From contig JAZSOD010000010.1 of assembly GCA_045536775.1 (NCBI GenBank), positions 1 to 57,902 on the forward strand: a DNA stretch of 57,902 bases, in the 5' to 3' direction. Under the pieces are notes generated by a model. That model was not told the origin of the DNA, ran no database searches, and saw only the letters and a program-made list of their open reading frames with translations. How positions within the stretch are numbered: the first letter of the stretch is position 1; every line of letters begins with the position of its first letter. Source of the stretch: Eubacteriales bacterium (GTDB taxonomy: Bacteria; Bacillota; Clostridia; Oscillospirales; CAG-272). A program made the translations under genes and the position numbers. Shown here piece after piece: positions 1 to 57,902 of this stretch.

Positions 1-152
1 GCGATCATACGAAGTGTTGTGGACTTACCGCATCCGGAAGGTCCTACGAAGATGATAAATTCCTTATCCTTGATGTCGAGGCAGAAGTCGGATACAGCCG
101 TTACTCCGCCGGGATACTTCTTGTAAATGTGTTTAAGTGAAAGGCTTGCCAT
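1..152 (-). CDS. ABC transporter ATP-binding protein, MalK/MsmK/UgpC type (partial, runs off window)
   Basis: Manual translation MASLSLKHIYKKYPGGVTAVSDFCLDIKDKEFIIFVGPSGCGKSTTLRMI with Walker A GPSGCGKS; GGAGG RBS upstream. Confidence 0.9.
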   Translation of the reverse strand, partial: MASLSLKHIYKKYPGGVTAVSDFCLDIKDKEFIIFVGPSGCGKSTTLRMI

Positions 153-364
153 TTTTATTCCTCCTGTAATAAGCGGCTTTAATATTGCTGTGCCGCTGAA
201 AATTCAATTTTCTACGCATATTATTATAGCAAAAAAATCTCAAAATTGGAAGTGTCATTACTCCCGAATTTACAGTTGTCTTTTTGTGCATTTTGTCACA
301 AATTTCATAATAATTAGTTTACTTCGGGATGTTCAAAGCGAAACGCGTTCTAATTTATTAGAAT

Positions 365-2515
365 TTATCTTTTCATCGTAAGTGAGATTCTCTTTTTCTT
401 CATGTCGACATCCTTGACGGTTACGTCAACTATATCACCGACAGAGAGCACCTCGGACGGATGCTTTATAAACTTATTGGATATCTCGGAAATATGAACC
501 AGACCGTCTTGATGCACACCTATATCAACAAACGCGCCGAAGTCAATAACGTTTCTGACAGTACCCTTGAACTTCATTCCGGGCTTCAAGTCCTCCATAT
601 CCATAACGTCATCACGAAGTATGGGTGCGGGGAGCGAGTCACGAACGTCACGTCCCGGCTTTTCAAGCTCGGAAATGATGTCTGCAAGAGTAGGCTCACC
701 TATTCCAAGCTCGACCGCAACCTTGGAAAGTCCTGCCGCTGTCACCTTCTCCTTGATTCCCGCAAGCTTATTTTCAGCAACGTCATTTAACGTATAGCCG
801 AACATATCGAGCAGCTTTTCTGCGGCTTCGTACGACTCGGGGTGTACTCCCGTATTGTCAAGTATTTTCTTTGATGACGGCACTCTGAGGAAGCCGGCGC
901 ACTGCTCGTACGCCTTTGCGCCTATTCTCGGCACTTTGAGTATCTCGCTTCTCGATTTGAATTCGCCATTCTCTTCTCTGTATTTAACTATATTTTTTGC
1001 ACTTGTAGCGTTAATTCCCGCGATATATGAAAGGAGTGAATGCGACGCCGTGTTTACGTCAACGCCCACACTGTTAACGCAGTCCTCGACTACACCCGTG
1101 AGAGATTCGTCAAGTCTTGCAGGCTTCATATCGTGCTGATACTGTCCGACTCCTATCGACTTCGGATCTATCTTTACAAGCTCTGCAAGCGGGTCCTGAA
1201 GTCTGCGTGCTATGGATACTGCACTTCTCTGCGTAACGTCGAAATCGGGGAATTCATCGGTAGCGAGCTTGGACGCCGAGTAAACAGACGCGCCTGCCTC
1301 ACTTACCATAGCGTAGTGGATATCACCCGCAAGCTCCTTCAGGATATTAGCGATAAATATCTCGCTTTCCTTTGAAGCAGTACCGTTTCCTATTGCAATA
1401 AGCTCGACCTTCCACGTATTTATAAGACGCTTTACGATCTTCGCGCTCTCCTCAATTCTCTCCTGCGGCTTATGAGGATAGATAACGCCCGTGTCAAGCA
1501 CTTTGCCGGTCTTATCTACAACCGCAAGCTTACAGCCTGTTCTGTAGCCCGGGTCAAGACCGAGCACACACTTGCCCTTTACGGGCGGCTGCATAAGGAG
1601 GTGCTTAAGGTTGTCGGAAAAGAGCTTTATAGCACCTTCTCCCGCGCGGTCAAAGAGCATTGAGCGTATTTCGTTTTCGATAGACGGTGCGATGAGTCTT
1701 TGATAGCTGTCGATAACCGCGAAGCGCACGTATTTTGCCGCAGGGCTCTGATAATCGCTTATTACTGTATAGAGAAGGTAGTTGAGCACCACCTCAGCGG
1801 AAATATCCACCGACACCTTGAGGAACTCTTCCTTTTCTCCGCGGTTAAGCGCAAGCACTCTGTGGTCGGCAATACTCTTGGCTCCCTCGGAATACTCGTA
1901 GTACATTGAGTAGACCGAATCCTCGTCCTTTGCCGCCTTTGAGGTAATTACGCCGAAATCCCATGTCATTTCTCTGATTTCTTTTCTGTAATCGGCGTTA
2001 TCGGAGATATCCTCTGCGATGATATCGCAAGCGCCCGCAAACGCGTCTGCGGCAGTCTCTACGCCCTTTTCAAAGTCAACAAGCGATTCCGCAAGCTCGT
2101 CAAGCGTGGGAGAATACTCCTTTTGCATAAGCATAAGCGCTTCGGCAAGAGGCTCGAGTCCTCTTTCTCTCGCAATCGACGCTCTTGTGCGGCGCTTGGG
2201 CTTAAACGGTCTATATATGTCCTCGACCTCAGCAAGTATCTGAGCCGCATCTATTGCCTCGGCTATCTCGTCGGTCATCTTACCCTGCTCTGTTATAGAT
2301 GCGATGACCTCGGCCTTACGGGCTTCGAGATTTCTGAGATAAGTAAGTCTGTCAAACAGGTCGCGGAGTACCTCGTCGCTGAGTGAGCCAGTAACCTCTT
2401 TTCTGTATCTTGCAATAAACGGAATAGTATTTCCGTCGTCTATAAGAGCTACCGTCTTTTCAACCTGCTCGTCCTTTAGTCCAAGCTCCTCTGCAAGCTT
2501 TTTCAAAATGTCCAT
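365..2515 (-). CDS. tex: Tex family RNA-binding transcriptional accessory protein
   Basis: TIPFIARYRKE N-terminus, YqgF-like LGLDPGYRTGCK, HhH, C-terminal S1 domain (FGAFVDIGVHQDGLVHIS). Confidence 0.95.
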   Translation of the reverse strand: MDILKKLAEELGLKDEQVEKTVALIDDGNTIPFIARYRKEVTGSLSDEVLRDLFDRLTYLRNLEARKAEVIASITEQGKMTDEIAEAIDAAQILAEVEDIYRPFKPKRRTRASIARERGLEPLAEALMLMQKEYSPTLDELAESLVDFEKGVETAADAFAGACDIIAEDISDNADYRKEIREMTWDFGVITSKAAKDEDSVYSMYYEYSEGAKSIADHRVLALNRGEKEEFLKVSVDISAEVVLNYLLYTVISDYQSPAAKYVRFAVIDSYQRLIAPSIENEIRSMLFDRAGEGAIKLFSDNLKHLLMQPPVKGKCVLGLDPGYRTGCKLAVVDKTGKVLDTGVIYPHKPQERIEESAKIVKRLINTWKVELIAIGNGTASKESEIFIANILKELAGDIHYAMVSEAGASVYSASKLATDEFPDFDVTQRSAVSIARRLQDPLAELVKIDPKSIGVGQYQHDMKPARLDESLTGVVEDCVNSVGVDVNTASHSLLSYIAGINATSAKNIVKYREENGEFKSRSEILKVPRIGAKAYEQCAGFLRVPSSKKILDNTGVHPESYEAAEKLLDMFGYTLNDVAENKLAGIKEKVTAAGLSKVAVELGIGEPTLADIISELEKPGRDVRDSLPAPILRDDVMDMEDLKPGMKFKGTVRNVIDFGAFVDIGVHQDGLVHISEISNKFIKHPSEVLSVGDIVDVTVKDVDMKKKRISLTMKR

Positions 2516-2545
2516 TGTTTTGTAGTTCCTTTCGGTGATATGTGC

Positions 2546-3247
2546 TTATTTTTTGAACACGGTTTCTTCTTCGGGGGTAAGCTCTCTCCACTCTCCTCTG
2601 TCAAGCGCGGGGTCGAGAACTATTCCGCCGAAGCTGATACGTTCAAGATAGGTTATCTTATTGTCTATTGCGGCAAACATCCGCTTTATCTGATGATATT
2701 TTCCCTCTGTCAGCGTTATAATTCCGCTTTGCCGTCCCAGATCAAGCTCGAGCCTTGCGTCCTTTGTCACGTATCCGTCATCAAGCGTAATACCGTTCTG
2801 AAGCCGCAACGAGTCCTCCTCGCTTACGGGCGATTCACACTCAAAGCGATACCTTTTATCAACGTGATGCTTTGGCGAAAGCACTCTGTGCGCGCCCTCG
2901 CCGTCATTCGTGAGTATCACAAGGCCGAGTGTATTTTTATCAAGGCGTCCACACGGAAATAGCCCGAGTTTCGCGTACTTTTCGGGCACGAGGTCGAGCA
3001 CCGTTTTTTCTCTCGGGTCATCGGTCGCGCTTACGTAGCCCTCGGGCTTATTGAGGAGAAGGTACACGAACTCCTTGTATATTATTCTTTCTCCCCGATA
3101 GGTCAGAGTGTCGCGCTCGGGGTCTATATGTATATCCGAACGGCGCACAACGGCACCGTTTACGGTTATCTCTCCCCTTTTCGCCGCCTTCGCGGCATCA
3201 CTTCGGCTCGCGGCTCCGACCGTTGTCAGTATTTTGTCTATTCTCAT
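2546..3247 (-). CDS. RsuA-family rRNA pseudouridine synthase
   Basis: S4 N-terminus MRIDK, LNKPEGYVS, GRLDKNTLGL catalytic motif, EGKYHQIKRM; ATG at 3247 chosen from RBS. Confidence 0.92.
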   Translation of the reverse strand: MRIDKILTTVGAASRSDAAKAAKRGEITVNGAVVRRSDIHIDPERDTLTYRGERIIYKEFVYLLLNKPEGYVSATDDPREKTVLDLVPEKYAKLGLFPCGRLDKNTLGLVILTNDGEGAHRVLSPKHHVDKRYRFECESPVSEEDSLRLQNGITLDDGYVTKDARLELDLGRQSGIITLTEGKYHQIKRMFAAIDNKITYLERISFGGIVLDPALDRGEWRELTPEEETVFKK

Positions 3248-3266
3248 AATCAAGCTCCGTTGGTTC

Positions 3267-3374
3267 TCAAAACCTCACCGTACTCACTATAATGTTTCCG
3301 ACTATGATAGCCGCCACGGTAAATACCGCGAGCGAAATATAGAACGCGCTTTTGAAATCACTTTGTTTTTTCAT
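3267..3374 (-). CDS. putative 35-aa single-pass membrane peptide
   Basis: Manual translation MKKQSDFKSAFYISLAVFTVAAIIVGNIIVSTVRF; GGAG RBS 5 nt upstream; fills the gap between co-oriented genes. Confidence 0.55.
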   Translation of the reverse strand: MKKQSDFKSAFYISLAVFTVAAIIVGNIIVSTVRF

Positions 3375-3422
3375 AACTTCTCCGAGCATTTTTTATTATT
3401 ATGCCCGATTATTCCCTCCGTA

Positions 3423-4769
3423 TTACGCGAGAGTGTTATGAAAACCCGAGATCTTCTTGAAAATTTCTCTTATATACGCGTCCGCCTTCGCTCCGCCAGA
3501 GTCCATGTTTGTAAAAACTATCGCTATATAAGGTCTGTCGCCGTAGACGATCGCCGCATCGTGATACGCGTTCTCGTCCCAGCCGTATTTATGTATGGAG
3601 TTCGGCAAAACAAGCTTTGAGAGCACCGTGTGCGCAGAGCCCGCAAGAGTTTCGCGTACAAATTCGCCGTACTCCTCGTTTTCAATAGTGAAATAGTATA
3701 TCTCCTTAAAGAGCTTGCCCGCTTCGTTTACCGTGAGATTCATTTCGTAGGTAAGCGGCGCTTTCACCCCGTGCTTACGAACAAAATCATAATACCATTT
3801 GTTGGTAAAGTTCTTTTTTATAAGTCTGAATGCAATATTATCGCTGTTTTTAAGCGCGAATGTAAATAGCTCGGAAAACTCCACCTGTGTACCGAGAGGC
3901 TCATCCTTGAGCACTCCCGATCCTTCAACCGCGGTGTTTTCCTCGTCAAGAACTATAGTCTTATCAAGATCAAACATCTCGGCAAGCTTTTCGGCACTGT
4001 ATCTCTCGTCCTTGGGATCGGGCTTTATATTCCCGTTTTTGTATTCCGTGCAGGCATCAAGGACCGCCGTTATATACGGTGCCTTCATTACACTCGCCGA
4101 GTCAAAGACCATATCTCCGTTATAAGAATACTTATAACCTGTGACAAGGTCCTCGTAATAGACCGCTATTGTAGGGACTTCCGCATCCTGCTCGCCCTCT
4201 TTTAGAAGCTCAGACAATGACATTTCGGGGTCATACTCATCACCAAGCGTTTCCTTTGCATCATTCACGTACTTTTCGGCGTCTACCCATACGTGATCAA
4301 CTACGTCGCTTCCTTCCTCCAGCTCGCTCTTTAACTTTTCAAGCTCCTCTTCGGTAAGCTTTACGCGCAAGAGAGGAGAGCTGTTCTCAATATACCCTTC
4401 TATGCTATCGAGGTTGGCTTTTACCGATGAAAAATCAAGCCCCTTCTGCTTTCGCCGCTTTTCCATTTCAAGAGAAAGCTTATCGGAAAGCGCGGTCTTT
4501 TCGGCAAGAGCATTTTCGAGCTCTGAGATCCGTCCCTCGTAGAATTCTCCGCCCGCCTTGAGGTCTGCAAGCAGCTTTGTATTTTCGCCTTTTGTGAAAT
4601 CAAGCTCGTTGCCAAGCTCTGTTATGTTTGCCTTTGCCTCATCAAGCTCCGACGCAAGTACGTTTGAATTGACTTCTTCTTTTTTTAAGTCCATAGAAGT
4701 CAATACAAGTGCTATTGCGAGCCCTGTTATTGCAACAACGGCAAGTATCGCTAAAATTTTATTTTTCAT
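3423..4769 (-). CDS. membrane-anchored serine hydrolase, class A beta-lactamase-like domain with coiled-coil stalk
   Basis: N-terminal TM, coiled coil, SxxK (SASVMK), SDN, HKYG, HDAAIV motifs. Confidence 0.8.
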   Translation of the reverse strand: MKNKILAILAVVAITGLAIALVLTSMDLKKEEVNSNVLASELDEAKANITELGNELDFTKGENTKLLADLKAGGEFYEGRISELENALAEKTALSDKLSLEMEKRRKQKGLDFSSVKANLDSIEGYIENSSPLLRVKLTEEELEKLKSELEEGSDVVDHVWVDAEKYVNDAKETLGDEYDPEMSLSELLKEGEQDAEVPTIAVYYEDLVTGYKYSYNGDMVFDSASVMKAPYITAVLDACTEYKNGNIKPDPKDERYSAEKLAEMFDLDKTIVLDEENTAVEGSGVLKDEPLGTQVEFSELFTFALKNSDNIAFRLIKKNFTNKWYYDFVRKHGVKAPLTYEMNLTVNEAGKLFKEIYYFTIENEEYGEFVRETLAGSAHTVLSKLVLPNSIHKYGWDENAYHDAAIVYGDRPYIAIVFTNMDSGGAKADAYIREIFKKISGFHNTLA

Positions 4770-5612
4770 TTATATTACTGCTTCCTTATGTCTTGCCACG
4801 TGGCAATTTATGTTTACCGCTACGGGAAGTCCCGCTATGTGCGTAGGATACCACTCCGTTTTTACTGCAAGTGCCGTGGTGTCTCCACCAAAGCCCTGCG
4901 GACCTATATCAAGCTTATTCAGCGCCTCGAGTATTTTTTCTTCAAGCGCCGCATATTTCGGGTTTTCCGTAACAGATGATACGTCACGTGCAAGGGCTTT
5001 CTTTGCAAGATACGCCGCGTATTCAAACGTGCCGCCGATACCCACTCCCACAACAACGGGGGGACATGGATTGCTTCCTGCCAATCTTACCGTATCCACC
5101 ACGAAGTCGATAATATCCTGCTCTGACGCAGACGGAGTGAACATTCTGATCCTGCTCATATTCTCACTGCCAAAGCCCTTAGGTGCGGCGGTAAGCTTGA
5201 TCTTATCGCCTTTAACGAGTCTTGTATGTATTATCGCAGGGGTGTTGTCATTCGTGTTGACTCTATCGAAAAGCGGACATCTGACTACGGATTTGCGAAG
5301 GTAGCCTTCGTCATAGGCGCGTCTGACTCCGTCGTTTACCGCCTTCTCAAAGTCACCGACTATATGCACGTCAACTCCCACCTCTGCAAACACAACCGCC
5401 ATTCCCGTATCTTGACAAATTGGAATATTGAGGCTCACTGCCGCGTCCAGATTATCCTCCATACTCTTAAGTATGCTCTTTGCAAGAGGATTTGTTTCGC
5501 GGGTCTGTGCACCGCGAACAAGAGCCTCTGTATCCTCCGGCAGCTTATAGCAGGCAGAGATAAACAACTCTCTCACCGTGTCGCTTATTTGCTTTTCGCT
5601 TATTTCTCTCAT
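4770..5612 (-). CDS. Fe-S hydro-lyase, fumarate hydratase/tartrate dehydratase alpha subunit
   Basis: PICQDTG, KGFGSEN, GSNPCPP, GPQGFGG, HIAGLPVAVNINCH motifs. Confidence 0.93.
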   Translation of the reverse strand: MREISEKQISDTVRELFISACYKLPEDTEALVRGAQTRETNPLAKSILKSMEDNLDAAVSLNIPICQDTGMAVVFAEVGVDVHIVGDFEKAVNDGVRRAYDEGYLRKSVVRCPLFDRVNTNDNTPAIIHTRLVKGDKIKLTAAPKGFGSENMSRIRMFTPSASEQDIIDFVVDTVRLAGSNPCPPVVVGVGIGGTFEYAAYLAKKALARDVSSVTENPKYAALEEKILEALNKLDIGPQGFGGDTTALAVKTEWYPTHIAGLPVAVNINCHVARHKEAVI

Positions 5613-5709
5613 ATATACTCCGTTCACCACGCCGTCGCGGCACAAGATCATTTTCAAAAAATAAAAGCCGTATATGCAAGAAGAATTCCTTACATATACA
5701 GCAATCAGA

Positions 5710-5988
5710 TCAGTTTACAATAAAAAACACTTCTTCAGGGAAACAATAATCAAGTTTTTCTTTGGCAACGCTTATTATATACTCCTTATCAAAGGGTGCA
5801 TTGCACTTGTTCTCAAGCTCATCTACTTCTGCGGAATAATATTCGATTTCCTCTTTGAGCGTTTCCTGATAAGCCTTCTGATGCGAATACTCGATTCTGT
5901 AGCTGACGATCTTCACGATGCAAAAAAGTACCGCGACCGCGATCACTATCTTTGCGGTGATGCCGATTTTTTTTGCGCCCGTTTTCAT
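5710..5988 (-). CDS. divIC: septum formation initiator, DivIC/FtsB family
   Basis: Basic N-terminus, TM, coiled coil, EYIISVAKEKLDY..PEE; position after yabQ; GGAGG RBS before ATG 5988. Confidence 0.75.
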   Translation of the reverse strand: MKTGAKKIGITAKIVIAVAVLFCIVKIVSYRIEYSHQKAYQETLKEEIEYYSAEVDELENKCNAPFDKEYIISVAKEKLDYCFPEEVFFIVN

Positions 5989-6622
5989 AACCGTCCTCCT
6001 TTTTGCTTCCTTCACATGAGTATCCAAACAATTTTTCAGACAGGACCGTAAGCCTTTTGGCAAGAGCTTTCGACCTGACCGTAACAATTCTTAATTTAAG
6101 GGTTTCAACAGGTACCGATATTGTCCTATGCGTTACTTTTATAAAAGGAGTAACCAACCTGTAAACCAAAAACGCCGAGATGAGTCTGAACAGCGAGATT
6201 ATGATGCCCGAGGTGAACGCGATCGTTCTGCCGACCGTGTTATAGTACGCGGCAAATCCGATTATCACCGAAATCAAAACATACAGTCTCGGCTGACCGT
6301 AGTTAGCCTGATACAAAAACACGACGCTCACAACCGAGGTTGCAAGAAAAAACATAACGTCGCACGTAAAGACCACGATAAAGTCAAGCCGCGCTTGAAT
6401 ACCTCCGGTCCGCCGTACGCAAGTGTTATCGCCACGTGAACGTATGCGCAAAATAAGGTCTTCTATGCGCTCAAAGCGCACCTTCGACTGTGTGCCGCGT
6501 CCTAAAGTAAACGCTATCCGTATGACTCTGAAAACGTCATAGACAGCGCCTATGAGTACACCGACAAGCACCGCATAAACAAACAAAGCCGTCTGCTCAT
6601 ACAGCGATACGTCAAACGCCAT
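5819..6622 (-). CDS. yabQ: spore cortex biosynthesis protein YabQ
   Basis: GVLIGAVYDVFRVIR and NYGQPRLY motifs; follows yabP. Confidence 0.8.
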   Translation of the reverse strand: MAFDVSLYEQTALFVYAVLVGVLIGAVYDVFRVIRIAFTLGRGTQSKVRFERIEDLILRIRSRGDNTCVRRTGGIQARLDFIVVFTCDVMFFLATSVVSVVFLYQANYGQPRLYVLISVIIGFAAYYNTVGRTIAFTSGIIISLFRLISAFLVYRLVTPFIKVTHRTISVPVETLKLRIVTVRSKALAKRLTVLSEKLFGYSCEGSKKEDGYENGRKKNRHHRKDSDRGRGTFLHREDRQLQNRVFASEGLSGNAQRGNRILFRRSR

Positions 6623-6894
6623 CAGCCTGCCGCCTTCTTAAACAAACCTCCGCGTTTTACGGTCGGTTCCGTATAATAAAGCGAATCCACCTTGCCCGAC
6701 ACCGAGAGTATTCCCGTGTCAACGTCAAGCCTCGATATATGCAAACTGCTGCCTTCAATGTTCAGTATGCCCATAACGGTTTTGACTGCGAGTGCGCTCT
6801 CGTCAAAGCCAAGAACGTCTTCCACTCCGCTTATTATAAGCTCTGTCCGAGCCTTCAGCCTTACCTCGTGCTCACGCGCTTCATTATTCTCCAT
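6622..6894 (-). CDS. yabP: sporulation protein YabP
   Basis: ISGVEDVLGFDE, LNIEGSSLHISRLDV motifs; synteny. Confidence 0.9.
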   Translation of the reverse strand: MENNEAREHEVRLKARTELIISGVEDVLGFDESALAVKTVMGILNIEGSSLHISRLDVDTGILSVSGKVDSLYYTEPTVKRGGLFKKAAG

Positions 6895-6958
6895 AATATC
6901 CTGCTCCGTTCGTGTTTCTTTGCTTCATCTTATGCGAACGAAAGCGGTGATATTACTT

Positions 6959-7207
6959 TTACTCGTGAGTCAGCACCTCATAAAGCGAGGCTGCGTCGCT
7001 CTTTGCCACGGTCTCACGTACATCAAGAACACGAATTCGGAGAGTTTTCTCTCCGAATCGTATCTCGATTACGTCGTTTTCTTTGACATCGTATGACGCC
7101 TTAGCACGTCTTCCGTTAACGGTAACGTGCTCTGCGTCGCAGGCATCGTTGGCAACCGTGCGCCTCTTAATTATGCGCGATACCTTTAAGAACTTGTCAA
7201 GACGCAT
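6959..7207 (-). CDS. yabO: S4-domain RNA-binding protein (YabO/RqcP, Hsp15-like)
   Basis: MRLDKFLKVSRIIKRRTVA signature. Confidence 0.92.
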   Translation of the reverse strand: MRLDKFLKVSRIIKRRTVANDACDAEHVTVNGRRAKASYDVKENDVIEIRFGEKTLRIRVLDVRETVAKSDAASLYEVLTHE

Positions 7208-7214
7208 TTTTTGC

Positions 7215-7490
7215 TTACTTGTTTACCTTTGCCTTGAGTGCAGAACCTGCAGAGAAAGATACGCCCTTGGATGCTGCGATAGTCATAGCCTTACCTGTCT
7301 GGGGGTTACGTCCCTGACGAGCTGCTCTTGTCTTAACGCCGAATGTACCAAAACCAACGAGCTGAACCTTATCGCCTGCTACGAGAGCGTTTTCGATGGA
7401 TGCGAATACAGCGTTAACTGCCTTTTCGCTTTCTGTCTTCTTAAGACCGGATGCTGCTGCTACTGCTTCGATTAACTGTGTCTTGTTCAT
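7215..7490 (-). CDS. hup: DNA-binding protein HU
   Basis: MNKTQLI, VQLVGFGTF, RQGRNPQTG. Confidence 0.96.
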   Translation of the reverse strand: MNKTQLIEAVAAASGLKKTESEKAVNAVFASIENALVAGDKVQLVGFGTFGVKTRAARQGRNPQTGKAMTIAASKGVSFSAGSALKAKVNK

Positions 7491-7640
7491 TTTGATTAAC
7501 CCTTTCTGATGAAAAATTTTTTGTCCTGATTAAGTAATTTTCATTACAATATCGGTAGTTTTATTATATCATTATTTTTACTGAATATCAAGAGTATTCA
7601 CCAATATTTTTTGCTTTTTTTGCACAGAAATCAAGCTTTT

Positions 7641-8303
7641 TTACCTTTTTTTGTAAATATTTACCGTCTCTTTACATTTACTGTCAAGAATTTCCTCGAG
7701 ATCGACTCCGCTGCGGGCTGCGCTCTCACAAATTTTCATTAGAATTTCCGCGTATTCCGCCCCGTTCAAGCCATCAAATTCGGTACCCTTGGCACACAGG
7801 CTTACACCTGATTTTGACGCCTTTTTTATCATCTTCTGAGCTTTCATAAGTGACGGCAGAGTTGTGGGAACGGAGGCAAGCACGTCGCCTATATCCTTGT
7901 GTCCCTTTTCCTCTCTTTTGATCGCGTCCCAGTTAACGATAACCTTTTCGGGAGTTTCTGCACAAACGTCACCAAAAACGTGAGGGTGGCGGTTAACAAG
8001 CTTTTTGCAGACGCCGTTTATGACGTCGCTCATCTCAAATCTGCCCCACTCCCTTTCCATCTCGGTATGAAACACGACCTGCATCATTACGTCGCCAAGC
8101 TCCTCGCAAAGAAGAACGGGATTATCGGTATCTATTGCCTCGGCAACCTCGTAGGTCTCTTCTATAAAGTTTTTTCTTATGCTTTTATGATCCTGCTCCC
8201 TATCCCACAAACATCCCTCGGGCGAGCGCAGTATTCTCATTATGCTCTGCAGATCGTCGAACGTATAGCTCTCTTTATTTTTGAGTTCCTTTATTTTGTC
8301 CAT
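7641..8303 (-). CDS. mazG: MazG family nucleoside triphosphate pyrophosphohydrolase (YabN C-terminal part)
   Basis: LRSPEGCLWDREQ, EETYEV, EELGD, KLVNRHPHVF. Confidence 0.9.
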   Translation of the reverse strand: MDKIKELKNKESYTFDDLQSIMRILRSPEGCLWDREQDHKSIRKNFIEETYEVAEAIDTDNPVLLCEELGDVMMQVVFHTEMEREWGRFEMSDVINGVCKKLVNRHPHVFGDVCAETPEKVIVNWDAIKREEKGHKDIGDVLASVPTTLPSLMKAQKMIKKASKSGVSLCAKGTEFDGLNGAEYAEILMKICESAARSGVDLEEILDSKCKETVNIYKKR

Positions 8304-8313
8304 TTTATTTGCC

Positions 8314-9924
8314 TTAATTTATCGCCTTTAGCTTTTTTAATATTGCATATACCTTGTCACCCTTAGGTAATACCTCAACGTCTTCGCGTGTCAGGCATTT
8401 CAAAAGAAGCACTAGCGCCGCGTAAACGACTACCGCGCACACAATGGCCGCCACGGTCGACAGCGAGTTACCGATAAGCGGCAAAAGCTTATATGACACA
8501 AGCATAGCGGTCACACCGCACGCCGCACTCGCTATAAGAGGCTTTAAGTATACGTTTATCACCGACGGGGTGACCTTCGCGTATTTTGCAACGAAGTACA
8601 TATTGAAAACCACTATCGTCATATAGCATACAAGTGTACTTACGGGACTTCCGTATTTCCCGAGAAGCGGGATCAGAACAATACTTCCGACAAGCTTTAC
8701 CGCAGAGCCTGCAAGCATTGATATTATGGGCATTCTCTCTTTTCCGCACGCCTGAAGTATAGCGTTGGTTATTGCTACAAGGCATACGAAGAACACCGAA
8801 GGTGCAAGAGCCGTCAGCATACCTGCACCGTTTTCTACCATATCTGCTCTGAAGAACATCGAAAGTATCTGGTACGCAAGAACTGCAAGTCCTACCGAGC
8901 ATGGCATTGCAATAAGCGAGGTAAGCTTCATTGATGAACGCATATATCTTCTCGCATCCTCATGCTCCCGTCTTGTGACCGATGCCGTTATAAGCGGTAC
9001 AACCGAATAGGTTATGGCGTATATGAGTACGGGCGGCAGATTGAACATCGGAACTGCAAGCGAGGTGTAGTTTCCGTAGATCATTACCGCTTCCTCGTTG
9101 GTGTATCCGTACGACATAAGTCCGCCCGGCATAATGACCGTATCAAAGATGCTCGTAAGACTCATAACAGATGAGCTTATAGTTATGGGCACCGCTATTT
9201 TAATAAGTCTTGCGGCGATACTGCGACCGCTTTGAACGCTTGTAACGTCTCCCTCAAGGCGCTCGTATTCACTATTATATTTTTTCTCGTTGAAGCAAAG
9301 CTTTGCAACAGACAGGAACAAAAATCCCGCCGCAACTCCTATGGCTATTCCGAGAAGCGCACACGCCGCGACGTTCTGGGTCTTCATTCCGAGAGACAGA
9401 GTGTACTTTGCTATGGAAATTCCGATAAAGAGTTTGCCGAGAGCCTCCATTATCTGCGAGACCGCGGTAGGAAACATTATCTGATAACCCTGAAAATACC
9501 CTCTCAAGGCACTTGACATACAGCTGAAGAACAGTGACGGCGCGATCGCAACTATACATATTGCCGCCTCGGGTACACGTATCAGCTCCGCAAACCTGTT
9601 TGCGCCGAGAATCATTATGAGCGTACCTGCAGCTCCTATTGCAAAAAACAGAAGAAGCACGGCTCTGACTATGATCTTTATCTGCTTTGTGTTAGCTCTC
9701 GCACGGCTTTCGCTGACTATCATTGAGACTGCAACCGACAGGCCTGCCGTAGTGAGCATATAAAACCACGCGTATATTGTGTAAGCGGCGTTGAAGTAAC
9801 CCATTCCCGTTTCGCCTATAAGGTTTGTGAGGGGGATCTTGAACAAAAGCCCCACGGCCTTTATAAGCACGTTTGAAAAGGTCAGTATCAGCATACCGGA
9901 GAAAAATCTTTTCTGTGTTGACAT
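8314..9924 (-). CDS. MOP-family flippase, SpoVB/YabM-like polysaccharide biosynthesis protein
   Basis: Multiple TMs, GLLFKIPL, LRGYFQG, PTAVSQIME motifs; synteny with mazG. Confidence 0.88.
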   Translation of the reverse strand: MSTQKRFFSGMLILTFSNVLIKAVGLLFKIPLTNLIGETGMGYFNAAYTIYAWFYMLTTAGLSVAVSMIVSESRARANTKQIKIIVRAVLLLFFAIGAAGTLIMILGANRFAELIRVPEAAICIVAIAPSLFFSCMSSALRGYFQGYQIMFPTAVSQIMEALGKLFIGISIAKYTLSLGMKTQNVAACALLGIAIGVAAGFLFLSVAKLCFNEKKYNSEYERLEGDVTSVQSGRSIAARLIKIAVPITISSSVMSLTSIFDTVIMPGGLMSYGYTNEEAVMIYGNYTSLAVPMFNLPPVLIYAITYSVVPLITASVTRREHEDARRYMRSSMKLTSLIAMPCSVGLAVLAYQILSMFFRADMVENGAGMLTALAPSVFFVCLVAITNAILQACGKERMPIISMLAGSAVKLVGSIVLIPLLGKYGSPVSTLVCYMTIVVFNMYFVAKYAKVTPSVINVYLKPLIASAACGVTAMLVSYKLLPLIGNSLSTVAAIVCAVVVYAALVLLLKCLTREDVEVLPKGDKVYAILKKLKAIN

Positions 9925-9942
9925 ATATCTCCTCATCAAAGC

Positions 9943-10830
9943 TCAGCCAACGAACTCTCTGTAAAGAGAATTTTCGGGCAAATAAGCCGTTGACAGGGGC
10001 TCTGCCCCGTCAAAAAATTTCTTTATATTCTGCACATAATCAAAGTACGCGCTGTCGGGTCCAATCATATCAAGAAGCTTGAAAAGCGGCTCCTTGATGA
10101 TGCTTATCTCATATCCCATAAGAGAGTCGATCTTATAATCGGACTCGTTCTCATACGGAAGTATTGAAGCATCCTCGTTTGCACTAACACTCTCCCATAG
10201 CTTGAGCGTGAACTCGGGCGAGCTTGATCGCTTGGCAAAGTCTCTGACAAGCCGCCTGAAAAGCCTTAACGTCCGCGCACTGACCGAAATGCCGTTCACG
10301 CTTACACCGCGCTCAACGCTTATATACACGCTTCTCGTATCGCTTTTGTCAAAAAGCGCTCGTATCTCAGGGTAAATCGCCTGAATTCCTTCGAAAAGAG
10401 TAATGCCGTGACTGCCGTCGTATTCTCTGAAGCCGGTTCTCTCTCCGGTCACAAACGAGTATATCGGAATTCTCACTCTCTCTCCGTCCTCGAGTCCGTC
10501 TATCACCAGCTTCAAAAGCTCAAGGTCAATAGTATCCACCGAATCGTAGTCAAGCTTCCCGCGCGAATCGAGCACCCGTCTTTCAAGATAAAAATCGTCG
10601 ATGGAAATCACCCCGACCTGCTTGCCGCGCTTGCTCATTTCGTCAACGAGTATTTGAGCCGCAGTTGTCTTTCCCGAGCATGTGGGACCACTCAGAGTTA
10701 TAAACTTCAGCCCCTCGGTTTGTGCCAGATCATTCGCACAATCATTTAGTTGTTGCGAAAATTCTTTTTCACAAAGGTCAACGTATTCTATTTTTTGAGT
10801 CTCACCGTCAAAGCGGGTTTTAATTTCCAT
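9943..10830 (-). CDS. nucleoside (uridine) kinase family protein
   Basis: Walker A SGPTCSGKTT, ISIDDFY, FEGIQ, RLFRRLVRD. Confidence 0.85.
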   Translation of the reverse strand: MEIKTRFDGETQKIEYVDLCEKEFSQQLNDCANDLAQTEGLKFITLSGPTCSGKTTAAQILVDEMSKRGKQVGVISIDDFYLERRVLDSRGKLDYDSVDTIDLELLKLVIDGLEDGERVRIPIYSFVTGERTGFREYDGSHGITLFEGIQAIYPEIRALFDKSDTRSVYISVERGVSVNGISVSARTLRLFRRLVRDFAKRSSSPEFTLKLWESVSANEDASILPYENESDYKIDSLMGYEISIIKEPLFKLLDMIGPDSAYFDYVQNIKKFFDGAEPLSTAYLPENSLYREFVG

Positions 10831-12391
10831 AAGCACCCCTCATCATATCGGGCAGTAAACACCCTTCTTGGCGAAAAGACGCGGCTTTTGGTTGTTTTCC
10901 GAAAAAGAAGCTGTCGATAGTATCAAAATATCTTTTTTCGTTTTCCGCCTCATCTTCCCTCATATATTCATACGGATATTTCGGCTCATATATTCTTTGT
11001 ATCTTTATTATTCCGTTTTCGTCGGTTTTAACGAATTTTGCGACCGCGCCCGCACCGAGTGCGAAGATCGTATGCTTTTCCTCCATTATCAGCACGTTGT
11101 ATATTCCCATATGTCCGTCTGTCGAGAATCCTACGTTTTCAAGGTTGCTTGCCGCATTCTTCTGTCTGTACATATAGTAGGGCTTATATCCCGAATTCTT
11201 CATTCTGAGCTGAGCGTAGTCAACGCTCTTTGCGGTATCGTTACCACTACGCTTGAATATGTTGCTTTCGCTCGTGCGTATTTCTGCAGACTTCTTCACG
11301 CAGAAGGTATGTACAGTTATATTCTCCGGAGCAAGTGCTATGACCGAGTCTACCGACTTTGCAAAGCTCGGATAGCTTTCACCCGGAAGTCCTGCGATAA
11401 GGTCGCAGTTAATATCCTTTATACCCGATGCTCTCGCTATTTCGTACGCCTTATAGAAATCCTCGGCGGTATGCTTTCTGCCGATGTTTTCAAGTATTGC
11501 ATTGTTAAGCGTCTGCGGATTGATGCTTACTCTCGTTACACCGTAGCGCTTGGCTATCTCCATCTTCTCGGGAGTTATAGTATCGGGTCTGCCTGCCTCA
11601 AGTGTAAATTCAAGCAGCGCCGAGGTATCAAAGCTCTTATTCACCGCCGAAAGAAGTCTTTCAAGCTCGTTTTCGGTAAGCACCGTGGGAGTTCCGCCTC
11701 CGATATATACGGTGATGAGCCTTTTGCCCGCCCTCTCTATCTGTCTTGCCGCACTTTCAATATCACGGCAGAGTCTGTCAACGTAATCGGGTATCATAGA
11801 CAAAAGCCTGTTTGTAGAGTATGACACGAAGCTGCAGTATGCACATTTTGACGGGCAGAACGGTATTGATATATAAAGGCTACAGGTATCCTCGGGAGCA
11901 AGCTCGAGAATAGCCTTTTCATTCTGTGCTACGTCTATACAAAGCGACGCCTTTTTCGGATTAACGAGAAACTCGTGACGGAGATGCTTACGCACCGCCA
12001 TCGGACTTTTTCCCGCGTCAAGCAGCTCAAGCGCAAGCTTTGCAGGTCTTATACCTACGAGCATTCCCCACGAGGGGGTCTTTCCCGTAAGAGCCGAGCC
12101 TGCCTTATATATCGCCTCACCCAGCGCCTTTTTTGCCTGTTTCACCTCGTCTACGCTCTTCTTTATTTCAAGCTCGCTCGTCTCGGTCGTGTTCTTGCCG
12201 CCGAGAGTGAACGAGGCTTTGGCAGTCACCGCCGTGCCGTCACCGTTTTTATCAACGCTGAGCTCAAGCACAGGCGTCTTCTCGGTCAGCTCCTCCTTCT
12301 CGGAAAATTTTTCTCCCGGGAAGAAAAGCTGACAAAGCGACTGTACGTAATATCTGTTTACGCCAAGGTTTCCGTTTATAGTGATTTTCAT
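10820..12391 (-). CDS. hemZ: radical SAM coproporphyrinogen dehydrogenase-like protein HemZ
   Basis: WGMLVGIRPAK, YISIPFCPSKCAYCSF (CxxxCxxC), YIGGGTP, PYYMYRQKN. Confidence 0.9.
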   Translation of the reverse strand: MKITINGNLGVNRYYVQSLCQLFFPGEKFSEKEELTEKTPVLELSVDKNGDGTAVTAKASFTLGGKNTTETSELEIKKSVDEVKQAKKALGEAIYKAGSALTGKTPSWGMLVGIRPAKLALELLDAGKSPMAVRKHLRHEFLVNPKKASLCIDVAQNEKAILELAPEDTCSLYISIPFCPSKCAYCSFVSYSTNRLLSMIPDYVDRLCRDIESAARQIERAGKRLITVYIGGGTPTVLTENELERLLSAVNKSFDTSALLEFTLEAGRPDTITPEKMEIAKRYGVTRVSINPQTLNNAILENIGRKHTAEDFYKAYEIARASGIKDINCDLIAGLPGESYPSFAKSVDSVIALAPENITVHTFCVKKSAEIRTSESNIFKRSGNDTAKSVDYAQLRMKNSGYKPYYMYRQKNAASNLENVGFSTDGHMGIYNVLIMEEKHTIFALGAGAVAKFVKTDENGIIKIQRIYEPKYPYEYMREDEAENEKRYFDTIDSFFFGKQPKAASFRQEGCLLPDMMRGAYGN

Positions 12392-12408
12392 AATACGTCC
12401 GACCTTTT

Positions 12409-12861
12409 TTATTTTTTCAGAATTTCGCTGTCTATACAAACGGTCACGGGACCGTCGTTAATAAGGCTTACCTTCATATCGGCGCCGAATTCTCCGCTTT
12501 CAACGCGTTCCACACTCTCGGACACCCTCTTCTTGAAATGTTCGTATAGTCGGTTTGCCTCGTCAGGAGGTGCAGAGTTAAGGTAGTCCGGGCGGTTGCC
12601 GTGTCGGTAATTTGCGTTAAGAGTAAAGTTTGACACCACAAGCATTCCACCACCGACGTCGGTGAGCGAGCGATTCATTTTTCCGTTTTCATCCGAGAAT
12701 ATACGCAGCTTGACTATTTTATCGCACAACAGCTCCGCATCCCTTTCGGTGTCACCGACGGCGACCCCTAAAAGCACCATAAGTCCGTTGCCGATCTCAC
12801 CTATTACGCGCCCGTCGACCTCGACTCTCGCTTCAAGAACTCTTTGCAGTACCGCTTTCAC
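12409..12861 (-). CDS. dtd: D-aminoacyl-tRNA deacylase
   Basis: KAVLQRV, KLRIFSDENGKMN, FGADMKVSLINDGPVT. Confidence 0.95.
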   Translation of the reverse strand: MKAVLQRVLEARVEVDGRVIGEIGNGLMVLLGVAVGDTERDAELLCDKIVKLRIFSDENGKMNRSLTDVGGGMLVVSNFTLNANYRHGNRPDYLNSAPPDEANRLYEHFKKRVSESVERVESGEFGADMKVSLINDGPVTVCIDSEILKK

Positions 12862-12896
12862 TTTTCTTCACTCCGTTTATTACTTAGTATTCAGAC

Positions 12897-15107
12897 TCAC
12901 GCAAATCCTCTCTTAACGTCATCAACACCGTTTACCGCCCTGAGTCTTGACACGATGGATTTGACGTGGTCAAGGCTTCGGCAGGCAAGATTAAGGTTTA
13001 TAACTACCTCTCCGCCGTTCTTGGTCTGATAATTGATAGACAAAAGAGTTACCTTCATTTCCGCAAGTGCAGCGGTGATATCAGCAAGCAGAGTTATGCT
13101 CTGTGCCGCGTATATCTGTACGAAGGCATCGTACGTATGCGTGTTTTCAAGGCTCTCGGTATCCCAATGAGCGCTGACGAATCTCGTTGCATTTTCTCCC
13201 TCGACAAGTGCGCCCTTGATATTCGGACAATCGTGCTTGTGAATGGAGATTCCGTAGCCTTTGGTAACAAAGCCAACCACCTTGTCGCCCGGCAATGGGT
13301 TACAGCATTTAGCAAACTTGACAAGGCATCCACTCTGTCCGTCTACTATTATACCGCCACCGGTTTTGTGACGCCTTGACGGCATAGCCTTAATCATCTG
13401 AGACGGCTCGGTAACAGGGGGTGTCGCTTGAATTTCGGGGGCGATCACGCGGTCAAATTCGTCCTTGATCCTGCCCGATATCTTTGACACGGAAAGTCCG
13501 CCGTAGCCAACTGTATTGCACAGATCCTCCTCGCTCTTGATGCCTATTCTTTGAGCAACGTTTGTGAGTATCTCACTTCTCTGTGAATCCGTATAGGATC
13601 TGCCGAACTTCTTGAATTCCTTATCGAATTCTGCTCTGCCCACTACTATATTTTCGGCACGCTTTTCCTTCTTGAACCACTGTCTTATCTTGTTACGCGC
13701 TTCGCTGGTCTTTACTATCTTTAGCCAGTCGCGGCTGGGTCCCTTGGACGCAGAGCTTGTGAGCACCTCTACGATCTGTCCGTTTTCGGGTATGCTGTCG
13801 ATCGGCGCTATGGCACCGTTGATCTTCGCGCCTATCATCTTATTGCCAACCGCCGAATGTATCGCGTAAGCAAAGTCGATAAGAGTTGCTCCCTGCGGAA
13901 GCACGATAACGTCGCCCTTGGGAGTGAACACGAAGGTCTCATCGTGGAAAATATCGATTTTAAGGGTGCTTAAGAACTCGTCGGGGTCCATAGTATCGTC
14001 ATTGGTCTCGATGAGCTTTGCAACCCACTCAAGCTTACGGTCAACGTCCTCTCTGCTGCTCATATCGCCAGCCTTGTACTTCCAGTGCGCAGCGATACCG
14101 TATTCAGCAATCTGGTGCATCTCGTGGGTTCTTATCTGTACCTCAAACGGAATTCCGTCATGACCGATTACGGTTGTATGAAGCGAACGGTAAAGGTTTG
14201 GCTTCGGTGTCGAAATGTAGTCCTTGAAGCGTCCCGGCACCGACTTGTAAATCTCGTGAATTATACCGAGAACGGTATAACACTCAAGCTCGGTATCCAC
14301 GATTATTCTGAGTGCATAGAAGTCGTATATCTCATCAAAGCTCTTGTTTTGGTTATACATCTTCTTATAGATGCTGTAAACCGTTTTGACTCTGCCCTCA
14401 AGCTTGAAGGTAAGGTTGTATTCCTTGAGCTTTTCGCTGACACTCTCGGTACATCTCTCGATAAAGTCACGGTTCTGACCGTACTTCCTGTCGATATCGT
14501 TCTGTACCTCCTCGAAGCCTATCGGGTCAAGGTAGGAAAGAGACAGTCTCTCAAGCTCCTGCTTGATCTTCTGCATACCGAGTCGATGAGCGAGAGGCGC
14601 AAAAACGTGCATGGTTTCAAGCGCAGTCTCACGTCGCTTTGCCTCGGGCTTTGCGTGAAGAGTACGCATATTGTGAAGTCTGTCGCAAAGCTTTATGAAT
14701 ATTACTCTGATGTCCTTGGACATCGCGATAAACATCTTGCGCAGATTTTCAATTTCCGCCTCTTCCTTGTTTTCGACCTGGAAGTTGATTATCTTGGTAA
14801 CTCCGTCAACAAGAAGCGCCACCTCGGGTCCGTATTCCCTCTCGATAAAGCTGAGGTCTGTCTTATCCGAGCAGTCCTCGACAGTATCGTGAAGCAGAGC
14901 CGCACAGATAGAGTCGGTATCAAGCTCGAGTCCCGCAAGTATTTCGGCAACCGCTACGGGATGGCTTATATACGGCTCTCCGCTTACTCTGAACTGTCCC
15001 GCGTGAAGCTCGCTGGCGTAATTAAAAGCTTTTTTTATTTTTTCAATATCGTAATTTTTGCCCGTGTTTTTAAGTATACCGAGCAAATTGTCAATTCCTG
15101 TATACAT
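12897..15107 (-). CDS. relA: bifunctional (p)ppGpp synthetase/hydrolase RelA/SpoT
   Basis: HD domain (LLHDTVED), synthetase (FKDYISTPKPNLYRSLHT), TGS, ACT. Confidence 0.96.
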   Translation of the reverse strand: MYTGIDNLLGILKNTGKNYDIEKIKKAFNYASELHAGQFRVSGEPYISHPVAVAEILAGLELDTDSICAALLHDTVEDCSDKTDLSFIEREYGPEVALLVDGVTKIINFQVENKEEAEIENLRKMFIAMSKDIRVIFIKLCDRLHNMRTLHAKPEAKRRETALETMHVFAPLAHRLGMQKIKQELERLSLSYLDPIGFEEVQNDIDRKYGQNRDFIERCTESVSEKLKEYNLTFKLEGRVKTVYSIYKKMYNQNKSFDEIYDFYALRIIVDTELECYTVLGIIHEIYKSVPGRFKDYISTPKPNLYRSLHTTVIGHDGIPFEVQIRTHEMHQIAEYGIAAHWKYKAGDMSSREDVDRKLEWVAKLIETNDDTMDPDEFLSTLKIDIFHDETFVFTPKGDVIVLPQGATLIDFAYAIHSAVGNKMIGAKINGAIAPIDSIPENGQIVEVLTSSASKGPSRDWLKIVKTSEARNKIRQWFKKEKRAENIVVGRAEFDKEFKKFGRSYTDSQRSEILTNVAQRIGIKSEEDLCNTVGYGGLSVSKISGRIKDEFDRVIAPEIQATPPVTEPSQMIKAMPSRRHKTGGGIIVDGQSGCLVKFAKCCNPLPGDKVVGFVTKGYGISIHKHDCPNIKGALVEGENATRFVSAHWDTESLENTHTYDAFVQIYAAQSITLLADITAALAEMKVTLLSINYQTKNGGEVVINLNLACRSLDHVKSIVSRLRAVNGVDDVKRGFA

Positions 15108-15118
15108 ATTGATCCTCT

Positions 15119-17308
15119 TTACTGAACGGCATGCCGTGCAAGATTTTTTAGTAGCTCAGAGCTTGAAAGATCCACTCTGTCGGCACCTTTATTCAAGCTT
15201 ACCGTACAAAATTCGCCATTTTCCCTTGTGTAAGTTATGAGTGAAAGCTCACTTAGTATATCAAGCACCGCTCTGAGCTTAACGTAAGGGTAACTCTCGC
15301 CGCGCTTTATTCTCGCGCAAAGCCCGTAAAGGTTATATCTTACGGTATCAGAGGCGCTTTTTTTTAGAAATCTGTAAACGAGAGCAAAATCCTCTCTTTC
15401 GGGAAGCATTTTTTCGGGATAAGCCCCGCCGTGCAGTGCTCCGTTATAAAGGCTTATGTCCTCGCTTCTTTTTGCTTCAAGCTCCGCTGAGCATCTTACG
15501 TCCTTGATATGTAGTTGAGCATCAACCCTGCCCATAAACTCGTTAAGCTCTATCTGTCCCAGAATATCTATTTTATCTCCTTTTGCAAAGCAGAAGGAGT
15601 CGTACTGTATTCCAAATCCAAGAGCCGTAAGCGTATTTTTTCCGTCTGTGAGCAAAAGCTTGATATGCTTCCCTTCCTTAAGCGGAATAACATCCTTTAC
15701 GATTGCATCCTTTAGTATAAACTGCGGCTTGGGGTTTGCCTGACCGAAGGGTTCAAGTAAATTTATTTCCATTGCCAAGTCGCTTGTTACATTTTCTATT
15801 TCTATTTCGCTGTCCGCGAATATCTTCAAGGTTTCCGTCTCGCACGAAAGCTTTTCGGCGGCGTATGCATTTAATGCCTTTCTAAATTCGCCGAGGCTTC
15901 CTCTTTCCACCGTGAGTCCTGCCGCAAGCTCGTGACCGCCGTATTTGACGAGGCTCTGACGGCAATGGTTAAGGGCATCGACCAGGTCAAGCCCCTTTAC
16001 GCTTCTGCCCGAGCCCTTACCTATGTCTCTGTCACTCGGCTCACCCGACACGTTACCCTCAAACGATATGAGGATGCTCGGAAGTCCGTATTTTTCGGTA
16101 AGACGCGATGCAACTATACCTATAACGCCATGGTGCCATCTGTCGTCATCAAGCACTATCACGCAGTCGTTTGCTGAAGTCTCGCTCTCAATTTTCGCAA
16201 GAGCCTCTACAAGAATATCGTTTTCTTCCTTCTGTCTGACAGTGTTCATATTGCAAAGCTCTGCGGCTATTTCACGTGCCTTATCCTCGTCCTCGGTCAT
16301 AAAAAGCTCTGCAGCTACCGACGCACTTCCCATTCGTCCAACAGCGTTTATCCTGGGGGCAAGAGTGAAGCATATCAGGTTTGTATTTATCTTATTTAGA
16401 CCGGCACCGCTATCATAGTCGATTCCCGCCGCAAGTGACACTAGCGCCTTTGTTCCGACAAATCTCGGTGACCCAAGCGCATCGAGTCCCGCCTTTACTA
16501 TATCTCGGTTTTCACCGTACAAGGGCATTACGTCGGCAACAGTTCCGATTGCAACAAGCTCTGCGTATTTGTCTATTATTTTTTTCGTAGCATTCTCGGT
16601 ATCAAGTCCGCTCTTTCTCATTTCAAGCGCGGTTATAAGTCTGAACACCACGCCAACGCCTGCAAGCTCCTTGAAGGGATACGCACAGTCGCATCTTCTT
16701 GGATTGACTGACGGTACACACGGCAATTCCATCTCGCCCGTTTCGGCGTTTTTTCTATACTCGTGATGGTCCGTAACAACCACGTCTATTCCGTTTTCAA
16801 TGGCATATACGATCTCCTCGATAGCCGTGATACCCGTATCAACGGTCACTATAAGCTGAACTCCGTCTTCCTTGAGTTTATCTATAGAACGGGTATTCAG
16901 TCCGTAGCCCTCGCCTATTCTGCTTGGAATATAAAACGCAGTATCCGTGAGCCCGTATTCACGCAGATACCTTGTTAGAACGGATACGGCAGTAACTCCA
17001 TCAACATCATAGTCTCCGTAGACCACAGTCTTCTCGCCGAGCTTCGCTGCACGTTCTATCCTCTCGCACACTCTTCCCATATCAATCATAGTAAACGGGT
17101 CGGCAAATCCATCGAAGCAAGGCTTACTCTCTATAAAGGCTCTTGCAGATTCGGAGGTCTTGCTTCCTCTGTCAAAAAGAAGTCCTGCCGTGATCTTACT
17201 TATGCCAAGCTCACGCGAGAGCGAGTCAATTATTCGGTTGTCTTCTTCGGTACGTTCATTGAGCAATACCCACTCGCGTACAGGTTCTTTAAGCTTTCTG
17301 TTTATCAT
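15119..17308 (-). CDS. recJ: ssDNA exonuclease RecJ
   Basis: YGDYDVDG, DHH, GTVADV, YGGHELAAG, LEPFGQANP. Confidence 0.95.
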   Translation of the reverse strand: MINRKLKEPVREWVLLNERTEEDNRIIDSLSRELGISKITAGLLFDRGSKTSESARAFIESKPCFDGFADPFTMIDMGRVCERIERAAKLGEKTVVYGDYDVDGVTAVSVLTRYLREYGLTDTAFYIPSRIGEGYGLNTRSIDKLKEDGVQLIVTVDTGITAIEEIVYAIENGIDVVVTDHHEYRKNAETGEMELPCVPSVNPRRCDCAYPFKELAGVGVVFRLITALEMRKSGLDTENATKKIIDKYAELVAIGTVADVMPLYGENRDIVKAGLDALGSPRFVGTKALVSLAAGIDYDSGAGLNKINTNLICFTLAPRINAVGRMGSASVAAELFMTEDEDKAREIAAELCNMNTVRQKEENDILVEALAKIESETSANDCVIVLDDDRWHHGVIGIVASRLTEKYGLPSILISFEGNVSGEPSDRDIGKGSGRSVKGLDLVDALNHCRQSLVKYGGHELAAGLTVERGSLGEFRKALNAYAAEKLSCETETLKIFADSEIEIENVTSDLAMEINLLEPFGQANPKPQFILKDAIVKDVIPLKEGKHIKLLLTDGKNTLTALGFGIQYDSFCFAKGDKIDILGQIELNEFMGRVDAQLHIKDVRCSAELEAKRSEDISLYNGALHGGAYPEKMLPEREDFALVYRFLKKSASDTVRYNLYGLCARIKRGESYPYVKLRAVLDILSELSLITYTRENGEFCTVSLNKGADRVDLSSSELLKNLARHAVQ

Positions 17309-17330
17309 TGTTCCTCTTATGAGTGTTAAT

Positions 17331-17756
17331 TTACTTATTTTCTTGGTTATCGACCGAAACAATTTCGGTGTCGGGTGCCATTTTGATCTTTCTGTCAAGT
17401 AAGTAACAGAAAAGTCCGAACGGGATCAAAAATCCGCCGAGTGCCCAAAGCACAGAGTAAGTACTGCCAAGCCCCTGACTCAGCATACAAGCGGCAAGTG
17501 CTATAACTATCGGTGCTATAAAGACAAGAGCCGCGTACCCTATTATTCGCGATGACTCTGTCTTTACGGTGACCGTATCCCCTATCTGTGCGCCGCACAG
17601 ATTGAGTGCTCTGCATTCTGCGTTCTTATCTCCGAAAGCGAAGCACGCGCTGCAGGAGGAGTCCGTGTTGTGACACCCCTCGCATATCGTTTTTCTTGAT
17701 ACTCTCACAACGGCGTATTCGCCGTCAAGCGAGATAACTCTTGCCTTTTGCGTCAT
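17331..17756 (-). CDS. RseC/MucC family protein
   Basis: CEGC...CSAC cluster plus two C-terminal TMs. Confidence 0.8.
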   Translation of the reverse strand: MTQKARVISLDGEYAVVRVSRKTICEGCHNTDSSCSACFAFGDKNAECRALNLCGAQIGDTVTVKTESSRIIGYAALVFIAPIVIALAACMLSQGLGSTYSVLWALGGFLIPFGLFCYLLDRKIKMAPDTEIVSVDNQENK

Positions 17757-17766
17757 TCGATCAGCC

Positions 17767-19377
17767 TCATTCCGCCTTATATCTTTCCATTACTGCCATT
17801 GCTATATTAATTCCGTCAACCGCGGCACTTGTAATTCCGCCCGCATAGCCTGCGCCTTCTCCACCGGGATACAGATTATCTATACCGAGCGCGGTGTATT
17901 TTTCTCCCCTCATTATCCTGACGGGTGCAGATGTTCGGGTCTCGACTCCGGTAAGGGGAGCCGCAGGGTCTCTGAAGCATCTCATTTTGTTCCCAAACAC
18001 CTCAAAGCCGCGTCTTAACATTGAGTTTACGTACGTCGGGAAAACCGTGTCAAGTCGGGCAACCCTGACGTTTCCGTTCATATAGGTGGGACGTATTATC
18101 TTCGGAGTGCGAAGCTTTTCAGCCTTTCCCTCAATAAAATCGCCGACCGTTTCGCATGGAGCTTTATATCCTCCGCCGCCAAGCTCAAATGCACGTCTTT
18201 CAAGTCTGCGTTGGAACTCTATTCCGTCAAGGGGCGAAGCGCCGTAATCCTCGGGTGAAACCGATACCGCTACCGCCGCGTTTGCATTTTTTCCGTCTCT
18301 TGCGAAGCTGCTCATTCCGTTGGTAACAACACCGCCTGCCTCGCTTGCCGCGGCGACCACCTCGCCGCCCGGACACATACAGAAGGTATAGACCGCGCGA
18401 CCTCCCTCTCTGTGCGAGAGCGCGTATTCGCCCTTGGGAAGCCTCGGGTCACCCGCAAGCTTTCCGTAAAGGGATTCGTCGACACGTGTCTGAAAATGCT
18501 CTACTCTTACACCTACCGAAAACGGCTTTGCTTCCATTGCCACGCCGTTTTCAAAAAGCATCTCGTAAGTATCTCTTGCGCTATGACCGATTGCGAGAAT
18601 GAGAACAGAGACCTCGTATTCCTCTCCGTCATCGGTCTTTATACGGGTAACCTTGCCGTTTTGGACAGTAACGTCCGTGAGCTTTACGTTGTATTTTATT
18701 TCTCCGCCGAGCTCCTTTATCCTGTGAGCCGCGTTTTTGACCACACCGAGCAATTTATCCGTGCCGACGTGTGGCTTTGCACTATACAACACCTCGTCGG
18801 GTGCTCCGAGCTCTACCATAGTTTCAAGGACGTATGAGCATCTCGGATCGTTTATTCTCGTTACAAGCTTACCGTCCGAAAACGTACCCGCACCGCCTGC
18901 GCCAAACTGTATATTGCTGTTTTCAAGCACTCCCGTCTTATAAAAGCGCTTGACCGCGGCACGTCTGTTATCAGCATCCGAGCCGCGTTCAATCACTATC
19001 GGTCTGTAGCCGTTTTCGGCAAGAAGCATAGCCGCGTACATTCCGCAGGGCCCAAAGCCGACAACTATTGGTCTTGCACCGAGCGTCTCGTTTCCTAATA
19101 TCGGGTTTATATCCTCTCTCGCAATATATACCGCATCGTATTTTTCAAGCGCTTCCCTGTCGGGACTCTGCTCCACAGCAAATGCTATCGAGTACACGAA
19201 GCTCGGCTTACCGCCCTTTCTTCTTGCATCAACCGACTTTTTGTGTATCCTTGCGTCCTCAAGCTTTGCCGTGACACCAAGTTTCTCCGCCTTATGATGA
19301 GCACACTCAAGCGCATAGCCCTCATCCTTGTCATAGGGTAGCTTGATGTTACGAAAAACCACCTGTCCTTTATTCAT
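17767..19377 (-). CDS. NAD(P)/FAD-dependent oxidoreductase
   Basis: VGFGPCG Rossmann motif, GAGTFSDGKL, FCMCPGG, GEGAGYAGGITSAAVDG. Confidence 0.88.
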   Translation of the reverse strand: MNKGQVVFRNIKLPYDKDEGYALECAHHKAEKLGVTAKLEDARIHKKSVDARRKGGKPSFVYSIAFAVEQSPDREALEKYDAVYIAREDINPILGNETLGARPIVVGFGPCGMYAAMLLAENGYRPIVIERGSDADNRRAAVKRFYKTGVLENSNIQFGAGGAGTFSDGKLVTRINDPRCSYVLETMVELGAPDEVLYSAKPHVGTDKLLGVVKNAAHRIKELGGEIKYNVKLTDVTVQNGKVTRIKTDDGEEYEVSVLILAIGHSARDTYEMLFENGVAMEAKPFSVGVRVEHFQTRVDESLYGKLAGDPRLPKGEYALSHREGGRAVYTFCMCPGGEVVAAASEAGGVVTNGMSSFARDGKNANAAVAVSVSPEDYGASPLDGIEFQRRLERRAFELGGGGYKAPCETVGDFIEGKAEKLRTPKIIRPTYMNGNVRVARLDTVFPTYVNSMLRRGFEVFGNKMRCFRDPAAPLTGVETRTSAPVRIMRGEKYTALGIDNLYPGGEGAGYAGGITSAAVDGINIAMAVMERYKAE

Positions 19378-19386
19378 ATATCCGCC

Positions 19387-20640
19387 TTACTTGATTTCGA
19401 TCTCAAGCGAGTATTCGCCAAGCTCGTAAACACTTCCCGAAAGTCCCGTAGGAACACCAACGGTCACGGGTACCGTAACCTTTCCGCTGCCCTTTGAATA
19501 GTAGCTGAGATCTGCAGTAAGCACAACATTGTCTGCGTTTACAAGAGCAAGTGAGCCCGAGCTTCCGCGAAGCGTAACGTTTATTCCGTCCTGCTTTACA
19601 GAGTAATCAAGTCCCTCGGGATTCTTGAATTCCACATTGTCAACGTAAATATCACGAGTGGAAGTATTGATATGCGTAACCGTAACCGTGACGTTCTCCA
19701 CTCTGTTCACGTTTTCAACGCCCTCGGGCAACTCAATTACCGCCACTCTCGAGTCTGTTACACCCGTCATCTTCTTTTCGTCGATCGTCATTACCTCAAT
19801 TGTATTAAGCTTTGAAAGCTCTGCAGGGTCGCCTCTTACAACTATACTCTGAGGATCGATTTTTATATTAGAGTTCTTTTCGTTATAGAAGCCGTACTTG
19901 AATCCAACCGAGAGAGGAAGCTCCTTTTCGGTGTATACGGGAATCTTTACTATAACGTCGGTTGTATGAAGCTTCACGTAAGGGTTTGATATTACAGCCC
20001 CATCGTTTCCTATAAGCACGAGAGAGCCTGTGGACGTTACTGTACCCGTAAGTCTGCCGACGTCCACGGTCGCCTGTGCATAAGCCACGTTATCAAGCAC
20101 GTCCTCGGGTCCCGTTACCATCACGGTTGAAAGATTCGCCGACGGTGTTCCGAGAGAATACTCCGACTCTATTGAATATATGGGGTTTACCTTTATCTCG
20201 ACAGGCTTTGACGAGCGCTTATCCACGTATACGTTAACGTAGTTTGCCGAAAGCTCCTTCACGCTGACACCGCCCGGAACCGAGGTGCGCACGTCAAGCG
20301 TATATTCGCCGGCAGCGTTTATTTGAGAAAGGTCAACGTATGCGCTTATATCATCTGCGCTCAAGCGGTTGAGTTCGTTCTTTACCCCGCTTACCGTTAC
20401 GTCTACCGTGTAATTGTAACCGCTTATGACCGTCATACCGTATTCGGTTTCGATGACCTCGGAGGACGTTATCTCAACGGGGATAGAAGCAAAGCGTCTC
20501 TCGTCGATTATGGTCTGCGAGCTTACCACGTAAAACCATAGCAGTAGCGCTCCGAGAACACACATTATTTTTGCGGTAAGATCTTTGTTTCTGTTGTTTG
20601 CTTTTTTTACCTTTGCGTTGTTTTGGTTGGTTTCATTCAT
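19387..20640 (-). CDS. cdaR: CdaR/YbbR-domain regulator of diadenylate cyclase
   Basis: N-terminal TM (ALLLWFYV), repeated beta-rich YbbR domains; downstream of cdaA. Confidence 0.85.
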   Translation of the reverse strand: MNETNQNNAKVKKANNRNKDLTAKIMCVLGALLLWFYVVSSQTIIDERRFASIPVEITSSEVIETEYGMTVISGYNYTVDVTVSGVKNELNRLSADDISAYVDLSQINAAGEYTLDVRTSVPGGVSVKELSANYVNVYVDKRSSKPVEIKVNPIYSIESEYSLGTPSANLSTVMVTGPEDVLDNVAYAQATVDVGRLTGTVTSTGSLVLIGNDGAVISNPYVKLHTTDVIVKIPVYTEKELPLSVGFKYGFYNEKNSNIKIDPQSIVVRGDPAELSKLNTIEVMTIDEKKMTGVTDSRVAVIELPEGVENVNRVENVTVTVTHINTSTRDIYVDNVEFKNPEGLDYSVKQDGINVTLRGSSGSLALVNADNVVLTADLSYYSKGSGKVTVPVTVGVPTGLSGSVYELGEYSLEIEIK

Positions 20641-20658
20641 ATCCGTATCCTCCCCTCC

Positions 20659-21582
20659 TCAGTCATTGTTTTTTTCTTCAGAGGCATCATCCTCGGTATT
20701 GGCCTTCTTAGCCTTTGAGCCAAATCTGAATCTGTCCATAAACTGCTTTCTGCCCGTTTCTTCCTTGTCCTCAACGATAAGCACGGACTCAAGGAATTTT
20801 TTCAGGCTCTGGTAACTGTAATTTGATACCAGCTTTCCGTCAAGTGCCGAGGATATCGTGCCCGTTTCCTCCGAAACTATTATGACCACCGCGTCGCTGT
20901 TTTCGCTCATTCCGATTCCCGCTCTGTGACGGGTACCGAGATCCTTGATTATCTCGGGATTCGTCGACAGAGGAAGAAAACATCCTGCCGCATTTATTCT
21001 GCCATCACGTATTATCATCGCTCCGTCGTGAAGGGGCGCCTTGTTATAGAAAATATTTTTTATAAGAAACGGGTCTGCCTTTGCATCAATCACCGTACCT
21101 GTTCTGATAACGTCTCCAAGCTTTGTTGAACGCTCAATAACTATCAGCGCTCCCGTTTTTACAAGCGACATATCACAAGCCGCGCTTGTGAGAGCGTCTA
21201 TAAGCTCACGCGCGTTGCCGTTCTGGCTCTTGGGGTCTCCTCGTCTGAAGGTCTTGAGGGGCTCTGCGCCCATCTTTTCAAGCGCGCTTCTGAGCTCGGG
21301 CTGAAACACTATTATAAGAGCTATGATTCCCACCTGGAACAAGTTTTCCATTATGAAACTCATCGCGTACATATTGGTGATCTCGCTGACAAACATAAAC
21401 GCCATCAGGAGCAAAACTCCCGCTGCCAGCTTTCCGGCTCTCCTGTCCCTTATAAACTTATACACGAAGTAAAGCAAAAAGGAAACTATACATACGTCGA
21501 TAATGTCTGTAAGTCTTATTCCCGCCACTACCGTACCAATGTACGAAAGCATATTCTTGATGGATTCAAACAAAGTGTTCAT
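20659..21582 (-). CDS. cdaA: diadenylate cyclase CdaA
   Basis: 3 TMs, FQPELR, PLHDGA, LGTRHRA, VSEETG. Confidence 0.95.
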   Translation of the reverse strand: MNTLFESIKNMLSYIGTVVAGIRLTDIIDVCIVSFLLYFVYKFIRDRRAGKLAAGVLLLMAFMFVSEITNMYAMSFIMENLFQVGIIALIIVFQPELRSALEKMGAEPLKTFRRGDPKSQNGNARELIDALTSAACDMSLVKTGALIVIERSTKLGDVIRTGTVIDAKADPFLIKNIFYNKAPLHDGAMIIRDGRINAAGCFLPLSTNPEIIKDLGTRHRAGIGMSENSDAVVIIVSEETGTISSALDGKLVSNYSYQSLKKFLESVLIVEDKEETGRKQFMDRFRFGSKAKKANTEDDASEEKNND

Positions 21583-21755
21583 TCTGTACCCCCGTCCGAT
21601 TTTAGTTATATATGGCACGGAAAGCCCTGCCGATTGGCAAAACTCCCCCATAATATCGTTAATTATATATATTATATCATAAGATTACCCGAATTTCAAG
21701 AAATATCGGACAATTAGGGACGATTTTTTCGCTTATTTTTCAGTTTTTTGCGAAT

Positions 21756-21788
21756 AAAATGCGCGCCGCATCATACGGCGCGCATTTT
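21756..21788. terminator. intrinsic terminator-like hairpin
   Basis: AAAATGCGCGCCG-loop-CGGCGCGCATTTT directly after stop of the 21788-22840 gene. Confidence 0.75.
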
Positions 21789-22840
21789 CAAGCTTCAAGT
21801 ATTGCCTTTATAAGCTTTTTCGTGTATTTTTCCTTTGCGGCAAAGTCCATGGCAGACGCATATATTTTTTCTATCTCCGAGTGGATCCCGTATATAGCGC
21901 GCATAGTCTGTGCAGCCGATTCCACCATCTCAGACGCGCTTTTTCGCATAAAACGTATTTTTACCCTGTTTTCACGATACACGTCCTTGTCTATAAATCT
22001 GTCTGTGTTTATCACGGCGTTTCGCCCGGTGTCGCCGTATTCGGTGAACGAGATGCTTTTATCATTTACAAAGATCCCGTTAAGGCACCCCGTGTCAAGC
22101 GGAGAAAAAGACAGCTTTACCGAATGTCCGTACCCACAAAGTGCGCGCCTTAGCGCTGAGAACACGATAGGTGATATGTGTGCGGTATCATTTAGCACAA
22201 ACCTTGTTTTTGCGGTGCTGTAATAGATGCCCGTCTCGCTCTCTCCCATGTAGCTTATAGCCGAGGTAAGACGTACTTCCTCTCGCGGTGAAGAACCATC
22301 TCCTATTCTATGTACCGTGCGGCTTGCCCAAGCGTCAAGCTTCTCTCGCTTCACTGCCGGAAGAGTCAGAAGCGACGCCGCCTCGTTTGCTTCTCCAGCT
22401 GCGGATAAATACGAATACGCGTTTTTATAAAGCAGACTTTTCCTTTCGGCAAGCTCCGAGATGACAGCCGAGTTTTGTCTTAATATCCGAGAATTCCAGA
22501 ACTCTCCAAGATTTATTATCTCGTCTTTGCATCCCGGAAGCGACGGCTCCTCGCAGTGCGGCGGTGTTCCGTCTATTACGCCGATGCGCCTTGACTTCAG
22601 CATTATACCGTCGAGAGAGCGAGGGTCGGACGAGCAATAAAAGTATTCAACCGTCTCCCCAACGCTTTCTGCCGCCTCGGCGATCTCTCGCATAAGTCTG
22701 CTCTTTCCCGTGCCGCTTCCCCCCTTTATTATGTAAAGATAGTCAAGCTCTCCGTTTCTGAATATATCCTTAAAGAAAGAAACAAAGCCGCCCCTTGAAT
22801 TGGCGGCGGCAAAGTATCCGTTATTGTTTAATATCGTCAT
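21788..22840 (-). CDS. P-loop NTPase, PRK06851-like conserved Clostridia protein
   Basis: YFAAANSRGGF, IIKGGSGTGKS, CSSDPRSLDG, DGTPPH. Confidence 0.8.
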   Translation of the reverse strand: MTILNNNGYFAAANSRGGFVSFFKDIFRNGELDYLYIIKGGSGTGKSRLMREIAEAAESVGETVEYFYCSSDPRSLDGIMLKSRRIGVIDGTPPHCEEPSLPGCKDEIINLGEFWNSRILRQNSAVISELAERKSLLYKNAYSYLSAAGEANEAASLLTLPAVKREKLDAWASRTVHRIGDGSSPREEVRLTSAISYMGESETGIYYSTAKTRFVLNDTAHISPIVFSALRRALCGYGHSVKLSFSPLDTGCLNGIFVNDKSISFTEYGDTGRNAVINTDRFIDKDVYRENRVKIRFMRKSASEMVESAAQTMRAIYGIHSEIEKIYASAMDFAAKEKYTKKLIKAILEA

Positions 22841-22912
22841 AGTACGCCCCCTGTTATACCGCTTTATTTGCGGTATGGTACAGTTTATGCGTACCGTGAC
22901 TTGCTTGACAAT

Positions 22913-23905
22913 CTATGCGGCGAGGTCATAGAGGTATATAGCATCATCGACCTGGTGCTGAGGAGTTCTGTGATTGCCCTCTGCACCCATAGTCACCGCT
23001 ATGTAATATTCGCCGTCAAGCTCAGCGTAGGTGGCAAGGCAGAGCCCTGCCTCGTATGTAAATCCCGTCTTCCCGCCTATTATCCTGTGGCTTTCGGGTT
23101 GTCTGCCTCCAAGCTTTTTGAATACCGTGCTCTGCATAGTAAATCCGTTCGGGTGCTTATTCGTCGGCGGCACGGTGTAGCTTGATTTTGAGGATATTTC
23201 TCTAAAAACGTCGTTTTCAAGAGCCAACGAAAGTATAGCCGCCATCTCTGCGGCATTTGTATAGTGGTCATCATCGTGTAGACCCGTTATGTTTGCAAAA
23301 CGTGTATTCGCAAGTCCCATTTCAAGAGCCTTGGAATTCATCATTGACACGAGATTCTCCTCGCTGCCTGCGACAAATTCCGCCGCGGCAACCGCCGCCT
23401 CTGCGCCCGACGGAAGCATAATTCCGCAAAGCAGATCGTACAGTCTTACCCTCTCGCCCGCAACAAAGCCCGCCATTGACGCGCCCTCTTTGTATAGTCT
23501 GTTATACATACCTGCCGACACGGTGGTCTCGGCGTACAGGTCATCGGCATTTTCGATAATAACCAGAGCCGTCATTATTTTCGTCAGCGACGCGGGATAG
23601 AATCTGTCCTCGCAGTTCTTTTCGGCAATAACACTCAGATCCTCCGCATTACACAAATACGCATATCCGCTGTAAAGCTGTGAACCAAGCATAATCCCCG
23701 CCGTGCTCGGCTCTATCTTATTATCGGCCAAAAGTGCTCCTTCTGCCGATAACGGCACGGAGCGTGCCGACGAGTGCATATAATTGCCGCTTTTTGCAGG
23801 CACAAGAATAATTACAAGAAAAACCGCCAAAGCCACGATCAAAGCCGCGGTGCAAGCACGCCCCGCTTTTCTCTTTTTCCTTTTACGGATAACCTTATTT
23901 CCCAT
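22913..23905 (-). CDS. D-alanyl-D-alanine carboxypeptidase (peptidase S11)
   Basis: PASLTKIMT (SxxK), MNSKALEMG, GGKTGFT; N-terminal TM. Confidence 0.9.
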   Translation of the reverse strand: MGNKVIRKRKKRKAGRACTAALIVALAVFLVIILVPAKSGNYMHSSARSVPLSAEGALLADNKIEPSTAGIMLGSQLYSGYAYLCNAEDLSVIAEKNCEDRFYPASLTKIMTALVIIENADDLYAETTVSAGMYNRLYKEGASMAGFVAGERVRLYDLLCGIMLPSGAEAAVAAAEFVAGSEENLVSMMNSKALEMGLANTRFANITGLHDDDHYTNAAEMAAILSLALENDVFREISSKSSYTVPPTNKHPNGFTMQSTVFKKLGGRQPESHRIIGGKTGFTYEAGLCLATYAELDGEYYIAVTMGAEGNHRTPQHQVDDAIYLYDLAA

Positions 23906-24446
23906 TTTTAATAAGATTGACCTTAAGCGCGGCGCATACCGTCTTTCCGTCAACGATCTCTCCCGACATTATTTTTTCAACAAGCTCATCAAATGGCATT
24001 TTTATTACGTTAAGAAACTCATCGCCGTCAAGGTCCTGCTCTCCCGCTTCAAGCTCTTGTGCAAGATAAAGCCATATTCTTTCACCTATTATGGCAGGGC
24101 TTCCGATAAATTCACCGAGAAAGGTTATTTTTTTACTTGTAAAGCCCGTTTCCTCTCTTAGCTCTCTTACAGCGGCATCAAGCGGCACCTCCCCAACCTT
24201 ATCAAGCTTACCTGCGGGTATTTCGGTAAGCACGTCCGAAAACGGATATCTGTACTGCTCTACAAGATATACGTTACCGTCGCTGTCGAGCGGCAGGACT
24301 CCCACCGCACCGTTGTGCTTTACGTATTCTCTGGTGGAGGTTTGTCCGTTCGGAAGTCTGACCTCGTCAACAAAAAGATGTGTCACAACTCCCTTGAATA
24401 TTTCCTTTGAGGAAACACAGCTTTCAATAAGCTCTTCTTTTCTCAT
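23895..24446 (-). CDS. nudF: NUDIX hydrolase, ADP-ribose pyrophosphatase-like
   Basis: EIPAGKLD...AAVRELREETG Nudix box, QYRYP. Confidence 0.9.
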   Translation of the reverse strand: MRKEELIESCVSSKEIFKGVVTHLFVDEVRLPNGQTSTREYVKHNGAVGVLPLDSDGNVYLVEQYRYPFSDVLTEIPAGKLDKVGEVPLDAAVRELREETGFTSKKITFLGEFIGSPAIIGERIWLYLAQELEAGEQDLDGDEFLNVIKMPFDELVEKIMSGEIVDGKTVCAALKVNLIKNGK

Positions 24447-24465
24447 TTTTATCTCCCGATTTGCA

Positions 24466-24492
24466 AAAACGCGGAAATAAATTCCGCGTTTT
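24466..24492. terminator. intrinsic terminator-like hairpin after pgm
   Basis: AAAACGCGGAA-loop-TTCCGCGTTTT. Confidence 0.65.
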
Positions 24493-24508
24493 CGTTTATT
24501 TTAGTTAT

Positions 24509-26230
24509 TTATTTTCCCCATTCGGACGTACACTTTTTGTAAGTGTCAAGCTTTTCTGCGGTACACTTTGCACACGCTCCCGACACAAGGAAGTAAAGCT
24601 TCACCTTAGGCTCTGTACCCGAGGGACGAATTACTATTCTGTCTCCGTTTTCAAGCACAAAATAAAGCACGTCAGACTTGGGAAGACCCGTGGATTCGAC
24701 GTTGGAGCAACCAAGCTTTTTTACTTCTCCGCTCAGATAGTCGCGCACCTCACACACCTTATGACCTCCGATATCGGTGGGCGGAGTGCTTCTGAGCGAG
24801 TCCATAAGCTTCTGCATTTTCTCGGCGGCATCAAAACCGTCCATAGTAATATTCTTTGTGCTTTCAAGGTAATATCCGTAACGCTCGTAAAGCTTATCGA
24901 GCGCGTCGGACAAAGTCATACCGCGGTCACGGTAGTAAGCCGCCATTTCGCTGATAAGCATAGTTGCGACCACTGCGTCCTTATCGCGCGCATACGTTCC
25001 TTTAAGGTAACCGTAGCTTTCCTCAAATCCGAGAAGATAGTTATCGTGTCCTGTCACCTCAAGCTTCTTGATGACCTCACCGATAAACTTAAAGCCCGTG
25101 AGGACGTTGAAGATACGGATACCGTGAGCCTCGCAGACCTTTGCCGCAAGCTCGGTGGTAACTATAGTCTTTACAACGTAAGGATTTTCGGGCATAGTAC
25201 CCGTTTCCTCGTACGCGGTTGCAATATATTCTATAAGCAGAGCGCCCACCTGATTGCCCGTGATGGTCTTGAACTCGCCGTCAGCGCCTCTTATCATTAT
25301 TCCTACTCTGTCAGCATCCGGGTCAGTGGCGATTATAACGTCGCTTCCAACGTCATTCGCTATTTCTATTCCCCTTTCAAACACCTCTGGAAATTCGGGG
25401 TTCGGGAAGCGGATGCCCGGAAAATTTCCGTCGGGCTTCATCTGCTCCTTTACGGTATATACGTGCTTGAAGCCCGCCTTCTTCAGTACCTCCGGCACGA
25501 TCCTGTATCCCGTTCCGCAAAGAGGAGAATACACTATCTTAAGCTCGTCTGCGACCTTTTTTACCACGTTGGGATAAACCGCCTGTGCGGTCACCTCTGC
25601 CATATAGTCGTCGTCAAAGCTCTCGTCAAGCATTACTATATTTCCGCGTTTAAGCTCAGCGTCAAAATCCGCATACTTAACGTCGGCAAAGATATCGGTT
25701 CTGTCTATATATTCGGAAACGGTCTGTGCGTGATCGGGTGGAAGCTGTGCGCCGTCCTCCCAATACGCTTTATATCCGTTATATTCCTTGGGATTATGTG
25801 ATGCGGTGATGTTAACGCCCGCAATACATCCGAGACGTCTTACCGCGAAGGATAAGACGGGGGTCGGACGAAGCTCGTTGAAGATATAGGTCTTGAGTCC
25901 GTTTGCCGCAAACACGGATGCCGTTGTCCTTGCAAACAGCTCGGAGCAGTTTCTCGAGTCATAAGCAATAACAACAGGGCGTTCGGTTCCCGTTTCCATC
26001 TTTATAAGGTCTGCAAAGCCCTGTGTTGCCTGTGCGACGGTGTAGACGTTCATCGCATTCGTTCCCGCCTTCATAGTGCCGCGCAGTCCCGCCGTACCGA
26101 AGTCAAGGCGCTTTGCAAAGCGGAACTTTATCTCGTCTTCGTTATCCTCAATGGCACGAAGCTCCGCCTTTGTAGACTCGTCGGTCGCCTCGGTCTCAAG
26201 CCAAAGCTGATATTTTTCTCTGTAATTCAA
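24509..26230 (-). CDS. pgm: phosphoglucomutase/phosphomannomutase
   Basis: FGTAGLRG, ITASHNP, DPDADR, FEESYG, RPSGTEPK; TTG start with GGAGG. Confidence 0.94.
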   Translation of the reverse strand: MNYREKYQLWLETEATDESTKAELRAIEDNEDEIKFRFAKRLDFGTAGLRGTMKAGTNAMNVYTVAQATQGFADLIKMETGTERPVVIAYDSRNCSELFARTTASVFAANGLKTYIFNELRPTPVLSFAVRRLGCIAGVNITASHNPKEYNGYKAYWEDGAQLPPDHAQTVSEYIDRTDIFADVKYADFDAELKRGNIVMLDESFDDDYMAEVTAQAVYPNVVKKVADELKIVYSPLCGTGYRIVPEVLKKAGFKHVYTVKEQMKPDGNFPGIRFPNPEFPEVFERGIEIANDVGSDVIIATDPDADRVGIMIRGADGEFKTITGNQVGALLIEYIATAYEETGTMPENPYVVKTIVTTELAAKVCEAHGIRIFNVLTGFKFIGEVIKKLEVTGHDNYLLGFEESYGYLKGTYARDKDAVVATMLISEMAAYYRDRGMTLSDALDKLYERYGYYLESTKNITMDGFDAAEKMQKLMDSLRSTPPTDIGGHKVCEVRDYLSGEVKKLGCSNVESTGLPKSDVLYFVLENGDRIVIRPSGTEPKVKLYFLVSGACAKCTAEKLDTYKKCTSEWGK

Positions 26231-26332
26231 ATCGGTTCCTCCGTAGGAAATTAAGCATATTATTTAAGTACTCTAATATTATATCACAATTTTCGTTAAA
26301 TGCAAGGTATGTGCGGACAAATTTTACAAAAC

Positions 26333-26590
26333 TTACGCCTGTTCCGCGGCAGACTTAAGCGCCATGGCAAGCTGATCGGGACAGGACGTGCTCTTGAAGC
26401 CGCATCTTATACCCTCAAGTCTGCTTATTACCTCATCTGCTTTCATACCGACAACGAGGTTTTCTATTCCGTGAGTGTTGCCGTCGCACCCTCCCTCAAA
26501 GCTTACGCTTTCGACAATATCGCCGTCAAGCACTATCGTGATGCTTCTTGAGCAGGTACCTTTGGTTTTGTAAGTAACAGTCTTTTTCAT
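26333..26590 (-). CDS. TSCPD-domain protein (TIGR03905-like)
   Basis: YKTKGTCS, FEGGCDGN, GIRCGFKSTSCPDQLA. Confidence 0.9.
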   Translation of the reverse strand: MKKTVTYKTKGTCSRSITIVLDGDIVESVSFEGGCDGNTHGIENLVVGMKADEVISRLEGIRCGFKSTSCPDQLAMALKSAAEQA

Positions 26591-26612
26591 TTTTATTCTC
26601 CATCCATAACGT

Positions 26613-27566
26613 TTATTCTGTAGCCGCGTAGAGTCCGAGAGGCGAGAATTCCACCGCCTCAAGCTTTAAGTAAAGTATCAGCGCGTCGAGTCTTTCGCAG
26701 TCGGCAGAAGTACGCACGTCAAAGACCGTGTACTCCTCTGATTTGAAGGTGTCAACGCTTTTTATGCCGACTCCAAGCAGATCTGCCGCCGCCATCAGTC
26801 CCGTCAGCGCGGTACCGTCTCTGTCAACGAGAGAAAACTCGAAATCGGTAATACCCGATATTTCACTGAGTCCCGACAACGTAGGTGAGAGGAGAAGATA
26901 TCTCGTTTCGTCATCTCTGTTGTCGGACTTCACCATACAAGAGGCGGCGATCTTAAGCTCGTAGCCTTCGATAAGTCTGTAAAATCCCGAAAGCTTTCCG
27001 TCCGAAGTGTTTTCGTACGGCAGTATGCACATATCCGCGTCACCAACGGCAACTGCATCGCAAACGTGAGCAAAGCTATCGCGGTAGACCGCGGAGGCGT
27101 CGGGAATGACCGACGCAAATTTTTCAAACGCTATGTCGGCACCGTACGCCTTTCTGTAGGCTATTCTTATACTGGAATCAAAATCGTGGGCCGAGTCACG
27201 CTCGGGCTCAAGAAGCTTGTATGATGCACCCGTGCGCTCATCGCCGAGCGATCTTGCCATCATTCTGCAAAGCGTCACTCTGTCGGCAAAGCTCGTCGCA
27301 GTCGAGTAGGCCTCGGCGCACTCTCTGTAAAAATCAGTCGTGTCCAAGGGTACGCTCGTTCTTGCCGAATCGGACATCGGCGCCCTCATAAGTCTTAAAA
27401 GCTCCACGCCCTCCGCGATATCCGAGGCTTTACCGAAGCTCGCGTTCTCAACAAAAGAATCAACGATCCCCATTCGCATTTCAAAATGCTTTGAAAGCTC
27501 TGCGGTATTAAGCTTCAGATTGTCGGATACGTTTCCAAGGGCATCGGTATCGATCGTACTCATCAA
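26613..27566 (-). CDS. prephenate dehydratase-like domain protein (divergent)
   Basis: VCDAVAVGDADMCILPYENTSDG resembles the PDT 'VPIENS' motif; TRY motif and ACT-like C-terminus. Confidence 0.55.
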   Translation of the reverse strand: MMSTIDTDALGNVSDNLKLNTAELSKHFEMRMGIVDSFVENASFGKASDIAEGVELLRLMRAPMSDSARTSVPLDTTDFYRECAEAYSTATSFADRVTLCRMMARSLGDERTGASYKLLEPERDSAHDFDSSIRIAYRKAYGADIAFEKFASVIPDASAVYRDSFAHVCDAVAVGDADMCILPYENTSDGKLSGFYRLIEGYELKIAASCMVKSDNRDDETRYLLLSPTLSGLSEISGITDFEFSLVDRDGTALTGLMAAADLLGVGIKSVDTFKSEEYTVFDVRTSADCERLDALILYLKLEAVEFSPLGLYAATE

Positions 27567-29413
27567 AGCTTCTCCAATACCGCGTAGCTCTGTGAAAGGA
27601 AGTTCTTAAGCTCATCTGCGGTGAGAGGTCTCTGCGACAGAAGAGCGAGCGAATACATCTGACGCGCTATGCTCTTAGCCTTGTCCTTCTCTCCCTCTGC
27701 AACAAGGGTCTTAAGTCTTGCCACGAGGCTGTTTGATGCGTTTACAACGAGGGTCATATCGTCCGGAATTTCCGGCATCGAAGCATCTCCCGACGAGATT
27801 CTGTACATTCTCATCATATCGTTCATACGTCTGGTCTCCTCGGAGACGTTTATCATAACGGGAATGGACTCGTCCTTAAGACTTTCAAATTTTACATCAA
27901 GCTTTTCGTTCGCGCTGACCGCCTTGAAAAGCTCGGCAATTTCGGGCATATCTGCAGCCTCGCCGTCTCCCTTGAGAGCCGCGGCAACGTCAGAGTCGAT
28001 ACGGACAAACTTTATCTTCTTCTCTGCTTCAATCAGAGACACGAACTGCGTGTCTATTATACTGTCAAGCAGAACAACGTCGAGTCCCTGAGACTCAAAC
28101 ATTGATATATACTGTGCCTGAGACACCTTATCGCTCGCGTAATACACCGTGTTCTCGTGCTTTTCCTTTGCAGCCTCGAGGTATTCGTCAAGAGTTACGC
28201 AGCCGCCTGCGGTCTTTTCAAAAATAACCACAGGAAGCACTCTTTCAAAGAATTTACGGTCACGCATTGCGCCGTATTCAACGAAGGTCTTTATCTCTCT
28301 CCAGAGCTTTTCATACTCCGCCCTCTCGGTATTGAACATCGAGTTTATCTTGTCGGCTACCTTTTTGACTATATGGGTTGATATCTTGCCGACGTAGCCG
28401 CTGTTCTGAAGATAACTTCTCGACACGTTGAGAGGAAGCTCGGGGCAGTCAAGCACGCCCTTGAGCATAAGAAGAAATTCGGGAATCACTTCCTTGATAT
28501 TATCGGCAACGTAGACCTGGTTGTAGTAAAGCTTTACCTGTCCTTCGAGACTGTCGTATTCGTGGGTAAGCTTCGGGAAATAAAGTATTCCCTTAAAGTT
28601 GAGGGGGTAATCGACGTTCAAGTGAATATAGAACAAAGGCTCTCTGTAATCGTTAAACACCCTTCGATAAAATTCGATATACTCGTCCTTAGTACAATCG
28701 GACGGATTTTTGAGCCACAGAGGCGTGGTATCGTTTATGGGAGTTTCTTCTTTTCCTTCCTCGGCAGTTTCCTCGGTGTCGGTAAAGTATATCTCGACAG
28801 GCATAAACGAGCAGTACTTCGAGAGGACCTCCTTCAGCTTATACGCGTTAAGGTACTCCTCTCCCTCGGAGTTAAGGTGCATAATGATGTCCGTTCCGCG
28901 CTCTGCCCTTTCATCGCACTCGCTCATCTCGTATTCGCCCGACTCGTTGCATACCCATTTCACCGCGGGTGCTCCCGTGTAGGATCTCGTGATGACTTCA
29001 ACGGTATCGCTGACCATAAACGCGGAATAGAAGCCGAGTCCAAAATGACCGATAATGCCGTTTCCCGCATCAGACTCACCCTCATATTTCTGAATAAAAT
29101 CGAGTGCACCCGAGAGCGCTATCTGACATATATATTTTTCGACCTCCTCGGCGGTCATACCTATACCGTTATCTCTTACCGTGAGCGTCTTGTCGGTCTT
29201 ATCGAGAATAACGTCTACACGGTAGCCCGAGTCGTTCCCGTCCTTTACCTCACCGAGAGAATAAAGTCTTTTCATCTTGGTTGCCGCGTCACACGCATTT
29301 GACACGATCTCTCTTAAAAATATTTCCTTTTCGGAATAAAGCCATTTTTTGATCACAGGAAATATATGCGAGGTCTCAACGCTTATTCCGCCCTTTATTT
29401 TGTTGTCTGCCAT
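27563..29413 (-). CDS. htpG: chaperone HtpG (Hsp90)
   Basis: LYSEKEIFLREIVSNACDA, DNGIGM, IGHFGLGFYSAF, LPLNVSR. Confidence 0.96.
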   Translation of the reverse strand: MADNKIKGGISVETSHIFPVIKKWLYSEKEIFLREIVSNACDAATKMKRLYSLGEVKDGNDSGYRVDVILDKTDKTLTVRDNGIGMTAEEVEKYICQIALSGALDFIQKYEGESDAGNGIIGHFGLGFYSAFMVSDTVEVITRSYTGAPAVKWVCNESGEYEMSECDERAERGTDIIMHLNSEGEEYLNAYKLKEVLSKYCSFMPVEIYFTDTEETAEEGKEETPINDTTPLWLKNPSDCTKDEYIEFYRRVFNDYREPLFYIHLNVDYPLNFKGILYFPKLTHEYDSLEGQVKLYYNQVYVADNIKEVIPEFLLMLKGVLDCPELPLNVSRSYLQNSGYVGKISTHIVKKVADKINSMFNTERAEYEKLWREIKTFVEYGAMRDRKFFERVLPVVIFEKTAGGCVTLDEYLEAAKEKHENTVYYASDKVSQAQYISMFESQGLDVVLLDSIIDTQFVSLIEAEKKIKFVRIDSDVAAALKGDGEAADMPEIAELFKAVSANEKLDVKFESLKDESIPVMINVSEETRRMNDMMRMYRISSGDASMPEIPDDMTLVVNASNSLVARLKTLVAEGEKDKAKSIARQMYSLALLSQRPLTADELKNFLSQSYAVLEKL

Positions 29414-29591
29414 TTTTCATATCTCCTTGCAGGTCATCGAAAGAGTTAATAGACTAATATTACCTCAAATATTTTAACATACTTACACCCGTAAGTAAAT
29501 TTTTTGATAATTATTTCAAGTTCCCTTTTGCGACAATATTTTCACCCGTCGCAGATTATAATTTGAAAAAACTTATAAGGACGGTAATTTT

Positions 29592-29945
29592 ATGAAATAT
29601 GACGAAACCGACGTTAGCTTTGAGATCAAGGGCGACACCGTCATCGCAATAATTGACGGCGAGATCGACCACCACAGAGCAAAGGGGCTCAGAGAAGCCA
29701 TGGACGAGAGAATATACGCCGACAGACCCAAATGCTTTATGGCTGATATGTCGGGCATCACGTTTATGGACAGCTCGGGGCTCGGACTCATTCTCGGCAG
29801 GTTTACTCTCTGCCGCGAGCTTGGAGTCGATTTCAAGCTTTATTCTCCCTCCACACAGGTTATGAAGATAATCAACCTTGCTGGCGCAGAGAGACTCATA
29901 CGCATCGAAAAGCGAACAGACGGAAAAACACGTACCAAGAGCTGA
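29592..29945 (+). CDS. spoIIAA: anti-sigma F factor antagonist
   Basis: GEIDHH, FMDSSGLGLILGR STAS motifs. Confidence 0.93.
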   Translation: MKYDETDVSFEIKGDTVIAIIDGEIDHHRAKGLREAMDERIYADRPKCFMADMSGITFMDSSGLGLILGRFTLCRELGVDFKLYSPSTQVMKIINLAGAERLIRIEKRTDGKTRTKS

Positions 29946-29957
29946 AGGAGGTAAAAA

Positions 29958-30407
29958 ATGAAGAAGAACAAAATCAACGAGGTCAAAATAATTTTAGATT
30001 CAAAAAGCGAGAACGAGGGTCTTGCGCGTTATATTTGCGCCGCGTTTGCATCAACGTTTAATCCGACGGTAGAGGAGATAGCAGATATAAAATGCACCGT
30101 CTCAGAGGCGGTCACAAACTGCGTAGTACACGCGTACCGCGGTCAGTCGGGAAAGATATACATAACCCTGAAGGCATTTGACGATTCATCAATACAGGTG
30201 ACCGTGCGCGACCGCGGGTGCGGCATCGAAAACGTTGACGAGGCGCGTCAGCCTCTTTACACCACCGACGCGGCAGGCGAACGCAGCGGTATGGGCTTCC
30301 CTATTATGGAAAACCTTTCCGATAAATTTACGGTCACGTCAAGGCTTGGTGTTGGTACTGCCGTTACTATGAATTTCCGCTTCAAAAAGGATGCACAAAA
30401 TGTCTGA
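29958..30407 (+). CDS. spoIIAB: anti-sigma F factor
   Basis: SENE, VSEAVTNCVVHAY, RDRGCGI, ERSGMGF. Confidence 0.94.
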   Translation: MKKNKINEVKIILDSKSENEGLARYICAAFASTFNPTVEEIADIKCTVSEAVTNCVVHAYRGQSGKIYITLKAFDDSSIQVTVRDRGCGIENVDEARQPLYTTDAAGERSGMGFPIMENLSDKFTVTSRLGVGTAVTMNFRFKKDAQNV

Positions 30408-31125
30408 CGAGCGTTTCTCAAGCAACTCAGAGCTTCTCACACTCGCGCGTGAAGGTGATGAAAACGCACTCGAGACTCTTATTGAAAACAATCTCGGGCT
30501 CGTGCGCAGTATTGCGTTCAGATTTACGGGACGCGGCGTGGAATTTGAAGATCTCGTGCAGATAGGTACTCTCGGTATGCTTAAGGCGGTAAAAAGCTTT
30601 GATTCCTCTTACGGTACTGTGTTTTCGACCTACGCCGTTCCGCTTATAATAGGCGAAATACGCCGCTATCTGCGAGATGACGGTATGATAAGGGTCGGCA
30701 GAAAAACTAAGCAGCTCGGCGCGAAAATTCTCAGGCTCAGAGAAGAATACGTTGCCGAAAACGGCTTTGAGCCGTCGGTGGACAAGCTTTGTGAGCTGTC
30801 GGGCATAGAGCGAGACGAGGTAGTTTTTGCGCTTGATTCCACCACCCCCGTGAGCTCGCTGTCCGAATGTGTCGGCGACACGGGGCTTACTCTTGAAGCG
30901 ACCATATCCGATAGTAACGACACCATACTCGCGCTGACCGAAAAGATCGCGCTCACGAGCGCTCTGTCCGAGCTTTCTCCCGAGTGGAGAAAGATAGTTT
31001 ATCTGCGATATTTTCTGAATCTGACTCAACAGGAATGTGCAAAAAGACTCGGCATCACGCAGGTCAAGGTATCGCGTGAGGAGAAGAAGATTTTGGCAAA
31101 ACTTCGGGAGATGTTATCGGGTTGA
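30400..31125 (+). CDS. sigF: RNA polymerase sporulation sigma factor F
   Basis: NLGLVRSI, EDLVQIG, FSTYAVPLIIGEIRRYLRDDG, TQVKVSR; third gene of spoIIA. Confidence 0.92.
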   Translation: MSDERFSSNSELLTLAREGDENALETLIENNLGLVRSIAFRFTGRGVEFEDLVQIGTLGMLKAVKSFDSSYGTVFSTYAVPLIIGEIRRYLRDDGMIRVGRKTKQLGAKILRLREEYVAENGFEPSVDKLCELSGIERDEVVFALDSTTPVSSLSECVGDTGLTLEATISDSNDTILALTEKIALTSALSELSPEWRKIVYLRYFLNLTQQECAKRLGITQVKVSREEKKILAKLREMLSG

Positions 31126-31142
31126 AATTACGCTTTTTGCCC

Positions 31143-31212
31143 GTAGGGGAGGCTACCAGCCTCCCGCCAAATTTATACCAACCATAAACGGGAGGCTGAT
31201 AGCCTCCCCTAC
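31143..31212. repeat. inverted REP doublet (REPIN-like)
   Basis: GTAGGGGAGGCTACCAGCCTCCC (31143-31165) and reverse-complement copy GTAGGGGAGGCTATCAGCCTCCC (31190-31212); GTAG foot plus palindrome. Confidence 0.85.
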
Positions 31213-31266
31213 ATAGACAATACGGACACTTTGTGGGTGGTCTCCACTACAGAAACAAAAGGCATA

Positions 31267-31299
31267 AAATCACCCGACAGATTTTCTGTCGGGTGATTT
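31267..31299. terminator. bidirectional terminator between convergent genes
   Basis: AAATCACCCGACAGA-TTT-TCTGTCGGGTGATTT perfect 15-bp stem. Confidence 0.85.
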
Positions 31300-31321
31300 G
31301 TTCTATTCAACAAATTGGAAT

Positions 31322-31648
31322 TTACCAGCGTTTCATATTCTTATCAAATTTTTCCGAATAAGCTTGCTTCAATTCATCGGCAGTAATGCCATAGCAGAGC
31401 ATGACATCATTATAGTACATAAGGACGTCTGCCATTTCTTCAACCAAGTCTTTTCTCAATTTCTCATCGGTCGAAGCCTTTGTTCCACCGTGCTTCTTGA
31501 CAATATCGATTACCTCTCCGATTTCTCCAATCATCCAAAGCAGTTTGTTGCGTCCATTCTCATCGCAGATAGGTGCCCATTTATGTTTGTACTTGTCCTG
31601 TAAGGCTATTTGCATTTCCTGCATCTCATTTATGCTAAAATCAGCCAT
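31322..31648 (-). CDS. MazG-like nucleotide pyrophosphohydrolase (single domain)
   Basis: WMIGEIGEVIDIVKK, LVEEMADVLMY, KFDKNMKRW. Confidence 0.85.
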   Translation of the reverse strand: MADFSINEMQEMQIALQDKYKHKWAPICDENGRNKLLWMIGEIGEVIDIVKKHGGTKASTDEKLRKDLVEEMADVLMYYNDVMLCYGITADELKQAYSEKFDKNMKRW

Positions 31649-31697
31649 CGTGTAGTCCTCCGTCAAATTCTTATTTATCGTTCCATTTTGTCATATG

Positions 31698-32204
31698 TTA
31701 TCTTGTACATAATTGATCAAATTGCCATCGTAGCGGGTTTTCATAGATGTAATTTCGTATTTCACAATAATCGTCACGATTTCTCACAACATGATCATAA
31801 AAGGAACGTTGGAAAATCTTTTCTCCCGTGGTGCTACGTGACTTGTTTATATCTTTTGTTGCTTGATATTTAAGCCATCCAATCACCTCGTTCACCGTAG
31901 GGGAGGGGTCTCCCCTCCCGTCAGTTTTGATGAATGACAACAAAAGATGTATATGATTCGGCATAATCACATAACAATCGACAGATATTTCGGGGTATTT
32001 ATTTGGCAATTCTTGAATCCAAGAATCTACTACTTTTCCCTCTTGCGATAATTGCGGGAGGGGAGACCCCTCCCCTACAATCGTGGAAAGAATGTTTTTT
32101 CGATTTTCCGTACATATAGTTATGAAATATGCTCCGTTTGTAGCATAATCAAAATGCTTCAACCGAGTAGATTTTCTCTTTGGCAATTCTTTGCCTTGGT
32201 TCAT
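31698..32204 (-). mobile_element. REP-associated tyrosine transposase (RAYT, IS200-like Y1 HUH)
   Basis: RKSTRL..FDY..NGAYFITICT, YVIMPNHIH (HUH), FQRSFYDHVVR, YIYENP; associated with GTAG REPs. Confidence 0.9.
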
Positions 32205-32264
32205 TTTATCACCACTTTGATAACATTTCTTGTGCGGTAACGGGAGGGGAGACCCCTCCCCTAC
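31897..32264. repeat. three identical 23-bp REPs GTAGGGGAGGGGTCTCCCCTCCC
   Basis: 31897-31919 (+), 32056-32078 (-), 32242-32264 (-); first two lie inside the RAYT CDS. Confidence 0.9.
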
Positions 32265-32311
32265 AGCAAAAATCAAATATAACCACCGAATAATGTCTAC
32301 TGCCTTTTCAC

Positions 32312-35300
32312 TCAAAAGAAGCTTATCTGGTCGAATTCTTCCTCGGGCTTGGGCGCTTCAGCCTTTGCCTCTGCTTTCTTTTCTTCCTTCTTCTCCTTGG
32401 GTAGAGGTGCAAAGTCGAAAAGTGTCATCTGATTGGTTTCATTGAGCCCGTCAAGTGCGCCGTTCTTACGGAGAAGCTCAACGAGAGTCTTTGAGAGTGA
32501 GCAACGCGTGCTCATATCCTCAACAGACATAAACTCGCTTTCCTCTCTCGCCGCAACTATGTTCTGCGCCGCGGTATCGCCAAGACCGGGAAGTGACGAG
32601 AACGGCATTCTTATCTTACCGTCCTCGGGAAGAAACGCACTTGCCGCGCTCCTTCTGCAGTCTACGTTCAAGAACTTTATTCCTCTTGCCATACACTCGC
32701 AGACGAGCTGGAATATATCGTAGGTGTCCTTTTCCTTCTGCGACGCCTCCTTACCCTTCTTTTCTATCTCCTTCATATACGCCTTGACAGCACCTATTCC
32801 CTTGCCCACGATCTCGGCATCAAAGCCGCCCGGAGCAACAGACAAGAACGCCGCGTAGAATTCAAGCGGATAGTATATCTTATACCATCCGAGACGTATT
32901 GCCGAGATAACGTACGCCGCCGCGTGCGCCTTCGGGAACATATACTTGATCTTCAGACAGCTGTCAATATACCAATCGGGCACGTTGTGGTCCTTCATCA
33001 TCTGTATACGCTCGGGAGTGAAGGTCTTGGGCGCTTTACCCTTACGGGTGTCCTCCATTATCTGAAATGCGTCCTTCGGAGGCACGCCCTTATAGAGCAG
33101 ATAGGTCATAATACTGTCTCTTGTTCCGATAACGTTTGAAATAGTACAGGTTCCCGCGTCGATAAGGTCCTTGGCGTTACCCAGCCAAACGTCCGTACCG
33201 TGCGAGAGTCCCGATATCTGCAAGAGGTCGGAGAAGCCCTGAGGCTTTGTGTCAACAAGCATCTGACGCACGAATTTCGTTCCGAATTCGGGCAGACCGT
33301 AAGTTCCGACGGGGCTGCCTATGTCCTCCTCGGTTACTCCGAGAGGCTTGGTGGACAAAAACAGCTCGTAAACCTTTTTATCGTTCATAGGAACGTCTAG
33401 AACGCTGGTGTTGGTATACTTCTCAAGCCACTTATATTTGGTCGGCACATCGTGTCCGAGTATGTCGAGCTTGAGAATTGTATCGTGAAGAAATTTGTAA
33501 GTAAAGTGGGTGGTTATAGTACCTGCGCTTTCCTTTTCGGCAGGATACTGAACAGGTGTGAAATCGTAAACATCGTACTCTCTCGGCACGACTATGATTC
33601 CGCCCGGATGCTGACCCGTGGTCTTCTTTACGTCGGTACAGCCGTCTACAAGTCTTTGAACCTCTGCCTTGGGGAGAAGTATCTTTCGCTCCTCAAGGTA
33701 CTTCTTTACGTAACCGAACGCGGTCTTCGACGCGAGAGTACCTATAGTACCTGCGCGGAACACGTTTTCCTTGCCGAAGAGCACCTCGGTATATTTGTGC
33801 GCGTCTTCCTGCACGTCGCCCGAGAAATTAAGGTCTATATCGGGTGATTTATCGCCGTAGAATCCAAGGAAGGTCTCAAACGGGATATCGTGACCGTCGC
33901 GGTACATATCCTCTCCGCAATGAGGACAATTCTTCGGCGGCAGGTCAAAGCCCGAGCCGACAGAACCGTCTGTTATAAACTCGGAATAACGGCACTTCGG
34001 GCATCTGTAGTGCGGCTGAAGCGGGTTTACCTCTGTAATACCCGACATCGTCGCCGCAAAGGACGAGCCGACAGAGCCTCTCGAGCCTACGAGATAGCCC
34101 TTGCTTTCACTGTTCCACACAAGCTTCTGGGCTATCATATACATAATAGCAAAGCCGTTTCCGATTATGGATTTAAGCTCTCTGTCAAGTCTTTCGGACA
34201 CGATATCGGGAACCTTTCCCTCAAACTCGTACATCTCACGTGCCTTCTTGTGACACATTTCATCGAGCTCCTCGTTAACTCCGGGAAGGCTTGGCGGATA
34301 GTTGCCCTCAGGGATCGGGCGTATCTTCTCTATCATATCCGCAATGAGATTGGTGTTGGTTACTACCACCTCGTACGCTTCATCCTTGCCGAGATACTCA
34401 AATTCCGCGAGCATTTCCTCGGTCGTTCTGAGATAAAGTCCCGTTTCTCTGTCCGCATCCTTATATTTGTTTGAAACGAGTATCTGACGCTCTATCTCAT
34501 CCTCTTTGTTTAAGAAATGTGCATCACAGGTAGCACAGACAGGCTTTCCGAGCTTTTTACCAAGTCGGTAAATGCGACGGTTGATGTCACGTATCGCTTC
34601 CATATCGGGCAGGATGCCGTCGTCGACCATAAATGCGTTATTTGAAAGCGGCTGTATCTCAAGGTAATCGTAATAGCGTGCTATACGCTCGATCTCGCTT
34701 TCGGTGGCGTTATTGAGTATCGCCTGATAAAGCTCGCCTGCCTCGCAGGCAGAGCCGAGTATAAGTCCCTCACGGTGAGTATCTATCACCGATTTGGGGG
34801 TTCTCGGGTATCTCTTATAGTAGGTGAGGTAGCTCTGGGATACGATTTTATAAAGGTTCTTAAGTCCCGTCAGGTTCTTGACGAGAATTATCTGATGGTA
34901 GGGTCTTGCTTTAAGCGGGTCTGCGCTCTCGCTCATTTCGCGCAAAAGCTCCTCGAGGTTCCTCATTCCGTCCTTCGAGAGCGTATCGAACATACATTTT
35001 AAGATACGCGCAAGTATTTCGGCGTCATCGGACGCTCTGTGGTGGTTGAAATTGCCGAGCTCATAATATTCCGCGAGGGTATCGAGTTTGTGGTTCTTAA
35101 GTCCTTTATTAAGGAAACGCGAAAGTGCTACGGTATCAAGATATGAGTTCGGGAATGGGATCTTTGCGTTTTCCGCCGCACGCCTTATAAAGCTTGCGTC
35201 AAAATTCGCGTTGTGGGCAACGAGTATCCTGTCGCCCGCAAAGTCGAGAAACGCCTTGACCGCCTCGTCCTGCGAGGGTGCGCCTGCAACCATTTCGTCG

Positions 35301-36811
35301 GTAATTCCCGTAAGCTCGGTTATATTCTCGGGGATGTGACATTCGGGGTCGGCAAAGGTGTTGAAGGTTTCAAGAACCCCCCCGTTTTTCATTCTTACCG
35401 CGCCGATCTCAGTTATCTTGCAGTTCTGGACGGACAGTCCCGTGGTTTCTATGTCGAATACCACGTACTCGTCCTCGAACGTGTTTTTTAAGTCGGTTTC
35501 AAGGTTTTCTCCGAAAAGCACACGCGCCGTATCGTCAACGAAATAATTTTCTATTCCGTAAATGACCTTGAAGTCCTCAAGCTTCTCGGCTTCAAGCATT
35601 ATATTGGGATACGCCTGCACGTTTGCGTGGTCGGTCACGGCGATCGCCTTGTGTCCCCACTTGTACGCGGTTTTAATAAGAGTCTCGGGCGGAATGAGCG
35701 CATCAAGCGTCGACATTTTGGTATGCGCGTGAAGCTCTACTCTCTTATTATCACTTTTGTCCTTGCGCTCGACAAGCTTAATTTTCATAAGTGAGCGCGG
35801 GATAAATATTACCTCACCGTCAAAATTGTCAACCTTGGTATAGCCGTCAACGACCACAGCCGTACCTTTTTTTATGTCTGCGTATTCCATTGCCTCCTTT
35901 GCGGGAAGCGGAGTTTTTATAAATATGGAGGAGTCGCGGTCGGTAATACCCATAGTCACCACGACCTTTTCCTTGCCGCGCATCTCCTTTTCTTCGTAGT
36001 AAAAGACCTCTCCCACCACGTTAAGCTTGCTTTTTGCCTCAGTAAGCTCACGCATCGGAGTTATCTCTCCTATCTCAAAGGTCGGGCCGATAAGCTCGGC
36101 AGGCTCTGAAAAATCAAATACGGTCGCGCCAATCCTCACGCTTGCAGCACTCTGCTCAAAAACGAAGTCACCGTTTGCAAGATTCATTCTTCTCTCAAAG
36201 CCCGTATAGTCCTGTATCGGATTCGTGTTTTCGGGGAGCTTTGTTCTGAAGGCGGACGGGTCTATCTTATGCTTTGAAAGTATATCCTCCTCAAGCGCTC
36301 TCATATATTCGGTATCGTGCAGATACTTTTCGTGTTCGGTTTCAATACCGACTCTTATCTTTACTCCAAAGTTTTCAAGCGCAACCTTTTCCATAACGCG
36401 CGCCGTATTGGCAATATCGAGCAGGTCAATGCCACCGTCGCCAAAGCCTATCTTCAAGGACAGCGCCGAATTCTCATAGGTGAAGGCATAGTCGAAGAAA
36501 AAGCCGTGAGCAAGCGCGCCCTCCCTCTCGGAGAGCGTTATAAGCATATCTATGCTCTCCCGACTTCCGAACAGATCAGAGGGGAAATGCGGCTCAAAGC
36601 GCGCAGAGTTAAGCTCGTACGCAGCCTTTATTCCCTGCTCCGTAGTCTCAAGAGCCTCGGGTGAAAATACAGAATCCGTCCATATTTCCATAAGCAGAAG
36701 CTTTCGCTCCTTGTCGGTCTTGACAAGGTGCTTCTGCACCGAATCAAGCACCTTTTTCTGTGTTTCGTCGGGACTAAACCGAGATAATATTTCAGCAATC
36801 GTCTTTGCCAT
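32312..36811 (-). CDS. polC: DNA polymerase III PolC-type alpha subunit
   Basis: RVELHAHTKMS PHP, VFDIETTG exonuclease, GSRGSVGSS, PDIDLNF, YMFPKAHAAAY. Confidence 0.97.
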   Translation of the reverse strand: MAKTIAEILSRFSPDETQKKVLDSVQKHLVKTDKERKLLLMEIWTDSVFSPEALETTEQGIKAAYELNSARFEPHFPSDLFGSRESIDMLITLSEREGALAHGFFFDYAFTYENSALSLKIGFGDGGIDLLDIANTARVMEKVALENFGVKIRVGIETEHEKYLHDTEYMRALEEDILSKHKIDPSAFRTKLPENTNPIQDYTGFERRMNLANGDFVFEQSAASVRIGATVFDFSEPAELIGPTFEIGEITPMRELTEAKSKLNVVGEVFYYEEKEMRGKEKVVVTMGITDRDSSIFIKTPLPAKEAMEYADIKKGTAVVVDGYTKVDNFDGEVIFIPRSLMKIKLVERKDKSDNKRVELHAHTKMSTLDALIPPETLIKTAYKWGHKAIAVTDHANVQAYPNIMLEAEKLEDFKVIYGIENYFVDDTARVLFGENLETDLKNTFEDEYVVFDIETTGLSVQNCKITEIGAVRMKNGGVLETFNTFADPECHIPENITELTGITDEMVAGAPSQDEAVKAFLDFAGDRILVAHNANFDASFIRRAAENAKIPFPNSYLDTVALSRFLNKGLKNHKLDTLAEYYELGNFNHHRASDDAEILARILKCMFDTLSKDGMRNLEELLREMSESADPLKARPYHQIILVKNLTGLKNLYKIVSQSYLTYYKRYPRTPKSVIDTHREGLILGSACEAGELYQAILNNATESEIERIARYYDYLEIQPLSNNAFMVDDGILPDMEAIRDINRRIYRLGKKLGKPVCATCDAHFLNKEDEIERQILVSNKYKDADRETGLYLRTTEEMLAEFEYLGKDEAYEVVVTNTNLIADMIEKIRPIPEGNYPPSLPGVNEELDEMCHKKAREMYEFEGKVPDIVSERLDRELKSIIGNGFAIMYMIAQKLVWNSESKGYLVGSRGSVGSSFAATMSGITEVNPLQPHYRCPKCRYSEFITDGSVGSGFDLPPKNCPHCGEDMYRDGHDIPFETFLGFYGDKSPDIDLNFSGDVQEDAHKYTEVLFGKENVFRAGTIGTLASKTAFGYVKKYLEERKILLPKAEVQRLVDGCTDVKKTTGQHPGGIIVVPREYDVYDFTPVQYPAEKESAGTITTHFTYKFLHDTILKLDILGHDVPTKYKWLEKYTNTSVLDVPMNDKKVYELFLSTKPLGVTEEDIGSPVGTYGLPEFGTKFVRQMLVDTKPQGFSDLLQISGLSHGTDVWLGNAKDLIDAGTCTISNVIGTRDSIMTYLLYKGVPPKDAFQIMEDTRKGKAPKTFTPERIQMMKDHNVPDWYIDSCLKIKYMFPKAHAAAYVISAIRLGWYKIYYPLEFYAAFLSVAPGGFDAEIVGKGIGAVKAYMKEIEKKGKEASQKEKDTYDIFQLVCECMARGIKFLNVDCRRSAASAFLPEDGKIRMPFSSLPGLGDTAAQNIVAAREESEFMSVEDMSTRCSLSKTLVELLRKNGALDGLNETNQMTLFDFAPLPKEKKEEKKAEAKAEAPKPEEEFDQISFF

Positions 36812-36894
36812 TTCAAAATCGTCCTTAATCTGTTATTTTATCAAGCATAAATCATATTACACTAATTATATCATATCTGTCCCAAATTGCAAGG

Positions 36895-37719
36895 TCAAAA
36901 TTGAGCATTTTTGTTTTGTGTCCTATATTCGGTCGGTGTTACGCCGTATTTTCTTTTGAACAGTCGACTGAAATACAGCTGATCCTCAAATCCGCAGTTG
37001 AGTGCTATCTCTCCGACACTCTGAACCGTTGACAAAAGCATTTCGCGCGACACCTTCAGACGCACGTCGTTCTGATACTTTACGGGTGTTGTGCCGGTGT
37101 ACTCCGAAAAGACGTGAGAAAACCTGCTTTTTGAGTATCCCGACTGACGTGCGAGCTCGTCAAGCGATATTTTTTTATTATAGTTGACGTTTATGTAAGT
37201 CAGCACGGGCAAAAGGGTTTGGTTTCGGTGCTTTTGTACGGGCTCGCGCACAAGCACGGACACGCGGTGCAAAAGCTCTATGAGCGAGGCGTTAGCTATG
37301 CTTTTCTCTCCCGACAGAAAATGTCTCTGTATCATACGCGAGTATATGTCGCACAACTCTGTATCGGGCTCTGAAAAATAAACTCCGCCGTTCAGTCCGC
37401 AGTCGGTCATTATTTCGGATGCCGCCGTCCCCGTGAAGTGACACCACATTGAGCTGCTGTGCGGTTTGTTCTCATATCTGTGCTCCTCGTGAGGCTCGTA
37501 TATGACCAGATCTCCTGCGCTGAGCGTGTAGGTCTTGCCCTGATGAAGCACGCTGTATTCTCCGCCCGTAACGAGCAGAATATGATAGTCGACTCTGCCT
37601 TTTTTTCTCGTGACGAGCTGACCCTGCGATACGTTCTGAAACCCGCAGCTGTTAACCTTAAGATATTTATCGGTTGAGAAATTACTTATATCGTTTTTGT
37701 TTCCGTCCCATATAATCAT
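36895..37719 (-). CDS. AraC family transcriptional regulator
   Basis: Cupin N-terminus; C-terminal HTH EIALNCGFEDQLYFSRLFKRKYGVTPTEYR; divergent from GH4 gene. Confidence 0.92.
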   Translation of the reverse strand: MIIWDGNKNDISNFSTDKYLKVNSCGFQNVSQGQLVTRKKGRVDYHILLVTGGEYSVLHQGKTYTLSAGDLVIYEPHEEHRYENKPHSSSMWCHFTGTAASEIMTDCGLNGGVYFSEPDTELCDIYSRMIQRHFLSGEKSIANASLIELLHRVSVLVREPVQKHRNQTLLPVLTYINVNYNKKISLDELARQSGYSKSRFSHVFSEYTGTTPVKYQNDVRLKVSREMLLSTVQSVGEIALNCGFEDQLYFSRLFKRKYGVTPTEYRTQNKNAQF

Positions 37720-37853
37720 AGCCGCACCTCCGTTTATAAAACCATGATACCATAATTCAGCATTTTTGTCCATACGGTTTGCAAGATTTTACATTTACAT
37801 TAAAGACTGCTGCATATACAATGAAAGCAACAACCGTGAAGGGAGAAAATTAA

Positions 37854-39167
37854 ATGAAAAAATTTGCTTTTATCGGCGCGGGAAGCCTGCAGTTTACAAC
37901 AAGCTGCGTTCGCGATCTTCTTACCTTTGATGCCTTTAAGGACTGCGAAATTGCGCTTATGGACATCAATCCGTCAAATCTCGCAAACATCGAAAAAATA
38001 GTCAGAGATATCGTAGAAAAGATGAACTGTCCGAGGTGCAAGGTTGTTGCCACTCCCGACCGTGTTGAAGCCCTGAAGGGTGCTGACGGTGTTCTCTGCA
38101 CGGTTTTCAACGGCGACATCGACATCTGGCAATACGACATTATTATCCCGAAGAAATACGGTATTGATATCAACGTCGGTGACACGAGAAGCATATCGGG
38201 TATTTTCAGAGCGCTCAGAAACATTCCTCTTATGCTCGATATTTGCAAGGATATTGAAAAATACTGTCCGAACGCGGTCTTCTTGAACTACACAAATCCT
38301 ATGTCTATGCTCTGCGGCGCAATGCAGAGATATTCAAACGTTGAGGTGACGGGACTTTGCCACAGCGTTCAGAGTACGGCGCAAATGCTCGCCGAGTGGC
38401 TGGGTGTTCCGTTTGATGAGCTTACCTATAAGAGTATGGGTGTAAACCACCAGTCCTTCTACACGGTGCTTGAGCACAACGGAGAGGACCTTTACCCGAG
38501 ACTCAAGGAGCTTGTCAAGGACCCCGAGGTATATAACCGCGAGCAGGTTCGTAACGAAATGCTCTTAAAGCTCGGATACTACGTTACCGAGTCAAGCGGA
38601 CATAATTCCGAATACAATCAGTGGTTCAGAAAGAGACCCGACCTTATCGAAAAATACTGCACTCACGGAACGAACTGGAATCCCGGTGAGCACGCGTATT
38701 CGCTCAATCTTCGCAAAGACAGACGTGAGAATATACAGAAGCACTACGACCAATGGTACGAGAAGGAATTCGACCCCAAAAAGAGTCCCGAGTATGCGGC
38801 AGACATATTCAACGCGCGCCTCGGCGACGGCAAGCCGTTTATATTCAACGGAAACGTAATAAACAACGGTTCTATCCCAAATCTTCCCGCCAACGCTTGC
38901 GTTGAGGCACCCGTTGTTGCCGACAGAATGGGCTTCAAGACCACGATAGCAGGTCCTCTGCCCGAGCACATTGCGATACTCGTAAACACCACTGCGAGAA
39001 TGGAAACGCTCGTTGTTGAGGCGGCTATGAAAAAGAGCCGTGAGATGGTTTATCACGCGGTTTATATGGATCCCCTCTCATCCGCGGTATGCTCTATGGA
39101 TGAGATCAAGAATATGTGCGACGAGCTGTTCGAGATCAACAAGGATTTCCTTGGAGATTACAGATAA
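37854..39167 (+). CDS. melA: glycoside hydrolase family 4, alpha-galactosidase-like
   Basis: FIGAGS NAD motif, LNYTNP, GLCHSV, GVNH, TESSGHNSEY. Confidence 0.88.
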   Translation: MKKFAFIGAGSLQFTTSCVRDLLTFDAFKDCEIALMDINPSNLANIEKIVRDIVEKMNCPRCKVVATPDRVEALKGADGVLCTVFNGDIDIWQYDIIIPKKYGIDINVGDTRSISGIFRALRNIPLMLDICKDIEKYCPNAVFLNYTNPMSMLCGAMQRYSNVEVTGLCHSVQSTAQMLAEWLGVPFDELTYKSMGVNHQSFYTVLEHNGEDLYPRLKELVKDPEVYNREQVRNEMLLKLGYYVTESSGHNSEYNQWFRKRPDLIEKYCTHGTNWNPGEHAYSLNLRKDRRENIQKHYDQWYEKEFDPKKSPEYAADIFNARLGDGKPFIFNGNVINNGSIPNLPANACVEAPVVADRMGFKTTIAGPLPEHIAILVNTTARMETLVVEAAMKKSREMVYHAVYMDPLSSAVCSMDEIKNMCDELFEINKDFLGDYR

Positions 39168-39184
39168 GCGAAATTAAATAAATC

Positions 39185-39411
39185 AAAATCGGAATCAAAA
39201 AATACTCAGCTTCAGTTATTGTAGGATATACAAATAGCGGAGAAATGCTTTTGTATGATTTGATTGATATGGAGCCTGTTAACTTCGCAATAAAAAAGAA
39301 AGTGTCCCCAACCGGCCGTCGAATTCTGCGAAGAATTCAGCCGCCGACAGAGAGGAACCACTTTCTAACAACAGAATACCACAAAATCAGTCTGCTGTCA
39401 ATAGTAATAAT
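39185..39411 (+). pseudogene. truncated, frameshifted C-terminal remnant of a polyvalent-protein module
   Basis: KIGIKKYSASVIVGYTNSGEMLLYDLIDMEPVNFAIKK ends in the same GCAATAAAAA (AIK) end-of-module motif as two other modules; shifts frame near the A-run at ~39292 into the shared linker NRIPQN..VNSNNMQS. Confidence 0.55.
39289..39401 (-). ncRNA. putative antisense promoter plus hairpin sRNA unit 0
   Basis: TTGACA(39401-39396)-17 nt-TATTCT(39378-39373) with extended TG; terminal stem AGAAAGTG 39297-39304 / CACTTTCT 39359-39366; U-tract follows. Confidence 0.6.
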
Positions 39412-39496
39412 ATGCAATCTGAGCAAAGTTATTACGATAACGACGTTGCAGCTGAAGCTTCTGCAAGAGATGCGGCGTTTTTCATTGAGGATATTG
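39368..39496 (+). repeat. direct repeat B (129 bp), second copy 44871-44999
   Basis: Near-identical sequence encoding NRIPQN..VNSNNMQS..YYD.DVAAEASARDAAFFIEDI. Confidence 0.9.
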
Positions 39497-40130
39497 TCGA
39501 GGATGAGGACGGAAACATACACGAAAACACTCTTGTTGCACCTAAAAAGTCGGCTTCGCTTAAAAACAATTTATCTATGTCAGACGTAGACAATTTAAGG
39601 GAAATCTACAAAGAGAAAGGCGAAATATCTGTTAATGATTTCGCGTCGAAAGACATTAAAGCTTCGGAAAATTGGGCAAAAAATTTTTATTCCGAAATTG
39701 GGAATAAATCTCCGTTCTTTAGAGCTTGGTTTGGTGATTGGAGAGCTAACGAAAAAACAAAAGTTTCTATCGTCTTTGCTAACAAAAAAACAGGCAAAAA
39801 TCCAAGAGGCACTTTCATAAATAAAGATACTGGATGAAATATAAATTCATCAAGCGTTGGATACGATGAAACTGTTTCGCATAGTGGCAAGGACAAGCTT
39901 TCTCTTATTGCGATGAGAAGCATTGATGAAATTATTAAAAATTCTATTTTGTTTGATACAGAAGTTTCGTCGTGTGACAGAGGAAAAAAATCAATTTATA
40001 CTGCTTTCATGCATAAATTTTATTCTTGTGTTGCAATTGATGGCAAACATTACATTGCAAAAATGGCAGTAGACGAAAGTTATGCACCCGGGCAAAATGA
40101 TACGAATAAAAAGTTTTACCACGTAAGAGC

Positions 40131-40238
40131 AATAAAAATAGAACCCATATCGTCCGTGGGAATAGGTGTAAACCACATACCCATTATGGACGAAACAGGT
40201 TCTGTTATTATAGTATCAGATTTGTTCAATCTTGTCAA
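40131..40238 (-). ncRNA. putative antisense promoter plus hairpin sRNA unit 1
   Basis: TTGACA(40238-40233)-17 nt-TACTAT(40215-40210) with extended TG; stems AGAACC 40140-40145 / GGTTCT 40198-40203 and TCGTCC/GGACGA; U-tract follows. Confidence 0.6.
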
Positions 40239-40270
40239 GACTTACGACAAGGAATTTAATCCCAAGCCTG
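40219..40270 (+). repeat. direct repeat C (52 bp identical), second copy 42938-42989
   Basis: GATTTGTTCAATCTTGTCAAGACTTACGACAAGGAATTTAATCCCAAGCCTG in both. Confidence 0.92.
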
Positions 40271-40340
40271 TGTCTTCCGCCGCATTTTTGCTATTCTTCA
40301 ATAAAAACTTTTGACTTACTTCTAAATACCCCGTAAAATT

Positions 40341-41669
40341 TCATTCAAGAAAGCACTCAATAACATTGTCATCATACTGTGCAATGCGTTCCTGTAATTT
40401 CTTTAGCCTTTTTTTGGCTACATCAAAGCCTTTCTCTGCGGATTGTGTGTACCATTTAATAGCCTCATTATAATCTCTTTCAACTCCATTGCCATGTTCG
40501 TAGCAAAAGCCAAGATTATGCTGAGCATAAAAATTCCCCTTTTCAGCCGAAAGCCTGAAAAAACGTGCCGCCTCTGTATAATTCTTTTCTACTACCTCCC
40601 CGTCACAGTAACAACACCCCATAGCATTCAGACCTTGAGAGTCTCCCTGCGCCGCAGACAATTCATATAGACGAAATGCCTCGGCAACATTCTTTTCCAC
40701 TCCAAATCCGTTTTTGTAACAATACCCGAGGGAATGTTGCGCAAAGGCATCGCCCTGCTCTGCCGATAGCATATACCAACGTACTGCCTCTGTGTAATCT
40801 TTATCTACTCCTATGCCCGTTTCATAACAATGTCCTAAATTATACTGTGATCTGGAATTCCCTCGTTCCGCTGATAGTCTGTACCAGTATACTGCCTCTG
40901 TGTAGTTTTTTTCTACTCCCCGGCCATGCTCGTAACAAAGTCCCAAATTACACTGTGACTTAGTATTCCCTTGTTCTGCCGACAGTCTGTACCAATATAC
41001 TGCCTCTGTGTAGTTTTTTTCTACTCCATTTCCATATTCATAGCAAACTCCCAAGCTAAATTGCGAATTTGCGTTTCCTTGTTCTGCCGACAGTCTGTAC
41101 CAATATACTGCCCTTGTGTAATTCTGTTCCACACCCCTACCATGATAATAACATTCCGCAAGTCCATTCTGAGCAGCGTTGTTACCGCTTTCTACACCAC
41201 GCCTATATAGACGAAATGCCTCACTATAGTCCTTTGCAATCCCTAGTCCATAATAATAGGCTTTAGCAAGATTGTAAATTGCCCCACGATTTCCCTGCTC
41301 TGAAGACAGTTTAAACAACAGAACCGATTCTTCAAGATTCTTTTCAACAGCAAAACCTGTCTTATAACAAATCCCCAAATAATTCTGAGCCCGATGATCA
41401 CCAAGCTTGGATATTTTTTCCAATTTTGAAATATCAGCATCACCGCGCTTAAAAGCAATATACAAGCTCATATCATCTTCTTGCATCTGACCAAATCTTT
41501 TAAAGTAACCTTTTTCACCTGATAGTTTTATAGTAATCACTTTGTGGAATTTAGCCAGATAGTTCTCCGTGTCGTAATCCACATTCTTGGGATACGGCAC
41601 ATTTTGAAATGAACATTTAGGGCATCTCTTTAACGACGTTTCAAATCCGCAACACAAGCAAGCACCCAT
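40341..41669 (-). CDS. Sel1-like (TPR) repeat protein with N-terminal zinc ribbon
   Basis: ~9 36-aa repeats (AQxxLGxCYxxGxGVEKNYTEAVYWYRLSAEQG); CxxC..CxxC N-terminus; GAAGGAG RBS before ATG 41669; no signal peptide seen. Confidence 0.9.
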   Translation of the reverse strand: MGACLCCGFETSLKRCPKCSFQNVPYPKNVDYDTENYLAKFHKVITIKLSGEKGYFKRFGQMQEDDMSLYIAFKRGDADISKLEKISKLGDHRAQNYLGICYKTGFAVEKNLEESVLLFKLSSEQGNRGAIYNLAKAYYYGLGIAKDYSEAFRLYRRGVESGNNAAQNGLAECYYHGRGVEQNYTRAVYWYRLSAEQGNANSQFSLGVCYEYGNGVEKNYTEAVYWYRLSAEQGNTKSQCNLGLCYEHGRGVEKNYTEAVYWYRLSAERGNSRSQYNLGHCYETGIGVDKDYTEAVRWYMLSAEQGDAFAQHSLGYCYKNGFGVEKNVAEAFRLYELSAAQGDSQGLNAMGCCYCDGEVVEKNYTEAARFFRLSAEKGNFYAQHNLGFCYEHGNGVERDYNEAIKWYTQSAEKGFDVAKKRLKKLQERIAQYDDNVIECFLE

Positions 41670-41706
41670 AATTCTACAGTCTCCTTCACAGAGCATTAAA
41701 CTGGTA

Positions 41707-41802
41707 AAGACAGTCGACAACAGTAAAACGGAAGCCCATTCGTTTCACCAATATCTAAGACTGTCTTCATTCAATTATATGCTTTTTTTACGCTATTGTC
41801 AA
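41707..41802 (-). promoter_or_regulatory. perfect sigma-A promoter plus end-paired leader hairpin upstream of Sel1 gene
   Basis: TTGACA(41802-41797)-17 nt-TATAAT(41779-41774); AAGACAGTC 41707-41715 / GACTGTCTT 41759-41767. Confidence 0.8.
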
Positions 41803-41824
41803 CATTGAAAAGTTCTATGCGGAA

Positions 41825-44800
41825 ATGCCGAACGTTGCTCAGAGATTCCTCAATGCGATCAAGCGCTTTGTTGCAAGGATAAAGAGAGCTTTCGGCAAGT
41901 CTGATTCTGCAAGCGAGCTTGAGAGGGCGGCTGAGCTCTGGGAGGCTTCGCTTTACAGAATACGCAGAAACGTTGACAAGCAGCGCGCACGCGAAGAAAA
42001 GAAGGCGGCAAAGGCTGAGAAAAAGGCTGCCGAAGAGGACAACACCGTTATAGACGCCCGTATAAACAAAAATGCCGACCTTGATATCGGAGAAACCGAT
42101 ACAGAGGTCGACGCGCTTGGTATATATGATGAGGAATACGAGGGTGACGACGTTTCGTATGACGAAGATCCTGCGCAGGACTACTATGACGGTCCGGGCG
42201 TAGATGATGGCACCGGATTTGAGGACGTGTCTGAGGATGACGATGCCGGGGATGATGGCGACGGGGGCAGTGCGTACTTCATTGAGGATATTGACGATGA
42301 GGCTGTAAATACGCTTCGTTCAATCGGAGAGAAATCTGTCAACGAATTTGCGTCAGAGGAGTTAAAGAAAGCCGAGCCGTTTGCTCGAAAATTGTGGAAA
42401 GAGCTCGGAGTAAAATCACCTTTCTTCCGCGCGTGGTTTGGTGATTGGAGGGCGAACGATGCGAGCAAAGTTTCTATTACTGAAGTCGAAACCATAAATA
42501 TTGATGATGCGGTAATGGCAAACGGAGATTATAAAATCGAAGACACCGGATGGACTATTCACGCCGGGAAAACACTTCGCGAGGAAACAAAGCACTATGC
42601 TCGCGAAAAGAAGATATCCGTGAGAGCTTTGTCAACAATAGAACAAATTCTTAACAATTCTGTTCTTTTGGATACCGAAGTTTCAGTTCCTGATTCAAAA
42701 AATAAGTCGGACGGGACAGCTTTGATGCACAAACTGTATACTATCATACAGTATGATGGCAAATTATATATAGCTAAAACGACCGTAGAAGAATATTTGG
42801 ACACAAATTCCAAAACGATTAAACGCAAAGGTTATCATCTTCGCGCAATAAAAATAGAGACAGCCGGCGGACGCGCGACGGAAGAAACTTCCGCCTCCAC
42901 ATCAAGGCCTGACACTGTCTCTATAAACAGTATATCCGATTTGTTCAATCTTGTCAAGACTTACGACAAGGAATTTAATCCCAAGCCTGCGTCAAAGATC
43001 GTAAACGAAGACGGTACGCCTAAGGTAATGTATCACGGTAGTAATGCGAAATTTACTGTCTTTGACAAGAGAAAAGCAAAGTCGTCCGGATATTACGGCC
43101 GAGGATTCTATTTCTCAGACAGCAATAATCAAGCAGGCCTGTATGGAGAGCAGTACAGTGTATATCTTGACGTCAAAAATCCGTTAAAACCGGGAGGAAA
43201 CAAGATATCTGGCGCTCAATTACATAACTTTCTTAAGGCTGTCGCCGAAAACGAAGATTATTCTATCGAGAATTACGGCACGTATGATATCGCAAAAATC
43301 GCAAATAGCATAACAAGCACCGACACTTTTGCGGTAATAAGCGATATTAACGCTACCGCGATAGGCGATTTCGTCGAGGCCGTTAAGTTGTTCAACGAGG
43401 TAAATGGCACGAAATATGACGGAATAGTCGTCCCCACCGAAACCGTTGTATTCGAATCTACGCAAATAAAATCTGCCACTGATAATATCGGAACATTTAA
43501 CAAAAACGACCCCGATATTATGATGTTCATCGAGGACGTTGAGGACGTTGGTGCTTACGTAACCTCGTCAGAGCTTGAGGCGAATGCCAAGAAGCATATC
43601 AACGCGAGAGCTTCAAATGAGATCACCGATATGGGTATTCGTAAAATGGCGAGAGAAACAAAAATACCCGAGGCGGATCTTCAGAACCTGCGAAGAATAT
43701 ACAGAAGGTGCCGACTTAATAAGGGCGACTCCGAGGAGTTCAACAGGCTTATTTCTATTGCACGCGGTCTTGCTACTACTTCTCTTATGAGACATTCCGG
43801 AAGCGATAAAGTTTACTACAACGGGGTTTCCGAAAAAATCGTGGACACTGTTGCAAACGAGCTTATCAGGATGATAGCCGATGACACATATACTACTCCC
43901 GATGACGTCAAAGCCGAGCTCGAGAGGGCGGCTGAGCTCTGGGAGGCTTCGCTTTACAGAATACGCAGAAACGTTGACAAGCAGCGCGCTCATTCGGAAA
44001 AACAGGCGGCAAAGGCTGAGAAAAATGCTACCGAAGAAGACAACACCGTTATAGACGCCCGTATAAACAAAAATGCCGACCTTGATATCGGAGAAACCGA
44101 TACAGAGGTCGACGCGCTTGGTATATATGATGAGGAATACGAGGGTGATGACGTTTCGTATGACGAAGATCCTGCGGAGGATTACTATAACGGCCCGAAA
44201 AGTGAAGACGACGAGTTAGAGAATCTGTCCGGGAATAGTGATTCCGAGAATGATGGCGACGGGGATAATCCGAGTTTCATTGAGGATTTTGATGTGGATT
44301 CTCCTCAAATAATAACAAACTACAGTGACGCTATTGATAACATTTTGACGGTATCAGATGATGATGCAAAAAAATATGCAGAAAACAGAACGGTTGTGGA
44401 AGTCTGTGCTAATACTCCCTCTGTTATACTTGACAATGTAACAGAAGCTAAAAACTTAAAAATAATCATAAACTACACAAAGCTCTACCTTGCAGTAAGA
44501 AAAAGCGGCATTATAAAAGGAAATTATCATAATCTTGGAGCTGAAGTAGCAAAGAACTTGCACAAATATTTAGAAAATCCGGATGCAATTATCAGATTAG
44601 ACAACGGAAGACTAAATGTTTTATTCACCGTAAAAACCTCGAACGGAAATAACGGGCTAATTTCCGTTGAACTCAATAGCACAAAAGACGTTGGCGGAAA
44701 AAACGAGAAATATAATGTAATCGTTACCGTTATGAGTTCAAATAACAATTACATTAAAAATCTTACCTCTCGTCCCGGAGTCTCGGTCAAATACAAAAGA

Positions 44801-45193
44801 GAGGACCTATCGCAAGTGAATCCCCAACTGTATAAATGGTTGGCAACTATTAACGATAGGACCTCTCCTGACAATAGGATACCACAAAACAATCCTACTG
44901 TCAATAGTAATAATATGCAATCTTCGCAAAATTATTACGATGACGATGTTGCAGCTGAAGCTTCTGCGAGAGATGCGGCGTTTTTCATTGAGGACATTGA
45001 AGGCGACGAGGGATACGTTACCTCGGCTGAGCTTGAGGCGAACGCCAAGAAGCATATCAATGCGAGATCTTCAAACGAGATCACCGATATGGGTATTCGT
45101 AAAATGGCGAGAGAAGCAAAAATACGGCGGATTTTCCGCCGTATTTTTGCTTGTTTAATTTATTCATCAATGGGGTCAAAAACTCTTACGTAG
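41825..45193 (+). CDS. mosaic fragment of a phage-type large polyvalent protein (LPD3-like, ART-PolyVal-like and MuF-C-like modules)
   Basis: LPD3-like ~42290-42860; ART-like VNEDGTPKVMYHGS..GFYFS..VYL..TQIKSATDNIGTF ~43000-43500; MuF-C-like NTPSVIL..YHNLG..LENPDAII ~44290-44800; acidic linkers; weak RBS, both ends look truncated. Confidence 0.7.
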   Translation: MPNVAQRFLNAIKRFVARIKRAFGKSDSASELERAAELWEASLYRIRRNVDKQRAREEKKAAKAEKKAAEEDNTVIDARINKNADLDIGETDTEVDALGIYDEEYEGDDVSYDEDPAQDYYDGPGVDDGTGFEDVSEDDDAGDDGDGGSAYFIEDIDDEAVNTLRSIGEKSVNEFASEELKKAEPFARKLWKELGVKSPFFRAWFGDWRANDASKVSITEVETINIDDAVMANGDYKIEDTGWTIHAGKTLREETKHYAREKKISVRALSTIEQILNNSVLLDTEVSVPDSKNKSDGTALMHKLYTIIQYDGKLYIAKTTVEEYLDTNSKTIKRKGYHLRAIKIETAGGRATEETSASTSRPDTVSINSISDLFNLVKTYDKEFNPKPASKIVNEDGTPKVMYHGSNAKFTVFDKRKAKSSGYYGRGFYFSDSNNQAGLYGEQYSVYLDVKNPLKPGGNKISGAQLHNFLKAVAENEDYSIENYGTYDIAKIANSITSTDTFAVISDINATAIGDFVEAVKLFNEVNGTKYDGIVVPTETVVFESTQIKSATDNIGTFNKNDPDIMMFIEDVEDVGAYVTSSELEANAKKHINARASNEITDMGIRKMARETKIPEADLQNLRRIYRRCRLNKGDSEEFNRLISIARGLATTSLMRHSGSDKVYYNGVSEKIVDTVANELIRMIADDTYTTPDDVKAELERAAELWEASLYRIRRNVDKQRAHSEKQAAKAEKNATEEDNTVIDARINKNADLDIGETDTEVDALGIYDEEYEGDDVSYDEDPAEDYYNGPKSEDDELENLSGNSDSENDGDGDNPSFIEDFDVDSPQIITNYSDAIDNILTVSDDDAKKYAENRTVVEVCANTPSVILDNVTEAKNLKIIINYTKLYLAVRKSGIIKGNYHNLGAEVAKNLHKYLENPDAIIRLDNGRLNVLFTVKTSNGNNGLISVELNSTKDVGGKNEKYNVIVTVMSSNNNYIKNLTSRPGVSVKYKREDLSQVNPQLYKWLATINDRTSPDNRIPQNNPTVNSNNMQSSQNYYDDDVAAEASARDAAFFIEDIEGDEGYVTSAELEANAKKHINARSSNEITDMGIRKMAREAKIRRIFRRIFACLIYSSMGSKTLT
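41914..42192 (+). repeat. direct repeat A (~280 bp), second copy 43915-44193
   Basis: ELERAAELWEASLYRIRRNVDKQR...EDNTVIDARINKNADLDIGETDTEVDALGIYDEEYEGDDVSYDEDPA near-identical at DNA level, offset 2001 bp. Confidence 0.93.
42847..42957 (-). ncRNA. putative antisense promoter plus hairpin sRNA unit 2
   Basis: TTGACA(42957-42952)-17 nt-TATACT(42934-42929); perfect 10-bp IR ATAGAGACAG 42854-42863 / CTGTCTCTAT 42915-42924; U-tract follows. Confidence 0.62.
43556..43667 (+). repeat. direct repeat E (112 bp), second copy 45014-45125
   Basis: Encodes YVTS.ELEANAKKHINAR.SNEITDMGIRKMARE.KI in both. Confidence 0.9.
44789..44904 (-). ncRNA. putative antisense promoter plus hairpin sRNA unit 3
   Basis: TTGACA(44904-44899)-17 nt-TATCCT(44881-44876) with extended TG; 13/14 IR GAGAGGACCTATCG 44799-44812 / CGATAGGACCTCTC 44854-44867; U-rich tail. 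Confidence 0.6.
45114..45152. terminator. perfect 18-bp hairpin, bidirectional terminator at right edge of polyvalent patch
   Basis: AAGCAAAAATACGGCGGA-TTT-TCCGCCGTATTTTTGCTT. Confidence 0.85.
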
Positions 45194-45995
45194 TCGACTA
45201 TGAACTCGTCGGGCATTGCAGATTTAAGAAGCTCGTTCGGCTGGTCGCTGTAGCGGTATCCGTCACACTCGGTCGTAATGAGGATAAACTGCTCGGTATG
45301 CGAAACGGGTCCGTCATGGTGTCCGTCAAACACGCCGTCGATATAGAAGTCATAGCCGTTCGGTGTCCAGTTTACCGCGAAGGTATGGAACTGTTCGTGG
45401 TTCGGGATAGAAAATCTGTCGGGCGCGAATTCTGTCTCGTGCTCGGTTACAAATTTTTCCTTATGCTCTGCTCCGTATCCGCCCCAATGCAAGAAATGGG
45501 GAATCATTCTGCCAGGCTCAAAGCTTTCCATTATATCAACATCAACGCCTGCCTTACCGGGATCTGTACAGCATCCGATTATCGGACTCTGAAGCCAGAA
45601 CGCGCTCCACCAACCGCCTTTCTGCTGTGTTCGGCAACGGCACTCGTAGTAACCGTATTTATGTAAAAACTTCTGCTCTTCATGCTTGGCGATAGGCCAC
45701 ACGAACTTTCCGTAGCCGTTTTCCTCGGGGGGATTATCCATAAAGTTGCTTCCTGTCTGGAGCTGGGCGCTGTAGTAGTGTCCGTCCTTTTCAACAAGCT
45801 TTATATGCACGCAGCCGTCCTTGACCTCGACACCCTCGTCGGTATAGGTCTTATGCCAGTTATGCATAATTCCGCGTCTGAAGCCCCACTTGGTTGTATC
45901 GAGCGTGTCTCCGTCAAACTCATCGCTCCACACAAGCTTCCATTTGCCGTCGGGAAGTAAGCTTGACTCGTGTCCTTCAACCTCGTATTTTGCAT
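45160..45995 (-). pseudogene. glycoside hydrolase family 16, frameshifted just after its start codon
   Basis: WKLVWSDEFDG, KYGYYECR, WSAFWLQS, FHTFAVNW, FIVDYVRVF; RBS plus ATG at 45995 is 1 nt out of frame; GTG 45933 is the first in-frame start. Confidence 0.7.
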
Positions 45996-46087
45996 ATCTT
46001 TCACCTTCCTCGGTTTTATCTTTGACTCAATATTATCAAAGCGGGCAGCAAAATTATATAAGGATATTACTGTCCGATATCAAAACA

Positions 46088-47158
46088 TTACTTTATTCCG
46101 AACATTTTTTGAATTTCGGAAACAAGAGTTTCGATAATCAAATCTTCTGGTATTTTTCTTACTATCTCGCCTTTCTTAAACAGTATCGCCTCGCCGTTGC
46201 CTCCGGCAACTCCGATATCGGCTTCTCTCGCCTCTCCCGGTCCGTTGACAACGCATCCCATCATAGCGACGGTTATGGGTCTGTCCACGCGAAGCTGGGT
46301 GTCAGCTATTTCTTCAAATCTGTGAACAAGCTCGATAAGGTTTATCTTTGTTCTTCCGCAAGTGGGACAGGACACAACGTTTATGGTATTTGCGCCCGAA
46401 CGTCCTATTGCTTTAAGGAGCGCCTTTGCGCTTCTGACCTCGTCAGTGGGGTCCGCCGTGAGCGAAATGCGGATGGTATCTCCGATGTCATCACAAAGTA
46501 AGCTTCCGATACCTGCAGACGACTTTATAAGTCCCTGCTTTTCGGTGCCTGCCTCGGTAACTCCGAGGTGGAGAGGATAGTTAACTCTCTCGCTCAGATA
46601 GCGGTTTGCGTCTATCATAGTCTTGACGTTTGAGCTTTTCACGGACAAAACTATGTTATCAAAATCGAATTTTTCAAGAAGCGACGCGTGATAGAGCGCG
46701 CTTTCAGCGAGAGCCTCTGCCGTTGGTGAGCCATATCTCTCAAGTATGCTTTTTTCAAGCGAGCCTGAGTTCACGCCTATTCTTATGGGAATGTTTTTCG
46801 AGGCACATATATTCGCTACCGCGCGAACCTTTTCATTATCACCGATGTTTCCCGGGTTTATTCTTATCTTATCAACCCCCACGTTTGCACACTCTATTGC
46901 TATTCTGTAGTCAAAGTGAATGTCTGCAACGAGTGGCACACGCACGTCGGCATTTTTGAGTCTTTCTATGGTCGAGACCGCCTTTACGTCGGGGATCGCA
47001 AGACGTACTACGTCGCAACCCTCGGCTTCAAGCGCTCTGACCTGTCTCAAACACGCCTCAAAATCGTGTGTATCGGTATTGGTCATAGACTGAACGGCTA
47101 TTCTCTCTCCACCGCCTATCACAAGACCGCCTATTTTTACTTTTCTCGTTTTACTCAT
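46088..47158 (-). CDS. ispG: (E)-4-hydroxy-3-methylbut-2-enyl-diphosphate synthase
   Basis: VQSMTNT, PLVADIHF, RINPGN, SCPTCGR, MGCVVNGPGEA. Confidence 0.97.
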   Translation of the reverse strand: MSKTRKVKIGGLVIGGGERIAVQSMTNTDTHDFEACLRQVRALEAEGCDVVRLAIPDVKAVSTIERLKNADVRVPLVADIHFDYRIAIECANVGVDKIRINPGNIGDNEKVRAVANICASKNIPIRIGVNSGSLEKSILERYGSPTAEALAESALYHASLLEKFDFDNIVLSVKSSNVKTMIDANRYLSERVNYPLHLGVTEAGTEKQGLIKSSAGIGSLLCDDIGDTIRISLTADPTDEVRSAKALLKAIGRSGANTINVVSCPTCGRTKINLIELVHRFEEIADTQLRVDRPITVAMMGCVVNGPGEAREADIGVAGGNGEAILFKKGEIVRKIPEDLIIETLVSEIQKMFGIK

Positions 47159-47168
47159 ATTATTACCG

Positions 47169-48212
47169 TTACTTTACAAAAAGTCTTGAAATATCCTGAT
47201 AGGTCACGAACGCCATAAGCAGCATAAGCGCGACAAGCCCCGCCGCGTGTATCTTTGCTTCAAGCTCAGGATCAACGGGACGGCGGCGTACCGCCTCTAC
47301 AATAAGAAACATAAGTCTTCCGCCGTCAAGCGCGGGAAGCGGAAGCAGGTTAAATATACCGAGATTCATAGATATGACAACAACGAGGTAAAGAACACCC
47401 ATAACACCGCCCGACTGTGCGGTCTCACTTATCGCCTCCGTCACACCGACAGGACCCGATATTGCCTCCATACTGTATCTTCCCGTCACGAGATCGATAA
47501 GCGATTCCCATATCATCTTTACGGTAGACACAGACCTGTAAAATGAATGCTTTACTATGTTTGAAAAATTCTTTTCCTCGGCGCTGACGTAGAAGTCACG
47601 CTGAGCGTAAAGCACGCCGCCCTCGGTAAAGCTCGGAAACTGAACGTCCTTTACGGTGATCACCTCGCCCGCCCTTTTTACCTTTATATCAATGGGAGAG
47701 ATCCCCGAGCGCATTATCTCGTAAACGAGATCGTTTGCAACGTGTACTCTCTGAGAATCCACCTCAAGCACGGTGTCGCCTATCATAAGTCCTGTCTGCT
47801 GACTGAGCGCACCGTCGGCAAAGCCGAGAATGGTGGTCGAGCCGAGAGACTTCGATGATATCACTATCACCGCCATAATGATTATGCCGAGGATGAAATT
47901 CATTATCGCCCCTGCGGTAACTACCGCTATTCTCTGAAAAACAGGCTTATTGCAAAGGGCGTTCGGGTCGTCAGAGCCACCGTTTTCGCCCGGCATGCTG
48001 ACGTATCCGCCGATCGGCAGAAGCCTTACGGAATATCTTGTTCTGCTTCTTGAAAGCTTTGAAAAAAGCTTGGGGCCCATTCCGATCGAAAACTCCTCGA
48101 CCGTTACCCCGAATCTTCTTGCCGCTATGAAATGTCCGAGCTCGTGAATGAATATGAGCGCGGAAAATATCAGAATTGCAAGTATGACCGTTAATACGTT
48201 TATATCTATCAC
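47169..48212 (-). CDS. rseP: RIP metalloprotease RseP/RasP (M50)
   Basis: HELGH, LLPIGGYV, NLLPLPALDGG, PDZ region. Confidence 0.93.
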   Translation of the reverse strand: MIDINVLTVILAILIFSALIFIHELGHFIAARRFGVTVEEFSIGMGPKLFSKLSRSRTRYSVRLLPIGGYVSMPGENGGSDDPNALCNKPVFQRIAVVTAGAIMNFILGIIIMAVIVISSKSLGSTTILGFADGALSQQTGLMIGDTVLEVDSQRVHVANDLVYEIMRSGISPIDIKVKRAGEVITVKDVQFPSFTEGGVLYAQRDFYVSAEEKNFSNIVKHSFYRSVSTVKMIWESLIDLVTGRYSMEAISGPVGVTEAISETAQSGGVMGVLYLVVVISMNLGIFNLLPLPALDGGRLMFLIVEAVRRRPVDPELEAKIHAAGLVALMLLMAFVTYQDISRLFVK

Positions 48213-48220
48213 TCCCGTGG

Positions 48221-49375
48221 TTATTTTCCGTTATTTATATACTCGGCGGCGAGTCTTGCCGCCTCTTTTTCGATTTCGTATATTTTATCAAGCGTGTCAG
48301 CTCCGTCAAGCGATGCACCAAGCTTATCAAGAGCGTAGACCACCGCGTTATATATATCGGTGAATCCGATCTCTCCTCTTATAAAGCTCCAGACTGCTGT
48401 TTCGTTCGCGGCATTTACCGCCGCGCCCGTGCCGCCGCGGCGCTTTAGCACCTCACGTGCGAGGTCAAGCATCGGAAACGCTTTTGTGTCGGGCTTTGCA
48501 AAGGTAAGTCCAGAGAGCTTTGTCAGATCAAGCTCGTCTATAGTAGCGCCGAGCCTTTCCGGATAGGTCAGCGCGTACTGTGCGCAATGGCGCATATCGG
48601 GTACAGACATCTGCGCGATGACCGCGTTATCAATATATTCCACCATCGAATGTATTATGCTCTGACGGTGCACAACAACATCTATCTTCTCTGACGGTAC
48701 ACCGAAAAGATATGCCGCCTCGATTATCTCAAAGCCTTTGTTCATAAGGGTCGCCGAATCAATAGTGATCTTCGCGCCCATACTCCAGCTTGGATGCTTC
48801 AGCGCATCGTCAACCGTTACACTCTCAAGCTCGTCGGCGGTTTTGCCGAAAAATGGACCGCCCGAGGCGGTAAGTATGAGCCTCTTGACCTCACGTCTCT
48901 CGCCCGAGCGCAAGCATTCGTGGATAGCGCAATGCTCACTGTCAACAGGGAGTATTGTAACGCCGTGCTCTTTCGCCTCTCGCATAACTATATCACCCGC
49001 ACTGACAAGCGACTCCTTGTTTGCAAGCGCGAGGGTATTGCCTGCTCTGATCGCCGCAAGTGTCGCGGGAAGTCCTGCACAGCCTGTTATTGAGTTAAAA
49101 ACTCTGTCGACCTTATCTGCGGCAAGCTCCTCGATAGCCTCTTTGCCGCAAAGCACCTTTGTGTCGGTGTCGGCGAGTCTTATCTTTAAGTCCTTTGCCG
49201 CCGCATCGTCTGCGGTCACGGCTGTTTTTATTTTCAATTTGCGCACCTGCGCCTCGGCAAGCTCTGTATTTTTGTTGAAGGAAATGCCGTGAACAGAGAC
49301 GCCGAATTTATCGGCAACGTCAAAGCTCTGTGTTCCCACCGAGCCCGTCGAGCCGAGTATGGTTATCTTTTTCAT
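48221..49375 (-). CDS. dxr: 1-deoxy-D-xylulose-5-phosphate reductoisomerase
   Basis: ILGSTGSVG, ALANKESLV, PVDSEH, TASGGPF, MGAKITIDSATLMNKG. Confidence 0.97.
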   Translation of the reverse strand: MKKITILGSTGSVGTQSFDVADKFGVSVHGISFNKNTELAEAQVRKLKIKTAVTADDAAAKDLKIRLADTDTKVLCGKEAIEELAADKVDRVFNSITGCAGLPATLAAIRAGNTLALANKESLVSAGDIVMREAKEHGVTILPVDSEHCAIHECLRSGERREVKRLILTASGGPFFGKTADELESVTVDDALKHPSWSMGAKITIDSATLMNKGFEIIEAAYLFGVPSEKIDVVVHRQSIIHSMVEYIDNAVIAQMSVPDMRHCAQYALTYPERLGATIDELDLTKLSGLTFAKPDTKAFPMLDLAREVLKRRGGTGAAVNAANETAVWSFIRGEIGFTDIYNAVVYALDKLGASLDGADTLDKIYEIEKEAARLAAEYINNGK

Positions 49376-49390
49376 TACCCTTACCCGTTT

Positions 49391-50221
49391 TTATCTTATG
49401 ATTGCAAAAAACGAAAATGCGTGTAACACGAGCATTACCGGAGCAAGAGCGATTATGCTGTCAAATCTGTCCATAACGCCGCCGTGTCCGGGAAAAATTT
49501 TACCGTAGTCCTTTATACCGTTCTGCCTTTTTATGATTGATGCCGACAGATCGCCGAACTGCGACACCACCGCCGCTATAAGTCCTGCAAAGAAAAGCAT
49601 CAAAAGACTCATTTTCACGTCGGTAAGAAGCGAAACTATATATCCGAAAAGCGAGAAGGAGAGTCCGCAGAACAAAGTTCCGCCTATCGCACCCTCGACC
49701 GTTTTCTTGGGGCTGACCTCCTCTATAAGCTTGTGCTTACCAAAGAGCATTCCCGAAAAATACGCCATGGTGTCTGTCATCCACGCGCCAACGAACACAA
49801 GCCAGAATATATACTGACCGTTCACGGTGTCACGCAAAAGCACCAGCGACGTAAATCCTGCAGTTACGTATATCACCGACATAAAAGCACTTGAGCAAAG
49901 ACTGTATTCAAGGGTATCCTTACGCAGAACGCAATATACGTTCAGCCAGAGAAGATATCCTATAATGATGGCAAGCACCCACGGAGCAAAGCCCGCTTTG
50001 TCCTCGATAAGTCTTGCGGACAGGGGGAAAGCAAGCGCTATAAAATACGACGGTATTGCTATCGGGTATATCTTATCTGCCTTCAGACAATGGAGCATTT
50101 CATAAACTGCCACCGCCGACAGAATCGCCATCGCAATAAGGAAAAACAACGTGTGGGATAAGAGAAGCAGCGGCAGAAACACCGCCACAAGTATTATTCC
50201 CGTAATAATTCGCTCGGTCAT
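49391..50221 (-). CDS. cdsA: phosphatidate cytidylyltransferase
   Basis: SPKKTVEGA, GDLSASIIKR..IKDYG.IFPGHGGVMDRFDS. Confidence 0.95.
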   Translation of the reverse strand: MTERIITGIILVAVFLPLLLLSHTLFFLIAMAILSAVAVYEMLHCLKADKIYPIAIPSYFIALAFPLSARLIEDKAGFAPWVLAIIIGYLLWLNVYCVLRKDTLEYSLCSSAFMSVIYVTAGFTSLVLLRDTVNGQYIFWLVFVGAWMTDTMAYFSGMLFGKHKLIEEVSPKKTVEGAIGGTLFCGLSFSLFGYIVSLLTDVKMSLLMLFFAGLIAAVVSQFGDLSASIIKRQNGIKDYGKIFPGHGGVMDRFDSIIALAPVMLVLHAFSFFAIIR

Positions 50222-50271
50222 ATCAAAACTCTTTGGGACAAAAGATCCCATCCTTTCAAATCAAAGAGGGC

Positions 50272-51015
50272 TTACACACCGCCGAAGCGACGCTCTCTCC
50301 TCGTGTATTCGGCTACCGCCTCGTCCACGTCCTCGTGGGTCATGTCGGGCCACAGCTTGTCGGTAAAGTAAAACTCCGAGTACGCCGCCTGCCACATAAG
50401 GAAGTTTGACAGTCTACACTCCCCTGCCGTTCTCACTATCAGATCAGGGTCGGGAGAAAGACGCGTATAAAGCTTATCCGAGAGCATTTCCTCGGTAATC
50501 TCGCTCACTCCGTCCGCTATAAGCTCGTTGCAGGCGTGGACTATCTCGTCACGTCCGCCATAGTTCATAGCAATGTTAAGTATGCGCTCGTACTTGGCGG
50601 AGTCCGCCTCGAGCTTTTCCATTCTCTCGCGGAGCTCGGGCGAAAACGGCGCCTTGCTTCCGAGAAATATGATACGGAACTGCTTTTCGGCAATATCTCT
50701 GAATGCCGTGTCAATATATGAGTCGAGAAGCGCCATTATAGCATCGACCTCATTCTTGGGCCTTTTCCAGTTTTCAGTCGAGAACGCGTACACGGTTACG
50801 TGCTTTATGCCTATATCGCCACAGTATTCCACAAGATCCTTGAACACCGCCGCTCCCGTTTTATGTCCGTACTCTCTCGGCATCGAGCGTTTTTTTGCCC
50901 ATCTGCCGTTTCCATCCATAATAAACGCGATATGCTCGGGGACCCTCAGCGACTCGTGGGAGATTTCTTCATTTTTCTTTTTTTCGAAGAGTTCGGATAA
51001 AAAATTTTTCTTCAT
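50272..51015 (-). CDS. uppS: undecaprenyl diphosphate synthase
   Basis: HIAFIMDGNGRWA, YAFSTENWKRP, RLSNFLMWQ. Confidence 0.96.
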   Translation of the reverse strand: MKKNFLSELFEKKKNEEISHESLRVPEHIAFIMDGNGRWAKKRSMPREYGHKTGAAVFKDLVEYCGDIGIKHVTVYAFSTENWKRPKNEVDAIMALLDSYIDTAFRDIAEKQFRIIFLGSKAPFSPELRERMEKLEADSAKYERILNIAMNYGGRDEIVHACNELIADGVSEITEEMLSDKLYTRLSPDPDLIVRTAGECRLSNFLMWQAAYSEFYFTDKLWPDMTHEDVDEAVAEYTRRERRFGGV

Positions 51016-51080
51016 AAATCGGCAGATACCGCCGCGTTTGAAGCGCGACGGTATTCCTCTCAATAATTATTGCTTTAATG

Positions 51081-51635
51081 TCAGATGGAAAGAAGCTCGT
51101 TATTCTTCTTTGCAGTAATATCGTCTACTACCTTAACGTACTTGTCGGTAAGATCCTGAACGCCCTTTTCGGAGTCCTTTGCCTCGTCCTCGGTCATCTC
51201 GCTGTTTTTCTTCATAGCCTTGATCTTATCGTTAGCGTCGCGGCGGATGTTTCTGAGAGCTACCTTTGCGTCCTCGCTGAGCCTTGAAACCTGCTTGGTA
51301 AGCTCGCGGCGGCGCTCCTCTGTAAGCTGCGGGAATGCAAGTCTGATAACCTTACCGTCATTAGCGGGTGTGATTCCGATGTCGGAAACAAGAATAGCCT
51401 TTTCAATAGCCTTGATTATGGTCATATCCCAGGGAGTTATAACAAGTGTGCGGGCATCTGTTGCCTTAACGTCGGCAACCTGCGAGATGGGGGTGGGTGT
51501 GCCGTAGTATTCTACGTTTACCTTGTTGAGCACTGCGGGGTTTGCCTTGCCTGCTCTGATACTGTCGAGGTCCATCTCAAACGAGTTTATTGACTTTTTC
51601 ATCTTGTCTTCGTATTCTGTAAGAACGAGTTTCAT
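51081..51635 (-). CDS. frr: ribosome recycling factor
   Basis: IRAGKANP, YYGTPTP, LTEERR, RNIRRDA. Confidence 0.97.
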   Translation of the reverse strand: MKLVLTEYEDKMKKSINSFEMDLDSIRAGKANPAVLNKVNVEYYGTPTPISQVADVKATDARTLVITPWDMTIIKAIEKAILVSDIGITPANDGKVIRLAFPQLTEERRRELTKQVSRLSEDAKVALRNIRRDANDKIKAMKKNSEMTEDEAKDSEKGVQDLTDKYVKVVDDITAKKNNELLSI

Positions 51636-51662
51636 AATTCTTCTCCTTTTGATTTGTGTATT

Positions 51663-52388
51663 TTACTTAGCTGTTACGATGGTTCCCGACACGTTTCCGA
51701 GAAGCGCGTCGTATATGTTTTCGGGCTCCTCGAGAGCAAAAACGAGGATATCAAGCTCATTTTCTCTACAGAAGGATGCCGCCGTCTGATCCATTACCTT
51801 GAGATTCTTCTCAAGAATGAAGTCATAGGTCACTCTGTCATAGTGTACGGCGTTCGGGTCAAGCTTGGGATCTGCGGAATAAACACCGTCGATATTCTTT
51901 GCGAAAAGTATTACCTCTGCACCGATCTCGGCAGCTCTTACCGCCGCAGCAGTATCCGTCGACACAAAAGGAATACCGAGTCCAGCGCCGAATATTACCG
52001 CCTCTCCGCGCTTGAGATACTCAAGTGCGTTATCTCTGTCGTAACGGGCGGCAAAGCCCTCCATTTCAACTGCGGTCATAACGTGCGCCCCAACTCCGCG
52101 GCGCTTGAGCGCCTCCTCGATGGCGATCGCGTTTATGGTAGTAGCTATCATACCCATATGGTCAGCACGGGTCCTGTCCATATCGGTTCCCTGCCTGCCG
52201 CGCCAAATGTTTCCTGCCCCGACTATTATTCCTATCTCTACTCCTGCCTTCAGGGACTTATCAATTACCGCCGCAACCTCGTCGAGCTTTGCGTGGTCAA
52301 GAACTCCATTGCCGCTTTTGTCAGCAAGAGCCTCTCCCGAAAGCTTAAGGAGCACTCTTTTATACTTTGGTGTCGTATTCGTACTCAT
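51663..52388 (-). CDS. pyrH: UMP kinase
   Basis: YKRVLLKLSGEAL, GAGNIWRG, DHMGM, STDTAA. Confidence 0.96.
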   Translation of the reverse strand: MSTNTTPKYKRVLLKLSGEALADKSGNGVLDHAKLDEVAAVIDKSLKAGVEIGIIVGAGNIWRGRQGTDMDRTRADHMGMIATTINAIAIEEALKRRGVGAHVMTAVEMEGFAARYDRDNALEYLKRGEAVIFGAGLGIPFVSTDTAAAVRAAEIGAEVILFAKNIDGVYSADPKLDPNAVHYDRVTYDFILEKNLKVMDQTAASFCRENELDILVFALEEPENIYDALLGNVSGTIVTAK

Positions 52389-52577
52389 TACGTCTCCTCG
52401 CTTAACTATATTATTTCCACATAACATTATAATCGAAACGGTCCGTCTTGTAAAGGGTTTTTTTGAAACTTTTACCCTCTTTATCTAATACTTTCTATTT
52501 TTATCCGCGAGTTTGAGCTTGCAGAGACGAGCAAATGTTAAAAAAATGTAAATATTTCCGCTTTTTGCGCAAAGGAC

Positions 52578-52606
52578 TTGTAAAGTGACTTCAAATATGA
52601 TATTAT
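52578..52606 (+). promoter_or_regulatory. sigma-A promoter of rpsB-tsf
   Basis: TTGTAA-17 nt-TATTAT with extended TG. Confidence 0.6.
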
Positions 52607-52657
52607 ATATCGGTGTCCGTCAGCGGTGCGGGCATCCTACAAAAAATACAGCCGCTA

Positions 52658-52742
52658 TAATACACGCAGTCGCAGGCTGTAACGGTGACGTTTTCGTTTG
52701 ATTCAGCCGAACCGTACTGCGAAGGATTAACCGAAGGAGGAC
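52658..52742 (+). promoter_or_regulatory. putative S2 autoregulatory leader (t44/rpsB leader-like)
   Basis: ATACACGCAGT...CGGTG...ACTGCG pairing directly upstream of rpsB RBS. Confidence 0.5.
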
Positions 52743-52748
52743 ATTAAA

Positions 52749-53504
52749 ATGTCAGTAATCTCTATCAAGCAGCTGCTCGAAGCAGGCGTCCATTTCGGAC
52801 ATCACACAAGAAGATGGAACCCCAAAATGGCTGAGTACATCTTCACAGAAAGAAACGGTATCTACATCATCGACCTTCAGAAGACAGTTAAGAAGTTCGA
52901 GGAGGCTTACATGTTCGTTCGCGAGCTCGCAAGCGCTAAGGGTACCATCCTCTTCGTTGGTACGAAGAAGCAAGCCGCAGAAACCATCAAGGAAGAAGCT
53001 GAAAAGTGCGATATGTACTACGTAAGCGAAAGATGGCCCGGCGGTATGCTCACAAACTTCAAGACCATCAAGAAGAGCATCGCACGTCTCAAGAGCCTCG
53101 AAAAGATGCAGGCAGACGGCACATTCGATCTCCTTCCCAAGAAGGAAGTTGCAGCTCTCGTTAAGGAAATGAACGACCTCGAGAGAAACTACGGCGGTAT
53201 CAAGGAAATGGAAACTCTTCCCGACGCTGTATTTATAGTAGACCCCAGAAAAGAAAGAAACGCAGTTCTCGAAGCTAAGAAGCTCGGCATTCCGGTAGTT
53301 GCAATTGTTGATACCAACTGCGATCCTGACGATGCTGACTACATCATCCCCGGTAACGATGACGCTATCCGCGCTATCAAGCTTATCGCAGGCGTTCTCG
53401 CTGACGCTGTTATCGAAGGCAGACAGGGCGAGCAGATCGGCGCAGCTGACGAAGCTGACAAGACCGAGGCTGAAGCAGCTGAAGACGCTGAAGCTAACGA
53501 ATAA
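52749..53504 (+). CDS. rpsB: 30S ribosomal protein S2
   Basis: [35 protein letters not shown]. Confidence 0.98.
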
Positions 53505-53535
53505 TTAAATATTACCGAGAAAGGAATTTATAACT

Positions 53536-54462
53536 ATGGCAGTACAGATTTCCGCTAAAGACGTTGCCGAGCTCAGAAAGAAGACCGGCTGCGGTATGAT
53601 GGAGTGCAAGAAGGCGCTCGTTGAAGCTGAAGGTAATTTTGACGAAGCTGTTAAGGTTCTCCGCGAAAAGGGACTTGCAGTTGCGGCAAAGAAGGCTGAC
53701 AGAATTGCCGCTGAGGGTGTTGTTGACATTCTCGTTGAGGGCAACACAGCCGCTATCATCGAAGTTAACTCCGAAACAGACTTCGTTGCTAAGAACGATA
53801 ACTTCAAGGAGTTCGTTAAGAACGTCCTTAAGACCATCATTGCTGAGCGCCCCGCTTCTGTTGAGGAGCTTCTCGCTAAGCCCTACGCTGACGGTCTCAC
53901 CGTTGAAACAAAGCTCAAGGAAATGATATTCACCATCGGTGAAAATATGAACATCCGCCGCTTTACCGTTGTTGACGGTACTCTCAGCACATATATCCAC
54001 GGTAACGGCCAGACCGGTATCATCATCAACTTTGAGGCTGATGACGCGGCTAAGAACAACGCAGGCTTTGCTGAATTTGCAAAGAACATCGCACTTCAGT
54101 GCGCTGCTATGCCTGTTCTCTACCTCGACAAGGAGTCCGTTCCCGCTTCTGTTATCGAAGAGGAAAAGAACATCCTCATCGCTCAGATCAAGAACGATCC
54201 CAAGAACGCAAGCAAGCCCGAAAACATCATCGAAAAGATGGTTACAGGTAAGATCGGTAAGTACTACGAGACAAACTGCCTCGTTGAACAGGCTTACGTT
54301 AAGGAAGATGACATTTCCGTTGCTAAGTACGTTGAAAGAACCGCAAAGGAATTCGGCGGCAGCATCAAGATTATTGGCTACGTTAAGTACGAAAAGGGCG
54401 AAGGCCTTGAAAAGAGAGAAGACGACCTCGCAGCTGAGGTTGCTAAGCTCGTTAACGGCTGA
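53536..54462 (+). CDS. tsf: elongation factor Ts
   Basis: LRKKTGCGMMECKKAL, EVNSETDFVAKN, IGENM. Confidence 0.98.
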   Translation: MAVQISAKDVAELRKKTGCGMMECKKALVEAEGNFDEAVKVLREKGLAVAAKKADRIAAEGVVDILVEGNTAAIIEVNSETDFVAKNDNFKEFVKNVLKTIIAERPASVEELLAKPYADGLTVETKLKEMIFTIGENMNIRRFTVVDGTLSTYIHGNGQTGIIINFEADDAAKNNAGFAEFAKNIALQCAAMPVLYLDKESVPASVIEEEKNILIAQIKNDPKNASKPENIIEKMVTGKIGKYYETNCLVEQAYVKEDDISVAKYVERTAKEFGGSIKIIGYVKYEKGEGLEKREDDLAAEVAKLVNG

Positions 54463-54474
54463 TAACCGAAACTT

Positions 54475-54506
54475 AAAAATCCTCGGAGTGCTCCGAGGAT
54501 TTTTTG
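54475..54506 (+). terminator. intrinsic terminator after tsf
   Basis: AAAAATCCTCGGAG-TG-CTCCGAGGATTTTTT. Confidence 0.88.
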
Positions 54507-54509
54507 TTT

Positions 54510-54692
54510 TCACTTTTTCTCAAGCTTCTCTGCCCCGTCGCCTATGTAATCGACTGTATCCGAAACTACCGCAAGCTCGCAAAGCGGCTTGTAGCCGAAA
54601 AACAAATATTGTTCGGCTGTCGGATTGCCGATAAGCTTTTTTATGTTGTCGGGCGCGGGAAAAAGCCTTCCCTTAACTAACTTATAGTACAT
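54510..54692 (-). CDS. small hypothetical protein, possible phage remnant
   Basis: MYYKLVKGRLFPAP..IGNPTAEQYLFFGYKP; recalled similarity to small phage tail-module proteins only. Confidence 0.3.
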   Translation of the reverse strand: MYYKLVKGRLFPAPDNIKKLIGNPTAEQYLFFGYKPLCELAVVSDTVDYIGDGAEKLEKK

Positions 54693-54888
54693 GCCAATAC
54701 CCGCATTTTTGTTTGAACGATATTTCATTTATGACTGAAAGCAAAAAACACACCTCCGTGTAAATTTTTACCTATCACTTTACATTTATAATAAAATGTG
54801 TTAAAATTAATAGGTCTTTTGATTTTACCATTTATAATATATGCAAAAGGTCGCATTTTGCCACCAATACTACTGTTTTACGGAGATA

Positions 54889-56901
54889 ATGATGAAGTTT
54901 AAGAAAATATGTGCCGTTGCACTTCTTATATTTGCGGCGATGATAACCGTTTCGTGTGACAGCAATAGTCAAAGCTCGATCACACTGTTTTCAAGGGGAA
55001 AAACAAATTATACCGTGGTCTGCGCGTCAAATGCCTCCGAGACCGTATCTGCAGCGGCAGTATCGATAGCGCGCGCGGCAGCTATCACCGCTAATGCAGA
55101 GATCAGAGTTGACGTTGACTCCGTACCGTCAGGCGAGCACGCAGGCCTCGAGATAATTGTTGGCGAAACAAACAGACCCGTATCTGTAGAAACTCCCGAA
55201 AACCCCAATGATTTTATTATTGCGGTCGACGGCGACAGTCTTGTGCTTCTCGGCGGCTCAGACAAGGCAACTGCAGATGCGGTCGAGTATTTCTGCACCG
55301 AGCTTATTGCTGAGAAGACTGTAATCGAGCGCAACTACACTTACGAATATACTCACAAAAGAACACGGATAATTACAGATAACGGAGCAATCGAGGCATA
55401 CACGGTTACCGGTGACGTAGACTCGGAGGTAATTGACGATATTGCAAGTGCATTGTTTGAAAAGACCGGCACCAAGGCAAGCGACACACCGTCCGATTCG
55501 GCGGTGAGAATAACCGTATCCTTAGATGAAAGTGTCAACTCCAACACAGTTAGATTTTCGGCAATCGACACCGGCATCAGCATAGCCGTGCCGTCAAAGC
55601 TTGCAATCTCGCAGATTGCCGACACCATCAGAAACGAGTTTGAAAAGCTTGATACGATAGAGCTGTCAAGCGATAATTACGTCGATTTTAATTATCCGCC
55701 CGTTACGTTAAGCGATATTCCGAGCGACGTTGAGGTCTATTTCGTCGGTGAGACCGACAAAAATCCTCTCGAATACGAGGTCGGAGAGGAGATCACATTC
55801 ACGGTAACACTCAAGGCAGACGGAGAAACGGTCTCGGCTCCCCTTTTCGTCTATGAGATAAGACAGGACGGCAAGGGTCTTATTAAGCGAGATCACGTCA
55901 ATGCCCAAAGCGGAAGCACAGTCATAAAGACCACTCTTGAGACTCCCGGATTCGTCAGACTTTACGTTGCGGTAACCAGCGCAAGCGGTACCGAGCTTAA
56001 GGGTGTTTCGCCCTTCAACGGCGGCGCGGGTGCTTCGGTTTCACAAATTGCGCAAAGCGTTTCCGAGCCCGAGGATTTTGACGAGTTCTGGCAGGTAGAG
56101 CTTGCAAAGCTTGACGAGGTCAGACCTGCGGTCACGATAGTCAAGGACTTGTCCGATGATTACCCCGGCTTTAGTGTATGGGATGTACGTATCGACTGTG
56201 TTGGTGATCCCGTTTCGGGTTACGTTTCTTTCCCGAAGGATGCAGACCCCGAGTCGCTCCCGATCCTTGTCGGATTTACAGGTTACGGAGTCGTGCCGAT
56301 GACTCCAGCTGTCAGCAGTAAATACATCGTGTTCTCAGTAAACGCACACAGCATTGATAATGATCGCGAACCCGAATACTACACCTCGCTTTCACGCGGT
56401 GAGCTTATTTCGTACGGATTTAATTACAAAGAAAATCTCGACCGCGACAAAGTATATTTCAAAAACATGATACTCCGTGACGTTCAGGCGGTAAGATATC
56501 TTAAAACGCTCCCTGTTTGGGATGGCAAAAACATTAGCCTGAACGGCGGAAGTCAAGGCGGATTCCAGGCAACCGCAGTTGCCGCGCTCGACCCCGACGT
56601 AAGTTATCTGTATACGGCGTATACGTGGATGTGCGACATCGGCGGAGCAGGCGCGGGTAGACTCCCCGGTTGGCAGCCCGACTACACAGACGCACTTAGG
56701 TACTATGATACGATTAACTTTGCGCGCAGAGTTAAGTGCCTCGCAAGTATTGACGCGGGACTTGGTGACGACGTATCCACACCGACGGGCATTATGTCGA
56801 TGTTCAACGCAATGACCTGTCCGAAGACGTTAAACTTTACGCAGAATATGACCCACTACTACACTCCCCCAACAAGCGACGTGTTCACGCTGCGTGGGTA
56901 A
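54889..56901 (+). CDS. lipoprotein with C-terminal acetylxylan esterase (CE7-like) domain
   Basis: Lipobox ITVSC; EPEDFDEFW, GGSQGG nucleophile, YYDTINFARRV, terminal His. Confidence 0.85.
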   Translation: MMKFKKICAVALLIFAAMITVSCDSNSQSSITLFSRGKTNYTVVCASNASETVSAAAVSIARAAAITANAEIRVDVDSVPSGEHAGLEIIVGETNRPVSVETPENPNDFIIAVDGDSLVLLGGSDKATADAVEYFCTELIAEKTVIERNYTYEYTHKRTRIITDNGAIEAYTVTGDVDSEVIDDIASALFEKTGTKASDTPSDSAVRITVSLDESVNSNTVRFSAIDTGISIAVPSKLAISQIADTIRNEFEKLDTIELSSDNYVDFNYPPVTLSDIPSDVEVYFVGETDKNPLEYEVGEEITFTVTLKADGETVSAPLFVYEIRQDGKGLIKRDHVNAQSGSTVIKTTLETPGFVRLYVAVTSASGTELKGVSPFNGGAGASVSQIAQSVSEPEDFDEFWQVELAKLDEVRPAVTIVKDLSDDYPGFSVWDVRIDCVGDPVSGYVSFPKDADPESLPILVGFTGYGVVPMTPAVSSKYIVFSVNAHSIDNDREPEYYTSLSRGELISYGFNYKENLDRDKVYFKNMILRDVQAVRYLKTLPVWDGKNISLNGGSQGGFQATAVAALDPDVSYLYTAYTWMCDIGGAGAGRLPGWQPDYTDALRYYDTINFARRVKCLASIDAGLGDDVSTPTGIMSMFNAMTCPKTLNFTQNMTHYYTPPTSDVFTLRG

Positions 56902-56910
56902 GTGACATTC

Positions 56911-56941
56911 AAAAAAGGCTCCTTTGTGCAAGGAGCCTTTT
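56911..56941. terminator. intrinsic terminator
   Basis: AAAAGGCTCCTT-loop-AAGGAGCCTTTT. Confidence 0.85.
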
Positions 56942-56978
56942 GTGTCGAATATTAACGGAAACTTTTTGCCTGTTTATA

Positions 56979-57008
56979 TTGACAAAGCACGGGAGTATAT
57001 GGTAAAAT
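56979..57008 (+). promoter_or_regulatory. sigma-A promoter of tRNA-Gln
   Basis: TTGACA-18 nt-TAAAAT with extended TG. Confidence 0.7.
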
Positions 57009-57029
57009 ATCATTCGTGACAGTTCATAT

Positions 57030-57106
57030 TGGGGTGTAGCCAAGCGGTTAAGGCACCAGACTTTGACTCTGGCATTTCGTTGGTTCAAATCCAACCACTC
57101 CAGCCA
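57030..57106 (+). tRNA. tRNA-Gln(TTG)
   Basis: Acceptor TGGGGTG/CACTCCA, D-loop AGCCAAGCGGTTAAGGC, anticodon arm CCAGA-CTTTGAC-TCTGG, GTTCAAATCC, CCA end. Confidence 0.97.
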
Positions 57107-57231
57107 AAAATCTCCTCGGACGAAGTACGGGGAGATTTTTACTTTTTCACTTTTCACTCTTCACTTTTCACTAAATCCGTCCGAGGAGATTTTTGGCAAA
57201 GTAATAAGTAATAGTGAATAGTGAAAAAGTG
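57103..57231. repeat. interleaved inverted repeat plus heptamer arrays
   Basis: 20-bp perfect IR 57103-57122 / 57178-57197; (T/C)TTCACT x4 at 57145-57172; complementary AGT(G/A)A(A/T)-type array 57200-57231. Confidence 0.85.
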
Positions 57232-57266
57232 TGGTTGAATTTGCTGCGCAAAATCTTCACTTTAAG

Positions 57267-57295
57267 TTGAAAAGTAATAGGTTTTGTGGTATAAT
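57267..57295 (+). promoter_or_regulatory. sigma-A promoter of four-helix-bundle gene
   Basis: TTGAAA-17 nt-TATAAT with extended TG; AAGGAGG RBS downstream. Confidence 0.7.
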
Positions 57296-57325
57296 GGAGA
57301 AAAGTAAAGCAAGGAGGTAGGCAAT

Positions 57326-57670
57326 ATGTCCGAAAGTCCTTTGATGATAAAGTCGAAAGCGTTTGCTTTGGAAGTTATTCGCGCTTGTAAGGCGTTGAGA
57401 GAAGCGAGGTGCGAAAGTGCGTTGATCAATCAGTTTTTGCGTTCGGGAACGAGCATTGGCGCGAATATTCGTGAGGCTTTCTATGCTCAAGGCAAGGCGG
57501 ATTTTGTGGCAAAATTACATATTGCCCTCAAGGAATGCTCCGAAACGGAATATTGGCTTGAGCTTTTGATTGAGAGTGGATATTATTACGATAAAACGAT
57601 TTTGGATAGATGTGTTGAGGTAAAACGAATTTTGATTGCCTCGATCAACACGGCGAAGGAGAATAAATGA
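57326..57670 (+). CDS. four helix bundle protein (23S-IVP/TIGR02436-like)
   Basis: KSKAFALEVI, QFLRSGTSIGANIREA..AQGKADF..KL.IALKEC.ETEYWLELL. Confidence 0.9.
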   Translation: MSESPLMIKSKAFALEVIRACKALREARCESALINQFLRSGTSIGANIREAFYAQGKADFVAKLHIALKECSETEYWLELLIESGYYYDKTILDRCVEVKRILIASINTAKENK

Positions 57671-57902
57671 ATACCTACATTATGGATGCGTTGAAGCGAT
57701 TCAGAAGCATTCTTTCCTCAGACGAAGCACTATCCTCCGAAACCATTGATTCGATAATAGGCGAGCTTGAAATGATGAAAATGGAATTAGAACAGCATAT
57801 CACAAATATGCCGCAAGCTGAAGAATACAAACATATACGTTGTTCCGCTGAAAATACAGTTCAAAAATTATTGGAAATCTTGGACTTGTTCGAAGAGATT
57901 CC
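57667..57902 (+). CDS. hypothetical protein (partial), translationally coupled to four-helix-bundle gene
   Basis: ATGA overlap; open to the window end: MNTYIMDALKRFRSILSSDEALSSETIDSIIGELEMMKME... Confidence 0.6.
   Translation, partial: MNTYIMDALKRFRSILSSDEALSSETIDSIIGELEMMKMELEQHITNMPQAEEYKHIRCSAENTVQKLLEILDLFEEI

Follow-up and report, generated by a model that had tools for sequence, protein, structure and literature searches.

The locus between two glycoside hydrolase genes of this genome carries an array of polyvalent-protein modules joined by long direct repeats. It raises the question of whether these modules form a chromosomal store of interchangeable cassettes feeding a full-length gene elsewhere, as the original prediction proposed, or the debris of such recombination, which it gave as the alternative. 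We analysed the whole stretch of 57,902 nucleotides (the window) from a metagenome-assembled genome (MAG) of 96 contigs, 83.8% complete and with 3.3% contamination. We lean towards reading positions 39168–45113 as debris of phage–chromosome recombination and not as a working cassette store.

The array sits between the stop codon of a GH4 glycoside hydrolase gene (37854–39167, + strand; Pfam Glyco_hydro_4 and Glyco_hydro_4C) and a chromosomal terminator hairpin (45114–45152; self reverse match), bidirectional and common to the convergent GH16 gene (45160–45933, − strand; Pfam Glyco_hydro_16). The ~5.95 kb in between (about 39168–45113) begin at the GH4 stop codon (39167). They were missing from the same site in a genome of the same genus (G003, 87–88% nucleotide identity) and in contigs from the gut metagenome runs X2 and X3. 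In G003 the empty site consisted of the GH4 stop, 17 nt, an equivalent hairpin and the GH16 end, and the contigs from X2 and X3 carried the empty-site joint 39167>45134. The 17–19 nt spacer of the empty site was unrecognisable at the left junction of the filled site. The right junction fell within a stretch common to one of the repeats (E, below) and the terminator arm. G + C content was 0.38–0.45 in the insertion versus 0.46–0.50 in the flanks. Positions 39168–45113 are foreign DNA, a strain-variable insertion polymorphism located at an intergenic terminator. Metagenome contigs from four runs, including X1, X2 and X3, were compared. A contig from X3 bridged the left junction (39087–39542), and the inner junctions (40274/40275 and 41804/41805) were bridged by no independent contig in the four runs. 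The surroundings of the insertion are an otherwise housekeeping stretch of chromosome. The window also contains an IS200-like Y1 transposase ORF at 31698–32315.

The module order given by the original prediction was correct, with Pfam recognizing LPD3 twice, ART-PolyVal, MuF_C and a Sel1 gene. All four direct repeats were recovered in their places, at 86–97% nucleotide identity. Repeat A, a helical and acidic linker, spans 283 nt (41914–42196 and 43915–44197, 94% identity), and repeat B 144 nt (39365–39508 and 44868–45011, 86%). Repeat C covers 61 nt (40214–40274 and 42933–42993, 97%), with its inner 52 nt (40219–40270) identical between the copies, and repeat E 142 nt (43526–43667 and 44984–45125, 87%); all are on the + strand. 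Two weaker pairs were found at 42205–42294/44203–44292 (70%) and 39706–39770/42413–42477 (78%). Chance falls far short of explaining an identity of 52 nt and repeats of 140–280 nt at 86–94% within 6 kb. Such high-identity internal repeats are unusual in the family, occurring in 6 of 120 full-length homologs. The second copy of E is shortened at the terminator arm, within the common CAAAAATAC(+GGCGGAT) stretch. An F-I-E-D-hydrophobic-acidic motif stands at the end or the start of each linker, for example FIEDI at the end of B copy 1 and FIEDV at the start of E copy 1. Among 120 generic LPD3-ART homologs the FIED motif appeared at most once per protein, nine times in total versus 2.4 expected. 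Repeat C had been seen as one of the joining repeats. Its 52-nt identity holds, but C marks the conserved end of the LPD3-ART block, present in 72 of the 120 full-length homologs; it is simply the conserved LPD3>ART junction and no free linker.

Two pieces of polyvalent-protein gene flank the Sel1 gene. Piece 1 (39182–40274, + strand) opens with a C-terminal remnant domain (39182–39292) that has no start codon. This fragment exists as predicted; as a domain it had no Pfam match, nor did it match P0001 (the frame of piece 2) or the proteins P0122 and P0123. A frameshift at a run of A (39286–39291) parts it from B copy 1. Contigs from X1 and X3 have an extra A behind 39291, and by frame arithmetic one added base joins the frames at 39182 and 39283. 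The first LPD3-type domain (39601–40213; Pfam LPD3, E 1.4e-9 in the upstream frame 39838–40311) has an in-frame stop codon, TGA, at 39835–39837, where the second copy has TGG (Trp). The two copies share 45% amino-acid identity, with this one TGA inside, and copy 1 keeps 26 of 26 conserved columns. In X1 and X3, piece 1 instead lacks one nucleotide at 39784, within a stretch that aligns gap-free to P0068 (81% over 204 aa). Because the window and X1/X3 carry different 1-nt deletions, the lesions are lineage-specific. Polyvalent-gene homology ends at 40274, after C copy 1. Lacking a start codon, frameshifted by a 1-nt deletion and interrupted by a TGG>TGA change, piece 1 is a dead pseudogene.

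Piece 2 (41805–45113, + strand) is truncated at both ends, as judged from its homology to P0122 and the ends of contigs. Its open frame P0001 (41825–45193, 1122 aa) ends in flank DNA, overlapping the 3' end of GH16 in antisense, and its last 20-odd residues are translated hairpin and antisense GH16. P0001 contains LPD3 (residues 232–326, E 2.5e-9), ART-PolyVal (394–558, E 1e-22) and MuF_C (898–982, E 2.5e-7), all by Pfam. The second LPD3-type domain (42302–42932) was matched in 119 of 120 full-length homologs and the ART-PolyVal ADP-ribosyltransferase domain (42998–43519) in 118. The MuF_C-like (PBECR-type) domain (44297–44854) was matched in nine, at 56–69% identity. A helical spacer (43668–43914; low-confidence all-helical model) follows E copy 1; the P0122 match to it extends to residue 678, and variant genes part from the window after 43893, where loose ends were seen in X2 and X3. 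Strongly conserved columns are largely kept (ART 25/25, LPD3 27/27, MuF_C 56/60). P0122 homology begins at 41807, the ATG at 41825 aligns with a Thr in P0122, and upstream of 41805 contigs from X2 and X3 continue unlike the window, for ~7.1 kb in X2. The ATG at the start of P0001 is there by chance, and piece 2 is a headless and tailless segment.

The Sel1 cassette (40275–41804, − strand) lies between two breakpoints. Its gene (40341–41720; Pfam Sel1, nine repeats), the likely start of which is the ATG giving MGACLCCG, has a perfect sigma-70-type promoter (41802–41774, 12/12). No relatives of it were found in 40 relatives by DNA search, in eight same-genus genomes by protein search, or in viral contigs. 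The Sel1 gene is unrelated to the two polyvalent pieces flanking it.

Full-length relatives point to phages as the source. There were 739 matching proteins of 1965–5000 aa, and the full-length relatives of the LPD3-ART block (2000–4800 aa) lie in temperate-phage contigs. At 24 of the 26 IMG/VR loci with this block, open frames of at least 1900 aa run across the match. Genes for an internal virion protein, a large terminase, lysins and an integrase flank the relatives (22 of 54 ORFs scanned, three loci); at one locus (L029) the integrase gene is directly downstream of the polyvalent gene. The best phage-database match of P0001 was annotated as mosaic jhp1044/HP1116-type, covering the ART region only (32.5% identity).

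The prediction that one linker is followed by different domains held within the locus and beyond it. Residues 16–144 of P0122 match A, and this protein has the N-terminal part and A at 88–95% identity, then two unrelated LPD3-like domains, then E and the helical part at 88–92%. A contig from X3 has A, 741 other letters and E-helical, while contigs from X2 carry A, MuF_C, B, E and the helical part, with about 7 kb more upstream. P0123, from another assembly, has E and the same hairpin read-through at its end, with other domains upstream. Linkers shared with alternative domains in other loci, a point on which the original prediction had staked its case, thus exist in P0122, X2 and X3. By sequence comparison, A and E-helical are rare linkers enclosing different cargo in the window, P0122 and metagenome contigs.

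The locus also differed between strains. A short form, found in X1 and X3, runs from 39184 to 40274, continues for 14 letters into an ART start after C copy 1, and resumes at 45104. At least three filled forms have a common right junction. On the short-form contigs piece 1 was ~98.4% identical to the window, the chromosomal flank 92–95% (Fisher p 0.002, 0.005 and 0.03 for insert versus flank on the same contigs). The insert has diverged 4–5 times less than the flanks, with the change at the junctions. The same junctions recur in lineages whose flanks differ by 6–10%.

The debris reading starts from what was observed, namely an insertion with defined breakpoints, lesions in it, several structural alleles, full-length relatives in a phage context, and linkers shared with different cargo. 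The pieces would be two truncated parts of a temperate-phage gene for a polyvalent protein, a giant product that is presumably packaged in the virion and brings several effector domains directed against the host into the cell. The direct repeats would be inter-domain linkers native to the donor gene lineage, with A (5') and E-helical (3') bracketing a slot whose cargo varies between variants. The DNA may have arrived, and been remodelled, through illegitimate (microhomology) recombination as well as homologous recombination guided by the linkers, in which infecting or lysogenic phages would have been the partners. The locus would then be a by-product and not a host-run system, and could still serve phages passively as a recombination substrate. 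Some observations count against debris. The 1122-codon frame of piece 2 is still open, with nearly all conserved columns kept, and piece 1 has kept 26 of 26; this fits a very recent arrival, and also selection or repeated renewal. The higher identity of piece 1 than of its flanks would not be expected for plain old debris, and identical junctions in lineages with 6–10% different flanks are odd for a random illegitimate event.

A cassette reservoir in evolutionary terms could account for part of this. The locus would store effector cassettes that are swapped via linkers A, B and E-helical, and its cargo would be exchanged by homologous recombination with infecting phages or with a full-length gene at another site, a traffic that would keep the locus fresh. 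The same linkers holding different cargo in the window, P0122, P0123 and contigs of X2 and X3, the three or more filled forms with one right junction, the intact conserved residues and the rarity of high-identity internal repeats (6/120) all suit it. The low divergence of the insert relative to the flanks is also a pattern that conversion from a common phage pool would give. Iyer et al. (2017; PMC5512222) offer a precedent, in which small ORFs near a Verrucomicrobium spinosum polyvalent gene are likened to orphan C-terminal cassettes of polymorphic toxins. However, neither a full-length gene nor a second copy was found in the MAG, so a dedicated host store feeding such a gene in the same genome is not supported; a full-length gene or prophage could lie in the unassembled part (the MAG is 83.8% complete). 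No recombinase, invertase or immunity-type gene accompanies the pieces. Both pieces are truncated, a frameshift and a nonsense change inactivate piece 1, the short form is explained by a simple deletion, and exchange events were not directly seen. The whole array is an insertion polymorphism whose full-length relatives reside in temperate phages. We consider the reservoir unlikely, and debris, the second option of the original prediction, the best fit.

A decayed prophage overlaps with the debris explanation and differs solely in how the DNA arrived: a temperate phage would have integrated site-specifically in the GH4/GH16 spacer, and deletions would have left polyvalent parts and a Sel1 moron. 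Relatives in temperate-phage contigs, the integrase of L029, the identical junctions despite diverged flanks, which would suit a site-specific event, and the strong promoter of the Sel1 gene, as in phage morons, speak for this. However, the site in the window showed neither an integrase nor an att-like repeat, a tRNA target or any other phage gene. The absence of integrase, capsid and conjugation genes had been noted in the original prediction, and none occurred among the 39 ORFs scanned. The right junction lies inside E coding sequence, at microhomology with the terminator arm, and the left one abuts the GH4 stop, with the empty-site spacer unrecognisable. The LPD3 domains of the two pieces are just 45% identical, and Sel1 relatives were not found in viral contigs. 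Such an origin seems rather improbable. That the host expresses a domesticated 1122-aa LPD3-ART-PBECR protein, perhaps to decoy or attack related phages or competitors, is very doubtful, despite the long open frame, the kept columns and the GH4 transcription that could enter the insertion now that the terminator is downstream. The start is a chance Met within a shortened linker, ATG 41825 lacks a preceding Shine-Dalgarno-like sequence, the + strand has no promoter-like site upstream of piece 2 (the perfect promoter there is divergent and belongs to the Sel1 gene), and the C-terminus is translated terminator. Piece 2 is missing from the short and empty forms, and no RNA run contained the stretch. 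We regard an assembly chimera, with phage reads joined into the chromosomal contig via shared repeats, as very improbable. The fragmented, slightly contaminated MAG, the inner junctions without an independent bridging contig and the related longer genes in the same kind of samples would allow it. However, the X3 contig bridges the left junction, P0123 reproduces the E/hairpin junction in another assembly, and contigs from X1 and X3 join the hairpin flank to piece 1. Both inner junctions join unlike sequences, which a graph walk through a repeat could not produce.

Phage-type polyvalent proteins (Iyer, Burroughs, Anand, de Souza and Aravind 2017; PMC5512222) share the LPD3, ART and MuF-C/PBECR vocabulary of the window, and are encoded, like our relatives of 2000–4800 aa, beside virion genes; they are predicted to deliver several effectors with the DNA. 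Unlike those genes, the window has truncated, chromosomal pieces alone, with no virion or packaging gene. The linkers of the window lineage are long and near-identical at the nucleotide level, with a FIED boundary motif not recurring in the 120 generic homologs; the word "linker" is absent from the main text of PMC5512222. The same source describes Helicobacter prophage orthologs of jhp1044/HP1116 type, with domains duplicated and rearranged into many combinations. These are intact genes of Proteobacteria prophages, whereas the window holds a chromosomal remnant in a Clostridia-type genome, with exchange points tied to specific conserved linkers. The likeness to the orphan cassettes it mentions lies in truncated module fragments, short conserved sequences in common with longer genes, and alternative cargo. 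Unlike these, the window fragments are in an insertion polymorphism, with no main gene found in the MAG and paired immunity genes absent, and the longer genes appear to be phage-owned. Temperate phages acquire defective-prophage DNA through relaxed homologous recombination, according to PMC3945230, and a dead chromosomal remnant of a phage could likewise feed phage mosaicism as a recombination substrate. The window remnant differs in being a piece of a single gene and not a defective prophage, and its recombination is inferred. The MuF polymorphic toxins of temperate phages (PMC5576092) are similarly phage-borne multi-domain proteins with variable effector ends; unlike them, the window pieces have no MuF N-terminal domain and carry the MuF-C (PBECR-like) domain embedded between linkers.

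Phage polyvalent-gene fragments and a Sel1 cassette make up the locus, a polymorphic insertion. It spans ~39168–45113 and consists of piece 1 (39182–40274), the Sel1 cassette (40275–41804, minus strand) and piece 2 (41805–45113). A repeat search over 38000–46500 reproduced all four direct repeat pairs where the original prediction had placed them: A (41914–42196 and 43915–44197; 283 nt, 94% nucleotide identity), B (39365–39508 and 44868–45011; 144 nt, 86%), C (40214–40274 and 42933–42993; 61 nt, 97%, with 52 nt identical) and E (43526–43667 and 44984–45125; 142 nt, 87%). Two weaker pairs were also found, and no inverted repeats. Together with Pfam, the search showed that the predicted module order was correct, and the structural description as a whole holds.

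Piece 2 carries P0001, a 1122-aa frame (41825–45193) in which LPD3 (residues 232–326), ART-PolyVal (394–558, E 1e-22) and MuF_C (898–982) share one open frame, each above the Pfam cut-off. A second LPD3 domain was recognized by Pfam in the separate frame upstream of P0001. The copy in piece 1 is a single frame (39283–40314), preceded by a shifted frame from 39182 and interrupted by a TGA at 39835–39837, where copy 2 has a Trp. We rejected recoding of this TGA, given that table 11 translates the housekeeping genes of the window normally. The two LPD3 copies had 35–73% nucleotide identity over the domain, with a jump to 93% in C. About half of the codon differences between repeat copies were synonymous (7:7 in A, 6:8 in E, 7:9 in B), indicating that the repeats reflect recent common descent and not strong protein constraint. 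Between the modules there were no ORFs, cognate immunity genes included; the sole extra gene was the opposite-strand Sel1 gene (40341–41720), with nine Sel1 repeats by Pfam. A single-sequence AlphaFold model of the stretch from E and its helical spacer (43668–43914; together, E-helical) through A to the acidic region had a mean pLDDT of 59 and a pTM of 0.32, a quality insufficient for fold searching, being helical up to residue 183 and unstructured thereafter.

The source genome, a MAG with a completeness of 83.8%, comprises 1.61 Mb in 96 contigs. In the Pfam scan, the 39 larger ORFs of the window were housekeeping genes of a Clostridia-type chromosome (Tex, RelA/SpoT, RecJ, CdaA, PolC, IspG, RseP, Dxr, CdsA, UppS, Frr, PyrH, RpsB, Tsf). 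The array lies between a GH4 gene (plus strand) and a GH16 gene (minus strand), with a G + C content of 0.38–0.45 versus 0.46–0.50 around it. In G003, a genome of the same genus with flanks 87–88% identical, 17 nt lie between the GH4 stop codon and a terminator hairpin, with the GH16 3' end next. The window has ~5.95 kb between the GH4 stop and the equivalent hairpin (45114–45152). The sole mobility-type match among the 39 ORFs was an IS200-like Y1 transposase (31698–32315, minus strand; Y1_Tnp E 4e-6), whose end overlaps the start of the PolC gene (32312–36811) by 4 nt. A 350-aa ORF (21788–22840, minus strand), between the CdaA/YbbR operon and a D-Ala-D-Ala carboxypeptidase gene, had no Pfam match at E 1e-5.

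Contigs from four gut or faecal metagenome runs, each run with at most 12% of the sampled words, were placed on 38800–45500 and compared by coordinates and 30-letter ends; stretches lacking contigs were left out of the interpretation. The empty joint, 39167 directly to 45134, was found in contigs of runs X2 and X3. A short form in X1 and X3 had 39184–40274, then 14 letters, then 45104 onward. The 14 letters encode S-K-I-V-N, as in the ART start after the second C copy (11 of 14 bases identical). An ART domain formerly followed in piece 1, and a later deletion removed the sequence as far as the E tail. A further form was represented by P0123, a 452-aa database protein on a 7377-nt contig of another assembly. 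It ends with E and the same hairpin read-through as P0001 (RRIFRRIFACLIYS), and its last residues (YSPI-stop) agree with the G003-type flank. Further upstream come an LPD3 domain, the linker FIEDV-VEDEDGNIHEN, which piece 1 has too, and one domain without assignment. Counting the window form, the site thus occurs empty and in at least three filled forms. The left junction was bridged by an X3 contig (39087–39542); no independent contig of the four runs bridged the inner junctions.

The breakpoints were at 39167/39168 (left), at 40274 (end of the first C copy), at 41804/41805 (before piece 2) and inside the second E copy. At the last, E (…CAAAAATACCCGAGGCGGAT…) and the terminator arm (…CAAAAATACGGCGGAT…) have common sequence, which suggests a microhomology-mediated join. 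Piece 2 is homologous to the database protein P0122 from 41807 onward, with a Thr of P0122 opposite the ATG at 41825, and upstream of 41805 the X2 and X3 contigs continue with other sequence, for ~7.1 kb in X2. Given also the hairpin at the other end, both the start and the end of P0001 are accidental. No promoter-like site was found on the plus strand upstream of the P0001 frame. Neither piece is a complete gene: piece 2 is cut at 41805 and at the hairpin, and piece 1 has no start and carries a frameshift and the TGA. As a target-site duplicate of the right junction we considered the 9–10-nt CAAAAA(A)TAC (39197–39206). Its position within the coding remnant argued against this, as did the left edge of 39167/39168 given by the empty-site joint, and it was rejected.

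The Sel1 promoter abuts the breakpoint 41804/41805 and is a 12/12 match to TTGACA-17-TATAAT (41802–41774, minus strand). The N-terminus of the protein is Cys-rich and zinc-ribbon-like (CLCCG…CPKC), with no signal peptide by eye. The origin of the cassette was not found in related genomes (DNA, same-genus protein) or viral contigs. In a blastn of the whole insert against phage and plasmid records, the only match, not a relevant one, was to a Sel1/TPR stretch in two Bartonella plasmids.

Piece 2 kept the strongly conserved columns in ART (25/25), LPD3 (27/27) and MuF_C (56/60), and piece 1 kept 26/26, its lesions notwithstanding. These lesions differ between forms: in the window, 1 nt is deleted at 39291 and the TGA is present, and X1 and X3 instead miss a base at 39784, within a stretch aligning gap-free to the full-length homolog P0068. 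On the short-form contigs, piece 1 was ~1.6% off the window (~98.4% identical) versus 5–8% for the flank on the same contigs (92–95% identical; Fisher p 0.002, 0.005 and 0.03 for insert against flank). Either the insert postdates the divergence of these host lineages, or it is being homogenised. On comparing 39184–40274 with 45104–45500 in these contigs, we observed that the change in identity falls at the junctions.

P0001 matched 739 proteins of 1965–5000 aa, the best 120 of which have an LPD3-C-ART block in common, ~37% of the query. Each window module was compared by BLAST with these 120 proteins. LPD3 matched 119, ART 118, C 72, MuF_C nine and B four, weakly; A, E, the helical region, both acidic stretches and the N-terminus matched none. 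C is simply the conserved LPD3–ART junction. The same block was present in 26 IMG/VR loci, with an open frame of at least 1900 aa in 24. Among the flanking ORFs scanned at three of these loci (22 of 54) were internal virion proteins (phrog_511, twice), a large terminase, lysin-like proteins, RusA and two integrases. Pfam recognized additional PBECR5, further MuF_C copies, LPD38 and a Strawberry-notch-type helicase in eight full-length proteins. Any match to P0001 was found in five of 41 related genomes, the genome of the window counted. Against phage records, tblastn with P0001 gave ART-domain matches only, at ~30% identity, in six records.

A and E-helical were rare linkers. An exhaustive phmmer search with E-helical-A-acidic against 1.84 billion representatives returned only P0001, P0122, P0123 and P0124, an LRR-rich protein (E 2.2e-4) that we discounted as due to chance or low complexity. 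A word search with the same stretch found P0001 and P0122, and one with B and its upstream linker P0001 only. No relatives of the E-helical-A stretch were confirmed in viral, genome or metagenome contigs. The exact 28-nt E word had no matches in metagenome, genome or viral contigs, the exact 32-nt A word none in viral contigs, and the protein atlas gave no usable match.

Where the linkers did occur, their cargo differed. In P0122 (709 aa), the N-terminus and A match the window (88–95%) and are followed by two unrelated LPD3-like domains, with E and the helical spacer (88–92%) after these; the protein breaks off at 43893, where the X2 and X3 contigs diverge too. The X3 contig has A, 741 other letters and E-helical; the X2 contig has A, MuF_C, B, E, 65 letters and the helical region. 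Counting the window, the slot between A and E-helical thus takes at least four different cargos. High-identity internal repeats (at least 70% over at least 30 aa, windowed search) were present in only six of the 120 full-length homologs, making the tandem slots of the window unusual. The motif F-[IVL]-E-D-[IVFL] occurs four times in P0001, three times in P0122, twice in P0123 and once in piece 1, always at a domain boundary with acidic residues next. The 120 generic homologs had nine in total versus 2.4 expected from shuffles, at most one per protein and in unrelated contexts.

Polyvalent proteins are thought to be a multi-tool injected by phages and plasmids to disarm host defences, and to our knowledge the reshuffling of their domain sets is known only via architecture comparison. 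The locus and its metagenomic variants link this reshuffling to particular conserved linkers. They also show a single chromosomal site at which, across several host lineages, fragments of such a gene have persisted and varied while remaining unusually fresh. The proteins themselves, their mosaicism and the cassette analogy have already been described (PMC5512222). In the main text of that paper, supplements aside, we found no linker-bracketed slot, FIED boundary motif or multi-allelic chromosomal remnant, and the word "linker" has no occurrences there.

Like the polyvalent proteins of Iyer et al. (2017), the window combines several repertoire domains in one polypeptide. However, those are complete genes with their own start and end, on phages or conjugative elements beside virion or transfer genes, whereas the window pieces are truncated and lie between GH4 and GH16. 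No virion, packaging or transfer gene was found beside the locus among the 39 ORFs scanned, though such genes are present beside the IMG/VR relatives; the window therefore has fragments of a polyvalent-protein gene and not a functional member. The locus itself is most likely inert. A prophage remnant would have an integrase, att repeats or phage genes at the site, but the insertion and its flanks had none of these. For the array, the original prediction proposed a chromosomal store able to feed a full-length gene, like the orphan cassettes of polymorphic toxins, or else debris of such recombination. Such arrays have junction sequences in common with longer genes of other cargo, as the window does: A, B and E-helical recur among P0122, P0123 and the X2 and X3 contigs, so the same linkers do lead to different cargo beyond the window, but in genes of other samples. 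Orphan cassettes also have a cognate immunity gene after each cassette, absent here, and share a genome with the full-length main gene. By DNA and protein search, this MAG (83.8% complete) had no other copy of any module and no full-length gene, and a store serving this genome is not supported. Putative linker-mediated cassette exchange is supported at the level of the phage gene lineage, by the independent sequences.

A joint reading, which we consider unlikely as a whole, is that the polyvalent gene of this lineage is built like beads on a string, with linkers as exchange slots, a remnant caught in phage traffic and FIED as processing site. The linkers conserved at the nucleotide level (A at the 5' side, E-helical at the 3' side, and B) would delimit slots whose effector cassettes are swapped by homologous recombination. 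Phages infecting several host species would repeatedly convert the chromosomal remnant, which could donate cassettes to them; such conversion would account for an insert 4–5 times less diverged than its flanks. The F-I-E-D at every boundary might be a phage-protease site, a cut after Glu freeing individual effectors. We infer this candidate cleavage site by analogy with the prohead proteases of T4, phiKZ and SPN3US, for which PMC5694885 describes cleavage after Glu. Iyer et al. proposed that embedded metallopeptidases cut polyvalent proteins into units (PMC5512222). Should the exchange be real, gut phages would draw on chromosomal remnants, too, as part of the gene pool for new counter-defence combinations.

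Further traces were observed in related genomes. On contig C79 of G003, a dead intergenic remnant of ~170–200 nt (~9970–10150, minus strand) follows the threonyl-tRNA synthetase gene. It has a domain end and the start of repeat B (…NNGIPQNRSAVNSNNMQS), 55 nt being 96% identical to 39365–39419, and a frameshift; a second chromosomal site thus has debris of the same gene lineage. On contig C54 of G003, a 42-nt stretch (9949–9989), non-coding in appearance, matches 44813–44854, the end of the MuF_C-like module, at 86%, and is either another tiny remnant or chance. A 2566-aa open frame on G003 contig C66 was rejected as a close relative, having only a 32-aa match to E and no FIED motif. In another genus (contig C5 of G010; 8893–9711, minus strand), a truncated fragment with the LPD3 end, C and the ART start forms a 272-aa ORF covering ART-PolyVal profile positions 2–66 of 140. 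It adjoins a BspA-type LRR_5 gene and a D5-type primase gene, ~1.4 kb from rpsB, and resembles the window in having a repeat-protein gene next to a polyvalent fragment. In the full-length homolog P0035, residues 139–531 and 517–909 are a recent tandem duplication of ~390 aa with the LPD3 region (85–100% identity), the only repeat among the 120 homologs comparable to that of the window. At 57030–57670, the window itself has a tRNA-Gln gene and, after it, an ORF assigned by Pfam to the 23S rRNA intervening-sequence protein family (E 1.4e-22).

Follow-up and report, generated by a model that had tools for sequence, protein, structure and literature searches.

Candidate antisense small-RNA genes embedded in the linker codons of polyvalent-protein genes from gut Clostridia

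Known cis-antisense regulators act mostly at the 5' end or ribosome-binding site of their target or, on short toxin mRNAs, at the 3' end. Phage lambda OOP is a constitutive antisense RNA of ~77 nt with its own promoter and terminator; it extends over the 3' end of a coding sequence and targets the sense mRNA for cleavage by RNase III. RNA-OUT of IS10 folds into a single long stem-loop. The ToxI RNA of type III toxin-antitoxin systems consists of short direct repeats arrayed upstream of the toxin gene, on its strand, and is processed by the toxin. The Rickettsia palindromic elements lie in frame within protein genes as copies of one repeat family and are not known to carry a promoter of their own. 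According to the available text of PMC5006887, IS10 RNA-OUT is a 69-nt antisense RNA that exerts multicopy inhibition, with a stronger action in trans as copy number rises. In type I systems such as bsrG/SR4, a cis-encoded structured antisense RNA controls the decay and translation of a harmful mRNA (PMC3834814, available text).

The gene analyzed here carries LPD3, ART-PolyVal and MuF_C domains and belongs to the polyvalent proteins of phages and conjugative elements (Iyer et al. 2017, PMC5512222). A term search of the main text of this paper gave 0 occurrences for each of 'promoter', 'antisense', 'small RNA' and 'linker'. Opposite this gene, inside inter-domain linker codons, we find units each of which is, as predicted from its letters, a complete small transcription unit built from three parts. 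First, a putative housekeeping promoter of the sigma-A/sigma-70 type consists of TTGACA, a 17-nt spacer and TAnnnT, usually with a T.TG '-16' element in the spacer and a pyrimidine/purine step at the sixth and seventh nucleotides after the -10 box. Second, a 60-76-nt hairpin is closed by a stem whose start coincides with the first base predicted to be transcribed. Third, a U-tract follows. Each unit is predicted to yield an RNA of about 70-85 nt with a closed 5' end and intrinsic termination. The putative RNA gene largely dictates the linker peptide, which reads [S/T]-[I/V]-[S/P/A]-[D/Q/E..]-x4-V-[K/N] and is preceded by hairpin-encoded residues of free form. In our reading, the linker codons hold antisense sRNA genes of about 70-85 nt whose products probably act on the polyvalent gene as cis-antisense silencers; we give this a probability of about 0.5. 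No prior description of the arrangement was found in the literature searched, as an earlier note on this DNA had also claimed.

Like RNA-OUT of IS10/Tn10 with its ~69 nt, the proposed product is a short antisense RNA, has its promoter inside the protein gene of a mobile element, and is complementary to the mRNA of that gene (PMC5006887, available text). RNA-OUT, however, is one unit at the 5' end that covers the ribosome-binding site, whereas here up to 16 units per gene occupy internal linker codons, have their own terminators and differ in sequence, and the hosts are Clostridia. OOP is also a single unit, which overlaps a gene end and an intergenic region; unlike the units here, it is neither written in frame into linkers nor found repeatedly between domains. 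A type I toxin is a small hydrophobic peptide paired with one RNA, whereas the sense gene here encodes a protein with many domains and thousands of residues, and its reading frame contains the RNA genes in full. The likeness to ToxI extends only to the earlier reading of a structured RNA that neutralises a protein; the units here are antisense, individually promoted and terminated, and contain no short repeats. As in the Rickettsia elements, palindromic DNA is translated and the peptide is a passenger of an element that exists at the nucleic-acid level, but each hairpin here is different and carries promoter and terminator signals.

In the window, the whole 57.9-kb stretch of DNA analyzed, a scan of both strands returned 5 occurrences of TTGACA-N17-TAnnnT, all on the minus strand within 39373-44904 and all inside a 5.9-kb polyvalent-protein island with the following features:

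39245-40314, plus strand: polyvalent-protein fragment 1 (LPD3), pseudogene
40341-41720, minus strand: Sel1-repeat gene, 459 aa; Sel1 E 1.7e-94, 9 repeats
41825-45193, plus strand: polyvalent-protein fragment 2, 1122 aa; LPD3, ART-PolyVal, MuF_C; truncated at the terminator
45114-45152, no strand assigned: conventional terminator, 18-bp perfect hairpin, closes the island
39373-39401, minus strand: predicted unit A1 promoter; TTGACA, 17 nt with TGn, TATTCT; in broken polyvalent fragment 1
39287-39366, minus strand: predicted unit A1 RNA; hairpin 39366-39297, U-tail 39296-39287 (UUUUUUAUUG); -31.5 kcal/mol, z -3.45
40210-40238, minus strand: predicted unit B1 promoter; TTGACA, 17 nt with TGn, TACTAT
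40130-40203, minus strand: predicted unit B1 RNA; hairpin 40203-40140, tail AUUUUUAUUG; -28.9 kcal/mol, z -4.85
41774-41802, minus strand: predicted fifth unit promoter; TTGACA, 17 nt, TATAAT; 12/12 consensus
41707-41767, minus strand: fifth unit hairpin; z -4.44; weak U-tail
42929-42957, minus strand: predicted unit B2 promoter; TTGACA, 17 nt, TATACT; 11/12 consensus
42846-42922, minus strand: predicted unit B2 RNA; hairpin 42922-42856, tail AUUUUUAUUG; -35.6 kcal/mol, z -3.25
44876-44904, minus strand: predicted unit A2 promoter; TTGACA, 17 nt with TGn, TATCCT
44787-44868, minus strand: predicted unit A2 RNA; hairpin 44868-44798, tail UUUUGUAUUUG; -34.2 kcal/mol, z -5.74

TG precedes the -10 box in three of the four sites A1, B1, B2 and A2 (39401, 40238 and 44904). 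The seventh base past the -10 box is a minus-strand A in all four (39366, 40203, 42922 and 44869), and the hairpin starts at this A in A1, B1 and B2 and 1 nt later, at 44868, in A2. The four hairpins are 64-71 nt long (z -3.3 to -5.7), each is followed by a U-tract, and UUUUUAUUGC is common to three of the four U-rich tails. The predicted A1 RNA measures about 75-80 nt; unit B2 lies between LPD3 and ART-PolyVal, and unit A2 directly 3' of MuF_C. A strict whole-unit detector returned exactly these four units in the window and no whole unit on its plus strand; across the 1.61-Mb genome it gave 21 matches, with exact TTGACA only in the four window units. The long closing stems differ from the short ones of typical terminators and were absent from the output of the terminator scan, which weighs against the proposed reading. 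Rfam gave no match to the unit RNAs. The exact promoter motif occurs 176 times in the 1.61 Mb against 12.3 expected, with 17 copies at most 80 nt upstream of one of 35 tRNA genes; TTGACA-N17-TAnnnT is, on this genomic evidence, the organism's own predicted strong promoter.

The earlier note had described the four minus-strand sites with their -10 boxes, the A seven bases on, a hairpin at or near it with a U-rich tract, a fixed architecture with differing hairpins, and the lack of a unit directly 3' of the ART domain, and we recovered each of these. Its count of four needs revision: the unit with its promoter at 41774-41802 was overlooked, and the four sites fall into two paralogous junction pairs, A (39365-39508 versus 44868-45011, 86% over 144 nt) and B (40214-40274 versus 42933-42993, 97% over 61 nt), thus representing two independent promoter origins and not four. 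Despite the paralogous junctions, the hairpins differ among all four units.

We compared 80 homologous loci from other Clostridia (36-53% amino-acid identity, 456,197 nt). The exact motif occurs 157 times antisense and 17 times sense; antisense matches at spacings of 14-16, 18 and 20 number just 3-6 each, with a secondary peak of 53 at N19. Whole units number 141 antisense versus 2 sense. At protein-aligned junction-B sites, to which the B1 promoter is homologous, TTGACA is exact in 84/87. The Val codon there is GTC at 87/87 sites, against 19% usage in the same frames; the codon before it ends in T at 85/87 sites across seven different amino acids, codon -7 is NTA at 87/87, and Ser is AGT in 47/48 cases against 15% usage. 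The promoter is fixed at synonymous sites across the homologous loci, and the peptide encoded between the hexamers varies freely. Several features absent from the search pattern recur in the set of 157 distinct units: spacer position 16 is G in 136 and position 13 is T in 144, TGn is present in 94, the sixth nucleotide after the -10 box is a pyrimidine in 155, and the seventh is a purine in 143. The arrangement of predicted units is conserved across many gut Clostridia. Viral-contig relatives contain only one exact unit in 8.6 kb, so unit density is no fixed property of polyvalent genes; a unit homologous to A2, present in 12 viral contigs, keeps its stem through two double changes.

A closed hairpin is present in 159/161 units, with a median of 68 nt and a start mostly 6 nt after the -10 box, and the tail averages 6.0 T per 10 nt. 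The minimum free energy of 85 nt is -29.9, against -16.7 in random windows (p 2e-61). In alignment A2, 93.2% of cells are paired, compared with 74.2% when shuffled and 36-47% when slid, with double changes at 11/18 pairs; in alignment A3 the values are 90.6% versus 72.4%, with double changes at 11/14 pairs, and in both the covariation reaches the inner helices. Within alignment A2, unit B1 covaries with L025 and L021, and unit B2 shows covariation as well. Constraint at the RNA level is also visible in a hairpin-internal motif, GCUA(A/G)G...(C/G)UGAAC, which recurs in different codon phases. The fold is better as antisense RNA in 140/159 units, G-U pairs number 526 on the antisense strand versus 188, and the U-tract is confined to the antisense strand. 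The composition-controlled z is -4.27 antisense and -3.28 sense (p 1.3e-4); since the sense strand also folds well, the preference for one strand, though significant, is a matter of degree. The observation of the earlier note holds and extends beyond the window: conserved promoter-hairpin-terminator modules stand on the antisense strand at domain junctions.

If the units are cis-antisense silencers, host RNA polymerase would synthesize their RNAs constitutively, and each would be perfectly complementary to its matching hairpin in the polyvalent mRNA. They may then act as cis-encoded regulators in the manner of RNA-OUT, OOP and type I antitoxin RNAs, with loop-loop pairing to the sense transcript leading to a duplex and to cleavage or a translation block. 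A point against this reading is that, unlike the ends mostly hit by known regulators, the sites paired here would be linker stretches in the interior of a very long mRNA, so that the effect would depend on cleavage. With several units per gene, a large gene that may be harmful could be kept off in the resident cell; acting in trans, the RNAs could also silence incoming copies with the same module.

About a third of the hairpins keep a specific internal loop, CUA/GAA, which would not be needed for purely cis-antisense action and may point to a protein or some other partner. Alternatively, the units may be early RNAs that act in trans when the element enters a cell, as decoys or inhibitors of host defence or RNA-processing proteins, which would add an RNA layer to the counter-defence role proposed for polyvalent proteins. 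The promoters fit the host housekeeping consensus, translation is not needed, the closed 5' end predicts stability, and polyvalent proteins have been proposed as first responders after invasion (PMC5512222, main text). A host target would normally impose a shared sequence motif, however, and 103/159 hairpins lack both motifs; with a host partner that is only hypothetical, we regard this role as unlikely.

Cis-antisense silencing by the RNA itself must also be distinguished from transcriptional interference or insulation, whereby polymerase that binds and fires head-on inside the gene weakens or grades its sense transcription. The antisense RNA would then be a by-product, with the hairpin and U-tract there only to stop it at once. 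Near-consensus promoters with an immediate terminator, as many as 16 units in the 6.9 kb of locus L080, and the unconstrained hairpin sequence would all suit such a device. A short terminator would suffice for it, though, and the 60-76-nt hairpins with their exact +1 start, covarying inner helices and conserved internal motifs make it unlikely.

The earlier note had favored a cognate RNA antidote or guide, in which each hairpin RNA neutralises, guides or serves the adjacent domain and travels with it as in type III systems. What stands of this is the coupling of conserved units to domain ends, with the order LPD3-unit-ART kept in the 80 loci, and the CUA/GAA loop, which could be a protein-binding site in view of its retention across codon phases. 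Units are nevertheless found after many unrelated linker peptides, and in L080 they also form tandem repeats of 150-177 nt that no domain separates, for which stand-alone RNA modules are a better fit than one antidote per domain. Hairpin sequence varies even beside homologous domains, what the unit RNA covers in antisense is the variable linker plus the final codons of the domain upstream and not a catalytic core, and the toxin status of LPD3 and MuF_C is only putative. The type III analogy fails on orientation and on the absence of short processed repeats. We consider a cognate antidote quite improbable.

A DNA-level element, with the units serving as joints for recombination or as single-stranded DNA structures in module shuffling or replication and only secondarily resembling promoters, is in line with the folding of the sense strand. 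The domains adjoining the paralogous junctions are only 45% identical at the protein level, far below the 97% (61 nt) and 86% (144 nt) of the junction DNA, which suggests exchange at the junctions. Yet what is conserved matches a sigma-A promoter base for base (17-nt spacing, -16 element, pyrimidine/purine start), and the G-U excess and U-tract favor one strand, rendering this reading very improbable. That the pattern arose by chance, or as a side effect of codon bias and a conserved peptide, has a next to negligible probability: the four window sites do amount to just two independent junction types, but synonymous positions are invariant against codon usage, the strand count is 157 versus 17, N17 alone is enriched save for the N19 peak of 53, the peptide between the hexamers varies freely, and the stems covary.

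The Sel1-repeat gene, found neither in the other loci nor elsewhere in the genome, sits between the two polyvalent fragments. The fifth unit reads into it from the minus strand and is its predicted promoter; downstream of the fifth hairpin comes GAAGGAGA, then the ATG of the Sel1 gene. Fragment 1 has a frameshift near 39300-39360, inside the A1 hairpin, and an in-frame TGA at 39836-39838 where its paralog has TGG, and its 3' end is joined to half a terminator, a half copy of the island terminator at 40276-40297. The protein gene of the window is a chromosomal remnant, and the RNA units and the unit-driven Sel1 gene appear intact.

A regular-expression scan of both strands over all 57,902 bases of the window returned five matches to the promoter motif TTGACA-N17-TAnnnT, all on the minus strand and all inside 39373-44904. 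Four of the five are the promoter-hairpin sites described in an earlier note on this DNA (here units A1, B1, B2 and A2), whose positions proved accurate to the base, with a TG before the -10 box in three. When the minus strand is folded from the seventh base after the -10 box, three of the four hairpins begin on exactly that base and the remaining one begins 1 nt further on; a U-rich tail follows every hairpin, and UUUUUAUUGC is common to three of the tails. The four sites do not count as independent, being two pairs of paralogous junctions (40214-40274 and 42933-42993, 97%; 39365-39508 and 44868-45011, 86%), and the set was incomplete, a fifth unit having been missed. The fifth unit leads into the ribosome-binding site and ATG of a Sel1 gene that was found neither in the other loci studied nor elsewhere in the genome. 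The features of the region are the following.

Features of the polyvalent-protein region of the window
39245-40314, plus strand: fragment 1 of the polyvalent-protein gene, LPD3 domain, broken
40341-41720, minus strand: Sel1-repeat gene, 459 aa, between both fragments
41767-41707, minus strand: hairpin of the fifth unit, z -4.44, weak U-tail
41774-41802, minus strand: promoter of the fifth unit, TTGACA-17-TATAAT, perfect
41825-45193, plus strand: fragment 2 of the gene, 1122 aa, with LPD3, ART-PolyVal and MuF_C
45114-45152: conventional terminator, 18-bp hairpin, end of fragment 2
Unit A1, minus strand: hairpin of -31.5 kcal/mol, z -3.45
Unit B1, minus strand: hairpin of -28.9 kcal/mol, z -4.85
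Unit B2, minus strand: hairpin of -35.6 kcal/mol, z -3.25
Unit A2, minus strand, 3' of MuF_C: hairpin of -34.2 kcal/mol, z -5.74

All five window units carry the sigma-70/sigma-A elements exactly (TTGACA and TAnnnT, for which a spacing of 17 +/- 1 nt is expected). The exact motif occurs 176 times in the 1.61-Mb genome against 12.3 copies expected from uniform composition, an excess of about 14-fold, and 17 copies lie in front of a tRNA gene (35 in the genome) at a distance of at most 80 nt. This excess and the tRNA placement indicate that the motif is the organism's real strong-promoter consensus, which also makes it a handy marker for annotating promoters in this genome. At the other end of the units, a stable stem runs directly into a U-tract on the transcribed strand, as in an intrinsic terminator; a short-loop terminator scan does not return these hairpins because their 'loop' is a structured insert of 45-60 nt.

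Conservation was followed in 80 loci from the genomes of other species, mostly Oscillospiraceae, Acutalibacteraceae and other Clostridia of gut and rumen, which encode LPD3-junction-ART relatives at 36-53% amino-acid identity. Most of these homologues come from metagenome-assembled genomes, and some frames are broken. A protein-based alignment anchored at the valine of the '...LVK...' linker between LPD3 and ART (junction B, the site of units B1 and B2) yielded 87 sites in the 80 loci. The minus-strand -35 hexamer at these sites is TTGACA in 84, TTGACG in 2 and TTGACT in 1, and behind it follow 17 nt, TAnnnT, a hairpin of differing sequence and a U-rich tail. The sense codons are correspondingly rigid: the valine codon is GTC at all 87 sites, although these frames use GTC for only 19% of their valines; the codon before it has T as its third base at 85 of 87 despite encoding seven different amino acids; the codon seven positions before the valine is NTA at every site (ATA 49, GTA 37, CTA 1); and a serine codon is AGT in 47 of 48 cases against a usage of 15%. 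Synonymous and even non-synonymous positions at the junction thus follow the promoter and not the protein. The linkers that carry units are diverse and the peptide between the two hexamers varies freely, the only constrained residues being those encoded by the hexamers and the -16 element.

These loci total 456,197 nt and contain 157 antisense and 17 sense copies of the exact motif; at 138 of the 157 antisense sites the frame is open over the tested stretch. Antisense matches with spacings of 14, 15, 16, 18 or 20 nt number 3-6 each; besides N17 only N19 is enriched, with 53 matches, a secondary peak that we tentatively read as overlapping TATACTAT-type -10 boxes. The 157 distinct units share signatures that lie outside the search pattern, namely G16 (136 units) and T13 (144) in the spacer and TGn (94), and in the start region the sixth nucleotide after the -10 box is a pyrimidine in 155 and the seventh a purine in 143. 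The T.TG signature is that of the -16 or extended -10 element of Gram-positive promoters, and the pyrimidine/purine step matches a start site about 7 nt past the -10 box.

The whole architecture was sought with a strict detector that combines a -35 hexamer in which one mismatch is tolerated, TAnnnT after a spacer of 16-18 nt, a hairpin of 44-100 nt that begins 3-10 nt past the -10 box and is closed by at least seven consecutive pairs, and at least six T within the following 9 nt. In the 80 loci it found 141 antisense units and 2 sense units. As an architecture, the promoter-hairpin-terminator cassettes proposed earlier are real. Over the whole window it recovered exactly the four sites first described; among its 21 matches in the 1.61-Mb genome, only those four have an exact TTGACA. 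Density varies widely. Locus L080 has 16 exact antisense units in an open frame of 6.9 kb (2315 aa), and its first 700 nt contain four tandem promoter-hairpin repeats of 150-177 nt that have no domain between them and encode just a repeated linker peptide, making this stretch effectively a putative small-RNA gene array within an ORF; a gene on a viral contig has one exact unit in 8.6 kb. An RNA model of the CUA/GAA class of hairpins (R1) matched in 1 of 151 sampled genomes of the order, where a hairpin with the same sequence as in locus L035 follows an exact promoter and is antisense to a 658-aa frame. Run on 54 sources, the model gave four further matches, all antisense and all at junction B. 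Phage and plasmid collections returned only remote matches to the ART domain (<45% identity) and no close relatives.

Hairpin structure was analyzed in 161 units, namely all units of the loci that had 130 nt of sequence behind them and the five of the window. A closed hairpin is present in 159 of them, with a median length of 68 nt (interquartile range 65-78); it starts most often 6 nt past the -10 box, and the 10-nt tail averages 6.0 T. These lengths and starts come from a best-hairpin search, and the energy and z comparisons used fixed windows, which avoids that search's bias. The 85 nt behind the promoter fold with a median of -29.9 kcal/mol against -16.7 in 1000 windows drawn at random from these loci (p 2e-61, a value that, like the other p-value given here, overstates significance because related species are non-independent samples). 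Units with weak tails were sought as drivers of minus-strand genes, as in the fifth unit of the window; 33 of 161 were flagged, mostly where the best hairpin overran the true one, and besides the window Sel1 gene, candidates lie only at L013, L037 and L070, with no general pattern.

The stems covary, as the earlier note had suggested checking in homologues. A single alignment of all 85 junction-B hairpins predicted 0 pairs; covariation was examined class by class, since the hairpin classes cannot be aligned together by sequence. Alignment A2 (a set of 13 hairpin sequences including both window B units, distinct from unit A2) and alignment A3 gave the values below, and the observed pairing was reached by 0 of 500 shuffles in these alignments.

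Pairing in the class-wise hairpin alignments
Alignment A2: 13 sequences, 93.2% of cells paired, 74.2% when shuffled, 36-47% when slid; 11 of 18 pairs changed on both sides
Alignment A3: 28 sequences, 90.6% of cells paired, 72.4% when shuffled, 30-49% when slid; 11 of 14 pairs changed on both sides

Window unit A2 likewise differs from its relative in 12 near-identical viral contigs by two double compensatory stem changes. A pairing count based on anchors and involving no folding gave a diluted signal that supports the hairpins weakly (58% in register, 45% with swapped arms, about 40% out of register); the 3' anchor was located in 120 of 161 units. The structure also favours one strand. Of 159 units, 140 fold better as antisense than as sense RNA, the median difference being 5.6 kcal/mol, with 526 G-U pairs against 188, and the U-tract is confined to the antisense strand. 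The strand difference is smaller under a dinucleotide-shuffle control on fixed 75-nt segments, yet persists (median z -4.27 antisense and -3.28 sense, paired p 1.3e-4). A motif inside the hairpins, GCUA(A/G)G ... (C/G)UGAAC, folds into a CUA/GAA internal loop that is conserved in alignment A3, and the DNA complement of the motif falls 14, 16 and 4 times in codon phases 0, 1 and 2, and 13, 14 and 1 times in phases 0, 2 and 1; such differing phases imply conservation as nucleic acid and not as peptide. The 3x3 internal loop (CUA or UAA opposite GAA; columns 34-36 and 54-56 of alignment A3, for example in L018 and L017) lies between covarying helices in about one third of hairpins, and presumably resembles UAA/GAN-type or loop-E-like modules.

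The units are complete candidate small transcription units, set in frame on the opposite strand within the linker codons of polyvalent-protein genes. Their predicted RNAs of ~70-85 nt would be paired from the first nucleotide and end in an intrinsic terminator; in the window the predicted minus-strand starts are 39366, 40203, 42922 and 44869, and 41767 for the fifth unit. Position, strand, folding and covariation agree with cis-encoded antisense RNAs, which lie opposite their target with perfect complementarity and form stem-loops. An Rfam 15 search of 39000-45400 gave only sub-threshold matches and no family for the units; the sole match on a unit was mir-3912, whose 19.8 bits fall short of the family's gathering score of 95. 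The OOP RNA of phage lambda is an antisense RNA similar in kind and, in broad outline, so is the type I antitoxin RNA of bsrG/SR4. The nearest precedent is RNA-OUT of IS10, described as a 69-nt antisense RNA with its promoter inside the transposase gene, which represses the sense mRNA and acts in trans as copy number rises (PMC5006887). Toxin-antitoxin systems are more distant. Type I toxins are small, usually hydrophobic peptides, and the sense frames here are multi-domain LPD3/ART/MuF_C proteins of 1122 to >2600 aa. The resemblance to type III systems drawn in the earlier note does not hold: there the antitoxin RNA is an array of short direct repeats on the same strand, upstream of the toxin gene and processed by the toxin, whereas these units are antisense, each with its own promoter and terminator, and a search of the four window sites revealed no short tandem repeats.

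The features retained are only the expression signals, the closed stem-loop and the terminator, while the sequence drifts, which fits the needs of a cis-encoded antisense RNA; its sequence may drift because complementarity to the sense mRNA comes free. The reading we favour is that such RNAs would silence a large, potentially harmful polyvalent gene in the resident cell, and silencing of incoming copies with the same module is possible as well. The position of the targets, internal and away from the ribosome-binding site, fits cis-antisense silencing less well, as does the specific internal loop kept by about a third of the hairpins, which pure antisense action would not require. One rival is transcriptional interference, in which the antisense promoters themselves would act on the sense gene. 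A second would have the units produce early trans-acting decoy RNAs. An antidote RNA that binds protein is a third; the version proposed earlier, a cognate antidote for each toxin-like domain, is supported by no tested feature and is weakened by the domain-free tandem units and the varied linkers. The last-ranked of these four rivals takes the junctions as DNA-level recombination joints: junction DNA identity is very high between otherwise diverged modules, which is compatible with exchange at the junctions and, to that extent, with the module shuffling suggested before.

Antisense small RNAs within mobile-element genes are already known in kind; a single giant gene that bears several in-frame units at its domain junctions, with dozens of species sharing the arrangement, would be a new form of that kind. 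Full-text literature searches on polyvalent proteins, on MuF/ART-PolyVal and on antisense promoters at domain boundaries returned no description of such units. The paper that founded the polyvalent-protein class (PMC5512222) uses 'promoter', 'antisense', 'small RNA' and 'linker' 0 times each in its main text, and control of polyvalent-protein expression is not described there. If the RNAs are made, gut and rumen Clostridia would harbour a widespread class of small-RNA genes that has so far escaped annotation, since it is hidden within open reading frames and motif searches for RNAs look between genes. They would also be a clear case of dual coding, in which one gene's promoter, transcription start, structured RNA and terminator determine a linker peptide encoded by another gene, and would give polyvalent proteins an additional RNA layer, regulatory or combative. 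The predictions are precise as to 5' ends, sizes and strand, and the promoter can be separated from the protein by synonymous mutations.

In the window, two plus-strand fragments of the polyvalent-protein gene lie within 39245-45193. Fragment 2 joins LPD3, ART-PolyVal and MuF_C in one polypeptide, in keeping with the definition of polyvalent proteins by several LPD or effector domains in a single mobile-element protein (Iyer et al. 2017). Fragment 1 is interrupted by an in-frame TGA at 39836-39838, opposite a TGG (Trp) at 42551-42553 in the paralogous LPD3 module; its frame also shifts within hairpin A1 (about 39300-39360), and it has no proper start, which together mark it as a pseudogene; the promoters and hairpins of both its RNA units nevertheless appear intact. 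Recoding of TGA as Trp at 39836 was rejected, since table 11 leaves every other long frame in the window open and fragment 1 is frameshifted too. The 3' end of fragment 1 is fused to half a terminator (40276-40297, 94% to the right arm of 45114-45152), and this shared end suggests deletions that joined junction sequences to the terminator. Core genes flank the island, with an AraC regulator, a GH4 glycosidase and polC to one side and GH16, ispG, rseP and dxr to the other, and no phage or conjugation genes adjoin it. The island looks like a chromosomal remnant rather than a functioning phage or conjugative element.

A broader reading, to which we give roughly one chance in five as a whole, is that polyvalent genes carry a two-layer arsenal, the protein domains being joined by in-frame arrays of small-RNA genes as a separate system at the RNA level. 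Host polymerase would make these RNAs at once, and they would silence copies with the same module or disarm host factors; the former would amount to a sequence-specific exclusion of incoming related elements, akin to multicopy inhibition. Chromosomal remnants such as the window island would then be retained for their RNA units, one of which would have been co-opted to drive the Sel1 gene.

Three further observations concern the island and its surroundings. Fragment 2 contains a 283-nt direct repeat at 94% identity (41914-42196 and 43915-44197; ELERAAELWEASLYRIRRNVDKQRA... plus an acidic linker), which suggests that sequence was duplicated internally or recombined not long ago. Directly next to polC is a gene for an IS200-like Y1 transposase (31698-32315, minus strand). 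An F-I-E-D peptide motif (AAFFIEDI, AYFIEDI, MMFIEDV, PSFIEDF) stands at the start of each module, behind acidic low-complexity stretches, at approximately 39485, 42280, 43520, 44275 and 44985, and might serve the polyvalent protein as a signal for processing or for module boundaries.
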